From Amphiscolops sp. MND2022 (Eukaryota): a stretch of DNA of 64,000 bases. Location: contig OZ076416.1 in the NCBI GenBank assembly GCA_964187785.1, positions 54,188,001 through 54,252,000 on the forward strand, read 5' to 3'. A program made the translations under genes and the position numbers. Every line of letters begins with the position of its first letter. Positions within the stretch are counted from its first letter, which is position 1. Shown in pieces: positions 1-64,000 of this stretch. The notes beneath the pieces are model-generated. The model was not told the origin of the DNA. It saw only the letters and a list, made by a program, of their open reading frames with translations, and searched no databases.

Positions 1-2059
1 AAAATCTTTTTGTCCTCGTGAAAGATGATGCCTTTCTTGAGGGCACCATCCGTGTCATCATAAGACGTCAACGGAGTTTAAGAAGTCACCAAAGATGGTA
101 ACAAAAGGAACAAGAAGAGCAAAAATATTCCAAAGAGTTTGGTGCTATTTAGACGGTCTATATAAGGTGAAATGTTTGTAGTCGTTTATGGCAAGAGTGA
201 TATTAAAGAGACTGATTTGCGATCTGAAGTTTTCTTATTTTGGAAAGACGGAGGCGTGTGATCACTGGAAAGATTCGAAAGTGGAACGAAAGAGGTGGAA
301 TGTAAATTCTCGAAAAGTACGAACAGGATGTTTGCATGTTTATATATGTACATAAGAAGGGAGAGAAAATTTGAGATTCGATCGAAGAAAAAAGAATCAT
401 AATAATTTTGTTGTGCTGCTAAATAGAATCATCAATTTATTTGTTGCGCTTTTGTCTTCGAAGTTTCTTCTTGTAGTCAAGTAATCGACTTAACCTACTA
501 AATCTACAGCTAATCTAAAGTAAGTGTTTGTCATGGGTATCAAGTCTTTCAGAGTCTGTGTACTGTCAAAAATTCTAAAATGTGTGACGAAGTCAAAGTC
601 AAATCATTCGTCATGTCGTGTTGTCCAGAAGTGCACCATGTCATAACAGTGGCCTTAGAGCGGAAGGACTTTTCTAATTTTATGTTGAATTCATTTCTGT
701 AACTTTAGTTTCTTCTTATGATGCGTTCTTTGGGTTACTCGTAATTTTCATATGAAATTGAAAGTCTGAACGCTCTTAATACTTCATTATTTTCTGAAGT
801 AGAATATAGAGAAAGAGAGTACTTCAGTTACAAAGTGTACAACAATTAATCAAGTTAACTTGAAAAGCGAAATGTTTTGAGTGGCTATCTTGTTATCTTG
901 AGAGTCACTTGAGATTTCTTCTGTTTCTGTTACTGCTGGCCTTCTCTGATTGGCTAATGCTTCTCATTGGTCCACATCTTCGTTGGGCAGGTCCTTACAA
1001 ACGAAATTTTGTATTTAAGATTTCATGATGAATATCGTGACAACCAGATAATATAAAAGTGGAGATTTGGCTGAATTTGTTTTAAAAAACGCAACACAGT
1101 TTATGATTTTCCTTCCCCCATTTATGTGGGCGGAAAATAATAACGAAGATTCATTCTCAGTCGTCGCTTCATGATGTTAAACGTTACTGTGAAATTGACT
1201 TTTTCAATCCTTACTAACTGACCAAAATAAGTGTACCAAACGTTCTACCATTTTTAAAGGGCCAAATTGAACCTTTTGGCCCATAGAATTGAACGATAAA
1301 AGTTATTCCTTTTGAGGGTGACATTCAGTGTCCCCTTTCGACTTTTTTCTGCCCAGTAATAGTTCGAAAATTTTTTCATGTCTGAAAAAAGTCCTTTTTT
1401 GATAATTGGATGTTAAAACAGCCCAAAGGCCTCCTTTCACCTTTTGCGGCCCTGTGAGACTGTTGAAAGTTCCCAGATAACCTTTGTTGAAATGTAGGTA
1501 AGCGCTGTTGTAGAATTTTAAAGTGCGAGACTACTCGGGGAACGCAGACAAAAAAATAAACGACTGTATAAGAAAAACCAGAATTCCGTCTTTCAAAAGA
1601 TGTACCTTTGGAAAATGGAAAAAATTCATTGTCTTCAAAAGGCTTTTCAGGAGTTCAATTCTTTCAATGAAAATACTTACCGGAGAAAATAACGCTATTG
1701 GGCATTGGGTTTTCGGTATTCCATCCCATATTTCTTCAATATATCTCGCCAACTGCACCTAATTTTCTGTTTTTTTTTCAGGCAACTCGCCTTTTCATAA
1801 TAATCCCAAACTAAAATTTATGACCGTCTGTTGTCGCACGTCACTCTAATGGAACGTTTTTCGGGTCAGTTTCGCTATATATATATCTTCCGAAGCCGGT
1901 AAACCATCGATTTGTGACAATTGTGTAATCGAGAAATTTCGGATAAAGTGTTATTGCATTTGAGCATTCCAATAATTTCTGCTCGCAAGCTAGAATTTAA
2001 ATGAGACATTTTCAGAAATGTTTTCAATTTTCGAATGGAGATTTAATGAAGTTTGATTT

Positions 2060-2190
2060 CTCATACCGGAAGTTTGAAAAAATTCAAGCTAAAACTTTAT
2101 TTCCAATCAGAACTGAAAATGTCGGTTGCAGTTTTCAGTTCTGATTGGAAATAAATTTTTAGCTTGAATTTTTCACACTTCCGGTATGAG
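2060..2190. repeat. Long near-perfect palindrome / foldback (~60-bp arms)
   Basis: ctcataccggaagt...ccaatcagaactgaaaa, an ~11-nt loop, then ttttcagttctgattgg...acttccggtatgag as the reverse complement with few mismatches. Confidence 0.9.
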
Positions 2191-2214
2191 TGATACTGTC
2201 ATTGTTTTTGCTGA

Positions 2215-2705
2215 TCGATGGACCTACTGTAATCTGAGGTCTATTATAATCGAAGGACTTACTGTAAACTGGGGCCTATTATAATCGAGTGACCTTTTGT
2301 AATTTGCGGCCTATTATAATCGAGGGACCTATTGTATTCTGCGGTCTATTATAATCGAGGGACCTATTGTAATATGCGGCCTATTAAAATTGAGGGACCT
2401 ATAATATTCTAGGGACCGGCTTACTGTAAACTGGGGGGGGGGGGCTATTATATTCGAGTGGCCTATTATATTCGAGGGACCGACCTGTAATCTGATGCCT
2501 ATTATAATCGAGGGACCTACTGTAAACTGGGGCCTTTTATATTCGAGTGGCCCCTCATATTCGAGGGACCTTTTGTAATCTGATGCCCATTATAATCGAG
2601 GGACCTTCTGTAAAGTGGGGCCTATTATAACCGAGAGCCGACTATAATGGGGGGCTTTAATAATCCAAGGGCCTGTCATAATCGAGGTCTACTGCAATCG
2701 AGGGT
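2215..2705 (+). repeat. Degenerate minisatellite, ~35-bp unit
   Basis: More than 10 copies of attataatcgagggacctactgtaaactggggcct-like units. Confidence 0.9.
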
Positions 2706-4295
2706 CTCGTTTGTCTCATTTTAAAATCGCGACTGGCGTCATTTTAAATCACGTGACTGTCTAGTCCAATACATGTATTGTTTATCTGATTTCTATGCGG
2801 GACTGTCTCAAGTGGCGTTGCCAACAAGTTTCATTTTCATTGTTCGCACCTGACGGCTGTGCACGGATGGGTTTGATCCAGAAAGGATTGCTATTCACGA
2901 GTCCGAAACCAAATTTTAATTCCCATGAGATTCATGACACCGAAAGATTGTTGAGCTGTTTTATTTCTATTTTACTGTTATTTTGCAACTTCATACTGGT
3001 ATTTATTTAAAATCAACTATTCTGCGCGTCGAAAGAACGAGGGATCCTTTCTGTTAATCTTTGCTTTTTTGGACAATAGTATCAAGAAATTAGGGCAATT
3101 TTTACTGGAAGTGTCAAAACAGCTTTAAAGACAATCCTTTAAGTTTTTACATTCATATAATATTCTCTTATTAGTGAAATATTTTTATTCATGAACAAAA
3201 TGTGCTTTCGTATTGGGGAGAAAATTCAAAACAAGGTATACCTGGGGGGCACATGGTCCGAAAATACTACGATATGAATTAGATACTTTGGCTCAAAGGA
3301 GATTTGGCATTTCAATAATATATAATGTTTCGATTACCAAGTAGCAAAGAGTTTTTCATTTTTCAATTGATTTTCAATTCGTTATATGAATGTTAATTTT
3401 GTTCAAGAATGTTTTTTGGACTCATGGGAATTAAAATTTGGTTTCCGAACTCGTGCAAAGTTATCGCAGAAAGTCATCTGCGTTAATCAACATTAGTTTT
3501 GTCGGCGAAGAGATTTATTCGTTAATTCTGTCGGGTATACCAGAAAATCATGGGGCGACATCAAAAAAGCACAGAAAAATTGCGCTATTTTAGTGCAAAA
3601 ATCACGATTTGTCAGAAGTCATGCTAATATTACAAAATTTTCACCAAAAAGTGCATAGTAAAGAATATGGGCCATGTCAACTATTACCTTGGAATTTCTC
3701 CATTTTGAAAACCTAGCATTGCTTCATTTTCACCAGACATTGTTGCAATCCTAAACTACTTTATATACAAACAGTAGTAATGTAAATCAAGTTTTGCTAG
3801 AATCTTTCAATGAAAAGCAATTATTTTTGAGCGAAATTGTTTTAAGAAATGCGATTATCACGTTCTATGAAGCAAAATTCACAACAAATCACGCTGATTT
3901 TTGATTGGCAAGAAATCACGGAAATCATGCGGTTTCACGCCGTGATTTTCTGGATTACTACGTACCAAATAACATGAGAGCAAATAACACAAAAACGAAA
4001 TTAGACCCATTCAACATAAAAATGAAATTAGTTTCATAGAAAACATAGAAATATAACCGAATACCCGGTTAAACAATCGAACTCTAAAATTTTCTCTAAA
4101 AGTTTCATACGTGTTTTAGTGAATCTTTTGAATTGTAAATGTTTTTGACCACTAAAACTTTCTCGTTAACATTTTATTTTTATGTTCAATGAAACTCATG
4201 TCACTTTTGTGTTATTTGAAACTAATCAAGTTTTTATGTTATTTAGGAATCCACCGTTTTCTGCATTGCTTTACTTCTGTTAATTCGGAGCGGGT

Positions 4296-4878
4296 CTATG
4301 CAGGCTGTTCACTAAGCCAATAAAATAAATTCATTCTCAACGCGCTATTAAATCCATTCTCAAATTTGATTGGACAAAGACGCATTCCAAATGTATGCGG
4401 ATAATATATGTAGTATGTACGTTGAATAGGGGGCGTATTCATACACCAGAAAATGAAAATTTGGTCCCATACAGCGGAATTCAAATTACTAGCTTTTATT
4501 GCTGTTACAGCTAATATGTATGGAATTTGATTTCTTTGGAGAGGTTAGCATATTTGTTGTATGGCTCGGTCGCTTCGCTCCCTTCGCCAAGTATCAACAT
4601 TGAGGCATGGCCATATGGAACGTCGCTTCGCTCATGCATTTAGGGCACTAGGGGTATGTGAACATAGCTGACTACCTTATAATTAGATTTCCGACAAAAT
4701 GCGACACGCGTTTTCAACTTAGTGAATTCAATTCGATTTCAAATTCCAGCCAATCAGATTGCAGCATAAACAAATATTCTGCTGTATGGGATCGAATTTT
4801 CATTTTCCACATGGGAATTCCACTTGAACAGTACGGAGAATGAGTTTATTTCGTCGCTTTACTGAATCGTCTGCACAG
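4296..4878. mobile_element. Foldback/MITE-like element with long imperfect terminal inverted repeats
   Basis: ctatgcaggctgttcactaagcc...aaattcattctc is mirrored by gagaatgagtttattt...tgaatcgtctgcacag. Inner inverted segments translate to similar peptides on opposite strands (SAVWDQIFIF / SAVWDRIFIF). No TSD found. Confidence 0.6.
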
Positions 4879-5093
4879 TGAGCCGTCGGCACTGTGCGCC
4901 GCCCCCATGTGGCTTGTTATTAGATTAATTTGGATCTGAAGTTCGTTACTCTAACCTTGCATTGTCTTTGCGCGTGAATTATTGGAAATTGTGTGGTGAA
5001 TTCTTCTCCTTTTCAGATGAAATGCCACGGTCACTACCCGAACAACGGAGTGAGGAGATAGAAGTGATAATAGTAAGTTTTGTTTGGCTTCAG

Positions 5094-5661
5094 TTTTTAG
5101 TCGGCGCTTCATGAAGTGAAACGCGACTATTATAGTGATTCTTTTTCTTTTTTCCATTCCACATGAACTGACCAAAATAGTTCTTAAAAGTTATACGAAA
5201 CTTTATTGTCCCAAATTAAATCATTTGGCCTAGCGAACTGAATCAAAAAGGTTTTCCCTCTTTTTCCGCGTAACACAATACTGGGAGAGACTAAAGGGCC
5301 CCCCTTTCAATTTTTTCCGCCATTGTGACCCTATTTCTAATTTGTTTTTGCTAAAGGGTCCCCCTTCAATTTTTTGATGTTTTGCGACAGCATAGATGCT
5401 GAAAAACCCAAAGGGTCCCCCCTTTCAGTTTTTTTCGGCATTGTGAGAATTTTCGAAAAAAAATTACCCAAAGGGTCCCCCTTCAATTTTTTGGATATTT
5501 GTGATATTTGACAACAATGGATGTTGAAAAATCCGAAAGGGTCCCCGCTTTTAGCGCGCCGGCCCAACTTTCGTACTGTAAAAGAATACTTGACATTTTG
5601 ACGTCTTCTGTTATTTTTGAGCCTTAGATATGGCGCCGACGTATGCCGATCCCGGCTTGTT
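5094..5661. mobile_element. Helentron/HINE-like non-autonomous element, copy 1
   Basis: Termini tttttagtcggcgc and ggcgccgacgtatgccgatcccggcttgtt with subterminal inverted repeat AGTCGGCGC/GCGCCGAC; inverted homolog at 30386-31200; no TSD, T-rich ends. Confidence 0.6.
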
Positions 5662-6406
5662 TTGTACACAGCACCATTATGAGTTTGAAGTGAAGGATCT
5701 TTTCTGTTAATCACCTCCCCCCTTCAGTAAGGATGAAATTTTTATTTTCCTAATCGACATTCTTTTTTAATGATCTCTCAACAGAGCATTGCTCACATAC
5801 AGCTGGTAATTAAGGTTAAAAGTTTCGCCGCTCTGTGAAGCAGCTTTTTCATTCTTTTCACCTCTCCAGTAGCATGAAAAGAGCGTATGCTAAGTTTGAA
5901 CGTCTATTTTGTTAATTTTGATTATTTAATTTTTAGGAGTCGGATAACATTTTCGACTACTTCTGCAATCGGACCTTTTTCTCCCGACCTTTCAATGAAA
6001 ATTTTTAGTTTTTCAAAAACTGTCCGCACAATTTTTAAATTTTGCAGTAATTATACGCCCAAAGGTGCTCCTGTGTGCGCAATGGTATCAAAGTCGTATG
6101 ACTGGAATTTGAGAAACATTGATAAAAACAGCCATTTTCTGACTTTTTTCGATTTTCTCAAAAACTGTCCATGCGCTTCGAACGTATTTTTTAAATCATT
6201 CTACACCAAAACAGGGTCCTATGTGTGAATGGCATCAAAATCGCATGATTTGGATTGGAGAAACATAGCCAAAGTTAGTCCAAAAATGACCAATTGACAA
6301 TGAAAAACGTCATTTGGTTTTTCAGTATCTTATCCGTTTCTGACTCCTTTACCGCGCATGCGCATCTAGGGTTAACAGAAAAGGTTCGAAGTCGAGGCTT
6401 TATTTA

Positions 6407-7534
6407 CAGTACTGTGATTAAGAAATCGTCCCCCTATGCGCTGAGCGTCGTTATCAACCAATTAGAATTGCTTATTTGCCTATCACTTTCAATTCTGATG
6501 GGCGCAGAAAGAACACTTCTGCTATTTTCCCAGTTTTGGACAGGGTTTTGGAAATTTTCTCTAAAAACTTTGAGTACATAGGTTTCTGCACATTGTCTAG
6601 AATTCAATGATATATTTTTCGTTTCATAAACATTTTAAATGAAAAAATAATAGCCCTTTTTCACCGCGAAACGTTCATTTCCTATCTTAATATATGTAAA
6701 TCGACGAAATTTTAACTTTTTGAGCCTCATTTTTAGAAAATGGTTGGTTATTTTTAAAATCAAAATACATCCATGGATTAAGTAGATTTGTGGTAATTAA
6801 TTGAGTATAAAACATGCCAATAAAACTGTGAATAATACGGTAAAAATCGGAAAAACAGAAAAAAGTCCCAAATTTGCTCAAAATCAGTTATTTGTAACTT
6901 TCTCAATTTTTGTCCAGAAAAATTCTAAAAACACTAATATAAACTAAATGCAGTGTTGTACAATTAAAGGATAATATAAAGGATTATTTATATCATCATA
7001 TAACTCTTCCACCTTTTGAAAGCGATTCATATAAAGGAATAATCATTTAAATGAATAGTAATAGTTTAAATAAAAAGAAACTGTATTCTCAATGTGAATC
7101 GAACCTCGGCGATAGAAACGGGGGTCAACTCGATCTTTTTTTGGGAACTTCTAATATCTATTATTCAAAATTTTCAAGTTAGGTATTCAATTATAAGAAA
7201 ACAGGGCATTTCCAAGGGCTCAATACTTTACGGAAAATTGGAAAAATCGATTGTCCATGAATAAGATTAAGCTTAGATCTTAATGCGAAGTGCAATTTTA
7301 GTCTGAAATACTGTTTTGATTTGTGTTGAAAGTATGCAATAATTTAAATGATCCTCTATGAATAAAAAAACTTTTTTCATTTAAAAAATCCTTTTAAAAA
7401 ATAGAAATGCACAACACTGACTAGATGAAATGCTAAGAAACTTTTAATTCTGATGTTTTTCAAAATTCTCAACAGGTTTCGAGAAAATCGAGTCTGAAAA
7501 CGCCCCGGGGGACGTTCTCTTAATCACAGTATTG
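6407..7534. mobile_element. Tc1/mariner-type MITE (~1.13 kb)
   Basis: TIR cagtactgtgattaagaaatcgtccccc versus gggggacgttctcttaatcacagtattg; TA on both flanks. Confidence 0.75.
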
Positions 7535-8405
7535 TAGTTTAATGTCTTTAAAGATTTTTTACTCATTACTCCTCAGTAAATAACATCTACTTAATTGTTT
7601 TTAAATAGAATTTCCGTTTTCACTCTGCTTTAGTAGTACCGTAGTGAACTTAACAAGCAATTAAACATGATCAAAACAATTGAAGCCGAATTTTCAACTC
7701 GACAAACTCGATTTGAAATTTGGGAGTTTTCGAGCGTTTCTCCCACGAAATAATGACTCATATACATCAGATAAGCTGTATTTTATATTCACCGCATCGT
7801 TAAAACAGGACGCTACATTTATGTGTGTACATTTATATAAATGTAGCGTTTAAACGGCAGAATTAGTTGAATCGATTCGTCGTTCTTTTATTATATCACA
7901 AAACAGTGCACCTGTCAGCCCAAGTCTATATTCGCTGGAGAGCGTTAAAAAAATTTTACTACAAAAATTTCCACGTGTCATGTTGGCAGATATTTGTCAA
8001 AATTGCAGTTTCCGCGTTTGATTTTAAGCTATTCAAGAGTCAGATTTAGTGTAGGCAAGTTATTGAAGAAGACTGCCATCGATTAAAAACCAAATCGATA
8101 AATTAATCAATAAAAAAAGTCGCGATTTTCGTTTTAAAAAGTTTACAATATAATGACCAAAAGAGTATAATTTGCGAATAAGACGTAATGAGTCAAGTCT
8201 TTAATCAAGAGTCTCTTGATAGCTTACTCTTACTTGACTCATTCTTTCAAGTCTCAATGCACGTGTTTTTGTTTGTCCTGTGCGAATAATCATTTTACAC
8301 TCATGCGCAACGTTGCTAAATGGCGAATACAGTCGACTTCATTCTCTTGGTTTTCTAATTAGATTACGAATCAGATCTGTACAGTACTCTCATGTGCGCG
8401 CATTA

Positions 8406-8584
8406 CAGTGGATCCTGGATATAATCAACGTCAGGGGAACGACTATTGGTGTTTCTTATAATCGAACTTTCATATATCCGGATTTTAAAAAAAAAAGAAT
8501 GAAATTGGCAGTCGGTGCCAAGATACGAATTGACTATAAGCTGGTATTTCTTATAAGCGAGTTTCTTATATCCGGGATCCACTG
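8406..8584. mobile_element. Tc1/mariner (pogo/Tigger-like) MITE, 179 bp
   Basis: TA-cagtggatcctggatataa ... ttatatccgggatccactg-TA (19-bp TIR, one mismatch). Confidence 0.85.
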
Positions 8585-8733
8585 TACTCAAATCTGATAA
8601 CCAACAATTAATCTCACAGAAAACCAACAGAATGGGGCGGTGACGGTCGTTGAAAATTTGCAAAACATTAAAAATTTTTCCATAATCTTGATTCCAATCG
8701 GTCATTTCCAAAAATTAGACGAAAATAACAATG

Positions 8734-11069
8734 CAGTGCTCTGATTAAGAAATCATCCCGGGTGATTTTAGGCTCGATTGTCTCGAAATTGGTCGAAAAT
8801 TTGAAAAACCAGAAATGAAAGATTCTTGATATTCATCTAGATTAGGCCTGCATTAGTATTTTGAGGGATCTCTTTAACTATTTCCGTCAATAGCAAAAGG
8901 GAGGACAAATAAAAACACTTTTAAATACATACATGAAGTCTACATGTAATAGTAACTCTAACAGCGCAGATCTCCTCATATATATCAACGCTTCTGTTTG
9001 GCTGAGTGGGATTTTGATAATAACAGTCAATAAAAAGCTTCGATATGAATAAAGTGATCAATTGATGCACGGGAGAAAGACATAGTGAAAGAGATCCGTT
9101 TTGAGACTTTGCCGTTTCTCCATTTTCGTCTGTTTTACCTACAGCTTTTTTGACAAGTTTTGTACTCGTGTCGTGTGCGACTTATGGCAAATAAGAAGAA
9201 AGAAACTTACCGTGAAAATCCAAAAAAGAAATAAACTCAAAACTTGTAATATGTAATTTTGTCTTTTGTAACTTGCGCAGTTTTATCTTTATTATTTTCT
9301 CGCTCAGCTCTGAATTCTGAACACGCTCGAACGTGTTCACTCCCCTTGTTCAGCGACGCTGCACACATTCCTTATTTGGTCATGACGTCAAATGGCATCA
9401 TTTTGTCGTGTACGCTACGCCTGCGAATAACACATACAAAACATTTTAGTTTGTATGGTCATATGACTTGACGTCATATTACGTCATGCTCGTCAGCCAA
9501 TCACGGTAGTGACTTGATTTTACTGGCTGACGAAGCGGTCAAATTTAGTATAAAAGCAGACCAAATTTTCAACTCTCAGAGCTCTTCTTTTGGAATAATA
9601 CTAAATCGACAAACCCGGCCACTCCAACCTCTCAACTTTCTTGTACGAGTTCAACTCCCATCATCAGCGCGGCGCAGTATTTGTTAGTTAAAAATTCTTA
9701 ACTTAAACTTAAATCAGTAATCCTTAAAATTTTACAAGTCTTGGCTCAATTTTATCTAAGACAAATTTCAACACTGCTTCAAGTAAAGCAATTTTATCTT
9801 AGACTTTTGTCAAGCCTGCTTCCTAGCTGAAGCGATTTTATCTTAGACAATTCTCAACACTGCTTCAAGTAAAGCAATTCTAAGACTATTTTCAGTAACT
9901 ATTCTCGAGCCAAAACAAATTCAAGTCTGCTCTCAAGCTAGAACAATTATTCTCTTACGTAGGAGTTTCAGTTTGACTTCGAATAGAAGCTATTATACCG
10001 TCTTTGTTTAACAAAGATTGAATAGTCCCTGCTTTATAGTGGACTCTAAACCAAAGTCTGGTGATATTCACTGACTCTAAACTAAAAACCACAGCCTCAG
10101 CTGGGTTATAGGAAACTAAATAACTTAGCTTTTGTTTGACTCTTCAAGTCGGACAGTTCTCAACTTGAGACAAAGAGTAGCCGTATAGCGCTCTATTAAA
10201 ATAGTACAACGAAGCGTTGTTCTGAAACCAAAGAATAGCAATTCGCTATCTTTCCCAGCCCGTGACAATCGGTGGACTATAAACACCGTGCAAGCTATAA
10301 GCTGCACTTTAGAAAAGAGTCCTAACCTCTAACTTGATAAAACATAATAATAAAAAAAATACTTTATAAACTATTTCCTAGCAACTTAATTTAATAACTC
10401 ATTTCATAGTAACTCAACTTTATTATTCAAAGATTGATATTAAACCAGATTTAGTTGTATTTTGTTTATTTAGCTTAATTTGTGCGTTTTGCTTTTGTAT
10501 AACTGATATCTATTACAATTTTAGTATAAATAGAGAAAGGTTCAATTCACCTATTTCTGAACCCAAACACTTTTTCCCGGGTCATAGAAGTGAACTAAGA
10601 GTTCACGAATTAGACAATAATTGAGACTTATAATTACCACTGTTCAAGAATTCAAAGCGAAAAACTGGTGGAAAAAAATCACTAATTTTGAATATTCTTA
10701 GAGAGCTTTTGCTAATTGGAAGAAGGATATAGATTCATCAATTTTCCTACCCCCTTAATAAGCACTTCACACTCGATTGACTCCCTCATTTCTGATAATT
10801 ATTGGTTTCGGAAATCATCAACCGTTTTCAAAAGTTAAAAATTCCTGAATTTACTTGTTTCAAGATAGGAAAATCAGTTTTCGCGGAAATTGATTTTCGC
10901 TCCATTTGGACCGTTTTTGCCACGAAAATTCTTTGAATCTGAACTCTAGACAAATAGGAGAATCCGATAAATCTAAAAATTTCTCAAAGTGAGAGCAAGT
11001 AAACCATTTTAACTGGTTGGTAGCGACGCTCAGCATATGGGGGACTATATGTTATTAATCACTGATTTG
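8734..11069. mobile_element. Diverged inverted copy of the 6407-7534 MITE, expanded by an internal insertion
   Basis: Both ends match the 6407-7534 element in reverse orientation (cagtgctctgattaagaaatcatccc; agcgacgctcagcatatgggggac...ttaatcactgatttg). Confidence 0.55.
8945..10517 (+). mobile_element. Putative solo LTR
   Basis: TGTAATAG...CTATTACA 8-bp terminal inverted repeat (alternative start TGTAATA at 9245); TGACGTCA sites, CCAAT (~9497), TATAAAAG (~9549), AATAAA (~10350). No TSD found. Confidence 0.4.
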
Positions 11070-11965
11070 TATGGAGTTAATAAATTGTTGGAAAAAATCG
11101 TGCTCTAAAACTAAGATTTTTCATTTGAGAGAAGTGTTGTTAAAGATCTTGATTTTATTTAAAAATCAAAAATATCCGTTTTTTTGATAAAAATCGGATA
11201 TTATCAAAAAATCCGATAAAAATATGGTTGGGCAGAAACAATTGAATTACATGTAAGTCAGTGACAAAATAACAAACTTCGTTATTTAATCAGAACTTTG
11301 AAAAAGAAAGTTTTCCCGCTTTGTGAACACACTCTCCGACGCTCAGTTGAAAGATGACGTAAGGTAATGATTACGTAATCGGAGTATGTCAGCGAAGTTG
11401 AATAAACCAATGAAATTATTTTTAAAAAGCTGATACTCTTTCAATTTATCAATCGGTTAGCTGAGCGGTCGCCTAATTGAGCTAGACCCGATCAGGCCTG
11501 CAAGCGTCATATTTGTTTTTAGTCAGTGATAATGAAGACTGAGCTTGATAATTATATTGATTTTTATCATTGATATTTATCAATTGATTTTCATCTAACA
11601 ACACTATTTGAGAGAACGAAAAATAAAACAAGTAATAAGTGAGGTTGATGAAGAAACTGGGAGATTTGGCAGAATTTGGAAAAAAACGCAACACAGATCA
11701 TGGTTTTCCTTCCCCATTATATGTGGGCGGAAAATAATAAACAGACACTTGTTCTCCACAATTTTACACTTTCCGGTAAAACGCTCATAAGAAATAACGC
11801 TAACATGAAATTACGATAAGGTAGTCAGCTATGGTCCCGTATCTCTAATGCCCTAAACACTTTTACATGGTTTTCGTGATATTCCCAGTTTTTTTAACTG
11901 CAATTTTAATTGAGTGAATTGAAATCTGTATTTGATAAGTAGGTCTTGGTTTTTATGTGATATAC

Positions 11966-12583
11966 CTAAAGGTACCTATATTCACCTAAACAGCATAGTT
12001 TTTTCATGATGTGATAATCCTCTATTAAGTCTGCGTCAGATTCTTCGTCTGAGCGTATTGTTACATCTATATCCGATTCAGCTCGAAACATAGGCTTAGC
12101 AGGATGTCTCAAGTCTTTCATTTTAGAAGCTCTTAGAGGATGATCTTCATTTTCTGAGTCTGAATTTTCGTTTAAAGATGCGTGAACTCCTATAGACTTA
12201 TCTCTGGATCCCGACGGCTGTGTATTTTGTGTTTCATTTGTTTCCGATCTTGGATTTGTGATTGTAGATTCATTTTTGTTAGTTTTGATTTCTTTTAAGA
12301 TCGCTTCAAACTTGCTATCGATTTCTTCTCTCATTTTCCCTATTCTGTCGTTGTTTCTTTTCTCCATTTCTTGTGTCCAAACTTGAATCTCATTACTGAT
12401 TAGACTGGGTTCAGTTAATTGATTTTCCAAGATGTTAGGACCTAAATTTTCTTGATCAACTAAGTTAGAATTAGTTAAAGTCGTATTACCTGGGTTTGGA
12501 GTCTCTACATTCTCCTCTCTGCTTGGAGAAGGAGTTTCCAACCTTCTAGACCTTCTACTTCTCTTGTTTCCCATTCTGCTCAA
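11966..12583 (-). pseudogene. Truncated gag N-terminus encoded by the 3' LTR, running into flanking DNA
   Basis: Matches the first 191 codons of the gag frame to ...LIEDYH (one I/N difference), then diverges exactly at the LTR boundary. Confidence 0.9.
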
Positions 12584-13495
12584 GTGAAAATGTATTTCGG
12601 TTGCTGGGGAAGAATTTCAATTATCTTTCGGTATCTCAAATCCAAAGAAGGATCAATATAGTCAAGAGAAAAGTTTCGCAAAAGACAGAAAGGTTTACAG
12701 CAACTGTTTTGCACAAGGTAGAATTGATGAATGACTGATTCCCAACACTAGAAACTCCAGAAAATTAAAAGCATGACACCCCTTTTTATCGCAATCATCA
12801 TCAGAAAAATATAAAAATAGAATTTCATCATCATGACATCAGGTTATATATATCTCAGTTACATGACTTTCAGAAGAATAAACAGGACCCTAGAAAGCCT
12901 GGAAACAGCACAAAATGACGTATGAAGTTGTGTTAGTGGTTGGAATTCTCAATACATTGAAATGATATAATGAATGAACAATTAAAGCGAAAAACGTACA
13001 GTAACGAGTATACGCTACTTCTCGAACCGCGTAATGCCGCATAGTAAAAAGTGCATAGTGACGAGTATACATTATGCTTTAATCCGTAGGATGCCGCATA
13101 ATCCAATTACGAAAGACGCATACTTGCGAGTAGTCAACATATCTCAAAACGCATAATGACGTATAGTCATTAGCACATATGATCATCTGATGACGTCATA
13201 TCTTAAAAGCAATATCAAATGGAAGCCAATTAGTCATTCAATGTGATTTTTGGGTATAAATCTCTAAGTTTTGGCTACGTATGACTCTCCTATCGCTCGC
13301 AAACAACTTCATTTATGAAAAGCATCATTAAAAATATTTGCATGACTATGGCAAATTAACATAAAGTTTTGCAAGGTGTTTGTTCAAGTTCTTCAAAGTC
13401 TATTTACGATGATTTCTGGGTGTTGATATTGTCGCTGCTCGCATTCATCTCTCATTGCTGCACCACGGGTCCAGTACAGCTGTATGGCTGGAACA
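12010..13495 (-). repeat. 3' LTR (1486 bp)
   Basis: Direct repeat of 26411-27898; by eye 3 substitutions and one 2-bp indel. Confidence 0.97.
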
Positions 13496-14510
13496 GTCCC
13501 GCTCTTTTGAAGATGAATAGGGCAGCTTCAAAACCATCTATGAACGCTCTAGAGCGGACTCCACGGTCTCTAACGGTTTCACCGTCGTAAGCTGTAGCTG
13601 CGAGATATTCTCCAAGGGTCTCCAACGCTATCTGGTCGTAAGTTTTGTTGCAATACTCGCATATTCCGGCCACATTAGGCATGACTGTTGGGAACAGCCT
13701 ACAGTTGTCTCTTTCATTGATTGGCATGTATAGCACGTTAGTACTGTGTGCTACAGCAAAGGGAAATCCGACTTGTACCATTGGATGTATTGGGACTGGT
13801 ACCCTAGATAGTATGTCCGGAACTCCACGTGGAGGAAGTTGAACCACTGAGGGGGTTGTGTTTGACACAGGTGCCCTCTGGATCTCATTGTAATTGGGTA
13901 GGATTAGCACACTCGCTTGACCCTCATCTTGGCCTGCATTCTGTGTGATGTTTTGCCCATTGTTTACACTCCTGTCCCAATGGTGAAAATCTGAGGAATC
14001 GGGATGATGGTTTGGTGGGTAGGTTGGGATTATTTGACTCGCGGCGTCAGACTGGTGTTCAGCATTTCTTGGGGTAGGTAAGATTGCTGCAGCCGGACGA
14101 CCATAGCTATTCAACCTGATATTAATATCAGGGTTTGGATTGCTTGAGGGTTCATTTTCCAGTTCCAGATCGCTATCAATAAATGAAGGGAGCGATAACG
14201 GAGTTGACGGCAGATCTTCTTCAACTAAGTCCATTAGTTCCCTTTCAATTCTCGTTCCTCGGACGTCTATTGTATCCTGAGTAGACATTTCGTTTTCTCC
14301 CGTGGGGAACAATAATGCTGTGGTAGCCCCCATAAATGCAGTCATGGAGTCTTCTTCTGTCGTATTCACCCTGAACCTGTCCAGCAATTGAGGAACATTT
14401 CCAGGTTCGACGATGAATTCGCTATCTGAATTGCTTGAAATATCGATAACGTCGGGTGACAGAGGCGAGTACAGGGTATCTTCTTCTATGGCAAATTGCA
14501 AGTTATTCAT
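13452..14510 (-). CDS. Accessory ORF3 (352 aa), sense to gag-pol: acidic/P/S/N/Q-rich N-terminus, C-terminal CxxC-containing segment; function unknown
   Basis: Uninterrupted ATG-initiated ORF; CRLFPTVMPNVAGICEYCNKTY motif; last 14 codons plus the stop lie in the 3' LTR; no signal peptide or TM segment seen. Confidence 0.8.
   Translation of the reverse strand: MNNLQFAIEEDTLYSPLSPDVIDISSNSDSEFIVEPGNVPQLLDRFRVNTTEEDSMTAFMGATTALLFPTGENEMSTQDTIDVRGTRIERELMDLVEEDLPSTPLSLPSFIDSDLELENEPSSNPNPDINIRLNSYGRPAAAILPTPRNAEHQSDAASQIIPTYPPNHHPDSSDFHHWDRSVNNGQNITQNAGQDEGQASVLILPNYNEIQRAPVSNTTPSVVQLPPRGVPDILSRVPVPIHPMVQVGFPFAVAHSTNVLYMPINERDNCRLFPTVMPNVAGICEYCNKTYDQIALETLGEYLAATAYDGETVRDRGVRSRAFIDGFEAALFIFKRAGLFQPYSCTGPVVQQ
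13496..13508 (-). promoter_or_regulatory. Polypurine tract
   Basis: AAAAGAGCGGGAC immediately upstream of the 3' LTR TGTTCC on the minus strand. Confidence 0.8.
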
Positions 14511-15329
14511 CTTGTGGATTCTCGAGAAGTTTCAATTTGGAATATTATTTGCAAGTTTGAAAATCTGTGTTTTCAGACGACTGATTTGTGAGTTTGTGGA
14601 GACCAAATGGTGTCGGTTATTTCGCTTTCTTCTTTCCAAGGCAAGGAAAACCCGCGAAAAAATTGCTTGTCATGGTCTGATCTCCCAAATCCCCTTATAA
14701 GGGTTTCTTTCAGGCTTCTGATCATGAGACACGTGGATGATATTTCGTAAACAAATTCCTTTTTAGGTGTTCCAGTTTTCTACATCACCTTATTTCCTCT
14801 CATCAGCGTCTTCCACACCGTTTCATCGGAGTTTTAAATGATACGTAAACAAATTTAACCTAACATCAAAGTAGAAAGAACGAAAATGTGATTTACAAGA
14901 TGTGCCTAGTTTCTGAAACTAAAATATATTTATCTGGAATTGCATGACTGGAAGCAAAGAAGATACAAATCATTAAAAAAGGGGTTCATATTAGTCAAAT
15001 CATGTTCTAAAAAAGCTTTAGCTGTAAGAAGCGTTTTGTTTTGTTTTAGTCCCGCACTTGAAAAGTGCGTATGGTTCTGTTTTTCCATATGATTTCAATG
15101 GAACAAGTGAAATTTAGGATAAAATTACATAAAAGAGTTTCTGACTGAGATATCACATTGATGTCCCAATGGCACCTTAAATCTCGTTCGAAAAAAGCAA
15201 TGAATGCATACATTCTATGCATATTAATAACATCAGAAGTTCATTTGTGATAATTAACACGTAGTTTCTTTAGTTTGTTACGTAATAATGATTCATTCAC
15301 ACAATATTAACATTGGTTCATCTCTGTGG

Positions 15330-15500
15330 ACACATACAGCGAGAACCGCAGGGTGGCGAGTATACGTCATTGCTCAATCCGTATAATGCCGCATAGTATT
15401 CAGCTGGCAATTCCGCGTACTGCCGCATACTCATCACTGCAATTCCGCATACTGCCGTATGCTCGTCTCCAGTCGATCCGCATACTGCCGCATGCTCTCG
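15330..15500. repeat. Degenerate CCGCATA-motif tandem repeats in the internal spacer
   Basis: Repeated ccgcatactgccg / ccgcatagt; similar to LTR sequence near 13000-13170. Confidence 0.65.
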
Positions 15501-15902
15501 CTTACTAAATCGTTCCAATCAGCATAGAAACGATGAGAATGAATACACATTGCTTTCAGATGTCATAATGAGTCAATCAATCACGCTGGCAGACGTAATT
15601 GACGTATGGACAGCCAATCAAATTGCAGTATTCTCCACGCATATTTGCGCTCAATCATTTCATTTGCTCTTTTGCCTTCTTTTGTTACATTAACGCCACG
15701 CCTTTATTGCATTTTATCAATTGAATTGTTTCATTTGTCAGAATAGTCTTACTAGTCAAAATTGGTTTTGTTGCAGATCAAACTCCTCATCTTTCCTCTT
15801 TAGCTCTTAGTTTTCTTCGTCGCTTTCAGTGCAGACCCACGCCCTTATCTTCATTCTGATTCCCTTTAACAAGATCTTTCTTCATTTGCAAATTTATATG
15901 AG

Positions 15903-18900
15903 ATGGACCCAACTCAGAAGACAGAATTATCTGGGAAACGGAGGACGCGAAAAGACCAAGTTCCCCATTTTCGAGGCGGAGCTAGAGATTACAATCCTTC
16001 CTTCCGATACAACACAGGTTGGTTCGATTTGTTTCTCAGAATTTAACTCGATAAGTTTCATTCAGAGTGAATTTTTGATCCCTGTCAAGCTGGCCAGGCT
16101 TGCAGCTGAAAGTGATCTAGATATTCCGACCAGATTCAGAATTTTTTCGAAACGTTTCCGTTTCTAATTTCTAAGTGACTTCCGCTTTCTCTATTCATTT
16201 CCTGTCCCCGCGTCCGGATTCAGTCAATTTTTAACTTCCGTCACTTGACATAGTTTTTATTTTTTCTTGTTTATCAACAAGGTAGCGTGTTTTAGATGAA
16301 CCAGAAGCTCCAGAAACTTCTCCAGCTAAATCGCCTGCCAAATTTTATACTTCGTTGGTGTCCACTTCTCCAGCCACACCACGAGTCCGTCCCGGGACAA
16401 AAACACCCAGTACCCCAGGTCTTCAAATCGACGAGGGGATAAGAGTAGAGGTTGATCGCAGCTCAATTATTCCTGAGGCCTCTCCTCCAAAATCAACAAG
16501 TTCCCGATCTCGTTCAGGAAAGGATTCTTCAAACTCAAGGCCCACAAGTCCACAACCACCCACGACTCCTACCCGCAACATGGATAGTTCGGTCCATATG
16601 TTAGACCACGAGGTATACAGGGGGTTTGAGATGCCAGGTACTTCACGAGTTGAGCCGACCCACTTTGATCAGTTTCTTGGGCAGGCTGCAGATGAGATTC
16701 CCAATCAAATCATTTCCTCGACTGTTGAACACTGTAATTCGCAAGACATCGACCTAGTAGAGGTCCCCCATGAAGCTGTTGCAGCAGGTAGTTACCCCGA
16801 CACGTCTCAACCCAGCCTTAGCATTACGAGGCAAGAGATTCTCACTTTGACGAGTGTCTTGGAGCGTATCCCCCAAACTTACCTGGTAGGGGAAGAGGTT
16901 GATCCCAACCGGTCTTTGTCTCTCATGATTGTAGACGAAAACGCCTTACCCCCATTGATAGCTTCTTCAAGCCAAGATGACACTCCTGCGCAGGCTACCT
17001 CCGAAGTAGCACAAGTTGTTGTCAATACCGGGAATCCCATAGCAAGTGGGAAAAGACGTAGGCCCAAGTATTCCCTTACAGGGTCAATGTTCAGGAAACA
17101 CCCTGTATTGAAATTTTCAGCCACTGGCCCCTTGGACCGGGACGACACCTTACAAGTGGTGGTGTAGGGTGTGTAAGACTGAACTCTCTTTGATTAGTCG
17201 GGGAAGCCTCGATTAATGTCCCATTATCGTTCAGAGTCGCACCTAGTCAAAGAACATCGCATCCGTATGGAGGTGCCTGGAATGTCTTTATTTGACAAGG
17301 ACGAAAAAGAACTGCTTGGACTTTCTTTGCAAGAGGCCAAAAAGAAAGCTAAGGATACGTATCCCATTGCACCACAATTGGATCCTTGCCGCCCATTAGT
17401 CGGACAAGACTCAGTGCCTGACCAGCGCAGCCAGTAGTCCCACTGCCAAAATTCTTTCTCAAATTACCGTTCTTGAATTTGGACTTCGCCATGGAGGGCA
17501 CATAAACAGTCTCACTGGCATTTACGATGAACTTGTGAGGTTCAATTCTATGAGTCACTTGAGTACCCAGAATTGGAGCCAGGAGCGTCTTTTCGTTAGT
17601 ATTTGTCATTGTTGCGTATTTCTTTTTCTTTCGACTTTGGGGCATACTTAATTGATGTTCTTGTTTTAGGGGATAGTGGTACACCTGTTCCGTGAACTGA
17701 TGGCCTACTGTGTGACAATGGTTAATTCTTCGGGATTTTACTCATTAGCATTACAACACACTCCTACAGCCTCTTTCATAATCTTGAATTTCTGGTCGGG
17801 CAATGTGTTCCACAGAGTCTGCCTTGGTAGCACTCCACGAGGGATGTTACTCCCCCATAGGATCCTAAATTTCATTTCATCCTTCTTGTGTCTTTTTGAA
17901 ACCTTCCCGACATGTGTCGCTGTTATCAATGTTGGAGACAAATTGGGCGACTGCTTATCTACCTGTCTCCCTGGAAAACAACAGCCTGCTAACATTCGAA
18001 CCTTCAACCCAGAGGAGTTTGAGCGAAGCCTTTCAGTCCCCACCGCCCAAATCATAGAGCGACATGATTTCCGGACTATCCTAGATTTCTTGTTAATGAA
18101 ATTGCGCACTGCTCTTGACATGGATTGGCTGAAAAAACTACCCCTTCTTCACAAGGTAGACCTCATATTGTTTCTTTCAAGTAATCGTATAGAGTAGTTA
18201 TCCCATTCCATTTCCTTTAGAGTGTAATTCGCTTGGAGTATTCTCTCGAGGAAGCATCTTCCATCATCGAAATCTTGTCAAACAGTTGGGACCATGTCAA
18301 GGACCATTTGAACAGAGTCGCCCGGCTTCCGGTCTACCGATTCCATATGCGAGAGGTTATACCACATCCCAAAATTCTTTCTATTGAATCAGGCTCCGGG
18401 TATTCCGGTTCTCCCTTTTCATCATGATCTTTTCGTTTCAGCCAAACACTTTGGATGAGTGTTTTCGACTCGACACTGCCTACTTGGCACGACTCTTCGT
18501 TATAAGATATGTCATCGATCACTGTTAGTTGTTTTCTTTGTTGCTATCAACATAACATTTTGACAGGTTTCGGTATTCTACCTCCTTTTCCATACAGTAC
18601 CTCTTGTACTTATCCCCCTGATCTGTATAGTACTTCTCACACACATGTGTTGCTTGAACACTCATGTAAATGTCCGATTATGCTAATTCCGCACAATGAC
18701 GTATGATCAGTACGTCTTGTTTCGTATAGTGACGCATAGTTATCCCCACTACTAGTGGTGGTAAAATATATACTTAATCATGCTAATTCCGCATAGTGAC
18801 GTATAGTCACCACAGCTTGTTCCGCATAGTGACGCATAGTCGCCACAGCTTGTTCCGCATAGTGACGCATAGTCGCCACAGATTGTTCCGCTCGATCACG

Positions 18901-20165
18901 TATAAGTTCAAATCTTTCGAGGTGAGAACTTATATCACTAATGCATTTCTGCACGTGACGCGTATTGTAACTTTTACCAAAAGTTAACATTCACTTGTTC
19001 TGATTTATTCTTTTATACTAATGGTAACAAACATCATTTTGTTTGGTATGTTTTAGACAATTCTGCATTCTCTGAAGTCCAGTCAAATGTCGAGGGCGGC
19101 TTCCGATTATTCAATCAATTTTCGGTATTCATTTATAGCCAGCTCCAGAGTATCTTGCCTGATGCTACACTAGGCAGCGTTTCTGATTGGGATGGGTTCC
19201 TACAGTTGGATTTGAACCAGCCAGAACTCCCTTTCAAATCAGCAGATGAGTATGTCCTAAATGAGGATTTTCACCGACTTGTTGTCGCAAGCAAACTGCC
19301 GCGCCCAAGCAAATTTGTAGACCAGTCCATCGCGTTCGGGAAGGCCTTGTGTAAACAATTGATGGAACATGAGATCGTCAATTCTGGTCTCGTTAAGGGT
19401 TTGTCTGCCTTCGATCCTGCGGTAATTCTTGATGGACCCGAAAGCCACTACATCACTGCCATAGAGAAATTGTCTAGTCATTTCGTTTCTATGAAGCTGA
19501 TTACTTCGAGTGACAAAGCGAAGGTGACAAGTCAATACCGTTCCTTTGCCATTAAACTGCGGTCCGAAGCAATCCCGGCTTATAGTGATTGGATTCACTT
19601 CCTTTCAGCTCATCACGAGATCCAATGTCGACCTGAGTTGTTTCGTCTATATAAGCTCTCCTGTCTATGTTTGCCCCCTCTTGTAGACATACCTCCGGAA
19701 TTCACTGTCCCAATGCCCAAGTTAGCTGTTGATGCGGAGATGTTTGATTCATGCCTTAGAAGTCTCCAAATGTCGTATTCAACAGTTCCTCACGTGTCCA
19801 GTTTATACAAGGGTCCGAAGTCCGTGTGCAGAGTCTTCCGCCTGTTGGGTCGTGGATCCGATCTACTAGTGGACAAAAAGTTTTCCGTCTGGAACTTCTT
19901 AAAAGGAAGTGGTCCTCGTCGGACTGCAATGTTGGGAAAAATGGAGGCTGAATACCGAAAGGCAGTTCTACATTACGACAGGCCAGTGGTCACTTCAAAC
20001 ACTACTACTCCCAGTGTTAGCCGGGCAAGTAGCACACACAGCACTCCATCTCCTGATTTGTCTTTGGGCAGAGTTAATGTGTCGCTTAGTCGCTGTGCTA
20101 ATGTATCCCCAGAGGGTACTGTGAAGAAAAACAATACCAAAATTGTGAAGGGCAAGAAAAACTAG
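15903..20165 (+). CDS. Antisense spliced gene (~1070 aa): S/P-rich N-terminus, BED-like zinc finger, inactive hAT-transposase-like domain. Exons 15903-16017 (tentative), 16296-17594, 17670-18155, 18221-18355, 18442-18523, 19057-20165. Three frameshifts in exon 2.
   Basis: Five GT-AG introns whose phases all join the ORF fragments in frame; YKWWCRVCKTELSL...MSHYRSESH finger; SSGFYSLAL...RVCLG and PELFRLYKLSCLCLP resemble hAT/DUF4371-type transposase segments (recalled similarity, not searched). Confidence 0.75.
18787..18890. repeat. 33-bp tandem repeat (~3 copies) in intron 5 of the antisense gene
   Basis: ttccgcatagtgacgcatagtcgccacagcttg starting at 18787, 18820 and 18853. Confidence 0.9.
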
Positions 20166-20388
20166 TCCTTTGTTGTTGTTTGTATCTTCTTAAACTGTCT
20201 TTATTACTTCTTTGTTTGTATAATCCTTTGATGTTTGGTTGTATTTATTCTAGCATTATTTATTCTGTTAGCAGAAAAAGAGAAGTCCAAAAACTATGCG
20301 TTATAACGCATGACTAAGAAGGAAGATAAAAAGATTTCTCTGCAAGTGTTTTCTAGTATGTGATTGAGATGAAGTTTAGAAGTTGTTT

Positions 20389-23300
20389 TTAATATCTGTA
20401 TGTGTCAGAGTAGTTTGGGTTGGGATTAGGGCGTAAGTTGTACTTTTCACCACGGGTATTTATGGGTTCTTCTTGCGATGGGGTATTTTGGGAATTTTCT
20501 GGGGTTTTCTGAATATCATTGTCTGTTGAAGTATTTGTATCTTTTTGGGTTTTTTGGGTATTATTATCATTTTCTTCATTTACTTGTTGTGGAGTTTCGT
20601 CATCATGATTTTCATGGTTTTGATCTTGTTCAGTGGTCTGTTCCACTGGGCTCCCCCCACTATTTTTTGAAATTTCGAGGGAGGGAGGGTGGTTATTTTC
20701 GGGTGATGTAATGGGCAGGTATTCAATATCTTCGATATTTTGTGAGTACTCTGGAGGGTTGTCCTCAAACGGGTTGGGGCCGAAATTTGTATTCCAAGAT
20801 TGAGCATATAGATCATCTTGCGTTATCGGCAGTTGGTCATCTTTCTGCCAATCAGTTTCTCGTACGAAAATGTCTGCGAGGGGAGCTTGGGGGGTAAACT
20901 TCCTCAAGCGAATTCGATGCAGAAGTTGCGTCTTGTTAGTTCCTAAGCGTCTAACTATGTAGTTATTGTTAGGGAGGACTTTTTCAACTTTATATGGACC
21001 TTGCCATCTAAATTCTCGAAAAGGTATCTTTGTTGCCTGGGTATCCGCCTTCGGGTTTAGGACGTAACAATAATCCGTTGTTTCAAGTGGTGATGCCTTT
21101 GCTTTCCTATCATAATATGCTTTGTATTTGAGATAGGATTGCATTATGTTCTTTTTGGTTTGGTCAAGCAGTATTTTCATTCTTCTTTGTACTTCCTCTG
21201 CTACATCTGTATGTGGTAGGTATTTTGGGTTAGGGTTGTATCCAAGCTTGTAATCGAGTATGTTATGGGGTATTCGCCCATGAAATACTCGTGAAGGCTC
21301 ACAACCCAGTGTTGCATGGTAAGTAGTGTTGTGGTTTAAGACTGCTAGCGGGAGAAACCTATGCCAATTGTTTCGAAATTCCCCCGTGGCAGCTTTAAGA
21401 TGCGTTTTCACTGATGCATGAGTTCTCTCTAGGATTCCAATGGTTTGAGCGTGTTTCATCGTTGCATGCTTGAGCTCAATTCCTAGAACTGCGGCTACTT
21501 CATGTGTGACTTGGGCATTAAATTGGGTGCCCAAATCCGTAATGATTGTGGTTGGTAGATATGTGTGTTTGCAGAGGATATCCATTATTACTCGGGCTAC
21601 AGCAGAAGCTGTAATGCGTGTTACTGGGTATGCAAACAAATACCTTGAAAAAACGTCTATCGCTGTGATTATGTGGTCATAGCCTCCACTTGGAGGGAGA
21701 TTGGGTAGGATGTCCATTTGAAGAATGTCTTCTGGACCAAGGTCCCATTCTGGACAGTTGAGAAGTTCAGTTCTGAGAAGATCATTGTTGATCCGTTTGG
21801 TTTGTATGCAAGTTTGGCAATTGGTGACCCATTTTTTGATGTATTTAGCGATACATGAGTAATAGTACTTTTGTCGGGCTTCTTGAATCATCTTCGTAAT
21901 ACCTGGATGGTTTGAGTTGTGACCATGTAGGGCTTGAAGAAATTCTTCTAGAAGTTGAGCCGGAAGTAGTATCTGGTAATGTGAGGTGGTCCCCGTGTCG
22001 GTATAGTACCTGCGGGTGAGAACTTCTTGTTTGATTTCAATTCTAGCAATATTTTGAAGATAATGGTGGTATCTATAGTCAGATGCCAACTCGTGTTCAT
22101 CAAAAGGATGTCCTTCTATTTTTGCTCGTAAATTTCTGAGTACAATATCGTTGTTTTGTTCTAAACGAATCTTCGCATTGTCTCGGAAGTGACCTTCCGA
22201 ACAAGTGTTTAAACCAGAAGTAGGTTTATGGAATTGTTGGAGTTCGGTTATGTTATTTTCTGGTTCATTGTGTGTCTCGTTTTGAGCTTGGTCTCGGATG
22301 TTCTGCTTCTCTTGCCATAATTGGTTTTCATCTAGTTCATCATCGGGGAGGATGTAAATCTGCTCTTCTTCTACGATCCCTGATGATTGTATGTTGACTT
22401 CAATTGCTTTAGTGTTGATGTCATTTCGAATTGTCAGTTCAAGTTTTTCAACTGGATTGACTTCGGCGCGTGAGAGGAAGTCAGCTGCAGTGTTCATTGA
22501 TCCCGCAACGTGGGCGATTACAAAATTATATTGTAAAACATAATCGCATGCATTCCAAAGTGCCGGTGGGATAAGTTTTGCTTGAAAAAATCGGGTTACT
22601 GATCTGTTATCGGTGAACACAATTACAGGGAATGTGCTTCCCCACATGAGGTGTCCAAATTCACCAAAGGCAAAATATATGGAAAGGAATTCCTTGGCAT
22701 ATATAGACATTTTTGTTTGTGTCGGGTTAAAAGTTTTGGAACCAAATGCTATGGGAGCGTATGTTTTGCGTTTTGATTGCAGTTTTTGGTTCGGGTCGTC
22801 TTCTATCATAATGGCATATCCCGCAGCAGTAAAGCTGGCATCGGACATGATTATGAGCTGTTTGTCTTTGAGGGGTTGTTTCAATGCCAATTGGCATGAA
22901 TTTTCGAGGAGTTTATTGAGGTTGATGAAATCCTCTACTAAGTTTGTTGGCACATAGAATTTGGATGTTTCCTTGAGAAGTTTAAAGAACGGAGACAGCC
23001 GTTCTGAGAGTCGTGGAATGTAGTTGCGATAGTAGTTTAGGAAACCTATATATCGCTGGAGGGCTTTTTTGGATTTAGGAAATCTGAGTTTAGACAGAAA
23101 GTTTTTGACTTTTTCTGCTTGCGGGGCGACTCCTTCAGGTGTGATTGTGCGTCCCAAGAAGTCAACTTGTTTGACGCCAAAGTGGCATTTGGACATCGTA
23201 AGTTTGAGGCCAGCATTTCTGATGCATTCGAACACTGTTCTGATGTTGGCGCATAGTTGCTGGGCATTATTTGCAGCGATGCCAATGTCATCCACGTATT

Positions 23301-25296
23301 GGGCGCACTGGTCTGCTTTGATTGCTTTATCTAGGTACTCTCTCATGAAACTAGAAAATGCTGAGAGAGATCTGCTTAGGCCTTGCGCTAGTCGCCTATA
23401 AGCGAAGGTTCGGCTGGCAAAGTTAAAAGCGAGCATTTGTATGGATTGGTAGTCCGCCATTTGTAGGCAGTGGTAAGCCTGTGAGCAGTCCAATTTGCAG
23501 AAAAGCTTTTTCCCTGCCATATGTTGCGCTGCGTCGGACAATGTGCTTACCGGGTGGTTGTTATTTGTATAGTCTTCGGTTATCAAATTGTTGATTTTCC
23601 TGAGGTCAACAAGAAGTCTAAGGCGTCCATTTGGTTTGCGTTGAGCAAAAATTGGACTAGCATATTTGGAGAAGGGTAATGTTGTTATGATGCCGTATTT
23701 GTGTAGAAGGGCAAGTTCTACTGTAATGTCGTCTTTAAGGTCGATTGGAGTTGGCAGACTTTGGCTGTACGCTGGTCTGTCATCATTGGGTGTGAGTTTT
23801 ACCTTGAATTCCCGATTTGTGCCAATGTCGAAGCGATGACGAGCAAAAATGTCATGGAAGTCAATGAGAATTTCTTCAATATGCTGACGTTCTGCTTGGC
23901 TGAGTGTCGTATCGGACCAGTCAAAATTGGAAAGGAATGTTTTACGCGATTCTTCATTGTCTTGGGGGTTCAACTTTTCAAGTCGTTGCAACTCGAGTAG
24001 TTCGTCATATATTCGCTGTTGAATTGGGGTGTAGGTTGTAGGATCGCCTGGCTCCTCTGGAGTTGGGAACCAGTAGGTTTCTTGTTCTTGATTCTGTGGA
24101 GGAACTTTCAAGAGTTCATGTAAGTAGATTTCCGATGTATCGTCATGTTGCATCATGAACGATAGTATGGTTGGGTCTACTGGTTGTATGTATTTGATTT
24201 GTTCTGGCGTCAGTATTTTGAAGTCCGCCAGGTGAGTGTCAAGGGGAATTGTGTATGGTAGTTCAGAAAAATTAATGATTTGGTACCCGATAGCATTATT
24301 GTTAACCGTGCTGAGTGACGATGTGATGAAGATGCTATCGTGTTGTTCAAATTGTTGGGATGGGGTTACAACTCCTGTTGCATCATGGTCCATGAGGTGA
24401 GGCATTCTGCTGGCTATGGCGAGGGTTTCGCCAGGTTGTAGAGTATAAGTGTTTTCTGCTAACAGTGGAGTTGCCTGACGCATAGTTATTTGCGTATCAG
24501 GTTTAAGTTGCATTGAAAGATATGGAAATGTCAGGATGCCTTGAGTGACATCGAAGATGGCATTGTTCCGACGTAGGAAACAAAGGCCAATTAATGGGTT
24601 CGGTAAATTTTTCATGATGATGAAATTTTCTCTTAGCATAAAGTCAGCCACTTCGAATTCTAGTAAGACAGTGCCAATTGGGACTTCTAATTGTCCGTTG
24701 GCCACCATGATTTGAAAATTTGGCGGTGGGCCAGTTTCTCGGATTGCATCATTTGCTAACAATTTAATTTTGTTGAGATCCTGTTCGGAAATTGCACTCG
24801 TTAGGGCTCCTGTGTCTATGAGTCCGTCGAGAGTTAATTTTTCGAAGTCCATAGGCATGTAGTACATGTGGCGTTTACGCTTTAGTGTAAGAGAGGTTGA
24901 TATTGGAAAGTATGATAGGTTTCGTTCCTTATCGAACTGTATATGTTCGGTGAGGTCATCATCAAGAAGAGGTTGCTTTTGTTCGTTGCAAGAAGAAATC
25001 GGTGGTTGTGGTTGTATCGTGGTGGTTTTATGTTGGGTTTGTGATGTTGGGTCGATTTGGGGTTGGTTTTGTGGTGTGGGTTGTTCGAAGTAGTTATCTG
25101 GTGCATCTCTCAAGAGTTCATAGTATTGATCTGGAGAGGTGTTCGGAGTTTCAGATGGTTCAGGAGTTGGAGGAGTAGAGTCAGGTTCAGTAGTTAGTCG
25201 TTTGAGTTGAATGTCTATGGTTTCCACTTGATGCTGCCAGTCATCTTGTGGTTTTATTGCGGCGTTGTTGTTAAGGCGTGGCGTTTCTAGTTTAAA
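20389..25296 (-). CDS. pol: Gypsy Pol polyprotein (protease, RT, RNase H, integrase), expressed by -1 frameshift
   Basis: LIDTGA; YVDDI; SDASF and FTDN; HHCC (HGHNSNH...CQTC) plus D-D-E (QMDIL, ITDLG, ILERTH); GPY motif; frame open from the slippery site to the stop at 20389. Confidence 0.97.
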   Translation of the reverse strand, partial: FKLETPRLNNNAAIKPQDDWQHQVETIDIQLKRLTTEPDSTPPTPEPSETPNTSPDQYYELLRDAPDNYFEQPTPQNQPQIDPTSQTQHKTTTIQPQPPISSCNEQKQPLLDDDLTEHIQFDKERNLSYFPISTSLTLKRKRHMYYMPMDFEKLTLDGLIDTGALTSAISEQDLNKIKLLANDAIRETGPPPNFQIMVANGQLEVPIGTVLLEFEVADFMLRENFIIMKNLPNPLIGLCFLRRNNAIFDVTQGILTFPYLSMQLKPDTQITMRQATPLLAENTYTLQPGETLAIASRMPHLMDHDATGVVTPSQQFEQHDSIFITSSLSTVNNNAIGYQIINFSELPYTIPLDTHLADFKILTPEQIKYIQPVDPTILSFMMQHDDTSEIYLHELLKVPPQNQEQETYWFPTPEEPGDPTTYTPIQQRIYDELLELQRLEKLNPQDNEESRKTFLSNFDWSDTTLSQAERQHIEEILIDFHDIFARHRFDIGTNREFKVKLTPNDDRPAYSQSLPTPIDLKDDITVELALLHKYGIITTLPFSKYASPIFAQRKPNGRLRLLVDLRKINNLITEDYTNNNHPVSTLSDAAQHMAGKKLFCKLDCSQAYHCLQMADYQSIQMLAFNFASRTFAYRRLAQGLSRSLSAFSSFMREYLDKAIKADQCAQYVDDIGIAANNAQQLCANIRTVFECIRNAGLKLTMSKCHFGVKQVDFLGRTITPEGVAPQAEKVKNFLSKLRFPKSKKALQRYIGFLNYYRNYIPRLSERLSPFFKLLKETSKFYVPTNLVEDFINLNKLLENSCQLALKQPLKDKQLIIMSDASFTAAGYAIMIEDDPNQKLQSKRKTYAPIAFGSKTFNPTQTKMSIYAKEFLSIYFAFGEFGHLMWGSTFPVIVFTDNRSVTRFFQAKLIPPALWNACDYVLQYNFVIAHVAGSMNTAADFLSRAEVNPVEKLELTIRNDINTKAIEVNIQSSGIVEEEQIYILPDDELDENQLWQEKQNIRDQAQNETHNEPENNITELQQFHKPTSGLNTCSEGHFRDNAKIRLEQNNDIVLRNLRAKIEGHPFDEHELASDYRYHHYLQNIARIEIKQEVLTRRYYTDTGTTSHYQILLPAQLLEEFLQALHGHNSNHPGITKMIQEARQKYYYSCIAKYIKKWVTNCQTCIQTKRINNDLLRTELLNCPEWDLGPEDILQMDILPNLPPSGGYDHIITAIDVFSRYLFAYPVTRITASAVARVIMDILCKHTYLPTTIITDLGTQFNAQVTHEVAAVLGIELKHATMKHAQTIGILERTHASVKTHLKAATGEFRNNWHRFLPLAVLNHNTTYHATLGCEPSRVFHGRIPHNILDYKLGYNPNPKYLPHTDVAEEVQRRMKILLDQTKKNIMQSYLKYKAYYDRKAKASPLETTDYCYVLNPKADTQATKIPFREFRWQGPYKVEKVLPNNNYIVRRLGTNKTQLLHRIRLRKFTPQAPLADIFVRETDWQKDDQLPITQDDLYAQSWNTNFGPNPFEDNPPEYSQNIEDIEYLPITSPENNHPPSLEISKNSGGSPVEQTTEQDQNHENHDDETPQQVNEENDNNTQKTQKDTNTSTDNDIQKTPENSQNTPSQEEPINTRGEKYNLRPNPNPNYSDTYRY

Positions 25297-26984
25297 TCCT
25301 TCGATGAGGATTGTTGGAGTCGTTCCATTTTGGGTTTGATGTGCTTTTTGGCTTGTTTGTAGTTCTCAATAATCTTCTTCTGGGCTTCTGTGAGGTTCCA
25401 TTTAGGTGGGCGATTTTCCATGTTTTCGCCAAAATAGCAATTTTCTTCAGTGTGTCCTGGTGTGTTACAATTTTCACATTTGTCCGCTTCCTGATCTTCC
25501 TGAAGTTTGCGTCGCTTGGCTAGTTTTGGGCAATCGTTCATCATATGGCCCTCTTCTTTGCAATAACGACATTGGGTGTCTTTAAGGGTCTTGTTTGGGA
25601 CTGATTTTGGCGTTTGTGTTTTGAGTTTATCAGGTTGTTTTTTGTTGGTTTTTTCTGTCTTTTGTTCTTTTTTGGTTGCGGTCATCTGTGTTTTGACCAT
25701 GGATTCATCGGATTCCAATCCGTTTAGTTCCATCTCTCGTTCGAGATGTTTGACGATTTGGTTATAGGTGCCATTTTCAAGGTATGCTTGATTAATGGAC
25801 TTTTTGAGGTGGGGGGGGGGCATCTTAGCATAAAGTAAATTCTCTATCATTTGATGCGCATTAACCCCAAACGCTTTTTTGGCACTTTCTTCGAGTTCTT
25901 CGAGGAAATCTGGGAGTTTTTGGTTTTCGGGGTCAAAGATGAGTCTATTGAATCTGTGTTTGGCAGATGCGCTGGACTCCGGTTTTACGTATTTTCGTCG
26001 GAAAACTTTGAGAATGTCTTCTAATGTTGTTGTGGGCGTTCTTTGTATGTTTTTGAACGTTTTCAGTGCCAGGCCTCTCAGGTGGGCGTCGAAATGATTG
26101 ATTTTCATGTCTTCTGTAAGATTCGGTTGCATTCTGAGTGTTGTGTGGAACAAGTCCTCAAAATACTCAAATTTTTCATTTTTCTCGTTTTTTCCATTAA
26201 ATGTGAGTGTGTTTTTTGGGTGGAAGAATGTTTGTGATTCGTTTTTGTTTGCTAATTTTTCTATTGCCAGGGCAATTTGATTGACTGGGTCAAGGGGTGT
26301 TGCAGATGAAGTTGTTGTGTTCTGGGCTGCGTGGGATCCTGTTGTGTCGTTTAAAGACTGTGGGTTTTGCGAACTCTGTCTATTGAGTTGTCGGTTAGCT
26401 CCTGTCACCATGTGATAATCCTCTATTAAGTCTGCGTCAGATTCTTCGTCTGAGCGTATTGTTACATCTATATCCGATTCAGCTCGAAACATAGGCTTAG
26501 CAGGATGTCTCAAGTCTTTCATTTTAGAAGCTCTTAGAGGATGATCTTCATTTTCTGAGTCTGAATTTTCGTTTAAAGATGCGTGAACTCCTATAGACTT
26601 ATCTCTGGATCCCGACGGCTGAGTATTTTGTGTTTCATTTGTTTCCGATCTTGGATTTGTGATTGTAGATTCATTTTTGTTAGTTTTGATTTCTTTTAAG
26701 ATCGCTTCAAACTTGCTATCGATTTCTTCTCTCATTTTCCCTATTCTGTCGTTGTTTCTTTTCTCCATTTCTTGTGTCCAAACTTGAATCTCATTACTGA
26801 TTAGACTGGGTTCAGTTAATTGATTTTCCAAGTTGTTAGGACCTAAATTTTCTTGATCAACTAAGTTAGAATTAGTTAAAGTCGTATTACCTGGGTTTGG
26901 AGTCTCTACATTCTCCTCTCTGCTTGGAGAAGGAGTTTCCAACCTTCTAGACCTTCTACTTCTCTTGTTTCCCATTCTGCTCAA
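25287..26984 (-). CDS. gag: Gag (565-codon open frame; first ATG at 26975)
   Basis: Capsid-like region (FEDLFHTTLRM...LRGLALKTF); two CCHC knuckles CRYCKEEGHMMNDC and CENCNTPGHTEENC. Confidence 0.93.
   Translation of the reverse strand: MSRMGNKRSRRSRRLETPSPSREENVETPNPGNTTLTNSNLVDQENLGPNNLENQLTEPSLISNEIQVWTQEMEKRNNDRIGKMREEIDSKFEAILKEIKTNKNESTITNPRSETNETQNTQPSGSRDKSIGVHASLNENSDSENEDHPLRASKMKDLRHPAKPMFRAESDIDVTIRSDEESDADLIEDYHMVTGANRQLNRQSSQNPQSLNDTTGSHAAQNTTTSSATPLDPVNQIALAIEKLANKNESQTFFHPKNTLTFNGKNEKNEKFEYFEDLFHTTLRMQPNLTEDMKINHFDAHLRGLALKTFKNIQRTPTTTLEDILKVFRRKYVKPESSASAKHRFNRLIFDPENQKLPDFLEELEESAKKAFGVNAHQMIENLLYAKMPPPHLKKSINQAYLENGTYNQIVKHLEREMELNGLESDESMVKTQMTATKKEQKTEKTNKKQPDKLKTQTPKSVPNKTLKDTQCRYCKEEGHMMNDCPKLAKRRKLQEDQEADKCENCNTPGHTEENCYFGENMENRPPKWNLTEAQKKIIENYKQAKKHIKPKMERLQQSSSKDLN
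25290..25296 (-). promoter_or_regulatory. -1 programmed ribosomal frameshift heptamer U_UUA_AAC
   Basis: GAT TTA AAC TAG ends gag; the -1 frame TTT AAA CTA GAA is open into pol. Confidence 0.85.
26393..26410 (-). promoter_or_regulatory. Primer-binding site (tRNA-Leu-like)
   Basis: TGGTGACAGGAGCT directly follows the LTR-terminal CA; resembles the tRNA-Leu PBS TGGTGTCAGGAG. Confidence 0.75.
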
Positions 26985-27898
26985 GTGAAAATGTATTTCG
27001 GTTGCTGGGGAAGAATTTCAATTATCTTTCGGTATCTCAAATCCAAAGAAGGATCAATATAGTCAAGAGAAAAGTTTCGCAAAAGACAGAAAGGTTTACA
27101 GCAACTGTTTTGCACAAGGTAGAATTGATGAATGACTGATTCCCAACACTAGAAACTCCAGAAAATTAAAAGCATGACACCCCTTTTTATCGCAATCATC
27201 ATCAGAAAAATATAAAAATAGAATTTCATCATCATGACATCAGGTTATATATATCTCAGTTACATGACTTTCAGAAGAATAAACAGGACCCTAGAAGGCC
27301 TGGAAACAGCACAAAATGACGTATGAAGTTGTGTTAGTGGTTGGAATTCTCAATACATTGAAATGATATAATGAATGAACAATTAAAGCGAAAAACGTAC
27401 AGTAACGAGTATACGCTACTTCTCGAACCGCGTAATGCCGCATAGTAAAAAGTGCATAGTGACGAGTATACATTATGCTTTAATCCGTAGGATGCCGCAT
27501 AATCCAATTACGAAAGACGCATACTTGCGAGTAGTCAACATATCTCAAAACGCATAATGACGTATAGTCATTAGCACATATGATCATCTGATGACGTCAT
27601 ATCTTAAAAGCAATATCAAATGGAAGCCAATTAGTCATTCAATGTGATTTTTGGGTATAAATCTCTAAGTTTTGGCTACGTATGACTCTCCTATCGCTCG
27701 CAAACAACTTCATTTATGAAAAGCATCATTAAAAATATTTGCATGACTATGGCAAATTAACAAATAAAGTTTTGCAAGGTGTTTGTTCAAGTTCTTCAAA
27801 GTCTATTTACGATGATTTCTGGGTGTTGATATTGTCGCTGCTCGCATTCATCTCTCATTGCTGCACCACGGGTCCAGTACAGCTGTATGGCTGGAACA
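26411..27898 (-). repeat. 5' LTR (1488 bp)
   Basis: Begins TGTTCCAGCC, ends TTATCACA; near-identical to 12010-13495. Confidence 0.97.
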
Positions 27899-27966
27899 CA
27901 TGATTTACCTAAATCATCAAATTTTTGGAACATTACCTGAATTTACCTAAATTTACCTAAAGTAGC

Positions 27967-28541
27967 ATGTCTTTTTTCTCAGAAATAGCTCCAGTTCTCA
28001 GAAATGTGGCAACAGCTGCTCAGCGCTATTGCCTCGTGCGTTTAGTTTCTGTTTGTTTTTCACAAAATGTTCAAACTATTTACGAAAATGATTCAAAACT
28101 TCTCGCTGAAGTAAGGTTTTTGAAAAGTAACCTTGTGAGCTTTAAGGGTTCCATTGAAAATTTGGAAAGCCAGACTTTGCCCTTGATTGATACTACAACA
28201 ATTGTCTGCGAAACACTCGCCGGATTCCTAATTTGGATAGAAGGATATTGCAGAAAACTGAATCGATTATCGAAAAAAATGCTGGATTCTCAATTGTAGC
28301 TGCAATTGCAAAGTGCATCACCGGCTTCAATGATTTACTACCGCCAGAAATATTGGATCTGGAATTCTTTCCTTCTGAGATGGCGTCCTTCAAGAATGAC
28401 CATATAACTTCTGTTGATGTTGAAAGAAGTTTTTCGACAATGAATCACCTGTTTTCAAAGCAGCGTGAATGCTTCGCTTTCGAAAATTTTAAATATTGTT
28501 TGATTTTCTACTTCAACGCCGATGTATTTGATGGAAAATAA
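27967..28541 (+). pseudogene. hAT transposase C-terminal remnant (frameshifted)
   Basis: ITSVDVERSFSTMNHLFSKQRECFAFENFK dimerisation-type motif, lying inside the hAT TIRs. Confidence 0.75.
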
Positions 28542-29279
28542 ATATTTTCCAATTATAATACTTGTTTTACCCAATTTTACCTAAATCAGGGATGTCGCCT
28601 ACCTAAATCACCCAGTTATTTTACCTAAAAAACCAAGCCCTGTTGATAAGGTATTCGTAAGCTCCTCAATTCCCCCCATTGTGTCTGAAATAATATCTTG
28701 ATATACACTGCTGTTCAATGATCAAACATTATCGCATGAATCTTCAGCAATTCAATATGGAAGTTTAATATTCGTGAGATGCAACTAGCGCTCAACCGAA
28801 ACGTGACTTCAGTTCTGGTAAATAAATATTGAATATTTGTTCATGGGAATGGTCGTTTGTTTGTCAGAGAAACAAAACGGTTGAGACAAATCTCAAGATA
28901 TGGAAGATTAAATACCATAGCGCCTTCAAGTTGACAAGATAATCGATCATTTAAATCACAACTCGTTCCGTTTCAGCTCAGCAGTGACGAGGAGGAGGAA
29001 TATGAAACGACACAATCAGGCAGGCATTTCATCAATTCAGACAACTTAGAATTATGCTTAACCATAAGCTTCAAGTCCACCAATACTACTAGGTCTTGGA
29101 AAATGCCAATTAAAAGTTGCTCATATTTGACGGCAGAGAGAATTTGCGTTAAAATTCCTAGACGATTTTAACTCAAATTATCAGGGTATATTTTTGACGG
29201 ACGTGTCAAAACAACTGTACAGACAAGTATTTGTAACCATATCAAATTCTTTCACTTGGCACAAATTATGCTCGCAAAT

Positions 29280-29860
29280 TATGTGAAATTTTGGGGAAAA
29301 ATCGATAATGTTATACGAGAAATGAAAACGTTATATCCGAACTTTCAAAATGATACATCCGAACTTTTAAAACGTGATATCCGAACTTTGAAAACGTTAC
29401 ATCCAAACTTTGAAAACTTTACATCCGAACTTTGAAACGTCATATCCGTATTTTGTAACGTTACAGCTGAACTTTGAAACGTTAATCCGAACTTTGAAAC
29501 GTTATATCAACTTTGAAAACGTTACATCTGAACTCTGAAAACGTTACATCCGAACTTTGAAACATTATATCCGAATTTTGAAACGCTATATCCGAACTCT
29601 GAAAACGTTTCATCCGAACTTTGAAACGTTATATTCGAACTTTGAAAACGTTACATCCGAACTTTGAAAACGTTACATCCGAACTTTGAAACGTTGTATT
29701 CGAACTTTGAAAACGTTACATCCGAACTCTGAAAACGTTACATCCGAACTTTGAAAACGTTACATCCGAACTCTGAAAACGTTACCTCCGAACTCTGAAA
29801 ACGTTATATTTGAACTTTGAAAACGTTACATCCAAACGAAAATCTGGGTTATCCTCTCTT
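29280..29860 (+). repeat. 21-22-bp minisatellite (gaaaacgttacatccgaacttt) with conserved flanks
   Basis: More than 20 units; array and flanks match 57915-58250 in inverted orientation. Confidence 0.9.
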
Positions 29861-30385
29861 TTTTTAAAGATTCTATTTTTCTCCGAGTAGATATATTCTA
29901 CAATTTCATCAATGATTATAGTTAATTGAATTGTCATGCTAATCAATCAAAAGCGACAACAGTAAGATGGGTTACTGATGAGATTGTCACAAAGTATTAA
30001 TGAAGTTATCTTCGGGTGTCAGCAATCTAGTCAACTTTAATTAACTACGAAATGAAGTGACATCTGTCTTTATAAAAGTAGGTGACTTCAAGTTTAAATA
30101 AATATTTGAAAGTTCTTGAGGACATGCATCATGGCATCACATTAGTTTTTAAGTACTCATTAACATGATAATGAAAAAAATGGAACCGTGAATGAAATGA
30201 AATGCCTGCACGACATCAACAGAAAGTGCCTTAACTACTGCATACATGAGCGACGATGACTACCCAGAGGTTTGTAGCACTTGAGTTGTAATCACCAGAA
30301 AAGGTGCAAAAATGTTCATAAAAAATTAGAAAGTTTTGGCCTTTTTGTACACTTGGGGGCATTTTCTGACACTTTCTTTAGAATA

Positions 30386-31200
30386 AACAAGCCGGGACTG
30401 GCCCAAGTCGGCGCCATATCCAAGGCTCAAAAATAGCAAAAAGACTTCCAAGTGTCAAGTACTCTTTTACAGTACTCGAAAATCGAAATTTTTTGAAAAA
30501 AATTTTTCGAAAAAATTACATTTTCAAAAAAAAATACAGTAGTCGAAAATCGAAAATTTTTCGAAATTTTTTTTTGAAAAAATTACATACTAAAAAAATG
30601 GACCGAGTGGCGCGCCGGGGCTCGCTACCGCGAGCCCCTGGCGCGCTAACGTCTCACAATGCCGAAAAACTGAAAGGGGGACCCTTTGAGGTTTTTCAAC
30701 ATCCATTCTGTCGCAAAACATGAAAAAATTGAAGAAAAAAAATTTTTTTTTTATTTTCGGGATAAAATCTCACAATGCCGAAAAAAACTGAAAGGAGGAA
30801 CCCTTTGGGATTTTCCAACATCCATTCTGTCGCAAAACATCAAAAAAATGCAGGGGGGACCCTTTGAGGAAAAAAATTTCGGAAAAAAAATTCCGAAAAA
30901 AAATGTCTCGCAGTGCCGAAAAAAATTGAAAGGGGGACTCTTTGGTCTCTCCCGGTATGGTATGTTACGCGGAAAAACAGGTTAGGCAGAAAAATAAAAC
31001 CATTTTGGTCCAATTCGCTAGGCCAAATGGTGCAATTTGACACCATAATATTTTGTAGAACTTTTAAGAACTATTTTGGTCAGTTCGTGTGGATAGAAAA
31101 AAAAAGAGTCACTATAATAGTCGCGTTTCACTTCATGAAGCGCCGACTAAAAAGAGTCACTATAATAGTCGCGTTTCACTTCATGAAGCGCCGACTAAAA
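30386..31200. mobile_element. Helentron/HINE-like non-autonomous element, copy 2, with a 48-bp terminal tandem duplication
   Basis: aacaagccgggactggcccaagtcggcgcc ... gaagcgccgactaaaaa; internal caGtgccgaaaa/aaagggggaccc subrepeats; inverted homolog of 5094-5661. Confidence 0.65.
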
Positions 31201-31577
31201 AATCAATTATCTCCACGAATAGCTACGCTACGAGCCTAATTATCTGGTAGGTGAATTCCGCGAAACGAACTCTATCTTCTAAGTACAAATTTAGAGCATT
31301 GCAAAATTCGGGAAATATGCGAGTAGTTTTTTTTATGAAATGTGGGCGGAAAATGAGCTCCGAAAAACATTTCCTTGTTAACCGACTGAATGCTGGAGGG
31401 TTGGGCTGAAAATGGCTTTGAAAGTGTAAACTCTAGTAATGGGCTTACTTTTGACAATTAAATGTCAAGGTTTAATTAGTTTCGGTTTCTAAATCTGCAA
31501 TAACTGATTGTAGTGATTTCGGGAAACTTACGAAAGTTCAACTATATTGATTATAAAGTAACTCTGTTCGGTTGCAG

Positions 31578-31661
31578 GAAGCTCTACAGTCTTCAATGAT
31601 GGCCCTCAGTTATGATGCACCTTCATTGGATATCGAAGAAGACCTTTCGCAAGGCCTGAAT
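31578..31661 (+). CDS. Host zinc-finger gene, exon (84 bp, phase 0-0)
   Basis: ttgcag|GAAGCT...CTGAAT|gtaagt; EALQSSMMALSYDAPSLDIEEDLSQGLN. Confidence 0.65.
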
Positions 31662-31799
31662 GTAAGTCATTGTATCTACGTCTGAAATTTCTGATTTTTA
31701 TCAACGTTTTTTCATCAATTGTTTTTGTTCATTTATCCGAATTGCTGTTGATTAGTTTCATGGTTATTGTTCAATTCTTATTACTTTGATGCCCACAGC

Positions 31800-32143
31800 C
31801 AGAGTTTTGACATCGCTTATTTTTTCCGGTAATTGCTAAACCGCTAATTTCAAAATCGCTATTTCACTGAAACACTTTTTCGACTAACTATTAAATGTTT
31901 GAATTCAAGATTGTTTTAAAAATAGAACGATAACTTAATTGAATTTTTACAAGAAAAAAAACTAGAATTTTTATACTGTGTGGACTTTACAGATGAAGAG
32001 TTGGAATGTTTCGAAATTCATTTTAAAACTCAGTGTATCTTCCGAAGAAATTTTGAATTTGGACAATATATTAATTGCTGCTAATTTGAATCGCTAATAT
32101 AATCGCTGCGAAAATTCTGCTGAACCGCGGTGTCAAAACTCTC
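31800..32143. mobile_element. hAT-type MITE (344 bp) in a host intron
   Basis: TIR cagagttttgaca / tgtcaaaactctc; 8-bp TSD CCCACAGC at 31792-31799 and 32144-32151. Confidence 0.85.
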
Positions 32144-32176
32144 CCCACAGCGCTTAAAAGTAACTCCCACTTTCAG

Positions 32177-34619
32177 GTAACCGTCACCTTGGGTGCCAAA
32201 AAGCGACCTCAAGAACCCAACTACCCGAGAGAACAAAAAGCTAAGAAGAGTGTTTCTAAAAAGAGTTCTGTTCAGAAGAACCGGCAAGCAGAAGTGACAG
32301 CTGCTGAAGTCTCACAGGAACCGGTCACCGATACACCTGCCAGGAAAAAATGCCCTAAATGCAAGAAAAAGTTCACGAACATTTCCAACCATTTGAGAAA
32401 GTCGACTGCATGCAGATCAGTGCTGACAGAACCGTCTTTTTTGAAGGAACGAAAATGCAGATTCTGTCACGAAGCTGGATTTCGCTTTCAAACTGTGCGG
32501 GACACGAAACGGCATTACAGAAAACTTCATGACTCAACTTGCTCTGAGTGTTTCGAGAAATTTCACAATGCCCGAGATAGAGAGGAACACGAAATCGATG
32601 TGCACCGTATTCTGTATTCATTAGACAGCGATTCTGAATATGAAAATACCGATGCATCATGCGTGGACTCTCAAACGTCCTCGTCGAAAAACAAGGCAGC
32701 CAAAAAAGTATCGACCACAGCCACTTCTAGTTCTTCCAACAGACCTCCGTTGCCCAAGGTCAAAATATCATCGAAATCTTCTCCGTCGAAAACTGCCTCA
32801 GAGCCAAAAGAGTATACACTGACCTTCTTAAACACCTTGCCATCCTCCCTGGAAAGTCTTGTAGAGACCACAACAATCCCATCAACAAAGTCACCAGAGA
32901 CCTCATCTTCTTTTGAAACACCCGTGCCTGTACAACCCAAATTTCCTGTACGTCTCTGTAAAGCAGACAAAAGTGCTCCATCTTTCGACAAATGTGAAAG
33001 CCTTCAGTATAGTGCTTCAAATTTGGAAGCGGAATTAGCCAAAGAATCAGCCCGAATTCTTCCCTTGTTTTTTACCCAGCCTGCCAAAAATACATGTTCG
33101 TCAATGGTCTACGAGTCAAATGCTTCAAGAAAATGTTCTGTTGAGCCCCCGGTTGTTAATCAAACTGCTGGTTCCGAAACAATTTTTGAAGAGGCGGAAG
33201 AAATACCCGAGACCAAGCCTCAAAGTGCTCCTTATGAAACAGTTAAGTTTTTGAAGGCAAAATATAATAAACGTTCTCTGGTTGTCTTCAAACCTCCTCC
33301 TGAAGCGACACTGAATTCCCCGATACCCCCTCCTGCAAATGAGGAAGTTTCAGATATGCCACCTGAAGTACCTGTTCAGGTTAATTGGAGGCAAATATCT
33401 CCGGGCGAACAGAGGTTCATCATCAAGGAGAATGCTCCACCTACAATCATCAACCCACAACCTCAACCCCAGCCTAAAATTCCAAATTCTGTAAAATTGA
33501 ACCCTAATTTCATCAATTTCTTGTCAACATACAATCCGAAGTCTGAAGCTCAAAAGAAAGCAGCTACTGGAGGAAAATCTGGGTCTTCACCAAAGACGTC
33601 GAAAGAGGCTGAAGATGAAACTTCGACGCCAAAACAACCAAGTTTCTCCACTCCTCCGACTGACTTTGTGACAATTCAAGAACATCAGGATTTAAATCAG
33701 AAACCTTCCTCGGAAGCATCGAAGTCTATCGTCATGAAAGCTAGGAAAAGTGTTACGAGTAAAAGAAAAAGGAAACAAGAGGAACAAGATAAACCGCTCA
33801 AAGACAAACCACAAGTTTCTAATGAGAAGTTAACAAAGAGGTCACTCACCTCGATTTTGGAAGACGAAAAAAACCAGCACTCGACTGTCACCGAGCCGAG
33901 TCCTGTAACCCAAAAGTTAGAAGCTGTGATAAATCCAGAAAGCTCTGTAAACTCGAACCCTGCTACGGAAAAAACGGAAATTCCTCTCCTCGAAATGCTT
34001 CTTGAGGTGTCTTCCAAAACCAGAGCTGATGCTGCCACGACTCAATTCCACGTGCCATACCCCAGAGAGTTCCCGGCTGCGCCATCTGGGAAAAGCAAGC
34101 CGAGTGCTTCTACTGACAAGGAATCTGATCCACTTTCTGAGCCAAGTTCAAGTTCTTCGACCGAAAAGGAGCCTGAAAGCAGCAGTAGCGCTGTTAACTA
34201 TTTCTTTCTGAAGAACAATGTTGAGAAAGAGAAGGAGAGTAAAAAAGTGACCCAGGTAGAGGATTCTTCGAAAAAATTGGACAAATCAATAGCTGGCCCT
34301 CAGTTGGAAACATCTCAATCTCAACGAACAGTCTCAATGGAGACACCCGAGGATCCCAGGTTGAAAAAAACGAAGCCACCACAAGTTGTCGATAAACCTT
34401 CAGTGTCTATTGCTTCTACGTCACATACCAACAACCGAGGAGTGCGCATTGAGCTCTCGAAGCCATTTGAGGTTTGCAGAGTGAAAAAAATTCTGACGGA
34501 AATTAGACGCAGTTTTGAGAAGCAGGAGCCAAAGAAACATGGAAAGCGCAAACAATTTGAGTACAACAAGGCTCTGAGACAAGTACTTGATGAACATAGA
34601 GCTTTGTCAGCCGTCCAAA
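32177..34619 (+). CDS. Host C2H2 zinc-finger protein, large exon (S/P/K-rich disordered region)
   Basis: tttcag|GTA...CAAA|gtaagt; fingers CPKC...NHLRKSTAC, CRFC...RHYRKLH, CSEC...EHEIDVH. Confidence 0.85.
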
Positions 34620-35533
34620 GTAAGTTCAGAACTTTTTTTCAAATGCTGATCCCCTGTTTTATTTTATTCAAGAAGCTTGCTTTCTTCATTCGTTTTTGTT
34701 TTTTTTCTTAAATTGTCATTCATTTATTATTTTTCATCGTAATGTGATCCCATGATACATGACCTCAAATATCTTCATAATTTCTAATTTACTTATATTC
34801 TTTGACCGATGGCATGACAGTTGACACCTCATTTATAGAGTTGACATTTCATTATTAAAGCTGACCTTTCGTTAGGAAAGTAATCTTTATAATACTTTCA
34901 TTAGAAAAGTTATTTACTTGATAATACTTTGGTGATACTTAATCATCGTGGTTGACACTTCATTATTGATGTAATTACTGTAGATTTATAATCCGAGATA
35001 ACTTAAGCTATCAACTCATCAGTTTCTCTCAGTAAAGCACTTTATAGAAAGCAGCACAGTAACTTTCGTCTGCCTACCTGAGGCGTATTGTAAAACATCT
35101 CGTTACCGGCAGCTTCTTGAGATGGTTTCTGAAAAAGGTTTCATTTGGCAAGAGCAGTGAAAGCGTTTGTTGATAAACCATGTGCTTCCATGCACGGTAC
35201 TTGTGAATTCCATGCATGGTACATGTGCATGGCTATGCTGTTTTTCGCATGAAATTGGATGCTCCATGAATTGCTTGTGCCTAATGATCTAAAAGCACAG
35301 GATTAAGATGTGTGGTTTTCTTATTATGCGAAGCTCAAAAACTTGAAACTGCTTGCTTTTTTCTAGTTTTTGAAGCTCTTTTTGAAAAAAGCGATTCCAT
35401 GCATGGAACATGGTCATTTACATGATCATGCATGGAAATGCAAAGATGTCAACACTGGAGTATTAAAAACAGGCTAGAATATTTGCGGATTCAGTGCACT
35501 GATGAAATCATGATAACATTTCTTATGTTTCAG

Positions 35534-35605
35534 TGAAAAGGCAATACAAGAAAATTGTGGAAAATACCAGGATTCAACGATTTACGAAAATCTATCCTCT
35601 GGAAC
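35534..35605 (+). CDS. Host zinc-finger gene, exon (72 bp, phase 1-1)
   Basis: tttcag|TGAAAAGG...GGAAC|gtgagt; phase-compatible with both neighbouring exons. Confidence 0.7.
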
Positions 35606-35849
35606 GTGAGTACATAATTGAAATTATTTTTCCTTCGCATCAATTGAGCTGTTAAAAATTAGAGTTGTTATTGTTCTTTGTTCTTTTATAGAGCACATAA
35701 GAAGTCTAAGATTCTTAAGAGCAAAGTCGTCTAAGGTACCAAGTCAAACTAGCTAGCTATTTCTATTTTCAAGTATCGCTGAGATCTCAGTTAGTTCTTT
35801 CTCCTAAGGGAAGACTGTTCGTCAGAGCATATTCTATTTTCTCTAAGTA

Positions 35850-36023
35850 CAGTAGAATCCGCCTAATTCGTATCACTGGGGACCGAATAAAATAGTACGA
35901 ATAGTGAGAAATACGAATTAACCGGATGATATTACTTTGGTCTTCGCGAAATGGGGGTCTCAGATACATACGAATTAAACAAAGATCCGAATTATCCGGA
36001 TACGAATTAACCGGAGTTGACTG
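35850..36023. mobile_element. TA-flanked MITE (174 bp)
   Basis: TA-cagtagaatccgcctaattcg...cgaattaaccggagttgactg-TA; inverted copy at 50588-50761. Confidence 0.85.
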
Positions 36024-37211
36024 TAGATATATTCGTAACTGTTGATACAGATATATTCGAGTTGACTGTAGATGCGTTAATAATGAGGTTATCCCAAAAT
36101 GTTGATTAAGTATTAATGAAGTTATCTTCATGTGTCATCAGTTATTAATGAAGTTATCTTCGGGTGTCATCAATCTAATCAACTTCGAAATGAAGTGACA
36201 TCTGTCTTTAGAAAAGTGGGTGACTTTCAAAGTTAGATAAATATTTGAAAGTTCTTGAGGACATGCATCATGGCATCACACAATACCTTTGAATAACTTT
36301 GAAAGGGTAAAGGTTCAAAAATTTATGAATCTTCGAAACTATTCGTTGTCAAATTTACTCAACTTGATTCACTACATAGAACTACTTCAAAATTTAAATT
36401 TCCATGACTATTTTTTTCAGACTCCTACTCAAATTATTGCAACGCACTGAATCGACGCCGTGGAATTTACGATGGCTCCAATCTGCAGTCAACTAGTGGT
36501 TTGTAGACTACATTTCATGATCATTTTAGCTCTTATAACCAGTGAATTGACACCGGTACTTGTACTGGAAAGCATAAATTTTGTAATTTGCAATTGAATT
36601 CGATAATACCACTGTAACCCTGGCCAAAATCGGAAACAATCTTGGTGTTTTATGTGAAGGAAAGAAAAATTTTGTTTCAAAGTTTTTCGCAACTGTAATC
36701 GGCTGTCTTTGTTATTGAGTGTATCGGAGTAGTGTATAAACACAAATTAATTTGGTGTAAGTTTATTACAAAGCAAAAGATATTCACTATTTACGTTCAC
36801 TCGAATGATGGTGGTTGAAAATGGGACTCAGATTTCCATGCGTTAAAATTATGTCAAAATTTTGTTGAAATATGCGCTAAAAATAAAGGAATATGCCTTA
36901 AGTAAGCGTAAAAACAGTATTTTTACTCACAAAATTTTAAAATTCAAATTGATCAAAAGTTTTTGGTTTTCTTCATATACAGTCTCGTGCCAAAAGACAC
37001 ATGAAAGGTGTTTCAAGTTTTCAAGGGTAAGAGAAATTCTTTGTGGGGTTTGTGTCTGTCCCAGTTCTGAGAAAACTCATTCTATGTTGGCCAAACTCAT
37101 AGGTGCATATCGATAAACTGTAGTATCTAATGATGACACATCAGAACTGACTTGTTCGCTTTTCAGAACTTCAGCAAAATCTTCCAAAAAAATTTAGATC
37201 AGGATTTCGGA

Positions 37212-37457
37212 TCAGAACAGCATCAAGTTTCTTGTCGCAATCGTCTTAACATTCGATGCTTTGTAATCGAAGCTATTTATACATAACTTGCACACAAGTT
37301 TTTCACTGAGCTGATCATAATTCCAGTTTTGTGTACCACCAGGCAATGTTTTTACGTAGTTAGAATCATGCAGTTCGTGTTTTGGCATTTTGGTAAAAGC
37401 GATAATTTGAGAACACCTCAGTCGAACCTGCCGGAAAGTTTTCCATGTTGCATCCAT
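37212..37457 (-). pseudogene. Possible BED-finger / DNA-transposase remnant
   Basis: WNYDQLSEKLVCKLCINSFDY resembles a BED-type CxxC; no further domains recognised. Confidence 0.3.
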
Positions 37458-39003
37458 GCATGAATTCTAATTTTTGGTAAACATAGAAAATACTGAAAGT
37501 ACGCATGGCGAAATTTTGTGGGACCACAATGCAGTTTCCACTATTTCAAATAAAATTGAAAACATTTCCACTTCTTCACCGCCGCGCTCACTTTGTTTTC
37601 ACGCGTAAGTTTCTCAAGTAAGTATACATACCTTAGGTTATCACCGTTAGTCAAATAGCGCACTGAATATGACGCTACTTTGAAACTTATTGTGTGGCTG
37701 AAGTTTATTTGCATTGAAATTGCGGTAAAATGATTGAGGTCAGCTGCTTTCAAAATTAAAATGAACTTTAATGAAACCTGCAAAACTTGGAATTGCAAAA
37801 CTTGTCTCGGAATTGCCGCCAAATTTAAGATGCATTTTAATGACAGCTTGATAAAACTAAATTAATTGAATCAGTGAAATTTTAGTGCATTGAAGTCTCC
37901 TTGATAATTCTATAAAATCATGAAAAATTAGCTTGGTAACCTACAAAAACTTTTAAAAAGTTCAAGCAGTTTCAACCAGGGCAAACAAGAGAGCGCCAGG
38001 AACGAAAGAACAAAGCAATGCCAGACAGCCAGGCACCAGCTCAGTGTTTGCTCAGTCAATTGTTCCCGCACATTTTACATGCATATTCCTGAACTTGAAT
38101 GATCCATGCATTGTAATCGGATGTCAATTAAGCCTGAATATGCGTTAAGTTCATGAAAAAATGCGTAAAAATAAGTTATGGCTAAGTATGCGTAATTTGA
38201 GGTCATGTATCGTGGTATCACAATAAAAACATGCGTTATGAGATTTTCACATAAAGCGTGGTTGAAATTACTCGAACTCGTTAGTTTCTACATTCTTCGT
38301 TGCGAGGCAATGTTCTCAAGAGTGGCCACGCATAAGATACAAAATGAACTTCCTATGATAGCGACAGTGCATCGACTCAGTTTAAGTTTGATTTTTCAGT
38401 TCAAATTTCTAAGGAAAAACCGGTTGGTCAGTTTGCTTGAGCTCGCTTCCTTATAATCTAACTGATTAACTAATCTTTTTTTCTAATGTGTGCGGACGCA
38501 TGAGTGCTTGTTGAAAATAGTTGGCTGGTTCCATGGAACCGTATCGGGTCAAGTGGGGCGCATTCTGCATCATTCGGGCGCGGATTGAGGTGACGTCATC
38601 GTAGGGCAGACTAAAACGTTTTAAAAAACGGAGAATTTTGAAGTCTTTAGGTAATTTGAGTCATTTTGAGACCCTTTTCCAACAAACGTTTCGGATTTCT
38701 CAGAAAAAACTAACTCTTCTTGGTTAGTTGGCTCTTTCGTCTTGGAACTTTTTGGATTTTCTAACCCATGAAAATATTTGAAAACTGTACAAAAGTTACA
38801 TGAAGTTTGAAAAATTTGAATATCGCACGAAATTGAATTTATAGAACTTTTTGTATTTTATTTGCCATGGAAATATGGGCTGAAAATAACATTAGATTCC
38901 GATAAAAGGGCTCAATTATTTGAGAAATCAACGGATTCATTATATCGGCCATAACTGGTTAATTGGGTATGATATTATAACGAGAAAGAAGGAATTGTTT
39001 CAG

Positions 39004-39490
39004 GGGTGAAGTCTTCTCGTCAGGTCAAATATAAGGTCACTGAATTGTTTGAGACAAAGAATGTCTCGGAATCAAATCCTCCTTTGCCTACAAGTTCGGG
39101 AGCAAAGATTATTCCACCAAAACCTCCTCCTTTGGACCTCTACCAGTTTCAAACTCCCAAAGTTTCGTGTGGTTCAGCTACAGTGCCTGGGTTTTCACCC
39201 ATGGTGTCCAAAAAGCCAAACGGAGACCCACGAAATCGGCTTTCGTATTGTGGAAGTTCATTGTCAGCTACAGACTCGCATGTAGAATCTATTTATACCA
39301 GAGCTACGATGGTAACACCCACTAAGGATGAACCTGACCAATCCAGGGTCGTAGTAACTCCAACTTTGGACGAGCCACCTGTTGAAGAGCCTCCGCCTTT
39401 GAAGAAAGTCAGAATGAATCTAGTTCAAGAATGCAAGAAGAATAAAGAAGCTTCTGTAAGCATTAACGATGCCAACAACAACCTCAAGAA
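39004..39490 (+). CDS. Host zinc-finger gene, exon (phase 1-2)
   Basis: tttcag|GGGTG...AAGAA|gtaagt; P/S/K-rich open frame continuing the upstream exons. Confidence 0.7.
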
Positions 39491-40199
39491 GTAAGTTTGC
39501 TTGTTCATTTGTTGATCACTGGTGCAGAAAATCATTCATTAAATTTGCCTTGTCTCAACGAAGTTTCGACTCCTAGAGTTTCAGAGCAAAATTTACCTAA
39601 ACGAGGGAAACCTAGATGTTGTATGACTAATTAAAGTTTTCATTTATTGCGAGTAGCGAAAAGTCTATTCCTGATTTACGTCTGATTTTAGTCAATTCCT
39701 CTCTCATTACTCAGCACTTAAACCTGATTGAGCAAATTCACTCCAATTTTTAACTACTGACATTCATTGACTCATAGTGAACCAGCGCCACCGTGGAAAA
39801 TTTCCCTTTCGCAAATAAATTTGTCCGTTATTCTATCCCAAGCACAAACATCCCGAGATCTTTTTCTGACCACCGTCAGCCGTCTTACCACTATCGACTG
39901 TCGTCTGATAATCCCAAACCGATGCTAAAGCGTTGCGAAACTGAAATTACCTTCGTTTTCGGATTGTTACCGTTGATTTTAGTCGAACTATGAAACACGC
40001 CTTTTTTACTACCATCGAGCCCAATATATTTAACGAAATCCTAAGTACCAAGTGAAATAGGTTCGGTTTCAAGACTCCGCAACAGTGTCAATTCCTTCCC
40101 TAGTAGTGCACAGATGCTTCTTTTTCCGACCGCTATTCAGGGTTTTGACATCGCTATTTTTTCGCTAAACCGCTAATTAGTGGTGTCAAGACTCTGTTT

Positions 40200-41800
40200 G
40201 CGTCCTTGTTATCATTTTTTCTCAGTATTGACAGCAAAAACGGCTGTAGTCGTCTTCCGCCCTCCGCAGCCATAATACCTCATCCCGCGTTTCTTCAACC
40301 CCACTGACTTTGGGAATCCTTAGTATAGCCATGCATATAGCATACAATTTTGACCTCACTGCATCTATGCCTTGTGGTTAGGTCTCGATTAGTCTTCCCC
40401 GCCTGAAACGCGCCTTCTTCCGAGCTTGTACCTCGGCGTTATTGTAGCTGAATGTGCCTGTCGTCCCCGCTTTTCCCCGAAGAGCCACCCCCTTGCACAA
40501 GCTAAGCTTTTCCCAATTCCGTTACCGTTAGCCATTGTAGTTTCTACCTAGTTGGCCGCAGCATTATCCTTTTTTGCCAAACTGCGTCGAAATATATCTC
40601 CGTTCATCGTCAAAAACCCGGTAGATACACACGATACTGTTTACATCCCACATCGTCCAATGTTTTTCCGAACAAAAGTCCGTTTGTTTTCTTGCCCACC
40701 TTCGATTAGTTCATACCTGAAAAGTTCCCTACTTATAACTTGCGTCCGTCCATCCCTTGCGAACCAAATCCCTCTTTGATTTTATTTGCACCCCGATTCA
40801 CGTCCGTTTATAGAACCTGTTAGTGGTCCATTGCTTGAGTTCGCGCAATATAACAAATCCTATAGTTGCAGTGTTTCCCATCATGCACAGTAGAAAAAAA
40901 GTTAATTCCCCATTACCGCAGGGTTAGTTCTGCTTTTCTAAGTCGGCGCCCTTAGCAGATACTATCTCCCCATAGCAAGCTCTGGTACCATATTTGCAGC
41001 CAAGTGGTGAAGTAATGGTCAGCTTGAAGCTGTGATTTTTAACCAATAAACTATGCTCCCCACTACACGATGCTCCCCTTCGTAGTTCGAAGCCCCGTAC
41101 AAAGTATTTGAGAACTTTCTGTAAAATAATACTTTTTAAAAATCTTTTTTCTCAAACACTCCCCGAATATTTGCCCTAACATCCCCTCTCATGACTTTGT
41201 CTTGACTTTTTGCAGACTTTTTGTTCCTGACGCTGCTTCGATTGCCCAAGTTCCCTTTACCTAACGTGCATATGAGTACCTCGTCTACGGTAAATCCTGA
41301 ACCAAACTTATTGGTCTTTTCATTGATTTCGTTCCCCGATAACCATCATGTGATATTTCCACACAGCTTATCAGGAACCATAAAAATGAACCCAACCCAA
41401 GTTCCGTCGGTGTCCCGAACCCCAAACTCCCACATCCACCGATCAGTTTTCAGATCCTCTTCAACTTCAAAGAATTCTGTTTTGTTGTCCTCTGTGAATT
41501 TGCTGCACGCCGCATTTCCATCCTCCGTGTATTTTTCAAAGAAGAAAGACATTTCAACTTTTTGCGTAAAATCTATGTTTTGTTTCCACTCAGTATCACA
41601 TAAACCCTCAAGCTCATGTGACAATCGCGTAATGCAGAAAAGTCGAACTGACCAAACCCACGATGCCTACGCGTTCGGAATGACCACCTTCTTGGTGAAA
41701 CACCAGGAGTTACAGCTTAAAATTATTTACGAAGACTTGCAAAATTCCCCTGAGTATAGATGTTTTTAACCGCCGAGATCGGTTCGCTTACGATGAAAGT
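40200..41800 (-). pseudogene. Decayed coding-like segment of unknown origin
   Basis: Higher GC than flanks; protein-like fragments broken by stops and frameshifts (e.g. the 41346-41624 ORF). Confidence 0.3.
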
Positions 41801-44800
41801 AATTTTTTTTCAAGATCCTTTTGAAGATGCTAAAGTCGTCTGCCCACACTGCGATCTCAAGGTCGTAAAAACGTCACAAACCCCCCCCCATTAATTGAGA
41901 AGTTCCGCAAATCGATTTTTGATACCGACGTATCCCACGGAAATTTTCCAACATTTACCTGACTTCAAAGACACCAACGTCTCTTCAAACATCGGATGAA
42001 AATTTCGTTCGTTCCAAGTAGTGAAATGACGTGTTATTCACATTTTTGGAGTTCGTCTATCGTTTGCGCTGTATGCTGGGTACTTCATAAAGCTAATTAG
42101 AGATAACAACGCATTGCTTGTTGTCCATTATCAAGTAGCAGTATTAACCACAATCGCTAGCTCCAAATACTTTTCGTAAAGACTTCAAAAAATAACCCTC
42201 TCTCACACGGCATATTGATTAATCACTTTCGTTTTTCACTCGCGCCAATGTCAAACTTACAAAACCAATGAACACGAGTTCTTGCGTTTGAATTTCTGAA
42301 GCTTTTTGGACTGATTGGAATTCAATGCCAGTACTTGCCAGTTTAATAGTTTCTTTGACTGATATCCAGATTTTTTACAACTCTATCCCAATAATGCAAT
42401 CTGATGGCGAAAGTTAACAAGCTCTGTACCCCAATCACTATGATTTGAATTTATTTTTTTTCTTCAGGGTTTTAGCTGAAAATTCTAAACTTTTCCATTT
42501 AACTCAATGTTTAACTCAATCTAGCAGTTGGCAATGTAGTTTGTCGGCGCCAGGTAATTATTCTCAGAGAAGACAGTTTCAATGCATCACAGCAACGACT
42601 GATTGACTGTAGCTTCAACGGCATGTTCAAACTTCCAGAAAGATGTTTTGGGCTCAAGAAAGACACGAAATTCTGTAGACAATGGACCCTCCTCTGTTTA
42701 TTTCTTATTCAGAATCAAACAGCTGCTGAAAAGTCAAATGCTGAAAATGATGAATATATCGTTGCTCGGGGAAATGGAAAAGTTATTTTCTTTGGCACTT
42801 TAGGTCATAGCGCTAAAACAATATTTCTTCTGGTTGGCACATTTTCTGAAGCAGCGATTTGTTTTGGTCTTAGCTAGGTATCCTTACGGTATTACAACTG
42901 ATTAGGCTTTGAAGGAAAATGACGATTCGAAAGTAGCGAATTTTTTTCTTGTTTTGCTTTTGTAATGCCATTAATGACATGCCCCTTATGTGCCTTCCTT
43001 TTTGAAGAATTGGATTTCCTCTTTGGTAAATGAAATCACCTTTTCTCTTAGGAGCAATTACACTGGTGGATTTAGAGGTTCAAATACTTTCGGAACGGAA
43101 TAGTTGGAGCTACTGAACGATTTTGACTGGAAAGCCAGTTAGCTTTTAAAGACGAACTATAAGTTCTGGGATGAAAGACCTTCCTGCTTAAGTAATGTAT
43201 TCCAAGCCAGCAATTCTCCCCAGAAAGAAAAATATCGTGGTCTGGAGAAAAAGACTAGTCACCGTAATGGTCGGGTGCATTTTTTAAAATGCGGCAACTG
43301 ATAAAAACAACAAAGAATTCTTATGGCCCCTTATGATACTTCAAAGCTCAGACGGAGCAGCAGGCCATACGAGGGCAAGTATGACGAATCTAATTTTGTA
43401 TCTTTGTCCTTTGCGGGTTCCAATCATATTTTACTCAACTCAGTTTCGAAAAGCGTGCCCAGTAAGAGGTAGTAGTTGTGTTCTGGTTCTGTATTTTCAA
43501 TCCATTATTGATATTTTCATGCCATTGCATGTAATAGATTGTTTGAGGGAATTGGGAATTCTGTTTGGAAGAAAAATATTCAAATTCTATAAATTTTGGA
43601 ATCTAATCAATCAAGCAAAAAAACGGGTTTTTCCCAACCAAGGCTATCCGTCAAACATTTGATATTAGTAACTCATAGACCCTAATTACAATGGACTCGA
43701 AATTACACTCGACTTTACAATCGGATATGGATTATCTTTATCCTTAACTCATTATTCCAATCTGGACAATTCTAACCACACAAAATCTCGTTTTTGTCAA
43801 TGTATACATCACATTGACAGCTTCTCTGCTGATTATAATTTTGTTGGAGCAATTAGGTAACGGGATTACCAACAAGCCACACTATTTGCTAAATGTCTTA
43901 ACCTTAAGGTGACCAATAAAATTCTGGATCCATCCAAAAATTGGGTGTTTAAACTTTAAACCAATATCTTCTAATCTATTCAAGCCCGACAAACACTTTT
44001 CAGCGCGTTCGCAAGAAGACAATCAGGGCTTTGAATTAGATTTTTGAACTGCTGGACTGGTGGCCCGCTAGCGTGGGCCCATTGCCTGCAAAATTTTTTG
44101 TGCGAAGTCTTCCGCTGGGGCGTGGCTTCGCCGCACTGGATACGGACTTTGCGCCAAAACTTTGCACGCTTCGTGTCTCTGACTGCATTTCAGCATGCTT
44201 GAAATCATGCTAGGCCCAATCTTGTCTCAGTGGGATAAAGTGGCAACAAACGAAAACCGGAAAACTGAAAAATCTGCGCTCGATTTTTTGATTTTTTTGG
44301 TCCCGTTTTCTTGATTTCCGGGACATCAAATCAATATTCCGTGAAAAGGCGCCTAATGCTATGCAGTATCGTCTGAAAATCGTTTTCAAGAGTTTTCTTT
44401 ACCAACAGCTGGTGCGTTTAAAATTTGCAGAAACTAAATATGCGAAATTCGTCACAGTGGTCAACTTAAGGTTAAATTGAACCAATATTGGAGGAATCAT
44501 CAGGATGCTTTATTAGGAGGTCTCCGCTTTATGATTGAGTGCAGTTCAGGTCAACGTGGCTAGACAAATTTGTTCGAACTTATTCCAATTGTTTCAGTTC
44601 TTTCACAATATTTGGTCAGTAGAAACTCATATCCACTGACTTGATTTGTCGTTGAACTTATCAAAAAGTACATGTTACTTTGAAGTATTCAAAATTTTAT
44701 TATTCCTCTCAGAAAGACGTGAAAATATGTTGATTTTATTCATGACGTCTCAGTTGGCAAAAATGATACGGTTTACAACCGTTGGAGAATTGGTAATTTA

Positions 44801-44829
44801 TGAATCCTTTCGAAAGTGTCAGTAAAACA

Positions 44830-45510
44830 TCTAACAAACGGCCTAAGTTGACGACCGCTCAAGGCTCAAACAGAGTGAAATGCTATAACTATGCTGAAGG
44901 ACTCTTGTAAATATTTTAAAATCAAATTTACAGTGCCAAAAATACCCAACGGATACCCATAAGACTCGAAAACCGTTTTCCTTAACTCGAAACATCGAAA
45001 ATACTATTTTTGAACAAAATGGAACTTTTCTTTCGGAAAAATTCTCATAGTGCCGAAAACCCCAAACGGAGACCCATTTCAAAAACGAAGATACCATTTT
45101 ACGGAAAGAGAACTGTTCCGAAATAACGCGCACAGTACCGAAAAAAAACTGAGAGGACAATTCGGATATAACGTCAAAATTTTGATATTGCGCTATAATT
45201 TTGAACCTCCCTTCCTCCTTAGGAAAACAATTTACTTCGGAGATAGCATCAAAAATTCGGATGTCGGGCAATATTTTAAAACCTTTGCCTCCTCTTTGGT
45301 GAAACGCAATTTACTTTGGATGTAACGTAAAAAGTTTGGATACAGCCTGCTACGCCACATCGGAGCGTTTTTCCGAACCTCCACCTCCTCCTTATTAAAG
45401 TGCAACTTACTTCGAATATAACGTCAAAATTCAGATATAGCGAGTATAAAAAGACGGAACAGTATAGCAACTTATAAAAAGCCTATAGAATCTGTCAGTT
45501 CGCCGGTCTT
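44830..45510. repeat. Diverged member of the HINE-like family
   Basis: aacggcctaagttgacgaccgctcaaggctcaaa end; cagtgccgaaaa subrepeats; 45470-45500 matches the reverse complement of 50935-50980. Confidence 0.5.
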
Positions 45511-45689
45511 TTTAGGTTCCGAAGCAGCGTGCTAATTCCCCGTACCAAGCTGTCGTAGACACCAGAGAAGAAATGGCAGTGAAACCACTTTTTAGTCTAC
45601 TCTTTCTGGAAAAAAGAACCAATACTGTATGTTAAAACCAGCGAACTGACTGTGTTGTTAACATTTTTTGGAACAAGGTGAGCAGGAAT

Positions 45690-48600
45690 GACCAACTGGA
45701 ATGAGAATATATAGTAATGATCAAACTTGGTTAATGTATCTACAGTTGTAAGTGATGGTAGAAATGGTTCTGCATCAAGTATATACAGAACCGAGAAAGT
45801 ACCTGTCAGTCAACTAAAATGCTGTATCAAACAATGGATGCATCGGAAAGGCGGGTACTCGAACGTGCGGCATCAAAACTTGAGTGTGCCACATCCTTTG
45901 TCAGATACTTGAACTTTAGAGGTCAATGCTTATCATTCGATCGATCCCGACTTGAAAGGCGGACTGTAACATATGACATTCCAGCAGTGTCCACAGCCAA
46001 GCGAATTGATGTTGCGTCTTCGTCATATCCAGTCTCTTCGTGAAAGGGTCAGCGCAGTTGTCACCACTTGCAATGAATTTCAGATCGACCGACTGGTCCT
46101 TTATTGTCTCCCTCACATAAACCATTAGAGATGCAAAGTGTTTCGTCTAGTGCTGTTGTCGTCCTTAGTTGCCAATGCTAAGCGTGATCGGCTGTTTAAG
46201 AAGTAAGTTGTCTCCACTGATGCCCAAAGGGTTTCCAGAGTCCCCGCAAATGCTTCTCGCAAGGCATGGAGTTCTGCTTCGGCGGTAGACGTCGCTACAA
46301 AGGTCTGTCTAGCAGCCCACGAATTTGCCCTACTCGCCAGGTTGAAAAAAAAGAAACCAGGTATGCTTCGTCTATTATAATTGAAGTCGGCATACTCCCT
46401 TCTGTGGAGTGCGTGACCCCGTTAATGCCTACATCATCGCCCTTCGTTAGAGTGAAGGCCACGTCACCTGTGCATTCCATCATGCCAGTTAAATTGGCCC
46501 CATTCAATGTTCTCTTTTCCTCGGGTGCGTATTGGGCAGAGAACTCCTAGAACTCCTGTTTCATGCCACTGGGTGTTCAGAAGTCCCTGGACTGCATCGA
46601 TTCGATCTCCAGAGCCGCACTGGAAGACAGCGGATTGCAAGCCTTGACACCTGCCCACGAATTGGCTCCACTGCCAGAAGCCAGTGATGCTCCATCTATC
46701 ATCCTTGCAGCTGGTGTAGTCATAAGTTATGTACCCGTTTATTCCTACTTCATCGCACTTGGCAGAAGTGATGCCCACGTCACTTCTGCCTCTGATGTAG
46801 CGTAATACGTGCTTCTCCGCTTGCCATTGAGCAAATCCAGGGTTGTTGAGAAATCGAGACAGTAGGTGGGCCAAGTCAGGTCCAGTGGAGAATGAGATGT
46901 TAACAACGCTACCCCCTAGGCATCTGTAGTCCAGTCCTCACATTTGTTGCTGTTCATCAGACCTGTCGTTCGGCATTTATTTCTTTGTCAGCTTTAGCTT
47001 GTCTGCGAGTGGTGTTGAAGCTGAGCCCCCATTTCGTGTTTGTTAATTTGGTTGATCACGTACTGCTGATTGTTCATCGTCAGTGGAGCGTTAACTTAGT
47101 TGAAAGAGAATCTCAGCAACCGTGTCAGAGGATCACTTTTGCCGATTTGAACCGCTGATTGATTTTCTTTTTGAACCAAATGCTGAATTGACGGTCAGGT
47201 AACCCGTCAGTGTCAGCGAGCGAGGGTCGTGAACTGATGCTCTAGAGTCGAGCTCGTGCAGATGGAAAGACACTCGAACCAATTCCGCCCCGATTGCCTC
47301 AGTCCATACAATGAGCGCATAAGCTTGTACATTATCTGATGGCCGCTCTGGCTACTCCATGTAGATGTCTCCTTGGACAAGCTCCCAGACACCATTGTCT
47401 TCGAGTTATTTGAGCTCACTGTCCATCGCTGTTTTCCAGTTTGGATTCCCAAGGCATCTGTTACACTGCTTGGGAGGTGACTTGAAATCAACAAAACCTC
47501 ACAGTGGAGTGTCTGATTTGCAAACTTTCCCCGTCACATGATCACCGAAGTGTTGAGACGCTCTTCCGGAACCTCCAGAGCATCTTGTTGTCGTTTGAGG
47601 GACCATATCATTCACTGCTGTTGTACTCTCCGTTGCATTGGATGCCCCTTCATCCGTATTGATAATCCCTTCTGATTTGAACTTGATTGCATCGGTCCTC
47701 GTGGATGTGGCCTTGCCTTGCTCATCTAGCCGCGACTCTAGATAATCAACATCTGATTGTGTAGCTTCGTCGTGCTCGCTATAGTGAAACCAAGCCTTTT
47801 GTGTTTTCGTCTCAGACCCGTCCGTCGAGGTCACCACATACGCCTTCGAGTTTTCTGGGTATCCCAGTAGACTGGTTTCCCGTACTTCTTTCCACTTTTC
47901 AGCTTTTTCCTAACTTTGTTGAGGCCAAATATGTGAACGATCAGGCTTGCTCTGGTAAAACAACTCAAAAGGAGTTTTGCCATGGCCCAAAAGGATTCGT
48001 TGGTTCTCCAGGTAAAGGGCAGTTGAAGGAGCAACTGCAAAGCGGACACTTTCGTGAAAATACTGAGTGGGTCCGAGCACGTCTGTGATCGATACCCAGT
48101 TTCTTATGTCTCGCGTCCTCTGATCTCTGAACGACTGCTGTCAGCGTTGCGTACATCTGCCTAGAAACCTTCGTCTGACTCTGAGAAAAATCCCCACTTC
48201 AATGATGAGCTCATTGCACCCGTTTTTTCAGCGGCCACTCCTGAAATCCCCGAAGTTGAAGAAGTTAACTCATGAGTGGTTGCTGGATTGGCCGGATTGC
48301 CACATCACTTGAAGCACTTCGAAATCTTCCTCCCTGCTGCATGAAAGGCTGTCATCGACGTGTCCTGGAACAGCTCAGGCCCTAGGTTGCTGCGAACTGT
48401 CGAAGTCACGGGGAAGACCCTTGAGTCTCATCGTCATAATTAGAGCATCTGTCTGAAACTGCCTTCCCCGCTTCAACCCGATTCAATAGGAGTTTGGCGA
48501 GGTTGTCAGTCACTTGCTCCCCGAATGTCTATTTTGAAACCAGTGAGCTGAGTCATCAGGGATTGAACCTGCGGTCGTTCAGTTGACTTGTAGAGCTTCC

Positions 48601-49201
48601 TCAAAATTGCCCATGCTACAGTCCTATTCGGATCATGCCCCTTGTTGAAGTTGACCCTTTCTGTCAAGGCACTAAACCAGTTCGCACCACACCATGTCTT
48701 GAAGTTTGGCCAATCGGCTTCTTGCCCCTCTCGCATTGACACGTTCATTATTGTGTCCACGTCGTATGCGGTGTTGTCTTGATTCTGTCCAGGAGGCAGT
48801 CAGAAAGTTCTGGTGCATAGACTCTTGCTTGGAACTATTCCAGAAAGGTGATGAAGTTGTCCTTTCGTTCACTGAAAAGCAGCTTATCTTGTCGAGAATG
48901 TCGTCGTGCCGTTATCGTGATCTGCACTGGTAAGGTAGTAATCAGCGAAGTAAATAGCGTCGGTAAGCTACTGGGCCCATAACCTTTCGAAGAACTGAAT
49001 TGGGATTAATCAGGTATGATCAGATTTTTTAAATATATTTACCATTGCAAATGATGGCAGAAATGGTTCAGTTTTGTGTAAATATAGCACCGAGACTAGT
49101 ATCTGTCAGTCAACAAAAAAACCGGTTTTAATTGTTTAAGCATCGCTCAGGCCATTACTCGAGTACGCGACATCAAAACTTGAGTCAAGCCGGGAATGAC
49201 A
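45690..49201 (-). mobile_element. Decayed, internally deleted Ty1/Copia retrotransposon with ~200-bp diverged LTRs (~45690-45892 and ~48990-49201)
   Basis: Copia motifs LLGYPENSKAY, KLMRSLYGLRQSGRNW, KHVLRYIRG, IASGDNCADPFTK in IN-RT-RH order; half-tRNA PBS. Confidence 0.85.
48971..48985 (-). promoter_or_regulatory. Copia-type half-tRNAiMet primer-binding site
   Basis: AGGTTATGGGCCCAG on the minus strand. Confidence 0.85.
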
Positions 49202-49599
49202 ATTTCGGTATAAGGTTTTTTAGTAACGTTCAACTGCCACTTGGTCCTGTGGTAAGCATGCTATGTCCGACTTTTTGACGTTATATCCGAAGTAAATTAA
49301 GTTTTTTAGGGATTTGGCGTTGGTTCGAATCGTATCTGTTTTAAATAACGATGTGGTTTCCCCGGTACTAGTCTCCAGGTTTGACTACCAGACTTTGGTT
49401 TCAGTTGACGCTTTACAAAAAGTCCAAGCCTCTTAATGTAGCAAGTTTTTACAGAGGCAAGTGTTTTCATTTGTTTGCTCTCACCGAATGGTCAACTTGA
49501 TTTCAAATCAACGTTAAGCAAGTCTAAAATGTGGCTAGAAGCAAATTACAATTACAAAGCTAGAAAGAATCGTGCAATTTCTTGAAGTTCAAAATCCTT

Positions 49600-50560
49600 A
49601 TTTCCACAAACACTGAATGTGATTTCACCACTTAACCGACTGAATGAGCAGATGACACAAATCCATAGAAACAACTTGATTCGGTCCACTAGAATTTGTC
49701 AAGGAACTCACGGACTTTCGATGTGGACGAGTTTTCTTTAGTTTTCTTGCAAATGATGCTTCCGTTCGTCAGATTTTCAATATTACACAGAGGAGGTTCA
49801 AATTTCGTATTATTCAGTATATCACTTAAAGCCGCCGCACTGCAATGTCCGATCTGAACATGTAGCGTTCTCAGTTTTTTCCAGTCATTTTTGCCTGGTT
49901 TCAAACTATTTAGATTTGTGAATTAAAAATTTGCCTTCTGCGAACCACTTCGACACTTCCAACTTGATTTTCTTCCTTAGAATCGATGTTTCATCGGTAC
50001 ACGAGTTCAGTACAAAATTTGTCCTTCTCAACGATGACTTGCTGAGCAACAGTGGTAACGTTCCCTCCAGGATATCATAACTGGTCGTTCCTGAAATGCA
50101 ATAATTTTTGACAGGAAACATAACCTTAAAAGTCGCTGTTTGCTTCTCCGTATTTCTGAACATAACTCGCATATCAGACGGTTTCGTTTCGACTCTTGCC
50201 AATTACGCATTATTCAGCGTTGTCAGATAGAAATCAAACCGTTCCACGCCACACCCTAGAAGTATACGCAGTATCGACTATTGCCCAGTTTTTCGTGGGA
50301 TTCAGTAATTGTGTATCCGTTAGTACGGCGAAAGTGACCATGATTTCTGAACCAATTCATCGCCGTTTCTCTCGGTCGTGTCACTTTCTGCAGTTTTTTC
50401 GGCCTGGAATTATCTGGACAACCTCGAACGAACCAATAGACCGAGTCGCAAAGTTTACTGCGCATGATTCACCCATCACAGTCGTTTGGATTCTTTCGCT
50501 TCGTAGATTGATTTTCATCGTCGTTTTCATGAAGTTTCGAAACGAACAAGACATCCTTTT
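49600..50560 (-). pseudogene. Second Copia-like gag/protease/pre-integrase fragment
   Basis: KLCDSVYWFVRGCP (decayed knuckle), LPLLLSKSSLRR, LHVQIGHCSAAALSDIL...ICKK. Confidence 0.6.
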
Positions 50561-50587
50561 TTTCTTCTCTCTTGAAGTTCCCAAATA

Positions 50588-50761
50588 CAGTCAACTCGGG
50601 TTAATTCGTATCCGGATAATTCGGATCTTCGTTTAATTCGTATGTATCTGAGACCCCCATTTCGCGACGACCAAAGTAATATCATCCTGTGAATTCGTAT
50701 TTTTCGTTATTCGTAGTATTTTATTTGGTCCCTAGTGATACGAATTAGGCGGATTCGACTG
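50588..50761. mobile_element. TA-flanked MITE (174 bp), inverted copy of 35850-36023
   Basis: Reverse-complement match along its full length; TA on both flanks. Confidence 0.85.
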
Positions 50762-50878
50762 TATGTAAATGATACTGGACTTTACTATGTCGAATATCAA
50801 TTCTGTGACTGCTCCAAGCATCATTTGTGATTGATGGTGACTGTAGTTTGGGTTGTTCAAATTTCAGTTCCACTTCGG

Positions 50879-51600
50879 TTTTTTAGTCGGCGCCTTTTGA
50901 CGAAAAATAACCGACTATATAGCAGCAGCTGTTTAAGACTGGCCAATCGACAGAAATCTATAAGCATTTATATAAGCTAGCAACTTCTCACTGCCACTGG
51001 GCCTAGTGGTTACCGCGGATTTTCTGTCCTGGTGGCGAGGTCCGGAAAGCAGGAAGAAAACGTGGGTTCGATTCTCGCACTAAGCCTCCCTTTGGGTTTT
51101 TTTCGGCACTCTGCGGCTTTTCATCTGATGTTTCTAACCGATTTTTTCAACGGTTTGTTTCCTAGCATAGAGGTCCAGTTTAGAGTTTTTCGGCACATTT
51201 CTATGTACCGAAGAATTTTTCAAAATTTTTTCTAAACCATTTTCGGTTTTTTAGGTTTTCTGCGAGGAAAACCTTTTTCCAAGTCGTAAGGGTGATCTCC
51301 TCGGTCATTTTTGGGTCCTGTGGAACGAATGAAAGTTTTCTCAGTTAATGTGGACAAGACCTACGGTATTTTTCGGCACTGAACGATTTTTCTTTGAAGA
51401 AATTTGTTGTTTGGTCAAAGGGTACCCCATTCACTTTCATAAATGTTGTTTTCGGCTTGAAAAACAGCGTTATGTTTTTCAGCACAATGAGTTTTTTACC
51501 TTCTCAAATTGGGGGTTTGTTATATTTCCAGTTGGGGAAAAACGCTTTTCGAGTTCAATGGGTATCCCTTCGGGTATTTTCCGGCACTGTAAATTTGAGT
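50879..51600. repeat. HINE-like family member containing a tRNA-like segment
   Basis: tttttagtcggcgcc terminus; ttttcggcactg subrepeats. Confidence 0.5.
50994..51085 (+). other. tRNA-derived Pol III-like segment (A and B boxes) with an enlarged central hairpin
   Basis: gggcctagtggtta (A box) and gggttcgattctc (B box) flank the stem ttttctgtcctg...caggaagaaaa. Confidence 0.4.
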
Positions 51601-52799
51601 AAATTTTCACAATAGTGTCATTGCATATTTAAACAAGACGCCCGCTGAGCAGCGAGATATTTTCCGCCCCACTCTGTTCTACAACTAAATAAATTTAAGG
51701 CTCAAGAATAGCCAATGCACTGTAAAAACGCAAGAAAGTTTTGATTCATTTTAGCCCATTTTAAGGGAAACCCCTAATTTATAATTTCTGCGATAGCTGG
51801 CCACTTTTTGTTTTTGTTTCGACACTGAGCGACTCACCGAGAAAAGAGAAAATTTTCGATAACTTCTTTGAAAATAATTTTCGAAAAACTATTTTTCGCA
51901 ATTTTTAATATTTGAGGATTTCTGTAACGGAAATAGGTTTCCCGAGTCGTCAGGGTGACTTTGTTACTTTTGACCATATGGAAACGACGAGGTTTCTTCT
52001 TGGAAAGTTGAGCGATCCCGGTTTCTTATATTGTTGAACATAGTGTCACCACAAGTGTCAAAAAAATGGAAATAGTTTTGACAACTTTGCGCTCAATTTG
52101 AGGAACTTTTCTAACATGAATCTACAAATGTCTCTTCAAAATAGAGTTTAGCTGTTGTTGAATGTTCACACCATTCTAACCCACGAAGTAGCTCGAACCA
52201 TTTTCCTTTGGAAGGTGTACTCCATATCTAGTGATTTTGCTTGGTTTTTGAACATTAAATATTGGATGAATGAAGTCGAAGTTTACGTTTCCAAGTAAAG
52301 TTTTTGAAAGTTGGGCAAATAAACATGTCTGATATGTTTTTGACACACTACCGGTAGCTACACGTTTCAATTCTGAGCCTATGGTATTTATGATTGAAGT
52401 AATTTTTCGGAAAGGGTTCAAAAGTTAGACTGTGTTGTCTGAAATAATAGTTCGAAAACTTTTACACCTTTTTTGTAAACTCGAACAACTTCGTCCCCTT
52501 TTTCCCCAATTGCGTTTTGAATACCTTATTGTTTCAACGCTCAGGTCATTGGAAGTTCTATTCTTCAAAAACTTTCGTGGTTTGAACAAAAATTGGGATT
52601 AGTTTGTCGAACAACGTGCTTTTTTGTTTCATTGATTTTTGGGTGTTTTTAAGCCAATTCCAAAAATCGATGGAGTTATCTGTTCGAAATTGCCCACTGG
52701 AAATACCCGGGTTAGTCATTGTTGAGTTTTTTAAACCATTTTATGCTAGCAACTTGCTCAAAAATTGTACAAAAAACTGTCTAAAACTGAAAAAAACTT

Positions 52800-54200
52800 G
52801 AAAATTCTGTTTTTCGAATTTTTGGATCATTTTGAGAATACTTTCGACCATAAATTGGGCAAGTTTTTCGAAGCTTTCATTTTACCGAAACTATCCAATC
52901 TCAAATGAATAATCAGTAAAAATGTCAGAAATCGAAAAACATTTCAACATTTTTGACTTTTTGCGTTCAATTTCGAGTCATTTTCCAACTGAAGTCTGCT
53001 AATAATCCTTTAAAAACCTACTGAATCATGAGTTCAGTCTTGAACGTTTGCCAACATTATGACTCCAAAAGGATTCAAAGATACACAAGTTGCACAAAAA
53101 CGAAGATGGAAGGTTCTCTTCAAAAAATGTAATGCAAAGGTCGTTCATTCGTTGTTGAATTGACTGTGTTAGAACTTAGGACGAAACTTCTCGGAAACTG
53201 TACAGAAATTGCATCAAAAACGACAAAAACTTCGATTTTTTTGACAGTTCAGGGTCAATTTGAGGCTTTTTTCTTTCACAAATTGAACCTATCTCGTGAC
53301 GAAGCTCCCTGAAACAACAAGTTTCCCATGCTGCAGGAGTTTCAGCATTCTAGTCTATCGATATTTTCACAAATGTTGAACAAAAACACAAAAATCATAA
53401 ATTTTTCGAAATTTTGTATTTTTTGATGTCAATTCCGGACATTTTTCGTTTGAAAAACTGCATTTTTTTTCTTTTCTAAGCAGACTAGACAACACATTCT
53501 TTCTTTGTTGAATCTTTTCCAACGTTGCAATCCACAAACTACGTCAAAAATTTTGAGAAAAAATTTATAAAATCTTTGAAATATTGAAAAATTTGGGATT
53601 TTTGTCACTATCGGTGTCAATTTGAGACGTTTTCTCTTACAAAAATGCCATAACTTCTTCGGAAAAACTATGGGACAACGAACTTTTGTTTCTTGTTGAC
53701 CCCTTAAAACATTCCAATTGTCGAAGTCTGTCGAAACTAACCAAAAATGCATAAAAACTTTGAAAATGGAAAGTTTTGGATTTTTGTCATTTTTGGTGTC
53801 AATTTAACACATTTTCACTAAGCAAACTGCAATAAACTCTTCGGAAAAGCCTACTGGACAACACATTCCCTCCTCGTTGACCTCTTTCAACGTTCCAATC
53901 CACAAAGTCCGTCGAAAATTTGGGAAAAATGCAAAAAAATCTTTGAAAATTGGAAATTTTTGGGAATTTTGTCGTTTTTGTTTTCAATTCATTTCGAAAA
54001 CTGCAATTATCACTTCAAAAGTTCTACTGGACAACGAATTAGTACCATGTTAAGCATTTTCAACATTCTGATCAACGAAGTCTATCGAAAACTTGACAAA
54101 AATTGCATTAAAACGTAAAAAGTTGGAAATTTTTGCTGTTTTTACTATTTTTGGGGTCATTTTTGAGTCCTTCTGGGGTCCTTGGGGTCAACTAAAAAAA
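52800..54200. repeat. Highly degenerate AT-rich satellite, ~180-bp period
   Basis: ggtgtcaattt at ~53614 and ~53796; recurring ggacaac and gtcgaaa blocks. Confidence 0.55.
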
Positions 54201-57200
54201 GTCCAGAAATCTCCACAAATACAAATCGCACGAAGCTAATTTTTTTGTTGAATAGAGTTGAATTCTATGGGTAACGCCCTTAAAGTTAAATATAGATTTG
54301 GTGCTTGGCAAATTGTGTCAAAAAAACCATTTGATTTAAATATTTTCCTTTCCCATATGAAATATGGGCGGAAAATAACAACATGGTTTTTGTACCTTGA
54401 GCAGGGCGCCGACTTGGACCGTTACCGGTTTCTTTTGAGAAGTATCGGCAAAAATATTCCTCCCGAATTTTGACAGTCTGTTCACTCCGCGCCATTTACA
54501 ACGCTTTTAAACGAAACTAACGCCAAGTTTGTTTTTGGACTGATAGTTGCATTGTCCTGGGTTGGATCCAAAACGAAAGCAAACTTAAGAGATTCGTTGC
54601 TCACATTTCTTCAGTGTACGAAGTCGCGCAAACGCCGATCCGAAGCAATGGAACTGCGTTCCTACTGAATTGAGTCCCACTGATCACAGTACCCGCTGTT
54701 TTAAACTCCCAGACATTCCCTCCAGCTGAAAATATTGAAACTGAATGCGTGTTATCCGGATAATACGAATGAAGGGTGAAACACACCTCTATATCATCCG
54801 TATTTCTCAAAAATAGTTTGTCAAAATCGAAGCGAAATCACTCTTAATTCTATTCCATATCATCGAATGCGATCATTCCGAGTTATTTACGTTATTTCTC
54901 AATTTTTTAGCAACAAGAATACTATGAGTATGTTTGAGTTTGAAAAAATTAAAAATTCGTTAGATTAAATTCAACCCACGCTTTTTGTCTGGCAAAAAAA
55001 GAAAGGGGAACTTGAAAAAGGTCCCCTTTATTCGAATTATGAAACCTTTCAGTCGAAATAAGTGCCGTATATCAGTAAGTGCGCTTAATAAATGCTTTGG
55101 AGAAGATTGACATGAAAAAAGCAAAAATAAACACGCTACGGCCCAAATATGTGTTATATGTATGTTGTAACAAAAGCACCGGCCAAAAAACAGCGCTGTA
55201 TTCAATTCATTTTCGAATTGTTACTTTTCGAATTGTAAGAGAATGACAAACCGCAGTGTTGGAGCAGGTATTTTTTCGACAGTTTCCGCCTGAAACTCTT
55301 GAAAAGTTGAAAACTATTTTTCTATTGGCCTTGTTAGGGTATCTGGCGTCACTGGGACTGGGAAGCAGAAAAGTATGGGGGTTCGAACAATTTTTTTTCA
55401 TTTTGCAAAGTCACATGAGACCAAAGGGTCCGCTTCTTCGGCACTGCAACTTTTTTCGGAACGATTTGATCCATGTTTTGAACAGAGTTAACCTGCGATC
55501 GAAAGTTCGTCCAGGGATGCCGATGGTTCCCTTCCTTGATTCTTTTACATTTCTGAATAGGAAAAAATCCTCTTAAGACCAAAGGGCGCTCTAGGTTTTT
55601 CGGCACTGTGCGACTTCGATAAATTTCAAATTTTAAGAGAGCACAATTTTTTGTTTATTTCAGTAAGAAAAACGTTTTTCAACCGAGAAAATTAGCTGTT
55701 TTACATGACCCATGGAAGGTTATCACCTGTAGGATTTATAGATGAAACTTTTATCGATTTCTACTTGAATTGTTTTGCCGTTTTTTCCATGACTATTTTG
55801 ACCGATTGAGCCATTCGATTGGTTCTTCAATTTTTGATGTCTTGTGAATGCTTTGAAAAACTTGAATCTGTTTGTGACGTTTTAGAAAAGCTGAAATTCA
55901 AACTAAGGTATTTAAAGTTTTCTATCTGTAAACTCATTGCAACTTTTCTCAGACTTCTTTGATGTGTAACTCTTCAGATGTAGAAAAAAAATCCTCGGCT
56001 AACAAAGTATTTTGAAAGTTGATCACTCCAGAGTGTTATTTTGCATGCTTGTTCAATTGGACTTGCTTTGGGATCGAACTAAAATGTGAAACTGCGCTCT
56101 TGAACTGTTTTGCTTTGAATGTTGTCTCTTGTTCTTGTTGTCGTATCATTGTACGTTTGCATGAACACACGGCTGAATCTTAGTGAATGAGCTTTGCAAT
56201 GGCATGTAAACTCTTTCGGCGAGATTAAAGTTATGATGTACACAATACCATGCGGTATACATGAGAAGCGGTGACTAAATCAGATGAGTATTTGAGAAAG
56301 CAATGTGTGATTACAACGTGATCGTGTCCGTAAAAGAAGGCGGAAATATTTTCAAATTTGATTGCAGTAGTGGAAAATGCAGTGTAATTCTACAAGATTT
56401 ACCACCGGAACCTTTCTGAATTTTCTAGGTTTTATAACAAATTACCCTGCATGCAGGCCTGCAGCATGTAAAAAGTTCCAGCAGTCTCAACTGGGGTAAA
56501 GTATGTTCTTCGTCCATTTCTTTGTGAGCCACGTCGTTTAACTTTCAAATAGATTGTATCTCCAAACTTCACTGCAGAAAAAAACTTCTCGATATTCCGT
56601 AAAAACTTATTGCAACTATTTGAGCTTTTGACATGCGGTTGCCAACAACTTTTAATCAAGATTTTCAAATACTCTTGCAAAAACGTACGACAAAAATCTG
56701 TTGTATTGGACTTTTATCAAGCTGCTTTGAAGATTGATCAAAAGTTTGGCAGCAATTAGAATGCGTGAACTTTTGCATGATTCAATATGCATCAGTTTGA
56801 GTACTCAATATAGATCAGACTTCATCAAATTCAACGCCATTTCAATGCAAAATAACTTCAATCACGTTCTAAACTAGTGAAGTGTCATCTTCAGCGTGTT
56901 ATTTGAGAAGCGGTGATTCCATCTGATGAGTAGTTGAAAAGCAAAAGTGAAAATAACGAGACCATGTTTTCGATGAAGCAACAAATGATTGATAAGTGTG
57001 ACTTCAATTGCAATAATGGAATTTGCCGTGTAATCCTGCAAGATTTGCCATTGGAAACTGACTGAATTTTCTAGCTTTATGAAAAAAAAAACGCGTGCAG
57101 AGGTACATCATGTAAAAAGTTCCAGCTGTCTCGATTCGGGTAATTGTTGGCCTGTAGGTTCCATGTGAACTGAATTGAACGTTGATCATCAGTTTTCCTT

Positions 57201-57811
57201 GAATCTTCCATCGTTGGTTTCACTTACTGCATCTTCAATCAAACTTTAACTCATTTGGTGTTCCCTCTGCTGCTTCGTAGGTTGCAGGTCAAACAAGCCG
57301 AAAACGGCCCAGCTGTTCAAAAAGGTTTTGAAAAAAAGCAAAAATATTCAGGGGCCCACTTATTGAGCTTTTAATTGCGAGAAAATACCGAAATGGGTAC
57401 CTTAAACTCGAAAATAGCTTTCTCTGAAATGCAAACATCCGAAAACCCATATCTGGAATTATTTTTCCAGAAATGTTTTTCAAGCAAAGTCTCAAGGGAA
57501 TGCTCGGCTATGTGAAACGTGGCAAGTGCCACTGATGCAAATTAACCAGGGTAGTCAGGAAGGGTAGCCACGTTCAAACATTTGCCGCTGGCCCTGACTG
57601 CCCTGACAATTCCTAACAAGCTGCTCTGACAAAATGACCAAACTACTCCATAGGACGAAGAGAAACTTGTAGTTGATTACTTTCTTGATATAAGATTCAG
57701 TTGGCAAAAAAATAGTTGTAAATTTCACATCAGATGTTCGATTTCAGTCTAGCTAGCACGGCTGAAGCTATAGCAGCTTCTTTTTGCTGCTTGGATGCTG
57801 CTCTTAAGTCA

Positions 57812-58292
57812 TTTTTAGTCGAAAGGAAAAAAAAGCCCGACTATTACAGTGGATAGTTTTTTTCCAGTTCACTTTGAATGGTCCACTTTTTTGTTCTTTG
57901 TTCAACTTTTTAGCTGAGAGGTCAACCCGGATTTTAGTTCGGATATAACGTTTCAATGTTGGGATGTAACGTTTTCAAAAGTTAAAGTTCGGAGGTAACG
58001 TTTTCAAAATTCGGATCCAACGTTTTCAAAGTTCGGATCTAACGTTTTCAAAGTTCGGATCTAACGTTTTCAAAGTTCGGATATAACGTTTTCAAAGTTC
58101 GGATATAACGTTTTCAAAGTTCGGATGTAACGTTTTCAAAGTTCTGATATAACATTTTCAAAGTTCGGATGTAACGTTTCCAAAGTTCGGATGTAACGTT
58201 TTCATTTCTCGTATAACATTGATTTTCACCCAAAATTTCACATTATGTTGAGCCTTAGAAATGGCGCCGACTTTGGCCGTTCCTGGCTTGTT
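57812..58292. mobile_element. HINE-like element carrying the 22-bp minisatellite
   Basis: Same terminal motifs as 5094-5661 (tttttagtcg...cgactattacagtg; ggcgccgactttggccgttcctggcttgtt) bracketing aaagttcggatgtaacgttttc repeats. Confidence 0.7.
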
Positions 58293-58766
58293 GTGATATG
58301 GACATCAGATTCAGCTTTTTCTCAGCTTCTACAGCCTTTTTGTCGGCTGCTTCAGTAAAATGACGGAACTGGTCTTCGAGACGTATAAATGTTGCTGATT
58401 TAACATGAAATTGTTCATCGGTCTTTCTTTTGTTCGTTGTTATTTCTTTCTTTGCCTTTGCTTCATGTCCTTCTCCTTTTTCATCCAAATTTCTCTGACA
58501 CTCAGTAGCACATCTTTAGTAACTTGACAAGATTTGAGGAAAACAGTTCTTCGAGTCTCAATGTATAATTTTCGGTATTTTGGGACTGATGAAAAATTTA
58601 AATTATTTCAGCTACGTATTTTTTGGTTCTGTGCGACTTTTTCACCAGATTTTCACCAGATGTTCGCTGCTCCGATTGCTTTAACGTTTTCAGTTAGAAA
58701 GTCGCGTTTTTCTAGCCTGGCAGGTCTTTTTGGCATTGCAGGGTTTTTTCGAGTGAACAGTTTTCG

Positions 58767-58769
<3 letters not shown>

Positions 58770-58838
<69 letters not shown>
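58770..58838. repeat. (GA)n microsatellite
   Basis: Uninterrupted GA run of ~34 units. Confidence 0.99.
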
Positions 58839-58843
<5 letters not shown>

Positions 58844-59150
58844 GCTTAATTACTATACCTTATAAAAAAGAAACAACTTATTTGGTACAGTAGGCGTAGT
58901 AATTAAAATGAAGTTAAAATAAAGTAGCACTTTTGAACTATTGGAGAAGTTGGAAGCCGTGCCAAATATGGTTCTTATAAAAAGTTGGACAATCTTTGTA
59001 AAGTTGTAGCATGTGTTCTTTGATAAGTTTCTTCCATTTTTCTCTCTTGTATTTGATTGTTCTCAGTTCAGTGGGTAAGGAATTCCAACTTCTCACACAT
59101 GTATAAAAGAAGGAGGATCCATGAAGAAACTTACTGGAACCAGGCTCTTT

Positions 59151-62119
59151 CTATATAATTTTTTTGTTTCTTTCATTAATTCGAAAACTCATTGTTGGGA
59201 GTTTAAGATGATTCTGAAAAGCTGACCTTTCGTTTTTGAGAATCGAATATAATAAGTCAAATGATTTCAAGTCAATTCTTTGTTTCATACTTAAAATTTC
59301 TTCAGATATTCTCAAAGAGGTTGAGCATTTGTTTCTTGATCTGTAGAACACTGTTCTAAGAGCCCAATTCAGTTGTTTCTCTAAAGAAAGTAAAAGAGCT
59401 TTACTGATGTCCGTTAAAAAAAGGTTACAATATTCAAAATGACTTAGGGCAAGAGCATGAAGCAGCACTTTTAAACATTTTTTGGGTAGGTTGTTGCGTA
59501 TTGTTTGAATTGCTTTTATGCCAAGGGCCATTTTTTAAGCACACTTTTAACTTGATATTCGAAAGTTAGTTTATTGTCGATGATAATGCCTAAATACTTT
59601 ACTTCATTCTTAAGTTTTATATTGGAACCAGCAACTATAAGTTGACTATTGGATACGGTTATTTTTGGTGTTGAGAAACGTATGAATTCTGTTTTAGAAG
59701 CATTCAGGGTTAACTGATTTGACCGAAAATAATTTTCTAGTTTTTCAAGACAGATTTGTAAATTCTCAAATGCAATGTCAGGTTTTGAATTCGCTGAGTA
59801 TATCGAACAGTCATCGGCGTATTGGATAATTCTGCACTCTTCCGAGATGTATTTTGTAATATCGTTTATGTAGATGTTAAAAAGTAATGGTCCAAGTACT
59901 GTTCCTTGCGGTACACCTTGATATGTTTCGGTGATGTCGGATACCGTATTATTGATGACAACTTGTTGGCTTCTGTGTGATAAGAAGCTAAAAATTATTT
60001 CCAAAGCATCATCATTGAAGCCTATTAAGTTCAATTTTTCCAACAAAATTTGATGAGACGGAATCGAATGCTTTTGAAAGATCTATACATACTGAATAAA
60101 TAGTATCGTTTTCGTCAACATGTTTACGGATCGATTCGTTGAAATAAATGAGAGCATCTTGTGTTGATATTTTCTCACGGAAGCCAAATTGAAGAGGAGA
60201 CAGAAGTTTATTAGATGATAGGTATTGATTAATTTGTTTATGCAAAAGTTTTTCAAATATTTTTGACAAACTGCTCGTTATCGTAAAGGGTCTGTAGTTC
60301 AAAGGGTTTAGTGGGTCATCTTTTTTATATAAAGGTGTAATGAGACCTTTCTTCAAAATTGAGGGAAATTTTTGTTCTTTAATGTATTCATTTGTAACCA
60401 TTGTGAGATGTGGTACAATTTCAGTCATTCCGTCTTTAATAGCCCATGCTGGTATCGAGCATGGTCCTAGGGGTTTATTGATTTTCAACGATTTTACTGC
60501 ATCGAAGACTTCTTTGATGGTGGTTGGTCGGAAACTAAACAATTTAGGTGTAGTTTTGCTTTCGATGTTATTTGGTAATTTTCTTCCGTAGTAATCACCT
60601 AGGTGTGAAAATGTATAGTTCAGTAGGTTCGCAATCTTTTTGTCTTCGGTAATTAAATCTCCGAAAGAATTCATTAGTGCCGATATTCGCGAGTTTTCAC
60701 TTTTTGTATTGCGTAGGTTGTTGATAAAATTCCATGTTTTTCTGGACGATTTGAGTTTCCAATAAGTTCAAGCTGTAAACAGATTGCTTTTTAGCTATTA
60801 GTTCCGAAAACTCTGCTCTCAATGTTTTGTATTTCTCCCAATTTATAGCAGAAGTTTGGCGTTGGTAACGTTTAAGAGCTATTGTTCTTTTTTGTAGCAG
60901 GCATTTACATTCATCGTCGAACCATTTTGATTTAAGGTGTTTTTCTGGTTTTTGAGTGCTTCAAAGCTCCACTTAATAGAGAAATAAAAGTGTACAACAT
61001 AGAATCGGCATTACATTGATTATACATTAGGTCCCAATCCAGAGATCTTAAAGTTGTGCGAAATTCATCCCTATTGAACCTGGATTTATCAAAAATCATT
61101 TTTTCTATTGGTTTTCTATCTCTCATCTTCTCACTACTAAAAAGTATTGAAGCGAAATGGTCTGTTTTGAAGGGTATGTCAAACACAAATGAGTTTTGAA
61201 CATTTTCCATTATTATATAATCGATGTGAGTTTCAGAGGTTTTGCCTACTCTTGTTGGAATCGTTGGGCAACAAACATTTAGTGCAAAATGATTTAGGAC
61301 CGAGTCAAGGTGATTTTGTTCAGGTTGATTCAGGTAATCTATGTTATAATCCCCCATCAAAACAATGTTGGTTGTCTTAAGCATAGCCACTTCAATACTT
61401 TTAGATAAATTTTCAAGAAAAAGGCCAGAAAAGGTTTTTTGAGGGTTGTACGAAACATTTAATAAAACTTTGTTCACATGAGAGGCGACTTGGGGTCGTT
61501 TAAGTTCAACCCATAACGATTCAAACAGTTCCGTATCGCTCAAGTTTAGTTCCGGTAATTCCCTTGGTTCTAATTTATAAGGGATTTATAGGAGAATACC
61601 ACCGCCTTTGGTTTTATCTACACACTTTCTATCGTATCTAAAGCATTTATGAGTTTTAGGTGAAATATCCCATGTTTTATATTCATCTTTTTCGGTCAAC
61701 CATGTTTCAGTTATAGCTAGAACTGTGTTTAGGCCAAGATCATTGCTTAAATTTTTTAAGCCATTTTGTTTCTTTTGAATATCTTGAAAGTTCAGATGTA
61801 CATATTTCAGGTAATTTTCCTTATTCTGAATGATTCGCAGAGTTTGTGTGTAAGTCATGACAGGGCCCGGGTTACGCTCGATATCTCCAGGCAACAAAAG
61901 TAGAAGAAGCACAAGTTTTAGGATCTCTGGATTTTCATAAAAGTACCCAGATTTATTTCTTTCATGAATAGAAGATGACCTCAACAAAGAGTAGGTTTCA
62001 GCAATATTCAAGGAATTTATGCTAACAGTATTAGCTCTAAGTAGAGCAAAGAGAAAAAGCAGCATGGTACAGAGAAACCTAAACTGCATGTATGAATATT
62101 CATCAGACATCCTCAACAC
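59151..62119 (-). pseudogene. LINE ORF2 (2A-like peptide, APE endonuclease, RT), frameshifted
   Basis: AITETWL, GGGILL, MGDYNID, PTR...HIDYI, TDH; NYRP, QFGFR, DLSKAFD, GVPQGTVLGPLLFNIYIND, YADD, LNASKT, KYLGI. Confidence 0.92.
61862..61885 (-). other. 2A-like ribosomal skipping motif DIERNPGP
   Basis: LLLLLLPGDIERNPGP fits D(V/I)ExNPGP, upstream of the endonuclease. Confidence 0.85.
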
Positions 62120-62137
62120 TGAACAAATGGAAAATTA

Positions 62138-63015
62138 TCAGTTGAAGTTTCTCTGATAATTGAATGATCTCGGATAATTCCAATAATTTCTCTTTTGAAC
62201 CAGTTGTTCACGAGGTACATTGTTTGAGTATTTCAAAATATGTGAGAGTAAGGAAAACTTTATCAAAGGCAACCCATATTTATAATTGAAATGTATATTG
62301 TCGAAAAAAGGATTGTTTGAATTATTAACAGCACATATTCGTTCGTGTAAATTGATTATTTCAATCGCTGGATTATCATGATATTCGTTATTCAATAGAT
62401 TATTGAAATTTCGAATTTGCTCATTGACAGTATCATCATTTTTACCGGTGGAATTTCGCAAATGAAAATTTTCTGTGGCTTAAATTTCGAAGATAATTTC
62501 TCAACTAACAGTTTCTGTTTTTTGAAATGATTTTTCACATTGATACTTCTCTGCTTTAGCAGGCTATTTGTTCCATCCTGGAGGGTTATCGTCCGTAGTT
62601 GTTTGTTTTCGTATGAGTCCAGTATTCCTGCCTTTTCTTCGGTCGTTGATCCTGGATAAGCATGGATAGCCACATCACGAGGAAGGTCGTTCTGATTTAT
62701 TCTACTGATGATGCTCGATCCAATAATAAGGTTTTCCGTTTCTGGATTCAGCAAGTGAGGTCGAAATGAACGAATTTGTATTGGTTGTTGTTGATTGTCT
62801 TTGATTTCTGTTACATTGTTGGGATTATTCACTTGGTTGGTTTCTTGATTGCGTAATATGTCATTCAATTTTTTCTCATGGGTATCCAGCCTCATCGTAA
62901 CATTTTCAAGTAAATTGTTGAGTTTGACGTTTTGTTGGTAAACTTTTTCGAATAGGTTGAATTTTTCTTCCGTGTTTAGTTTCTTGAACGTTTCGAAATT
63001 GATCATATTTTCCAT
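62138..63015 (-). pseudogene. LINE ORF1 with SGNH esterase-like domain (one frameshift)
   Basis: LIIGSSII, YPGSTT, LQDGTNSL, ICEIPP, FFDNIHFN blocks; N-terminal coiled-coil. Confidence 0.8.
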
Positions 63016-63379
63016 TGTTTAACAGTGTTGAAGGTGTATAATTTAACAGTACATCAATAGTTGTTGACAAATAAAATGAGGGATAAAACCTTTGTTGACA
63101 AACAAGAAAATGAAAGATCAATAAACGTAGATAGATTGACAGCTAAATATGGTATTAGAGTGAAATAAGAAAGCAATTTTAACCGACTGCACCCTACGAA
63201 GTCTAAATTTGTTGTCACCAATTCGGGTTTTCTTGATATTCTCAGTCCAGAAAAATCTTCACCATGAACGATCCCCTTTGAAATATGTTTCTATGGAAAA
63301 TTTCACTTTCTTGAATTTGTTTTTCATTTTACAGTAACCCCAGCGTTGTAGTCCCGTGTCAGACTTCTGTAACTTGTCA

Positions 63380-64000
63380 ATTTATTATTTTCCGCCCACA
63401 TATATGGGGGAGGAAAATCATAATCTGTGTTGCGTTTTTTTCTCTGAATTCTGCCAAAACTCCACTTCACTTAGCTACTTGACTATTTTTTAGTTACTTG
63501 ACTCTTTTCAGTTTTTTGACTGTTTTACCAGTAACTATATTACTAGTATAATAGTCAAGTAACTAAAATAGCGCCATGGCGCAGTTGATAGTGCGTGTGC
63601 CTGGCAGACACATGGTTACATAAACAGCTTTCGGATACATTTAGGTCGATGCAGATAGATCTATATCCAAATTGTTGGCGTTATTCTCGATTCATTTTGT
63701 CTTGACAGGCTTAAAAGAATGTTTCGAGTTTGTTCGTTTCCAAACGTTGTTTCCAATATAGCTCTGTAAATTTTTCTTTTTACGAAACATAACGACAAAA
63801 ATGTAGTTTATTATTTTCCGCCCACATATAATAGGGGAGGAAAATCGTAATCTGTGTTGCGTTTTTTTCCAAATTCTGCCAAATCTGCGTTTTTAAATTC
63901 CATTTATTACTCCATTTAGTAAATAGTAATTTGGATATTTTAGTCACCGTGGCACAGTTGTCAGTGCGTCTGTCTGGCAGACACAAGGTCGTGGGTTCGA
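63380..64000 (+). repeat. Two tandem copies of a dispersed repeat with a tRNA-like (A/B-box) segment
   Basis: ttttccgcccacatat...ggggaggaaaatc at ~63388 and ~63815 (also inverted near 1100-1140 and 11700-11740); gtggcacagttgtcagtgcg...ctggcagacac...gtgggttcga. Confidence 0.6.

Follow-up and report, generated by a model that had tools for sequence, protein, structure and literature searches.

The window, a stretch of 64,000 nucleotides analysed at its full length, contains a Ty3/Gypsy LTR retrotransposon of 15,889 bp (12010-27898, minus strand) from a young and abundant family that carries two extra conserved genes, ORF A in sense and gene B antisense to gag-pol. The two cargo genes occur throughout the family and show purifying selection. 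Alleles of B have moved between backbones that are almost identical, and the non-coding parts of the element contain arrays of one motif. It is conceivable, at a little short of even confidence, that this Ty3/Gypsy lineage brings with it a nuclear regulatory module of its own. Wnt genes in the host genome (G000, 1.07 Gb) identify the host as an animal. A preliminary description had read the element as a giant animal Gypsy retrotransposon with accessory genes. The accessory genes stand, as a conserved module of the whole family rather than a one-off; the size does not, since 15.9 kb falls short of the 20 kb internal coding region that a review sets as the bar for 'giant' (PMC6431247). Nor do animal elements carry 'at most env', given the enzymes of bdelloid ORF3s (PMC5408684) and the spliced CERV of Cer1 (PMC10309623). 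That description had missed what is most unusual about the element, namely its introns, a probable hAT origin, the exchange of alleles and the arrayed motif, along with the gag start in the LTR, the end of ORF A in the 3' LTR, the exons and frameshifts of gene B and the -1 overlap of pol.

Element architecture and the sense-strand genes

The element shows paired TG...CA LTRs, a TSD, a primer-binding site, a polypurine tract, a gag with capsid and knuckle regions, and a pol in the order PR-RT-RH-IN, all features of Ty3/Gypsy. The 5' LTR (TG...CA; 26411-27898, minus strand, 1,488 nt) and the 3' LTR (12010-13495, minus strand, 1,486 nt) are alike except for three substitutions and one 2-nt indel, and the TSD, CATGA, is intact at 12005-12009 (left copy) and 27899-27903 (right copy), as previously described. 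The putative primer-binding site (TGG..., 26397-26410, minus strand) lies within the gag frame and the polypurine tract (13496-13508, minus strand) within that of ORF A; no tRNA gene was found in the window.

Both gag and pol are open, with Pfam matches in Gypsy order, in line with the earlier claim that they are intact. The gag gene (25287-26975, minus strand, 562 aa) encodes a capsid-like region and a zinc knuckle, of which zf-CCHC exceeds the Pfam cut-off and Ty3_capsid and Retrotrans_gag fall below it. Its start is at LTR position 924, downstream of a TATA-like box at position 648 of the 5' LTR, so that the first 188 codons are LTR-coded and the frame crosses the primer-binding site. The LTR-coded part is constrained, as dN/dS is 0.13-0.26 in 10/10 comparisons. 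The gag start is repeated in the 3' LTR, where it forms a 202-aa frame reading into flanking DNA (11966-12574, minus strand); solo LTRs would likewise carry it. The pol gene (20389-25365, minus strand, 1,658 codons from stop to stop) lacks its own start and overlaps gag in the -1 frame at UUUAAAC (25296-25290), a site common to all seven elements examined (the window copy and 6/6 sisters), and would be reached by a -1 frameshift there.

Between the pol stop and the 3' LTR, 6,893 nt hold the two head-to-head genes, as the preliminary description had stated. ORF A (13452-14510, minus strand, 352 aa) ends 44 nt inside the 3' LTR, which encodes its last 14 codons and stop. It has an acidic N-terminus with a SIM-like motif and, at the C-terminus, a conserved domain in which C284, C287 and C345 are invariant, the last of these LTR-coded. 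The motif occurs in 43 of 54 full-length relatives and in 1.5% of shuffles. Altogether 110 relatives were found, and dN/dS is 0.13-0.37 in 22 of the 23 computable pairs. A TATA-like box lies ~185 nt upstream. ORF A has no Pfam or PDB match and no evident DNA-binding domain; env was ruled out, as there is no transmembrane stretch and the maximal 19-residue hydropathy is 1.14.

The cargo belongs to the whole family. Five other copies (86-99%) match the 6,893-nt region over its full length and three more match much of it; the five do not include the window copy and a contig-edge twin. This twin (L001/L010, G000:C2:63359245-63368023) is a partial, 100% identical copy without the last 51 nt; it is possibly an assembly duplicate and was not counted as independent because it starts at an N gap and both its ends are missing. 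All genome copy counts are lower bounds from best-scoring candidates: B exon 6 has at least 111 scored matches (62-100%), 95 of them without stops, and ORF A at least 116 (49-100%). Among those listed, 47 of 111 B matches have an ORF A match within 20 kb (chance expectation ~0.5), and all 47 pairs are head-to-head with a spacing of 5.2-8.9 kb, so position and orientation are fixed. No terminal inverted repeat or 8-bp duplication was found bounding the cargo or B. The other cargo-bearing copies, the 47/47 layout and the absent TIR and TSD together exclude a one-off nested insertion; neither of the observations that the preliminary description had named as refuting it, other copies lacking the region or TIRs and a TSD of the region's own, was borne out. 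B exon 6 occurs twice, ~3.3-3.6 kb apart, at G000:C6:9975782 and 9979065 and at C3:32526716 and 32530287, which suggests internal duplications.

Elsewhere in the window, an 873-codon open frame with C2H2-like fingers, recognized by eye (32090-34711, plus strand, ~4 kb from the 5' LTR), is probably a host gene exon. On the minus strand lie a broken element with endonuclease and RT pieces (59516-63018) and a decayed pol remnant (46464-47909), which from their motifs we take to be LINE-like and Copia-like, respectively. There are also two 22-bp tandem arrays in opposite orientations, 28 kb apart (29323-29837 and 57984-58204), and a 178-nt inverted pair, 93% complementary and 14.6 kb apart (35848-36025 and 50586-50763).

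Gene B and its exchangeable cassette

Gene B (15903-20165, plus strand) comprises six predicted exons (15903-16017, 16296-17594, 17670-18155, 18221-18355, 18442-18523 and 19057-20165) with ~1,076 codons. They were derived from conserved frames and GT-AG sites with consistent phases, and splicing is thus predicted. The splice dinucleotides are kept at 98/100 sites in ten close copies and at 24/24 sites in three alleles with ~65% protein identity; in an outside relative (P0074) the introns sit at identical positions, and in two others (P0137, P0146) exon 5 appears by eye to run into exon 6 without an intron. Antisense introns stay in genomic RNA and are not spliced out; the B introns, lying backwards in it, would therefore survive retrotransposition. 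Non-coding blocks in intron 1 (16086-16230), including the palindrome GAAACGTTTC, are conserved across the aligned B alleles and are candidate promoter or enhancer elements. An 89-aa frame (15898-16167, plus strand) overlaps exon 1 in another phase, enters intron 1 and is open in several close copies.

Of 12 unsaturated gene B pairs, 11 have a dN/dS of 0.05-0.29 and one has 0.75; between alleles, synonymous sites are saturated and dN is 0.16-0.31. Exon 2 of the window copy contains three small frameshifting deletions, near 17.14, 17.21 and 17.42 kb, which are absent from the eight other close copies and may be real or assembly errors. One sister (L005) has an internal deletion in B. Relatives of exon 6 reach down to ~20% identity in public assemblies (255 clusters), indicating an old, unannotated family; a search for longer B relatives, itself weak, found none.

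The window copy and its six best gag-pol matches are 96-100% identical in RT and IN and 93-98% in ORF A, and yet their B exon 6 sequences form four groups that are 59-64% apart. Sharp drops in identity lie at 15,704-15,740 and, for five of the six sisters, at 20,331-20,386, the sixth diverging earlier, within the pol end. These borders, which vary with the allele compared, delimit an exchangeable B cassette (15704-20386). The LTR pairs of the six sisters are 98-99.9% alike, and five have 5-bp TSDs, the end of the sixth being partly aligned. Young backbones thus carry old B alleles, for which template switching between RNAs packaged together would be the simplest explanation.

Origin and possible role of gene B

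Gene B probably descends from a hAT DNA transposase that lost catalysis and kept its zinc finger and helical body. Its protein has a disordered N-terminal part, a putative C2H2-type finger and a helical C-terminal part that may be hAT-like. The CxxC...H...H pattern is invariant in 6/6 aligned copies, with sub-threshold C2H2 matches in Pfam and no match to zf-BED, and the finger is the best-conserved part (72-79% between alleles). The host genome has several hAT families with long open transposase frames (L042-L050). The catalytic Glu is invariant in host hATs, and the matching stretch of 77 B members, aligned in a register set by eye, has no conserved Glu; neither a catalytic DDE nor the TIRs and 8-bp TSD of an active hAT transposon were found in gene B. 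Sequence homology to hATs (PF05699, PF14291, host hAT frames) was not detected, and profile tests against nine host hAT frames were negative, those bearing on an RNase-H-like core being uninformative. Searches for DUF4371 and WRKY gave no match anywhere and are uninformative, as the controls were likewise silent. Nothing exceeded the Pfam cut-off among cargo pieces, 10 B pieces of other copies, 30 relatives of B and 26 members of ORF A, and PDB sequence searches gave no match below E 0.1. A first structure model, from 9 sequences, had a pLDDT of 43, making the fold search from it meaningless; with a better model, which leaves out exon 3, re-inspected Foldseek hits did not include Hermes.

A repeat of the form CCGCATAGTGACGYATA is found in both LTRs, the spacer between ORF A and gene B, and B intron 5, with 20 cores in the element versus 1 in the rest of the window and 0.83 in shuffles. 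Four copies lie in the first half of the 5' LTR, four in the 3' LTR, six in the spacer (15327-15610, plus strand) and five in intron 5 (18677-18891, plus strand), where the array is present in every allele examined and kept in three divergent ones. The motif itself is identical in the window allele and three divergent alleles and does not change with the allele; many cores contain TGACG. The genome holds 928 exact matches (reversed control, 0), and among the first 100 listed, each of the 39 gaps below 300 bp is a multiple of 32-33 bp. On C1, as far as it is listed, 11 of 13 B matches have the motif within 1.5 kb, three further C1 matches lying beyond the list. The genome evidence is partly circular, as the motif was taken from the element itself.

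From these sequence features, the most likely role of gene B is control of the element's own expression. The nuclear-looking proteins, the finger-bearing transposase-like gene and the phased arrays in all non-coding parts, the LTR among them, together point to a self-regulatory module acting in trans. We speculate, with confidence a shade lower than for a nuclear module as such, that B binds the arrays and keeps cognate elements transcribed or unsilenced in trans while ORF A engages SUMO chromatin machinery. B would be transcribed from integrated copies on the opposite strand by its own promoter and then spliced, steps that are well inferred, and would bind the 32-33-bp-spaced arrays in the LTR, the spacer and its own intron, shielding cognate elements from silencing or maintaining their transcription. 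ORF A, made from subgenomic or internally promoted RNA, would act on SUMO-dependent chromatin machinery via its SIM-like motif. In its fullest form, this proposal is rather unlikely: an animal retrotransposon would have domesticated a hAT transposase with introns as a sequence-specific trans anti-silencing factor with a SUMO-engaging cofactor, and it would keep ancient alleles of this factor as cassettes for an arms race against silencing by the host. This would amount to a capture across element classes and to an animal equivalent of VANC.

The chief rival, somewhat less probable than even that full form, takes the arrays as enhancers for a host transcription factor, with ORF A and/or B as Tax/HBZ-like co-regulators instead of motif binders. 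A motif that stays unchanged across B alleles 35-40% apart, the many TGACG cores and an acidic ORF A lacking an evident DNA-binding domain speak for it. It accounts poorly for a zinc finger that is the best-kept part of B, and for an array carried in B's own intron in every allele examined. Helically phased direct repeats in the LTR fit DNA binding better than a post-transcriptional module that exports or protects the 15-kb genomic RNA (Rev/CERV-like), aids nuclear entry or tethers integration to chosen chromatin, and the TSDs of six copies have no sequence in common. Such a module is clearly improbable, even though Cer1 needs a spliced accessory protein for genomic RNA export (PMC10309623), plant antisense ORFs have been proposed to aid nuclear steps (PMC7264820), and both cargo products have basic or SIM-like nuclear features.

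Slightly less probable again is that B acts as a repressor or competition factor against its own family, rival elements or hAT transposons, its allele diversity being maintained by frequency-dependent conflict. Old, deeply diverged alleles do persist on young backbones, the host has many hAT copies (at least 150 scored), and antisense transcription can itself silence (PMC7264820); yet selection within alleles is purifying rather than diversifying, and no sequence ties B to the host hAT families tested. That B is a functionless passenger, a nested DNA transposon or captured host gene, is very improbable despite its frameshifts in the window copy and partial deletion in L005: it has no TIR or 8-bp TSD, and the fixed layout, the purifying selection and the introns conserved across alleles with saturated synonymous sites already contradict it.

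Comparison with known systems and significance

Plant Retand, Grande and RIRE2 elements (TRP28, gene23) also have a lengthy region between pol and the 3' LTR (2.9-6.6 kb), a conserved antisense ORF with its own promoter, tandem repeats and a probable nuclear DNA-binding role; for Retand and Grande, the origin and function of the antisense ORFs and repeats are described as unknown (PMC11963269, PMC7264820). The present element differs in its animal host, possibly hAT-like fold, second sense gene overlapping the LTR and allele cassettes, and in having a six-exon gene, the word 'intron' not occurring in the main text of either report. TRP28 (PF04195) has no match in the cargo, which together with the animal host excludes the plant Retand/Tat lineage.

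Complex retroviruses (HTLV Tax/HBZ, HIV nef) have an ORF running into U3 and 21-bp LTR repeats. They share with the element an antisense accessory gene between pol and the 3' LTR (PMC11963269), whereas the element has no env, a Gypsy-type pol and no detected sequence relation. Burro (planarian, >30 kb), bdelloid ORF3s, Oikopleura Tor and Cer1 CERV likewise carry extra non-env or internally promoted genes (PMC6431247, PMC4402516, PMC5408684, PMC10309623); as described in the cited sections, they contain no antisense multi-intron or transposase-derived gene, and the present element has no env.

Like VANC (VANDAL) and TnpA (Spm), the element combines an intron-containing accessory gene with short tandem motif arrays; those bound by VANC lie in introns, between genes and in terminal regions (PMC5735166). 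TnpA is of transposase origin, a route to regulators by loss of catalysis (10.64898/2026.08.24.746577). Both sit in plant DNA transposons, and the main text of the latter report mentions no LTR element or retrotransposon; here the motif is constant across alleles. Published accounts cover DNA-transposon accessory genes, plant mobile domains and DAYSLEEPER (PMC12477816, PMC8616336). DAYSLEEPER joins a zinc finger to a hAT body without DDE, TIRs or TSD (PMC8616336), a combination that B may share. B has no detected sequence-level match to domesticated hAT transposases and, unlike them, is kept by a retrotransposon, not the host, in hundreds of mobile copies. Further types are ZBED, GTF2IRD2 and FAM200.

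The open literature searched contains no report of an antisense, multi-intron gene of transposase-like type, or of allele cassettes, in an animal LTR element. The element is a real, previously unannotated variant of accessory-gene LTR elements, whose family Repbase, subscription journals or supplements may describe.

What antisense accessory ORFs do in LTR elements is described as unknown (PMC7264820), and an LTR-rich invertebrate genome has been reported without element structures (PMC9911081). It is an open question how LTR elements come to be present in very many copies in certain animal genomes in spite of silencing. With a defined protein, a candidate target of 17 bp, copies in which B is naturally defective and one backbone bearing four or more natural alleles, the family makes the question of regulation directly testable. 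If B is hAT-derived, it is the retrotransposon, and not the host, that domesticated a DNA transposase.

Follow-up and report, generated by a model that had tools for sequence, protein, structure and literature searches.

Extra antisense open reading frames (ORFs) in LTR retrotransposons are a long-standing puzzle without an assigned function. The plant Ty3/gypsy elements Retand, Grande, and RIRE2 carry a conserved antisense ORF between pol and the 3′ LTR, for which DNA binding and transposition regulation have been proposed, and the function of these extra ORFs behind pol is described as unknown (PMC11963269). HTLV-1 HBZ provides an example of an antisense nuclear regulator in an LTR element (PMC11963269). 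VANC binds short motifs that are arrayed in one orientation in the non-coding parts of VANDAL elements, introns included (PMC5735166), and TnpA of Spm is derived from a transposase (preprint 10.64898/2026.08.24.746577, the accessible text of which never uses the word retrotransposon). In a review of large transposons, the accessible text includes LTR elements that have captured ORFs, with no antisense case (PMC6431247). In our literature search, we found neither a hAT-like antisense gene with several introns nor the exchange of a cassette with fixed ends reported for an LTR retrotransposon; supplements, Repbase, Dfam, and subscription journals lay outside the search, and the family may be catalogued there.

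Here, we describe a retrotransposon family of which an antisense gene is, judging from sequence comparisons, a real and unusual feature, although the copy in the window (the whole 64-kb stretch of DNA analyzed) is broken. The window contains a complete 15.9-kb Ty3/gypsy LTR retrotransposon on the minus strand (12010–27898), flanked by a 5-bp target-site duplication (12005–12009 and 27899–27903). The features checked for Ty3/gypsy membership are present: TG..CA LTRs with the duplication, gag followed by PR-RT-RH-IN (Pfam scan), and a primer-binding-site-like stretch together with a polypurine tract. The 5′ LTR (26411–27898, 1488 bp, TG..CA ends), which contains the gag start codon, and the 3′ LTR (12010–13495, 1486 bp) are three substitutions and two gap columns apart. 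The primer-binding-site-like stretch (26393–26410) starts with TGG directly 3′ of the 5′ LTR, and the polypurine tract (13496–13508) precedes the 3′ LTR. On the same minus strand, gag (25287–27017, 576 open codons, with a Ty3 capsid-like region and a CCHC knuckle) overlaps pol (20389–25365, 1658 open codons) in a different frame. We also noted that the gag frame begins within the LTR (26411–27017), so that about 200 gag codons are present in the 3′ LTR as well. The stretch from pol to the 3′ LTR accommodates the antisense gene and, beyond it, an extra sense ORF (13452–14531, minus strand) of ~350 aa with an acidic N-terminus and a CxxC close to its C-terminus. This sense ORF, situated behind pol as is the env ORF of env-bearing (errantivirus-like) gypsy elements, is backbone-linked and had no match in the Pfam scan; its C-terminal ~75 residues are almost constant among backbones of the first of the two clades described below, and the second clade also has an ORF with a similar acidic N-terminal motif. 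In the window copy, gag and pol are open, the LTRs near-identical, and the antisense gene broken.

Several further features were noted outside the element. A truncated twin (L009, L068; G000:C2, another contig) is 100% identical over window positions 12061–20839, frameshifts included, and represents a partial duplication or an assembly artefact. Just outside the 5′ LTR, positions 28191–28541 (+) match PF05699 weakly (E 0.098) and carry what is left of the C-terminal part of an ordinary hAT transposase; genome-wide, PF05699 has at least 150 matches, some of them within ORFs of 600–700 aa. An 873-codon ORF (32090–34711, +) starts with C2H2-like fingers followed by a long low-complexity remainder, with only sub-threshold Pfam hits, and seven adjoining ORFs of 113–251 codons (58528–63018, −) are probably a decayed element. 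Repeats include a 22-bp minisatellite in two inverted arrays (29268–29866 and 57940–58247), a 35-bp array (2203–2670), and a 178-bp inverted repeat pair (35848–36025 with 50586–50763).

The sequence-only reading had placed a five-intron gene antisense within a retrotransposon, and both points held up. The gene lies on the strand opposite to gag-pol of the full LTR element, and its introns (16018–16295, 17595–17669, 18156–18220, 18356–18441, and 18524–19056 on the plus strand; 278, 75, 65, 86, and 533 bp) are all GT..AG. Because the gene is antisense to gag-pol, these introns are not removed from the genomic RNA. On the plus strand, exon 1 (15903–16017) provides the ATG and a basic patch, and exon 2 (16296–17594) encodes a variable S/T/P/E-rich region, a KRRR basic motif, a CxxC..H..H zinc finger, and a helical region. 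Exon 3 (17670–18155, 486 nt) covers the region that matched the initial RNase H-like strands in hAT proteins, and it lacks the catalytic aspartates. Exons 4 (18221–18355, 135 nt) and 5 (18442–18523, 82 nt) are followed by exon 6 (19057–20165), which encodes an all-helical domain (best structural match Hermes 368–609), an S/T-rich tail, and a lysine-rich end. Basic, NLS-like stretches are found at both protein ends and just before the finger. The proposal that matching phases join these exons into one protein of ~1070 aa is right for the family, in which 1075–1100 aa are open, but wrong for the window copy, whose exons sum to 3226 nt, which is not a multiple of 3. Relative to four close copies, three small frame-shifting deletions in exon 2 (at ~17143, ~17211, and ~17422) cause the spliced frame to stop at codon 329, right at the finger, and the motifs KWWCRVC and SHYRSESH, once assigned to a single window-copy protein, lie in different frames. 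An assembly error at 17143–17422 is the less likely explanation, because the twin carries the same breaks.

We then compared copies across the window's own genome (1.07 Gb). Inner junctions were placed by translated flanks in 58 other loci and the window (n = 59), misses being truncated, rearranged, or mutated copies. All four inner introns have GT..AG in 40 of 59 loci, and the exon lengths 486/135/82 are exactly kept in 44 of 59, whereas the inner introns vary in length (roughly 74–153, 62–78, 62–111, and 433–704 bp). Among the 40 with all inner splice sites intact, 14 have an uninterrupted ATG-to-stop frame of 1075–1100 aa. In an alignment across copies, the first ATG was found in 22/23, the intron-1 donor GT in 20/23, and the intron-1 acceptor in 23/23. 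The six-exon, spliced-type structure thus appears conserved in the family far beyond chance, and we infer that the gene is actually spliced and expressed. We also observed conserved non-coding blocks in intron 1 (window 16085–16225) across first-clade alleles, possibly a promoter or enhancer, for example for the sense ORF. In four loci (L011, L057, L038, and L082), a single element carries internal tandem duplications of the antisense gene (3.3–3.6 kb) or of portions of it.

All 123 scored last-exon candidates match at 63–100% identity and 106 have no stop; they are the best-scoring of 6814, hence intact copies are over-represented. Neutral dN/dS among copies, named beforehand as evidence that would count against the sequence-only reading, was not what we found: for the listed close pairs among 24 open-frame copies, dN/dS was 0.00–0.28 in the finger region and exons 3–6, and 0.16–0.80 in the N-terminal region. 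In comparisons across subfamilies, synonymous sites have reached saturation (pS ~0.82), with pN at 0.15–0.21 outside the N-terminal region. By these substitution patterns, the antisense gene is under purifying selection.

A profile search of public assemblies returned 290 relatives, with identity down to ~21%; the ten that were looked up are all on metagenome-type contigs. Querying with a distant relative uncovered a second clade in the same genome, with the gene again antisense and directly behind a gypsy pol in 20/20 loci fetched. In matched pieces, its pol is 73–86% (RT) and 54–61% (integrase) identical to that of the window. An integrase on the opposite strand adjoins the gene in 53/58 first-clade and 20/20 second-clade loci, and no copy outside a retrotransposon was found among the 78 loci, which were selected by similarity. 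The gene is passed on together with the element and falls into two deep clades. Among 19 second-clade loci (one partly duplicated locus excluded), introns 2 and 4 are at the same positions and phase, while exons 3 and 4 form a single 621-nt exon (486 + 135) in 15/19 loci. Intron 5 is at the same place in most, but cleanly missing in 4/19, in two separate sub-lineages, such that exons 5 and 6 are fused. Because these absences are precise at the predicted junctions, they suggest that the introns are truly spliced and that spliced RNA is now and then copied back.

Next, we considered what the protein might be. For the BED-like finger of the sequence-only reading, a CxxC..H..H finger is conserved in both clades, but there was no BED Pfam hit and only weak C2H2 hits were obtained. 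Across 20 sequences from the two clades, which are ~20% identical, two Cys and one His are invariant and the second His is present in 19/20. For the body, a structural search of 48,161 chains placed Hermes at the top, with 180 aligned residues versus 83 for the next, over Hermes 368–609. The hAT fold proposed earlier was backed insofar as the family named beforehand ranked first, and weakened insofar as the Z score is within the range that the tool calls common. Sequence-level tests for a hAT relationship were all non-significant, including the two best profile matches to hAT proteins, which are nevertheless collinear and on the expected segments; the best profile hit falls on the first RNase H-like strands. 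No Pfam hAT match was obtained for the antisense protein, and PF05699 (hAT C-terminal dimerisation domain) had no hit in 25 and 95 family members, although the structural match covers the same Hermes region. No terminal inverted repeats or 8-bp target duplication were seen at the cassette ends in 34 aligned copies.

The catalytic residues of Hermes are D180, D248, R318, W319, and E572 (PMC6027215). In agreement with the earlier claim of a catalytically dead protein, no conserved D, D, E, RW, or CxxH was found at the matched places. In the register given by the profile matches, the column of the first D is Q in 23/24 and V or E in 10/10 sequences. With registers set by eye from known motifs, the E place is F in 24/24, the fourth strand has no conserved acid, and there is no W at the RW place. 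As aligned, the antisense protein is without the catalytic DDE residues of hAT transposases. Its hAT origin is probable. It seems unlikely to us that the gene was instead captured from the host or is left over from some other transposase superfamily, with an unrelated job and with the motif described below being bound by host transcription factors only. The non-significant sequence tests, the common-range Z, and the failure to find a full-length relative among long proteins would fit such an origin. Against it stand the first rank of a pre-named family among 48,161 chains at twice the next one's aligned length and over the expected part of Hermes, the collinearity of the two best profile matches, and the confinement of the gene to retrotransposons among the similarity-chosen loci.

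The non-coding parts of the element contain a candidate target for such a protein. In the window, a 17-bp motif made of two CG-containing halves spaced 10 bp apart is found 15 times, versus 0.3 in shuffles, always inside the element, in non-coding DNA, and on one strand (+). Three copies lie in each LTR (12909–13166 in the 3′ LTR and the same three at 27310–27567 in the 5′ LTR), four upstream of the antisense gene (15380–15495), and five in intron 5 (18690–18872, spaced mostly by 33 bp). The motif is present in intron 5 of 26/26 first-clade copies, even though little else in that intron aligns well between subfamilies, and upstream of the gene in 25/26, the remaining one having a misplaced anchor; it is nowhere else in those 25. 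An exact 18-base form has 159 genome matches, compared with 0 for the reversed control. In the second clade, the motif is absent and a different repeat lies upstream of the gene instead. Both repeats contain TGACG, which we take to be a CRE-like core, and for this reason a host bZIP factor is a live alternative as the binder. Clusters of a short motif in the non-coding parts of the cognate element, as expected of a VANC/TnpA-like regulator, are thus present. Downstream of the upstream cluster, a conserved block (15612–15703, +) holds a presumably CCAAT-like site (15612–15620) and a near-invariant 11-mer (15693–15703) where the 5′ exchanges described below end; we regard this block as a putative promoter.

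Collectively, we lean, with moderate confidence, towards the reading that the family encodes a nuclear, sequence-specific DNA-binding regulator, an activator or anti-silencer, built from a catalytically dead hAT-like transposase. The original suggestion of a captured transposase repurposed as a regulator, targeting, or anti-silencing factor is supported in part. The antisense gene would have its own internal promoter, and its product, as an oligomer, would bind the clustered motif in the LTRs, promoter, and intron 5 via the zinc finger. The variable acidic N-terminal region might then switch the family on or shield it from silencing. The regulator would act in trans, so that single copies such as that of the window could lose the gene. 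Because finger and motif are the same across first-clade alleles, any such allele should work on any backbone. Alternatively, the protein could be a negative regulator like HBZ that binds the motif, or a host factor on it, and limits LTR transcription for copy number control or to block related elements, the many alleles being self-recognition types. The antisense position behind pol, the many cassette types at 63–72% identity, the CRE-like cores, and a recent insertion that has lost the gene, as would happen if a single copy paid little for the loss, are all compatible with a repressor. Different targets are not obvious, however, when the motif is constant among first-clade alleles, and purifying selection on the gene of a replicating lineage would be easier to explain by help to replication; we judge repression distinctly unlikely. 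Slightly less likely still is a replication cofactor that, bound to the LTR motif of the cDNA, anchors the pre-integration complex on chromatin or brings it into the nucleus. Motifs in both LTRs, the NLS-like stretches, and a window integrase without a chromodomain in the Pfam scan would suit such a role, but 9/15 motifs lie internally, in the promoter and intron 5, as a transcription factor would have them, and alleles were swapped freely onto near-identical pol, contrary to a tight integrase partnership.

That swapping is a pattern which the comparison of copies added to the earlier observations. The pol and antisense-protein trees (60 of the 78 loci used) are discordant. Five copies match the window at ~90–100% identity wherever their LTR, sense ORF, promoter, and pol were read, but mostly at only 60–75% over the gene; other copies show the reverse, being similar in the gene and dissimilar in the backbone. 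The switch points coincide, one right after the near-invariant 11-mer and the other at the pol stop near 20385, where many copies have a short degenerate repeat of the pol end. They delimit an exchangeable cassette (15704–20385, +) containing the whole antisense gene with its UTRs. For block typing, 44 of 59 loci were divided into 15 blocks, and 15 truncated or rearranged loci were dropped. At the cassette/pol boundary, 83 pairs show an identity jump, and at the promoter/cassette boundary 40 do, compared with at most one at each of seven boundaries inside pol and none where coding blocks of the gene adjoin; the pairs do not represent independent events, and the 44 copies were selected for diversity in the gene. 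Six more jumps at the block after the cassette 5′ end are due in part to misplaced anchors. The same 44 copies carry 23 cassette types.

These block patterns indicate that the antisense gene is exchanged between backbones as a single block with fixed ends. In our preferred reading, recombination between co-packaged genomes at the two conserved ends would shuffle the alleles; the conservative mechanism is that reverse transcription switches templates, at conserved blocks, from one co-packaged RNA to another. If, instead, the antisense transcript were copied while the plus strand is synthesized, the fixed ends and the intron losses would both be accounted for; most swaps retain introns, however, which disfavors this route unless donors are unspliced or selection removes intronless products. 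In a bolder scenario, which we offer as tentative and rather doubtful, the spliced trans-acting regulator is a DNA transposase that this retrotransposon lineage has domesticated, and more than 20 old alleles of it circulate via dedicated fixed-end exchange. Reverse transcriptase would copy the antisense transcript, which has the polarity of minus-strand DNA, so that the swapped block is the transcription unit itself and precise intron losses come from spliced donors. Frequency-dependent selection against host silencing would hold the alleles in a serotype-like cassette system.

Whatever its function, a multi-intron gene can persist, and lose or gain introns precisely, in an element that passes through RNA in each cycle. 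If the hAT origin is true, this is a class II enzyme domesticated by a class I element. Fixed-end exchange points either to a recombination route so far unrecognised or to boundaries between modules being under strong selection. The family is unusually testable, with many copies in one genome, a candidate finger, a candidate motif, natural nulls, and natural swaps on near-identical backbones.

How, then, does the family compare with known systems? It appears to share with hAT transposases (Hermes; DUF4371/ZMYM1/THAP12) the order of finger, helical region, RNase H-like strands, helical insertion, and last helix, but lacks the conserved D, D, E, RW, and CxxH, shows no TIRs at the cassette ends, and lies inside a retrotransposon. 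The bZIP protein HBZ is small and is expressed from the 3′ LTR, whereas the present gene encodes ~1080 aa, has a putative internal promoter, and is exchanged as a cassette. With VANC and TnpA, as far as the accessible sources describe them, the likeness is that of an intron-containing accessory transposon gene with a one-orientation motif array that includes its own intron; those genes belong to plant DNA transposons and are likened by mode of working, with no sequence relationship claimed. Unlike the situation with VANC, the motif here is common to all first-clade alleles rather than diverging with each. Retand, Grande, and RIRE2 are alike in the placement of the antisense ORF behind pol and in having tandem repeats in the same region (PMC11963269, in whose main text the word intron is absent); no exon alignment of our gene matched TRP28 (PF04195), the domain of these plant antisense ORFs. 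What sets the present family apart from these plant elements is the five introns, the zinc finger, the hAT-like body, and the fixed-end exchange.

Follow-up and report, generated by a model that had tools for sequence, protein, structure and literature searches.

The 64,000-nt stretch of DNA analysed here (the window) contains a retrotransposon whose gag frame is already open inside its 5' long terminal repeat (LTR). The question raised by this locus is whether these codons are a translated part of Gag or an accidentally open stretch of LTR, and what is then to be expected of the copies of the same codons that lie in 3' and solo LTRs.

The element and its gag frame

The retrotransposon spans positions 12010-27898 of the window on the minus strand (15,889 nt; Table 1) in a 1.07-Gb eukaryotic genome. 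Judged from its sequence it is a young LTR retrotransposon of the Ty3/Gypsy type, with only 3 substitutions and one 2-nt indel between the two LTRs; the Ty1/copia superfamily was ruled out, as the integrase does not come before the reverse transcriptase (RT). Its Gag gave a Pfam match above the cut-off to zf-CCHC and weak ones, below the cut-off, to Ty3_capsid and Retrotrans_gag, and the Atlas matches (0.92-0.94) were to clusters of Ty3-type capsid/CCHC-knuckle Gag. The best PDB matches of the RT were 7kse/7ksf (1e-31), followed by Ty3 (4ol8, 7q5b; 1e-27). For the RT-RNase H (22400-24000, minus strand) there are relatives at 45-57% identity and then a gap down to 23-29%, which marks the lineage as isolated, and in a quick tree of 30 rows, built without named Gypsy references, the four focal RTs cluster together on a long branch (SH-aLRT 100). 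The family has a great many members, with 2253 and 11146 first-look candidates (40 and 150 of them scored) and, at the protein level, 2500 proteins among 8000 scored candidates.

Table 1. Positions in the window of the parts of the element.
Feature	Position	Strand	Remarks
5' LTR	26411..27898	-	1488 nt, TG...CA ends, 99.66% identity to 3' LTR
3' LTR	12010..13495	-	1486 nt; gag codons 1-188 repeated, with ATG at 12574
Target-site duplication TCATG	27899..27903 and 12005-12009	-	both element ends
TATA-like box	27243..27253	-	ca. 280 nt upstream of gag ATG; candidate promoter
AUG-depleted leader, putative 5' UTR	26976..27170	-	conserved CAGTT at 27107
LTR-coded Gag N-terminal domain	26411..26975	-	codons 1-188
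Junction ATG (Met189)	26409..26411	-	made by LTR-end CA + PBS TGG
PBS TGGTGACAGGAG	26399..26410	-	12 nt; translated as (M)VTGA
gag	25287..26975	-	562 aa: LTR-coded domain, linker, capsid, zinc knuckle
TTTAAAC	25290..25296	-	immediately before gag stop, pol in -1 frame; candidate frameshift site
pol frame	20389..25365	-	protease, RT, RNase H, integrase in that order (Ty3/Gypsy order)
Antisense frames, three	16286-17167, 17670-18197, 18942-20165	+	conserved, between pol and 3' LTR
ORF3	13452..14510	-	sense, conserved; 352 aa from first ATG

The open gag frame is bounded by stops at 27020-27018 and 25289-25287. The preliminary description of this DNA had given 574 nt of open frame inside the LTR; the frame is indeed open there, but this figure was counted from a TTG at 26984, and from the first ATG, at 26975, the LTR-coded stretch measures 565 nt, or 188 codons and the first letter, A, of codon 189. 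The frame was also said to be read through the LTR end and the primer-binding site (PBS), which we could verify (GAT TAT CAC A/TG GTG ACA GGA, the slash marking the LTR end), and so was the presence of a second ATG across this junction, in frame with gag. Over the same 565 nt each of the other five frames contains 8-21 stops. As to the 3' LTR, which was expected to carry an identical truncated N-terminus, the copy is there, but it is near-identical only, with 1 synonymous and 1 non-synonymous difference.

The PBS has 12 nt of complementarity to the 3' end, plus CCA, of the genome's own tRNA-Leu-type genes, their identity being read from the anticodons and the long variable arm. Genes of this type with matching 3' ends lie in tandem clusters at G000:C11:5998951-6078858 and G000:C8:35591805-35766578, and the latter set has an apparent intron. 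The TTTAAAC heptamer at the end of gag we take to be a candidate -1 ribosomal frameshift site into pol.

Two more coding regions are found on the 3' side of pol. ORF3 is 38-50% identical to its counterparts in three other subfamilies, has a CxxC at the C-terminus and gave no Pfam family; its reading as env, and thus of the element as an errantivirus, was ruled out, with no ORF3 copy passing the hydropathy cut and no transmembrane segment. Of the 6 elements with an LTR pair, 5 have the ORF3 stop within the LTR, 44-47 nt from where the LTR starts (44 nt in the window), so that the LTR is coding at its other end too. The candidate polypurine tract before the 3' LTR, AAAAGAGCGGGAC, is short, interrupted and located within ORF3. 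The three antisense frames are 34-68% identical to those of other subfamilies and are probably exons of one spliced accessory gene. The first of them has a C2H2-like finger in other copies and is shorter in the window copy; for the third, Atlas gave a weak signal resembling a hAT transposase (0.89-0.90, recognition low). Repeats with the related motifs GAGTATACG / CCGCATAGTGACG are present in the LTR (27376-27447) as well as internally (15327-15398, 15433-15496, and 18677-18873), where they sit beside the accessory frames in two places; they are candidate internal promoters or binding sites. Outside the element, short frames at 27961-28541 (plus strand), flanking the 5' LTR, give the impression of a decayed DNA transposon, a possible insertion target, and minisatellites with 22-nt and 35-nt units are present at 29268-29866, 57940-58247, and 2203-2670.

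Selection, clade-wide layout and the start of translation

Selection was analysed in 41 5' ends: the window, 20 copies found by DNA similarity and 20 capsid matches with long frames. Among the 20 DNA-similarity copies, 5 have a disrupted LTR part and 8 a disrupted post-PBS gag. A simple counting method, applied to the 26 of the 41 copies with intact frames (the remaining 15, with frames broken or unmatched, were left out) and to the 296 of their 325 pairs with dS >0.2, gave a dN/dS of 0.169 for codons 1-183 (codon bootstrap 0.12-0.22), with non-independent pairs and synonymous sites near saturation. By the same count the value is 0.09 for codons 1-25, 0.087 for the Gag C-terminus and 0.022 for the capsid, the LTR-coded part being 8 times higher than the latter. 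Column conservation at the three codon positions, among 27 representatives, is 0.83/0.84/0.66 in the LTR-coded part vs. 0.66/0.65/0.66 just upstream, and 25/26 representatives differ in net length from the window by a multiple of 3, compared to 10/25 upstream. By these measures the LTR-coded gag frame is under purifying selection across subfamilies; this selection, together with the stops in the other five frames, argues that the open frame in the LTR is not due to chance.

The preliminary description had suggested looking for conservation of the open frame in related LTRs, and the layout does hold across the clade. We inspected 30 further loci, the best matches of an N-terminal query and hence biased toward intact copies: all 30 have an MG start and a distance of 550-571 nt (1 mod 3) from this ATG to the LTR end, and 26 of them are free of stops over that distance. 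LTR pairs of 1484-1880 nt were present in six of the seven elements that were read end to end, and the seventh had no LTR pair in the stretch examined. In a subfamily at a dS of ca. 1.4 from the window, four partial matches some 14 kb downstream stop at query positions 827-834, the LTR end being at 827. The most distant subfamily, 37% identical to the window in the N-terminal domain and 90% in the RT-RNase H, shows 13 partial matches that end at the junction, alongside 14 close full-length matches. On the strength of these comparisons, the coding LTR is a property of the whole clade.

The start codon of this frame is well placed for initiation. Of the 76 scorable copies (82 in all), 72 combine a purine at -3 with G at +4 around Met1 (26975). 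The 195 nt upstream of gag, a border that was chosen after seeing the data (both sub-windows give a ratio of 0.1), contain 7 ATG vs. 65.7 expected from dinucleotide shuffles (26/27 representatives), which makes ATG the most depleted trinucleotide of the leader among those with more than 10 expected. The depletion is strand-specific, as reverse-strand CAT occurs 91 times vs. 102.5 expected, and 11 different LTR types have 1 ATG in the leader vs. 27.1 expected. This is the pattern of a leader that is scanned, implying an RNA start upstream of 26975, and we infer translation from 26975 and a transcription start upstream of it in the 5' LTR. The gag part of the LTR would then correspond to "U5".

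A candidate promoter lies farther upstream, where TATAAA occupies the position of the TATA-like box in 16/27 representatives and TATATA does so in the window; CAGTT is found ca. 135 nt upstream of the gag ATG in most subfamilies. An Inr consensus is given in PMC3601003. The motifs TGTCAT and ATGATG are kept at fixed spacing around the TATA-like box (27265-27175, minus strand) across otherwise diverged LTRs; ATGATG, at ca. -228, is the start of a short upstream frame in most subfamilies, and the LTRs of sister families start with TGTCATG. No conserved AATAAA poly(A) hexamer appeared in a scan of the 27 representatives. A splice acceptor before Met1 was also considered and rejected, as the distant subfamily has no AG there.

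It could be argued that the frame is open by accident, owing to base composition or to a DNA-level constraint on the LTR, and that the true gag start is located at or after the PBS. An N-terminal domain without known homologue, most of which has low confidence in a structure model, would be compatible with such an accident; the codon periodicity, the in-frame length changes, the dN/dS of 0.17 and the AUG-depleted leader speak against it, and we consider it extremely improbable. These same features, and the Kozak context of Met1, support the N-terminally extended Gag that had been put forward as one of two possibilities, and on this evidence the 188 LTR-coded codons are genuine Gag, amounting to about the first third of the protein.

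Junction ATG, LTR copies and recombination

The other possibility put forward was that of two Gag isoforms, the second starting at the junction ATG. In such a scheme the clade would make, besides the long Gag, a short one of 374 aa (linker, capsid, and zinc knuckle) starting at Met189 by way of an internal start site, splicing or re-initiation; it would be similar in size to the Gag of the sister families, with a possible role as structural capsid or as an inhibitor. There is a precedent for an inhibitory short Gag in Ty1 p22. The junction Met is present in 118 of the 120 listed proteins, its ATG has G at +4, and the Gags of the sister families start at the capsid, with frames of 325-432 codons. 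However, an ATG arises at this place in any element in which an LTR ending in CA directly joins a PBS starting with TGG, and it is therefore probably a by-product. In 10/10 sister-family elements the frame of this ATG is closed within 6-28 codons. In the focal clade, C is found at -3 in 76/76 copies, 7-21 other AUGs lie between Met1 and the junction, and no polypyrimidine tract precedes it. The claim of two isoforms through this ATG thus finds no support, and a short second Gag in general seems unlikely to us.

These sister families (L077-L096, from the same genome) are informative in another way. They resemble the focal clade in the primer site (CA followed by TGGTGACAG) and in an RT-RNase H that is 55-57% identical in the six tested, the capsid being weakly related. 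They differ in having LTRs of 189-431 nt (10 elements) and a gag that starts 79-272 nt past the LTR end, directly at the capsid, without the N-terminal domain. Short LTRs and a post-PBS gag in sisters with the same PBS suggest that the coding-LTR layout is probably derived, a polarity based on these ten elements and on general knowledge of Gypsy layouts.

Every LTR duplicates the gag codons, and it had been suggested that 3' and solo LTRs could express them as peptides or fuse them to flanking sequence. In the window, the frame of the 3' LTR runs for 188 aa, takes 14 aa from the flank and closes after 202 aa. In one subfamily search, 16 of the 30 loci were LTRs with no PBS after them, mostly 3' LTRs, of which 14 were open to the LTR end and 2 frameshifted; the open copies run into unrelated tails of 1-33 codons. 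The suggestion holds as far as the open frame is concerned, but neither the tails nor the substitutions within LTR pairs give a sign of function. Between the paired LTRs of 19 elements we counted 15 synonymous and 41 non-synonymous differences, 2 stops and 1 frameshift; the proportion, 43/58, is close to the 0.75 expected under neutrality (p 0.88), in a comparison of low power with young copies. Accordingly, no host selection on integrated LTR copies was detected in these 19 pairs, at this low power, and the selection described above would act during replication of the element, on the codons as Gag.

Still, one may imagine that 3' and solo LTRs release a free N-terminal domain (ca. 190-220 aa), which would act in trans, for instance as a dominant inhibitor restricting copy number, or be fused to host exons. 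Every LTR has a candidate promoter, a leader, a strong start codon and 188 codons, open to the end in those 14 of 16 copies, and the family is very large. Yet the LTR end provides no stop, the tails are unrelated, and the changes between paired LTRs, in a sample with few true solo LTRs, are at the neutral expectation, so that we regard a released domain as quite unlikely.

Recombination among lineages is also evident at the LTR end. Trees of the LTR-coded and of the post-PBS gag are in conflict, with AU tests (on groups named after seeing the trees) giving p 2.8e-6 and 0.0011. In the first case L022-L024 group with L028-L029 by their LTR and with the window's group after the PBS, and in the second L025 and L027 are near-identical after the PBS and not in the LTR part. 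The informative sites of L023 switch between +545 and +578, the LTR ending at +565. Among the 82 5' ends, two pairs of clusters have the upstream LTR and the internal region in common and differ in the whole coding LTR part, while in another pair only the last 150 nt of the coding LTR differ; all three pairs regain identity at ca. +550. Breakpoints at the LTR end mean that the N-terminal domain has been swapped in frame between lineages. Other breakpoints lie inside the LTR and inside gag, and the left edges, at ca. -250, -50 to 0 and +400 from the ATG, do not locate R, since template switches are possible anywhere in the LTR. The switches at the LTR end form a pattern expected from the reverse transcription of two co-packaged RNAs.

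Overall, we are fairly sure that the clade makes one N-terminally extended Gag. Transcription would start in the 5' LTR upstream of 26975, and ribosomes would scan the AUG-poor leader and initiate at Met1, translating 188 codons of LTR and then the integrase attachment end and the PBS before they reach the capsid. Translation of this RNA would later have to cease, so that tRNA-Leu could bind in the middle of gag and serve as primer for a minus-strand strong-stop DNA no shorter than 565 nt. As the downstream part of the 5' LTR would be templated only by this strong-stop DNA, an odd number of template switches between co-packaged RNAs would yield a hybrid Gag whose two parts always meet in frame, at the invariant His188-Met189 junction. 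The N-terminal domain would behave as an exchangeable module composed of a basic start that may be myristoylated, a long helical segment and a flexible linker, and the 3' LTR and solo copies would be passengers of LTR duplication. A more ambitious version would have the LTR as a cassette for a new myristoylated, matrix-like domain that is reshuffled in frame and also freed by 3' and solo LTRs as a competitor of Gag. We give this combination little chance of being right, but if it were true the released domain would hold copy number in check the more strongly the more LTRs there are.

The N-terminal domain and known systems

The LTR-coded domain has a basic, Arg-rich start (MGNKRSRRSRR), with 6 Lys/Arg in 13 residues, and an acidic, S/N-rich region at residues 107-188. 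It had been described as disordered, and for the most part this stands, with one exception: AlphaFold2 on residues 1-245 (26 sequences) predicts a confident 51-residue helix at 56-106 (26810-26658), the rest of the LTR part being disordered (mean pLDDT 58.7). A heptad scan of the helix brought out no clear register (best 0.36). The prediction of a two-copy complex of residues 48-112 scored 0.02 against a mark of 0.32, too low to count either way. Neither Pfam nor PDB sequence searches gave anything significant for the LTR-coded part, and a comparison of the N-terminal model with viral structures by fold gave 0 matches at E <= 0.001. Conservation at the start is high: in the 98 of 120 listed proteins with a homologous start, Gly2 is found in 96 and Asn3 in 97, and position 6 is Asn in 55, Ser in 40 and Thr in 1. 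The window copy has the pattern MGxxxS/T, given as a myristoylation motif in bioRxiv 10.1101/2025.03.14.642691, and so do 41 of the 98 proteins, i.e., a minority.

What this domain might do can be approached by analogy. An N-terminal Gag module with a basic patch is reminiscent of the retroviral matrix (MA), as a functional analogy; the model contains one long helix within residues 1-188 and lacks the compact helical MA fold. Retroviral MA is encoded downstream of the PBS. According to PMC9787330, it targets membranes through a basic patch and myristoylation, and the N-terminal coil of Arc serves in oligomerisation and membrane binding. The window domain has no sequence or fold match to either that we could find. 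A matrix-like targeting and assembly module is nevertheless the most likely single reading, and we hold it tentatively, at slightly less than even chances; next comes a role of the Arg-rich start in nuclear targeting or in binding RNA.

Protein-coding sequence within an LTR is familiar from HIV nef and MMTV sag, but these genes are located in U3 rather than at the PBS end and do not encode Gag. HIV nef ends in U3, and ORF3 of the window likewise ends inside the LTR start. Some long-LTR Drosophila elements, such as Ulysses, start ORF1 inside the LTR. We found no example in the literature of an element of the Gypsy type whose LTR includes a long Gag domain, in a search that was thin on older and subscription papers. 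Troyka was excluded, as PMC12440569 gives it CG...CG ends and a 3-bp target-site duplication, vs. TG...CA and TCATG here.

There are practical consequences. Annotation pipelines that split a non-coding LTR from the internal part will cut this Gag by a third, and solo LTRs of the clade will be annotated as orphan host genes. The arrangement also raises the question of how translation across the PBS is squared with tRNA priming, and in-frame hybrid Gags are predicted at each recombination. A very successful Gypsy-type clade and its short-LTR sisters without the domain are a natural before-and-after pair, which lets one ask how Gag acquires an N-terminal targeting domain.

The closest known system is Ty1 of Saccharomyces cerevisiae (Ty1/copia), in which the 5' LTR likewise contains the gag start and the PBS is part of the coding sequence. 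PMC5454406 gives Ty1 a 53-nt 5' UTR and a PBS at RNA nt 95-104, inside GAG, from which we calculate ca. 14 codons before the PBS, in agreement with the preliminary statement that the Ty1 overlap is short. Here it is 188 codons and a whole domain, in an element of another superfamily, with integrase last, a tRNA-Leu primer and LTRs of 1.5-1.9 kb. As far as genome sequences can tell, the layout is an extreme form of the Ty1-type arrangement, real, selected and clade-wide: an LTR can hold, at its PBS end, an entire protein domain under selection, ca. 13 times the Ty1 overlap.
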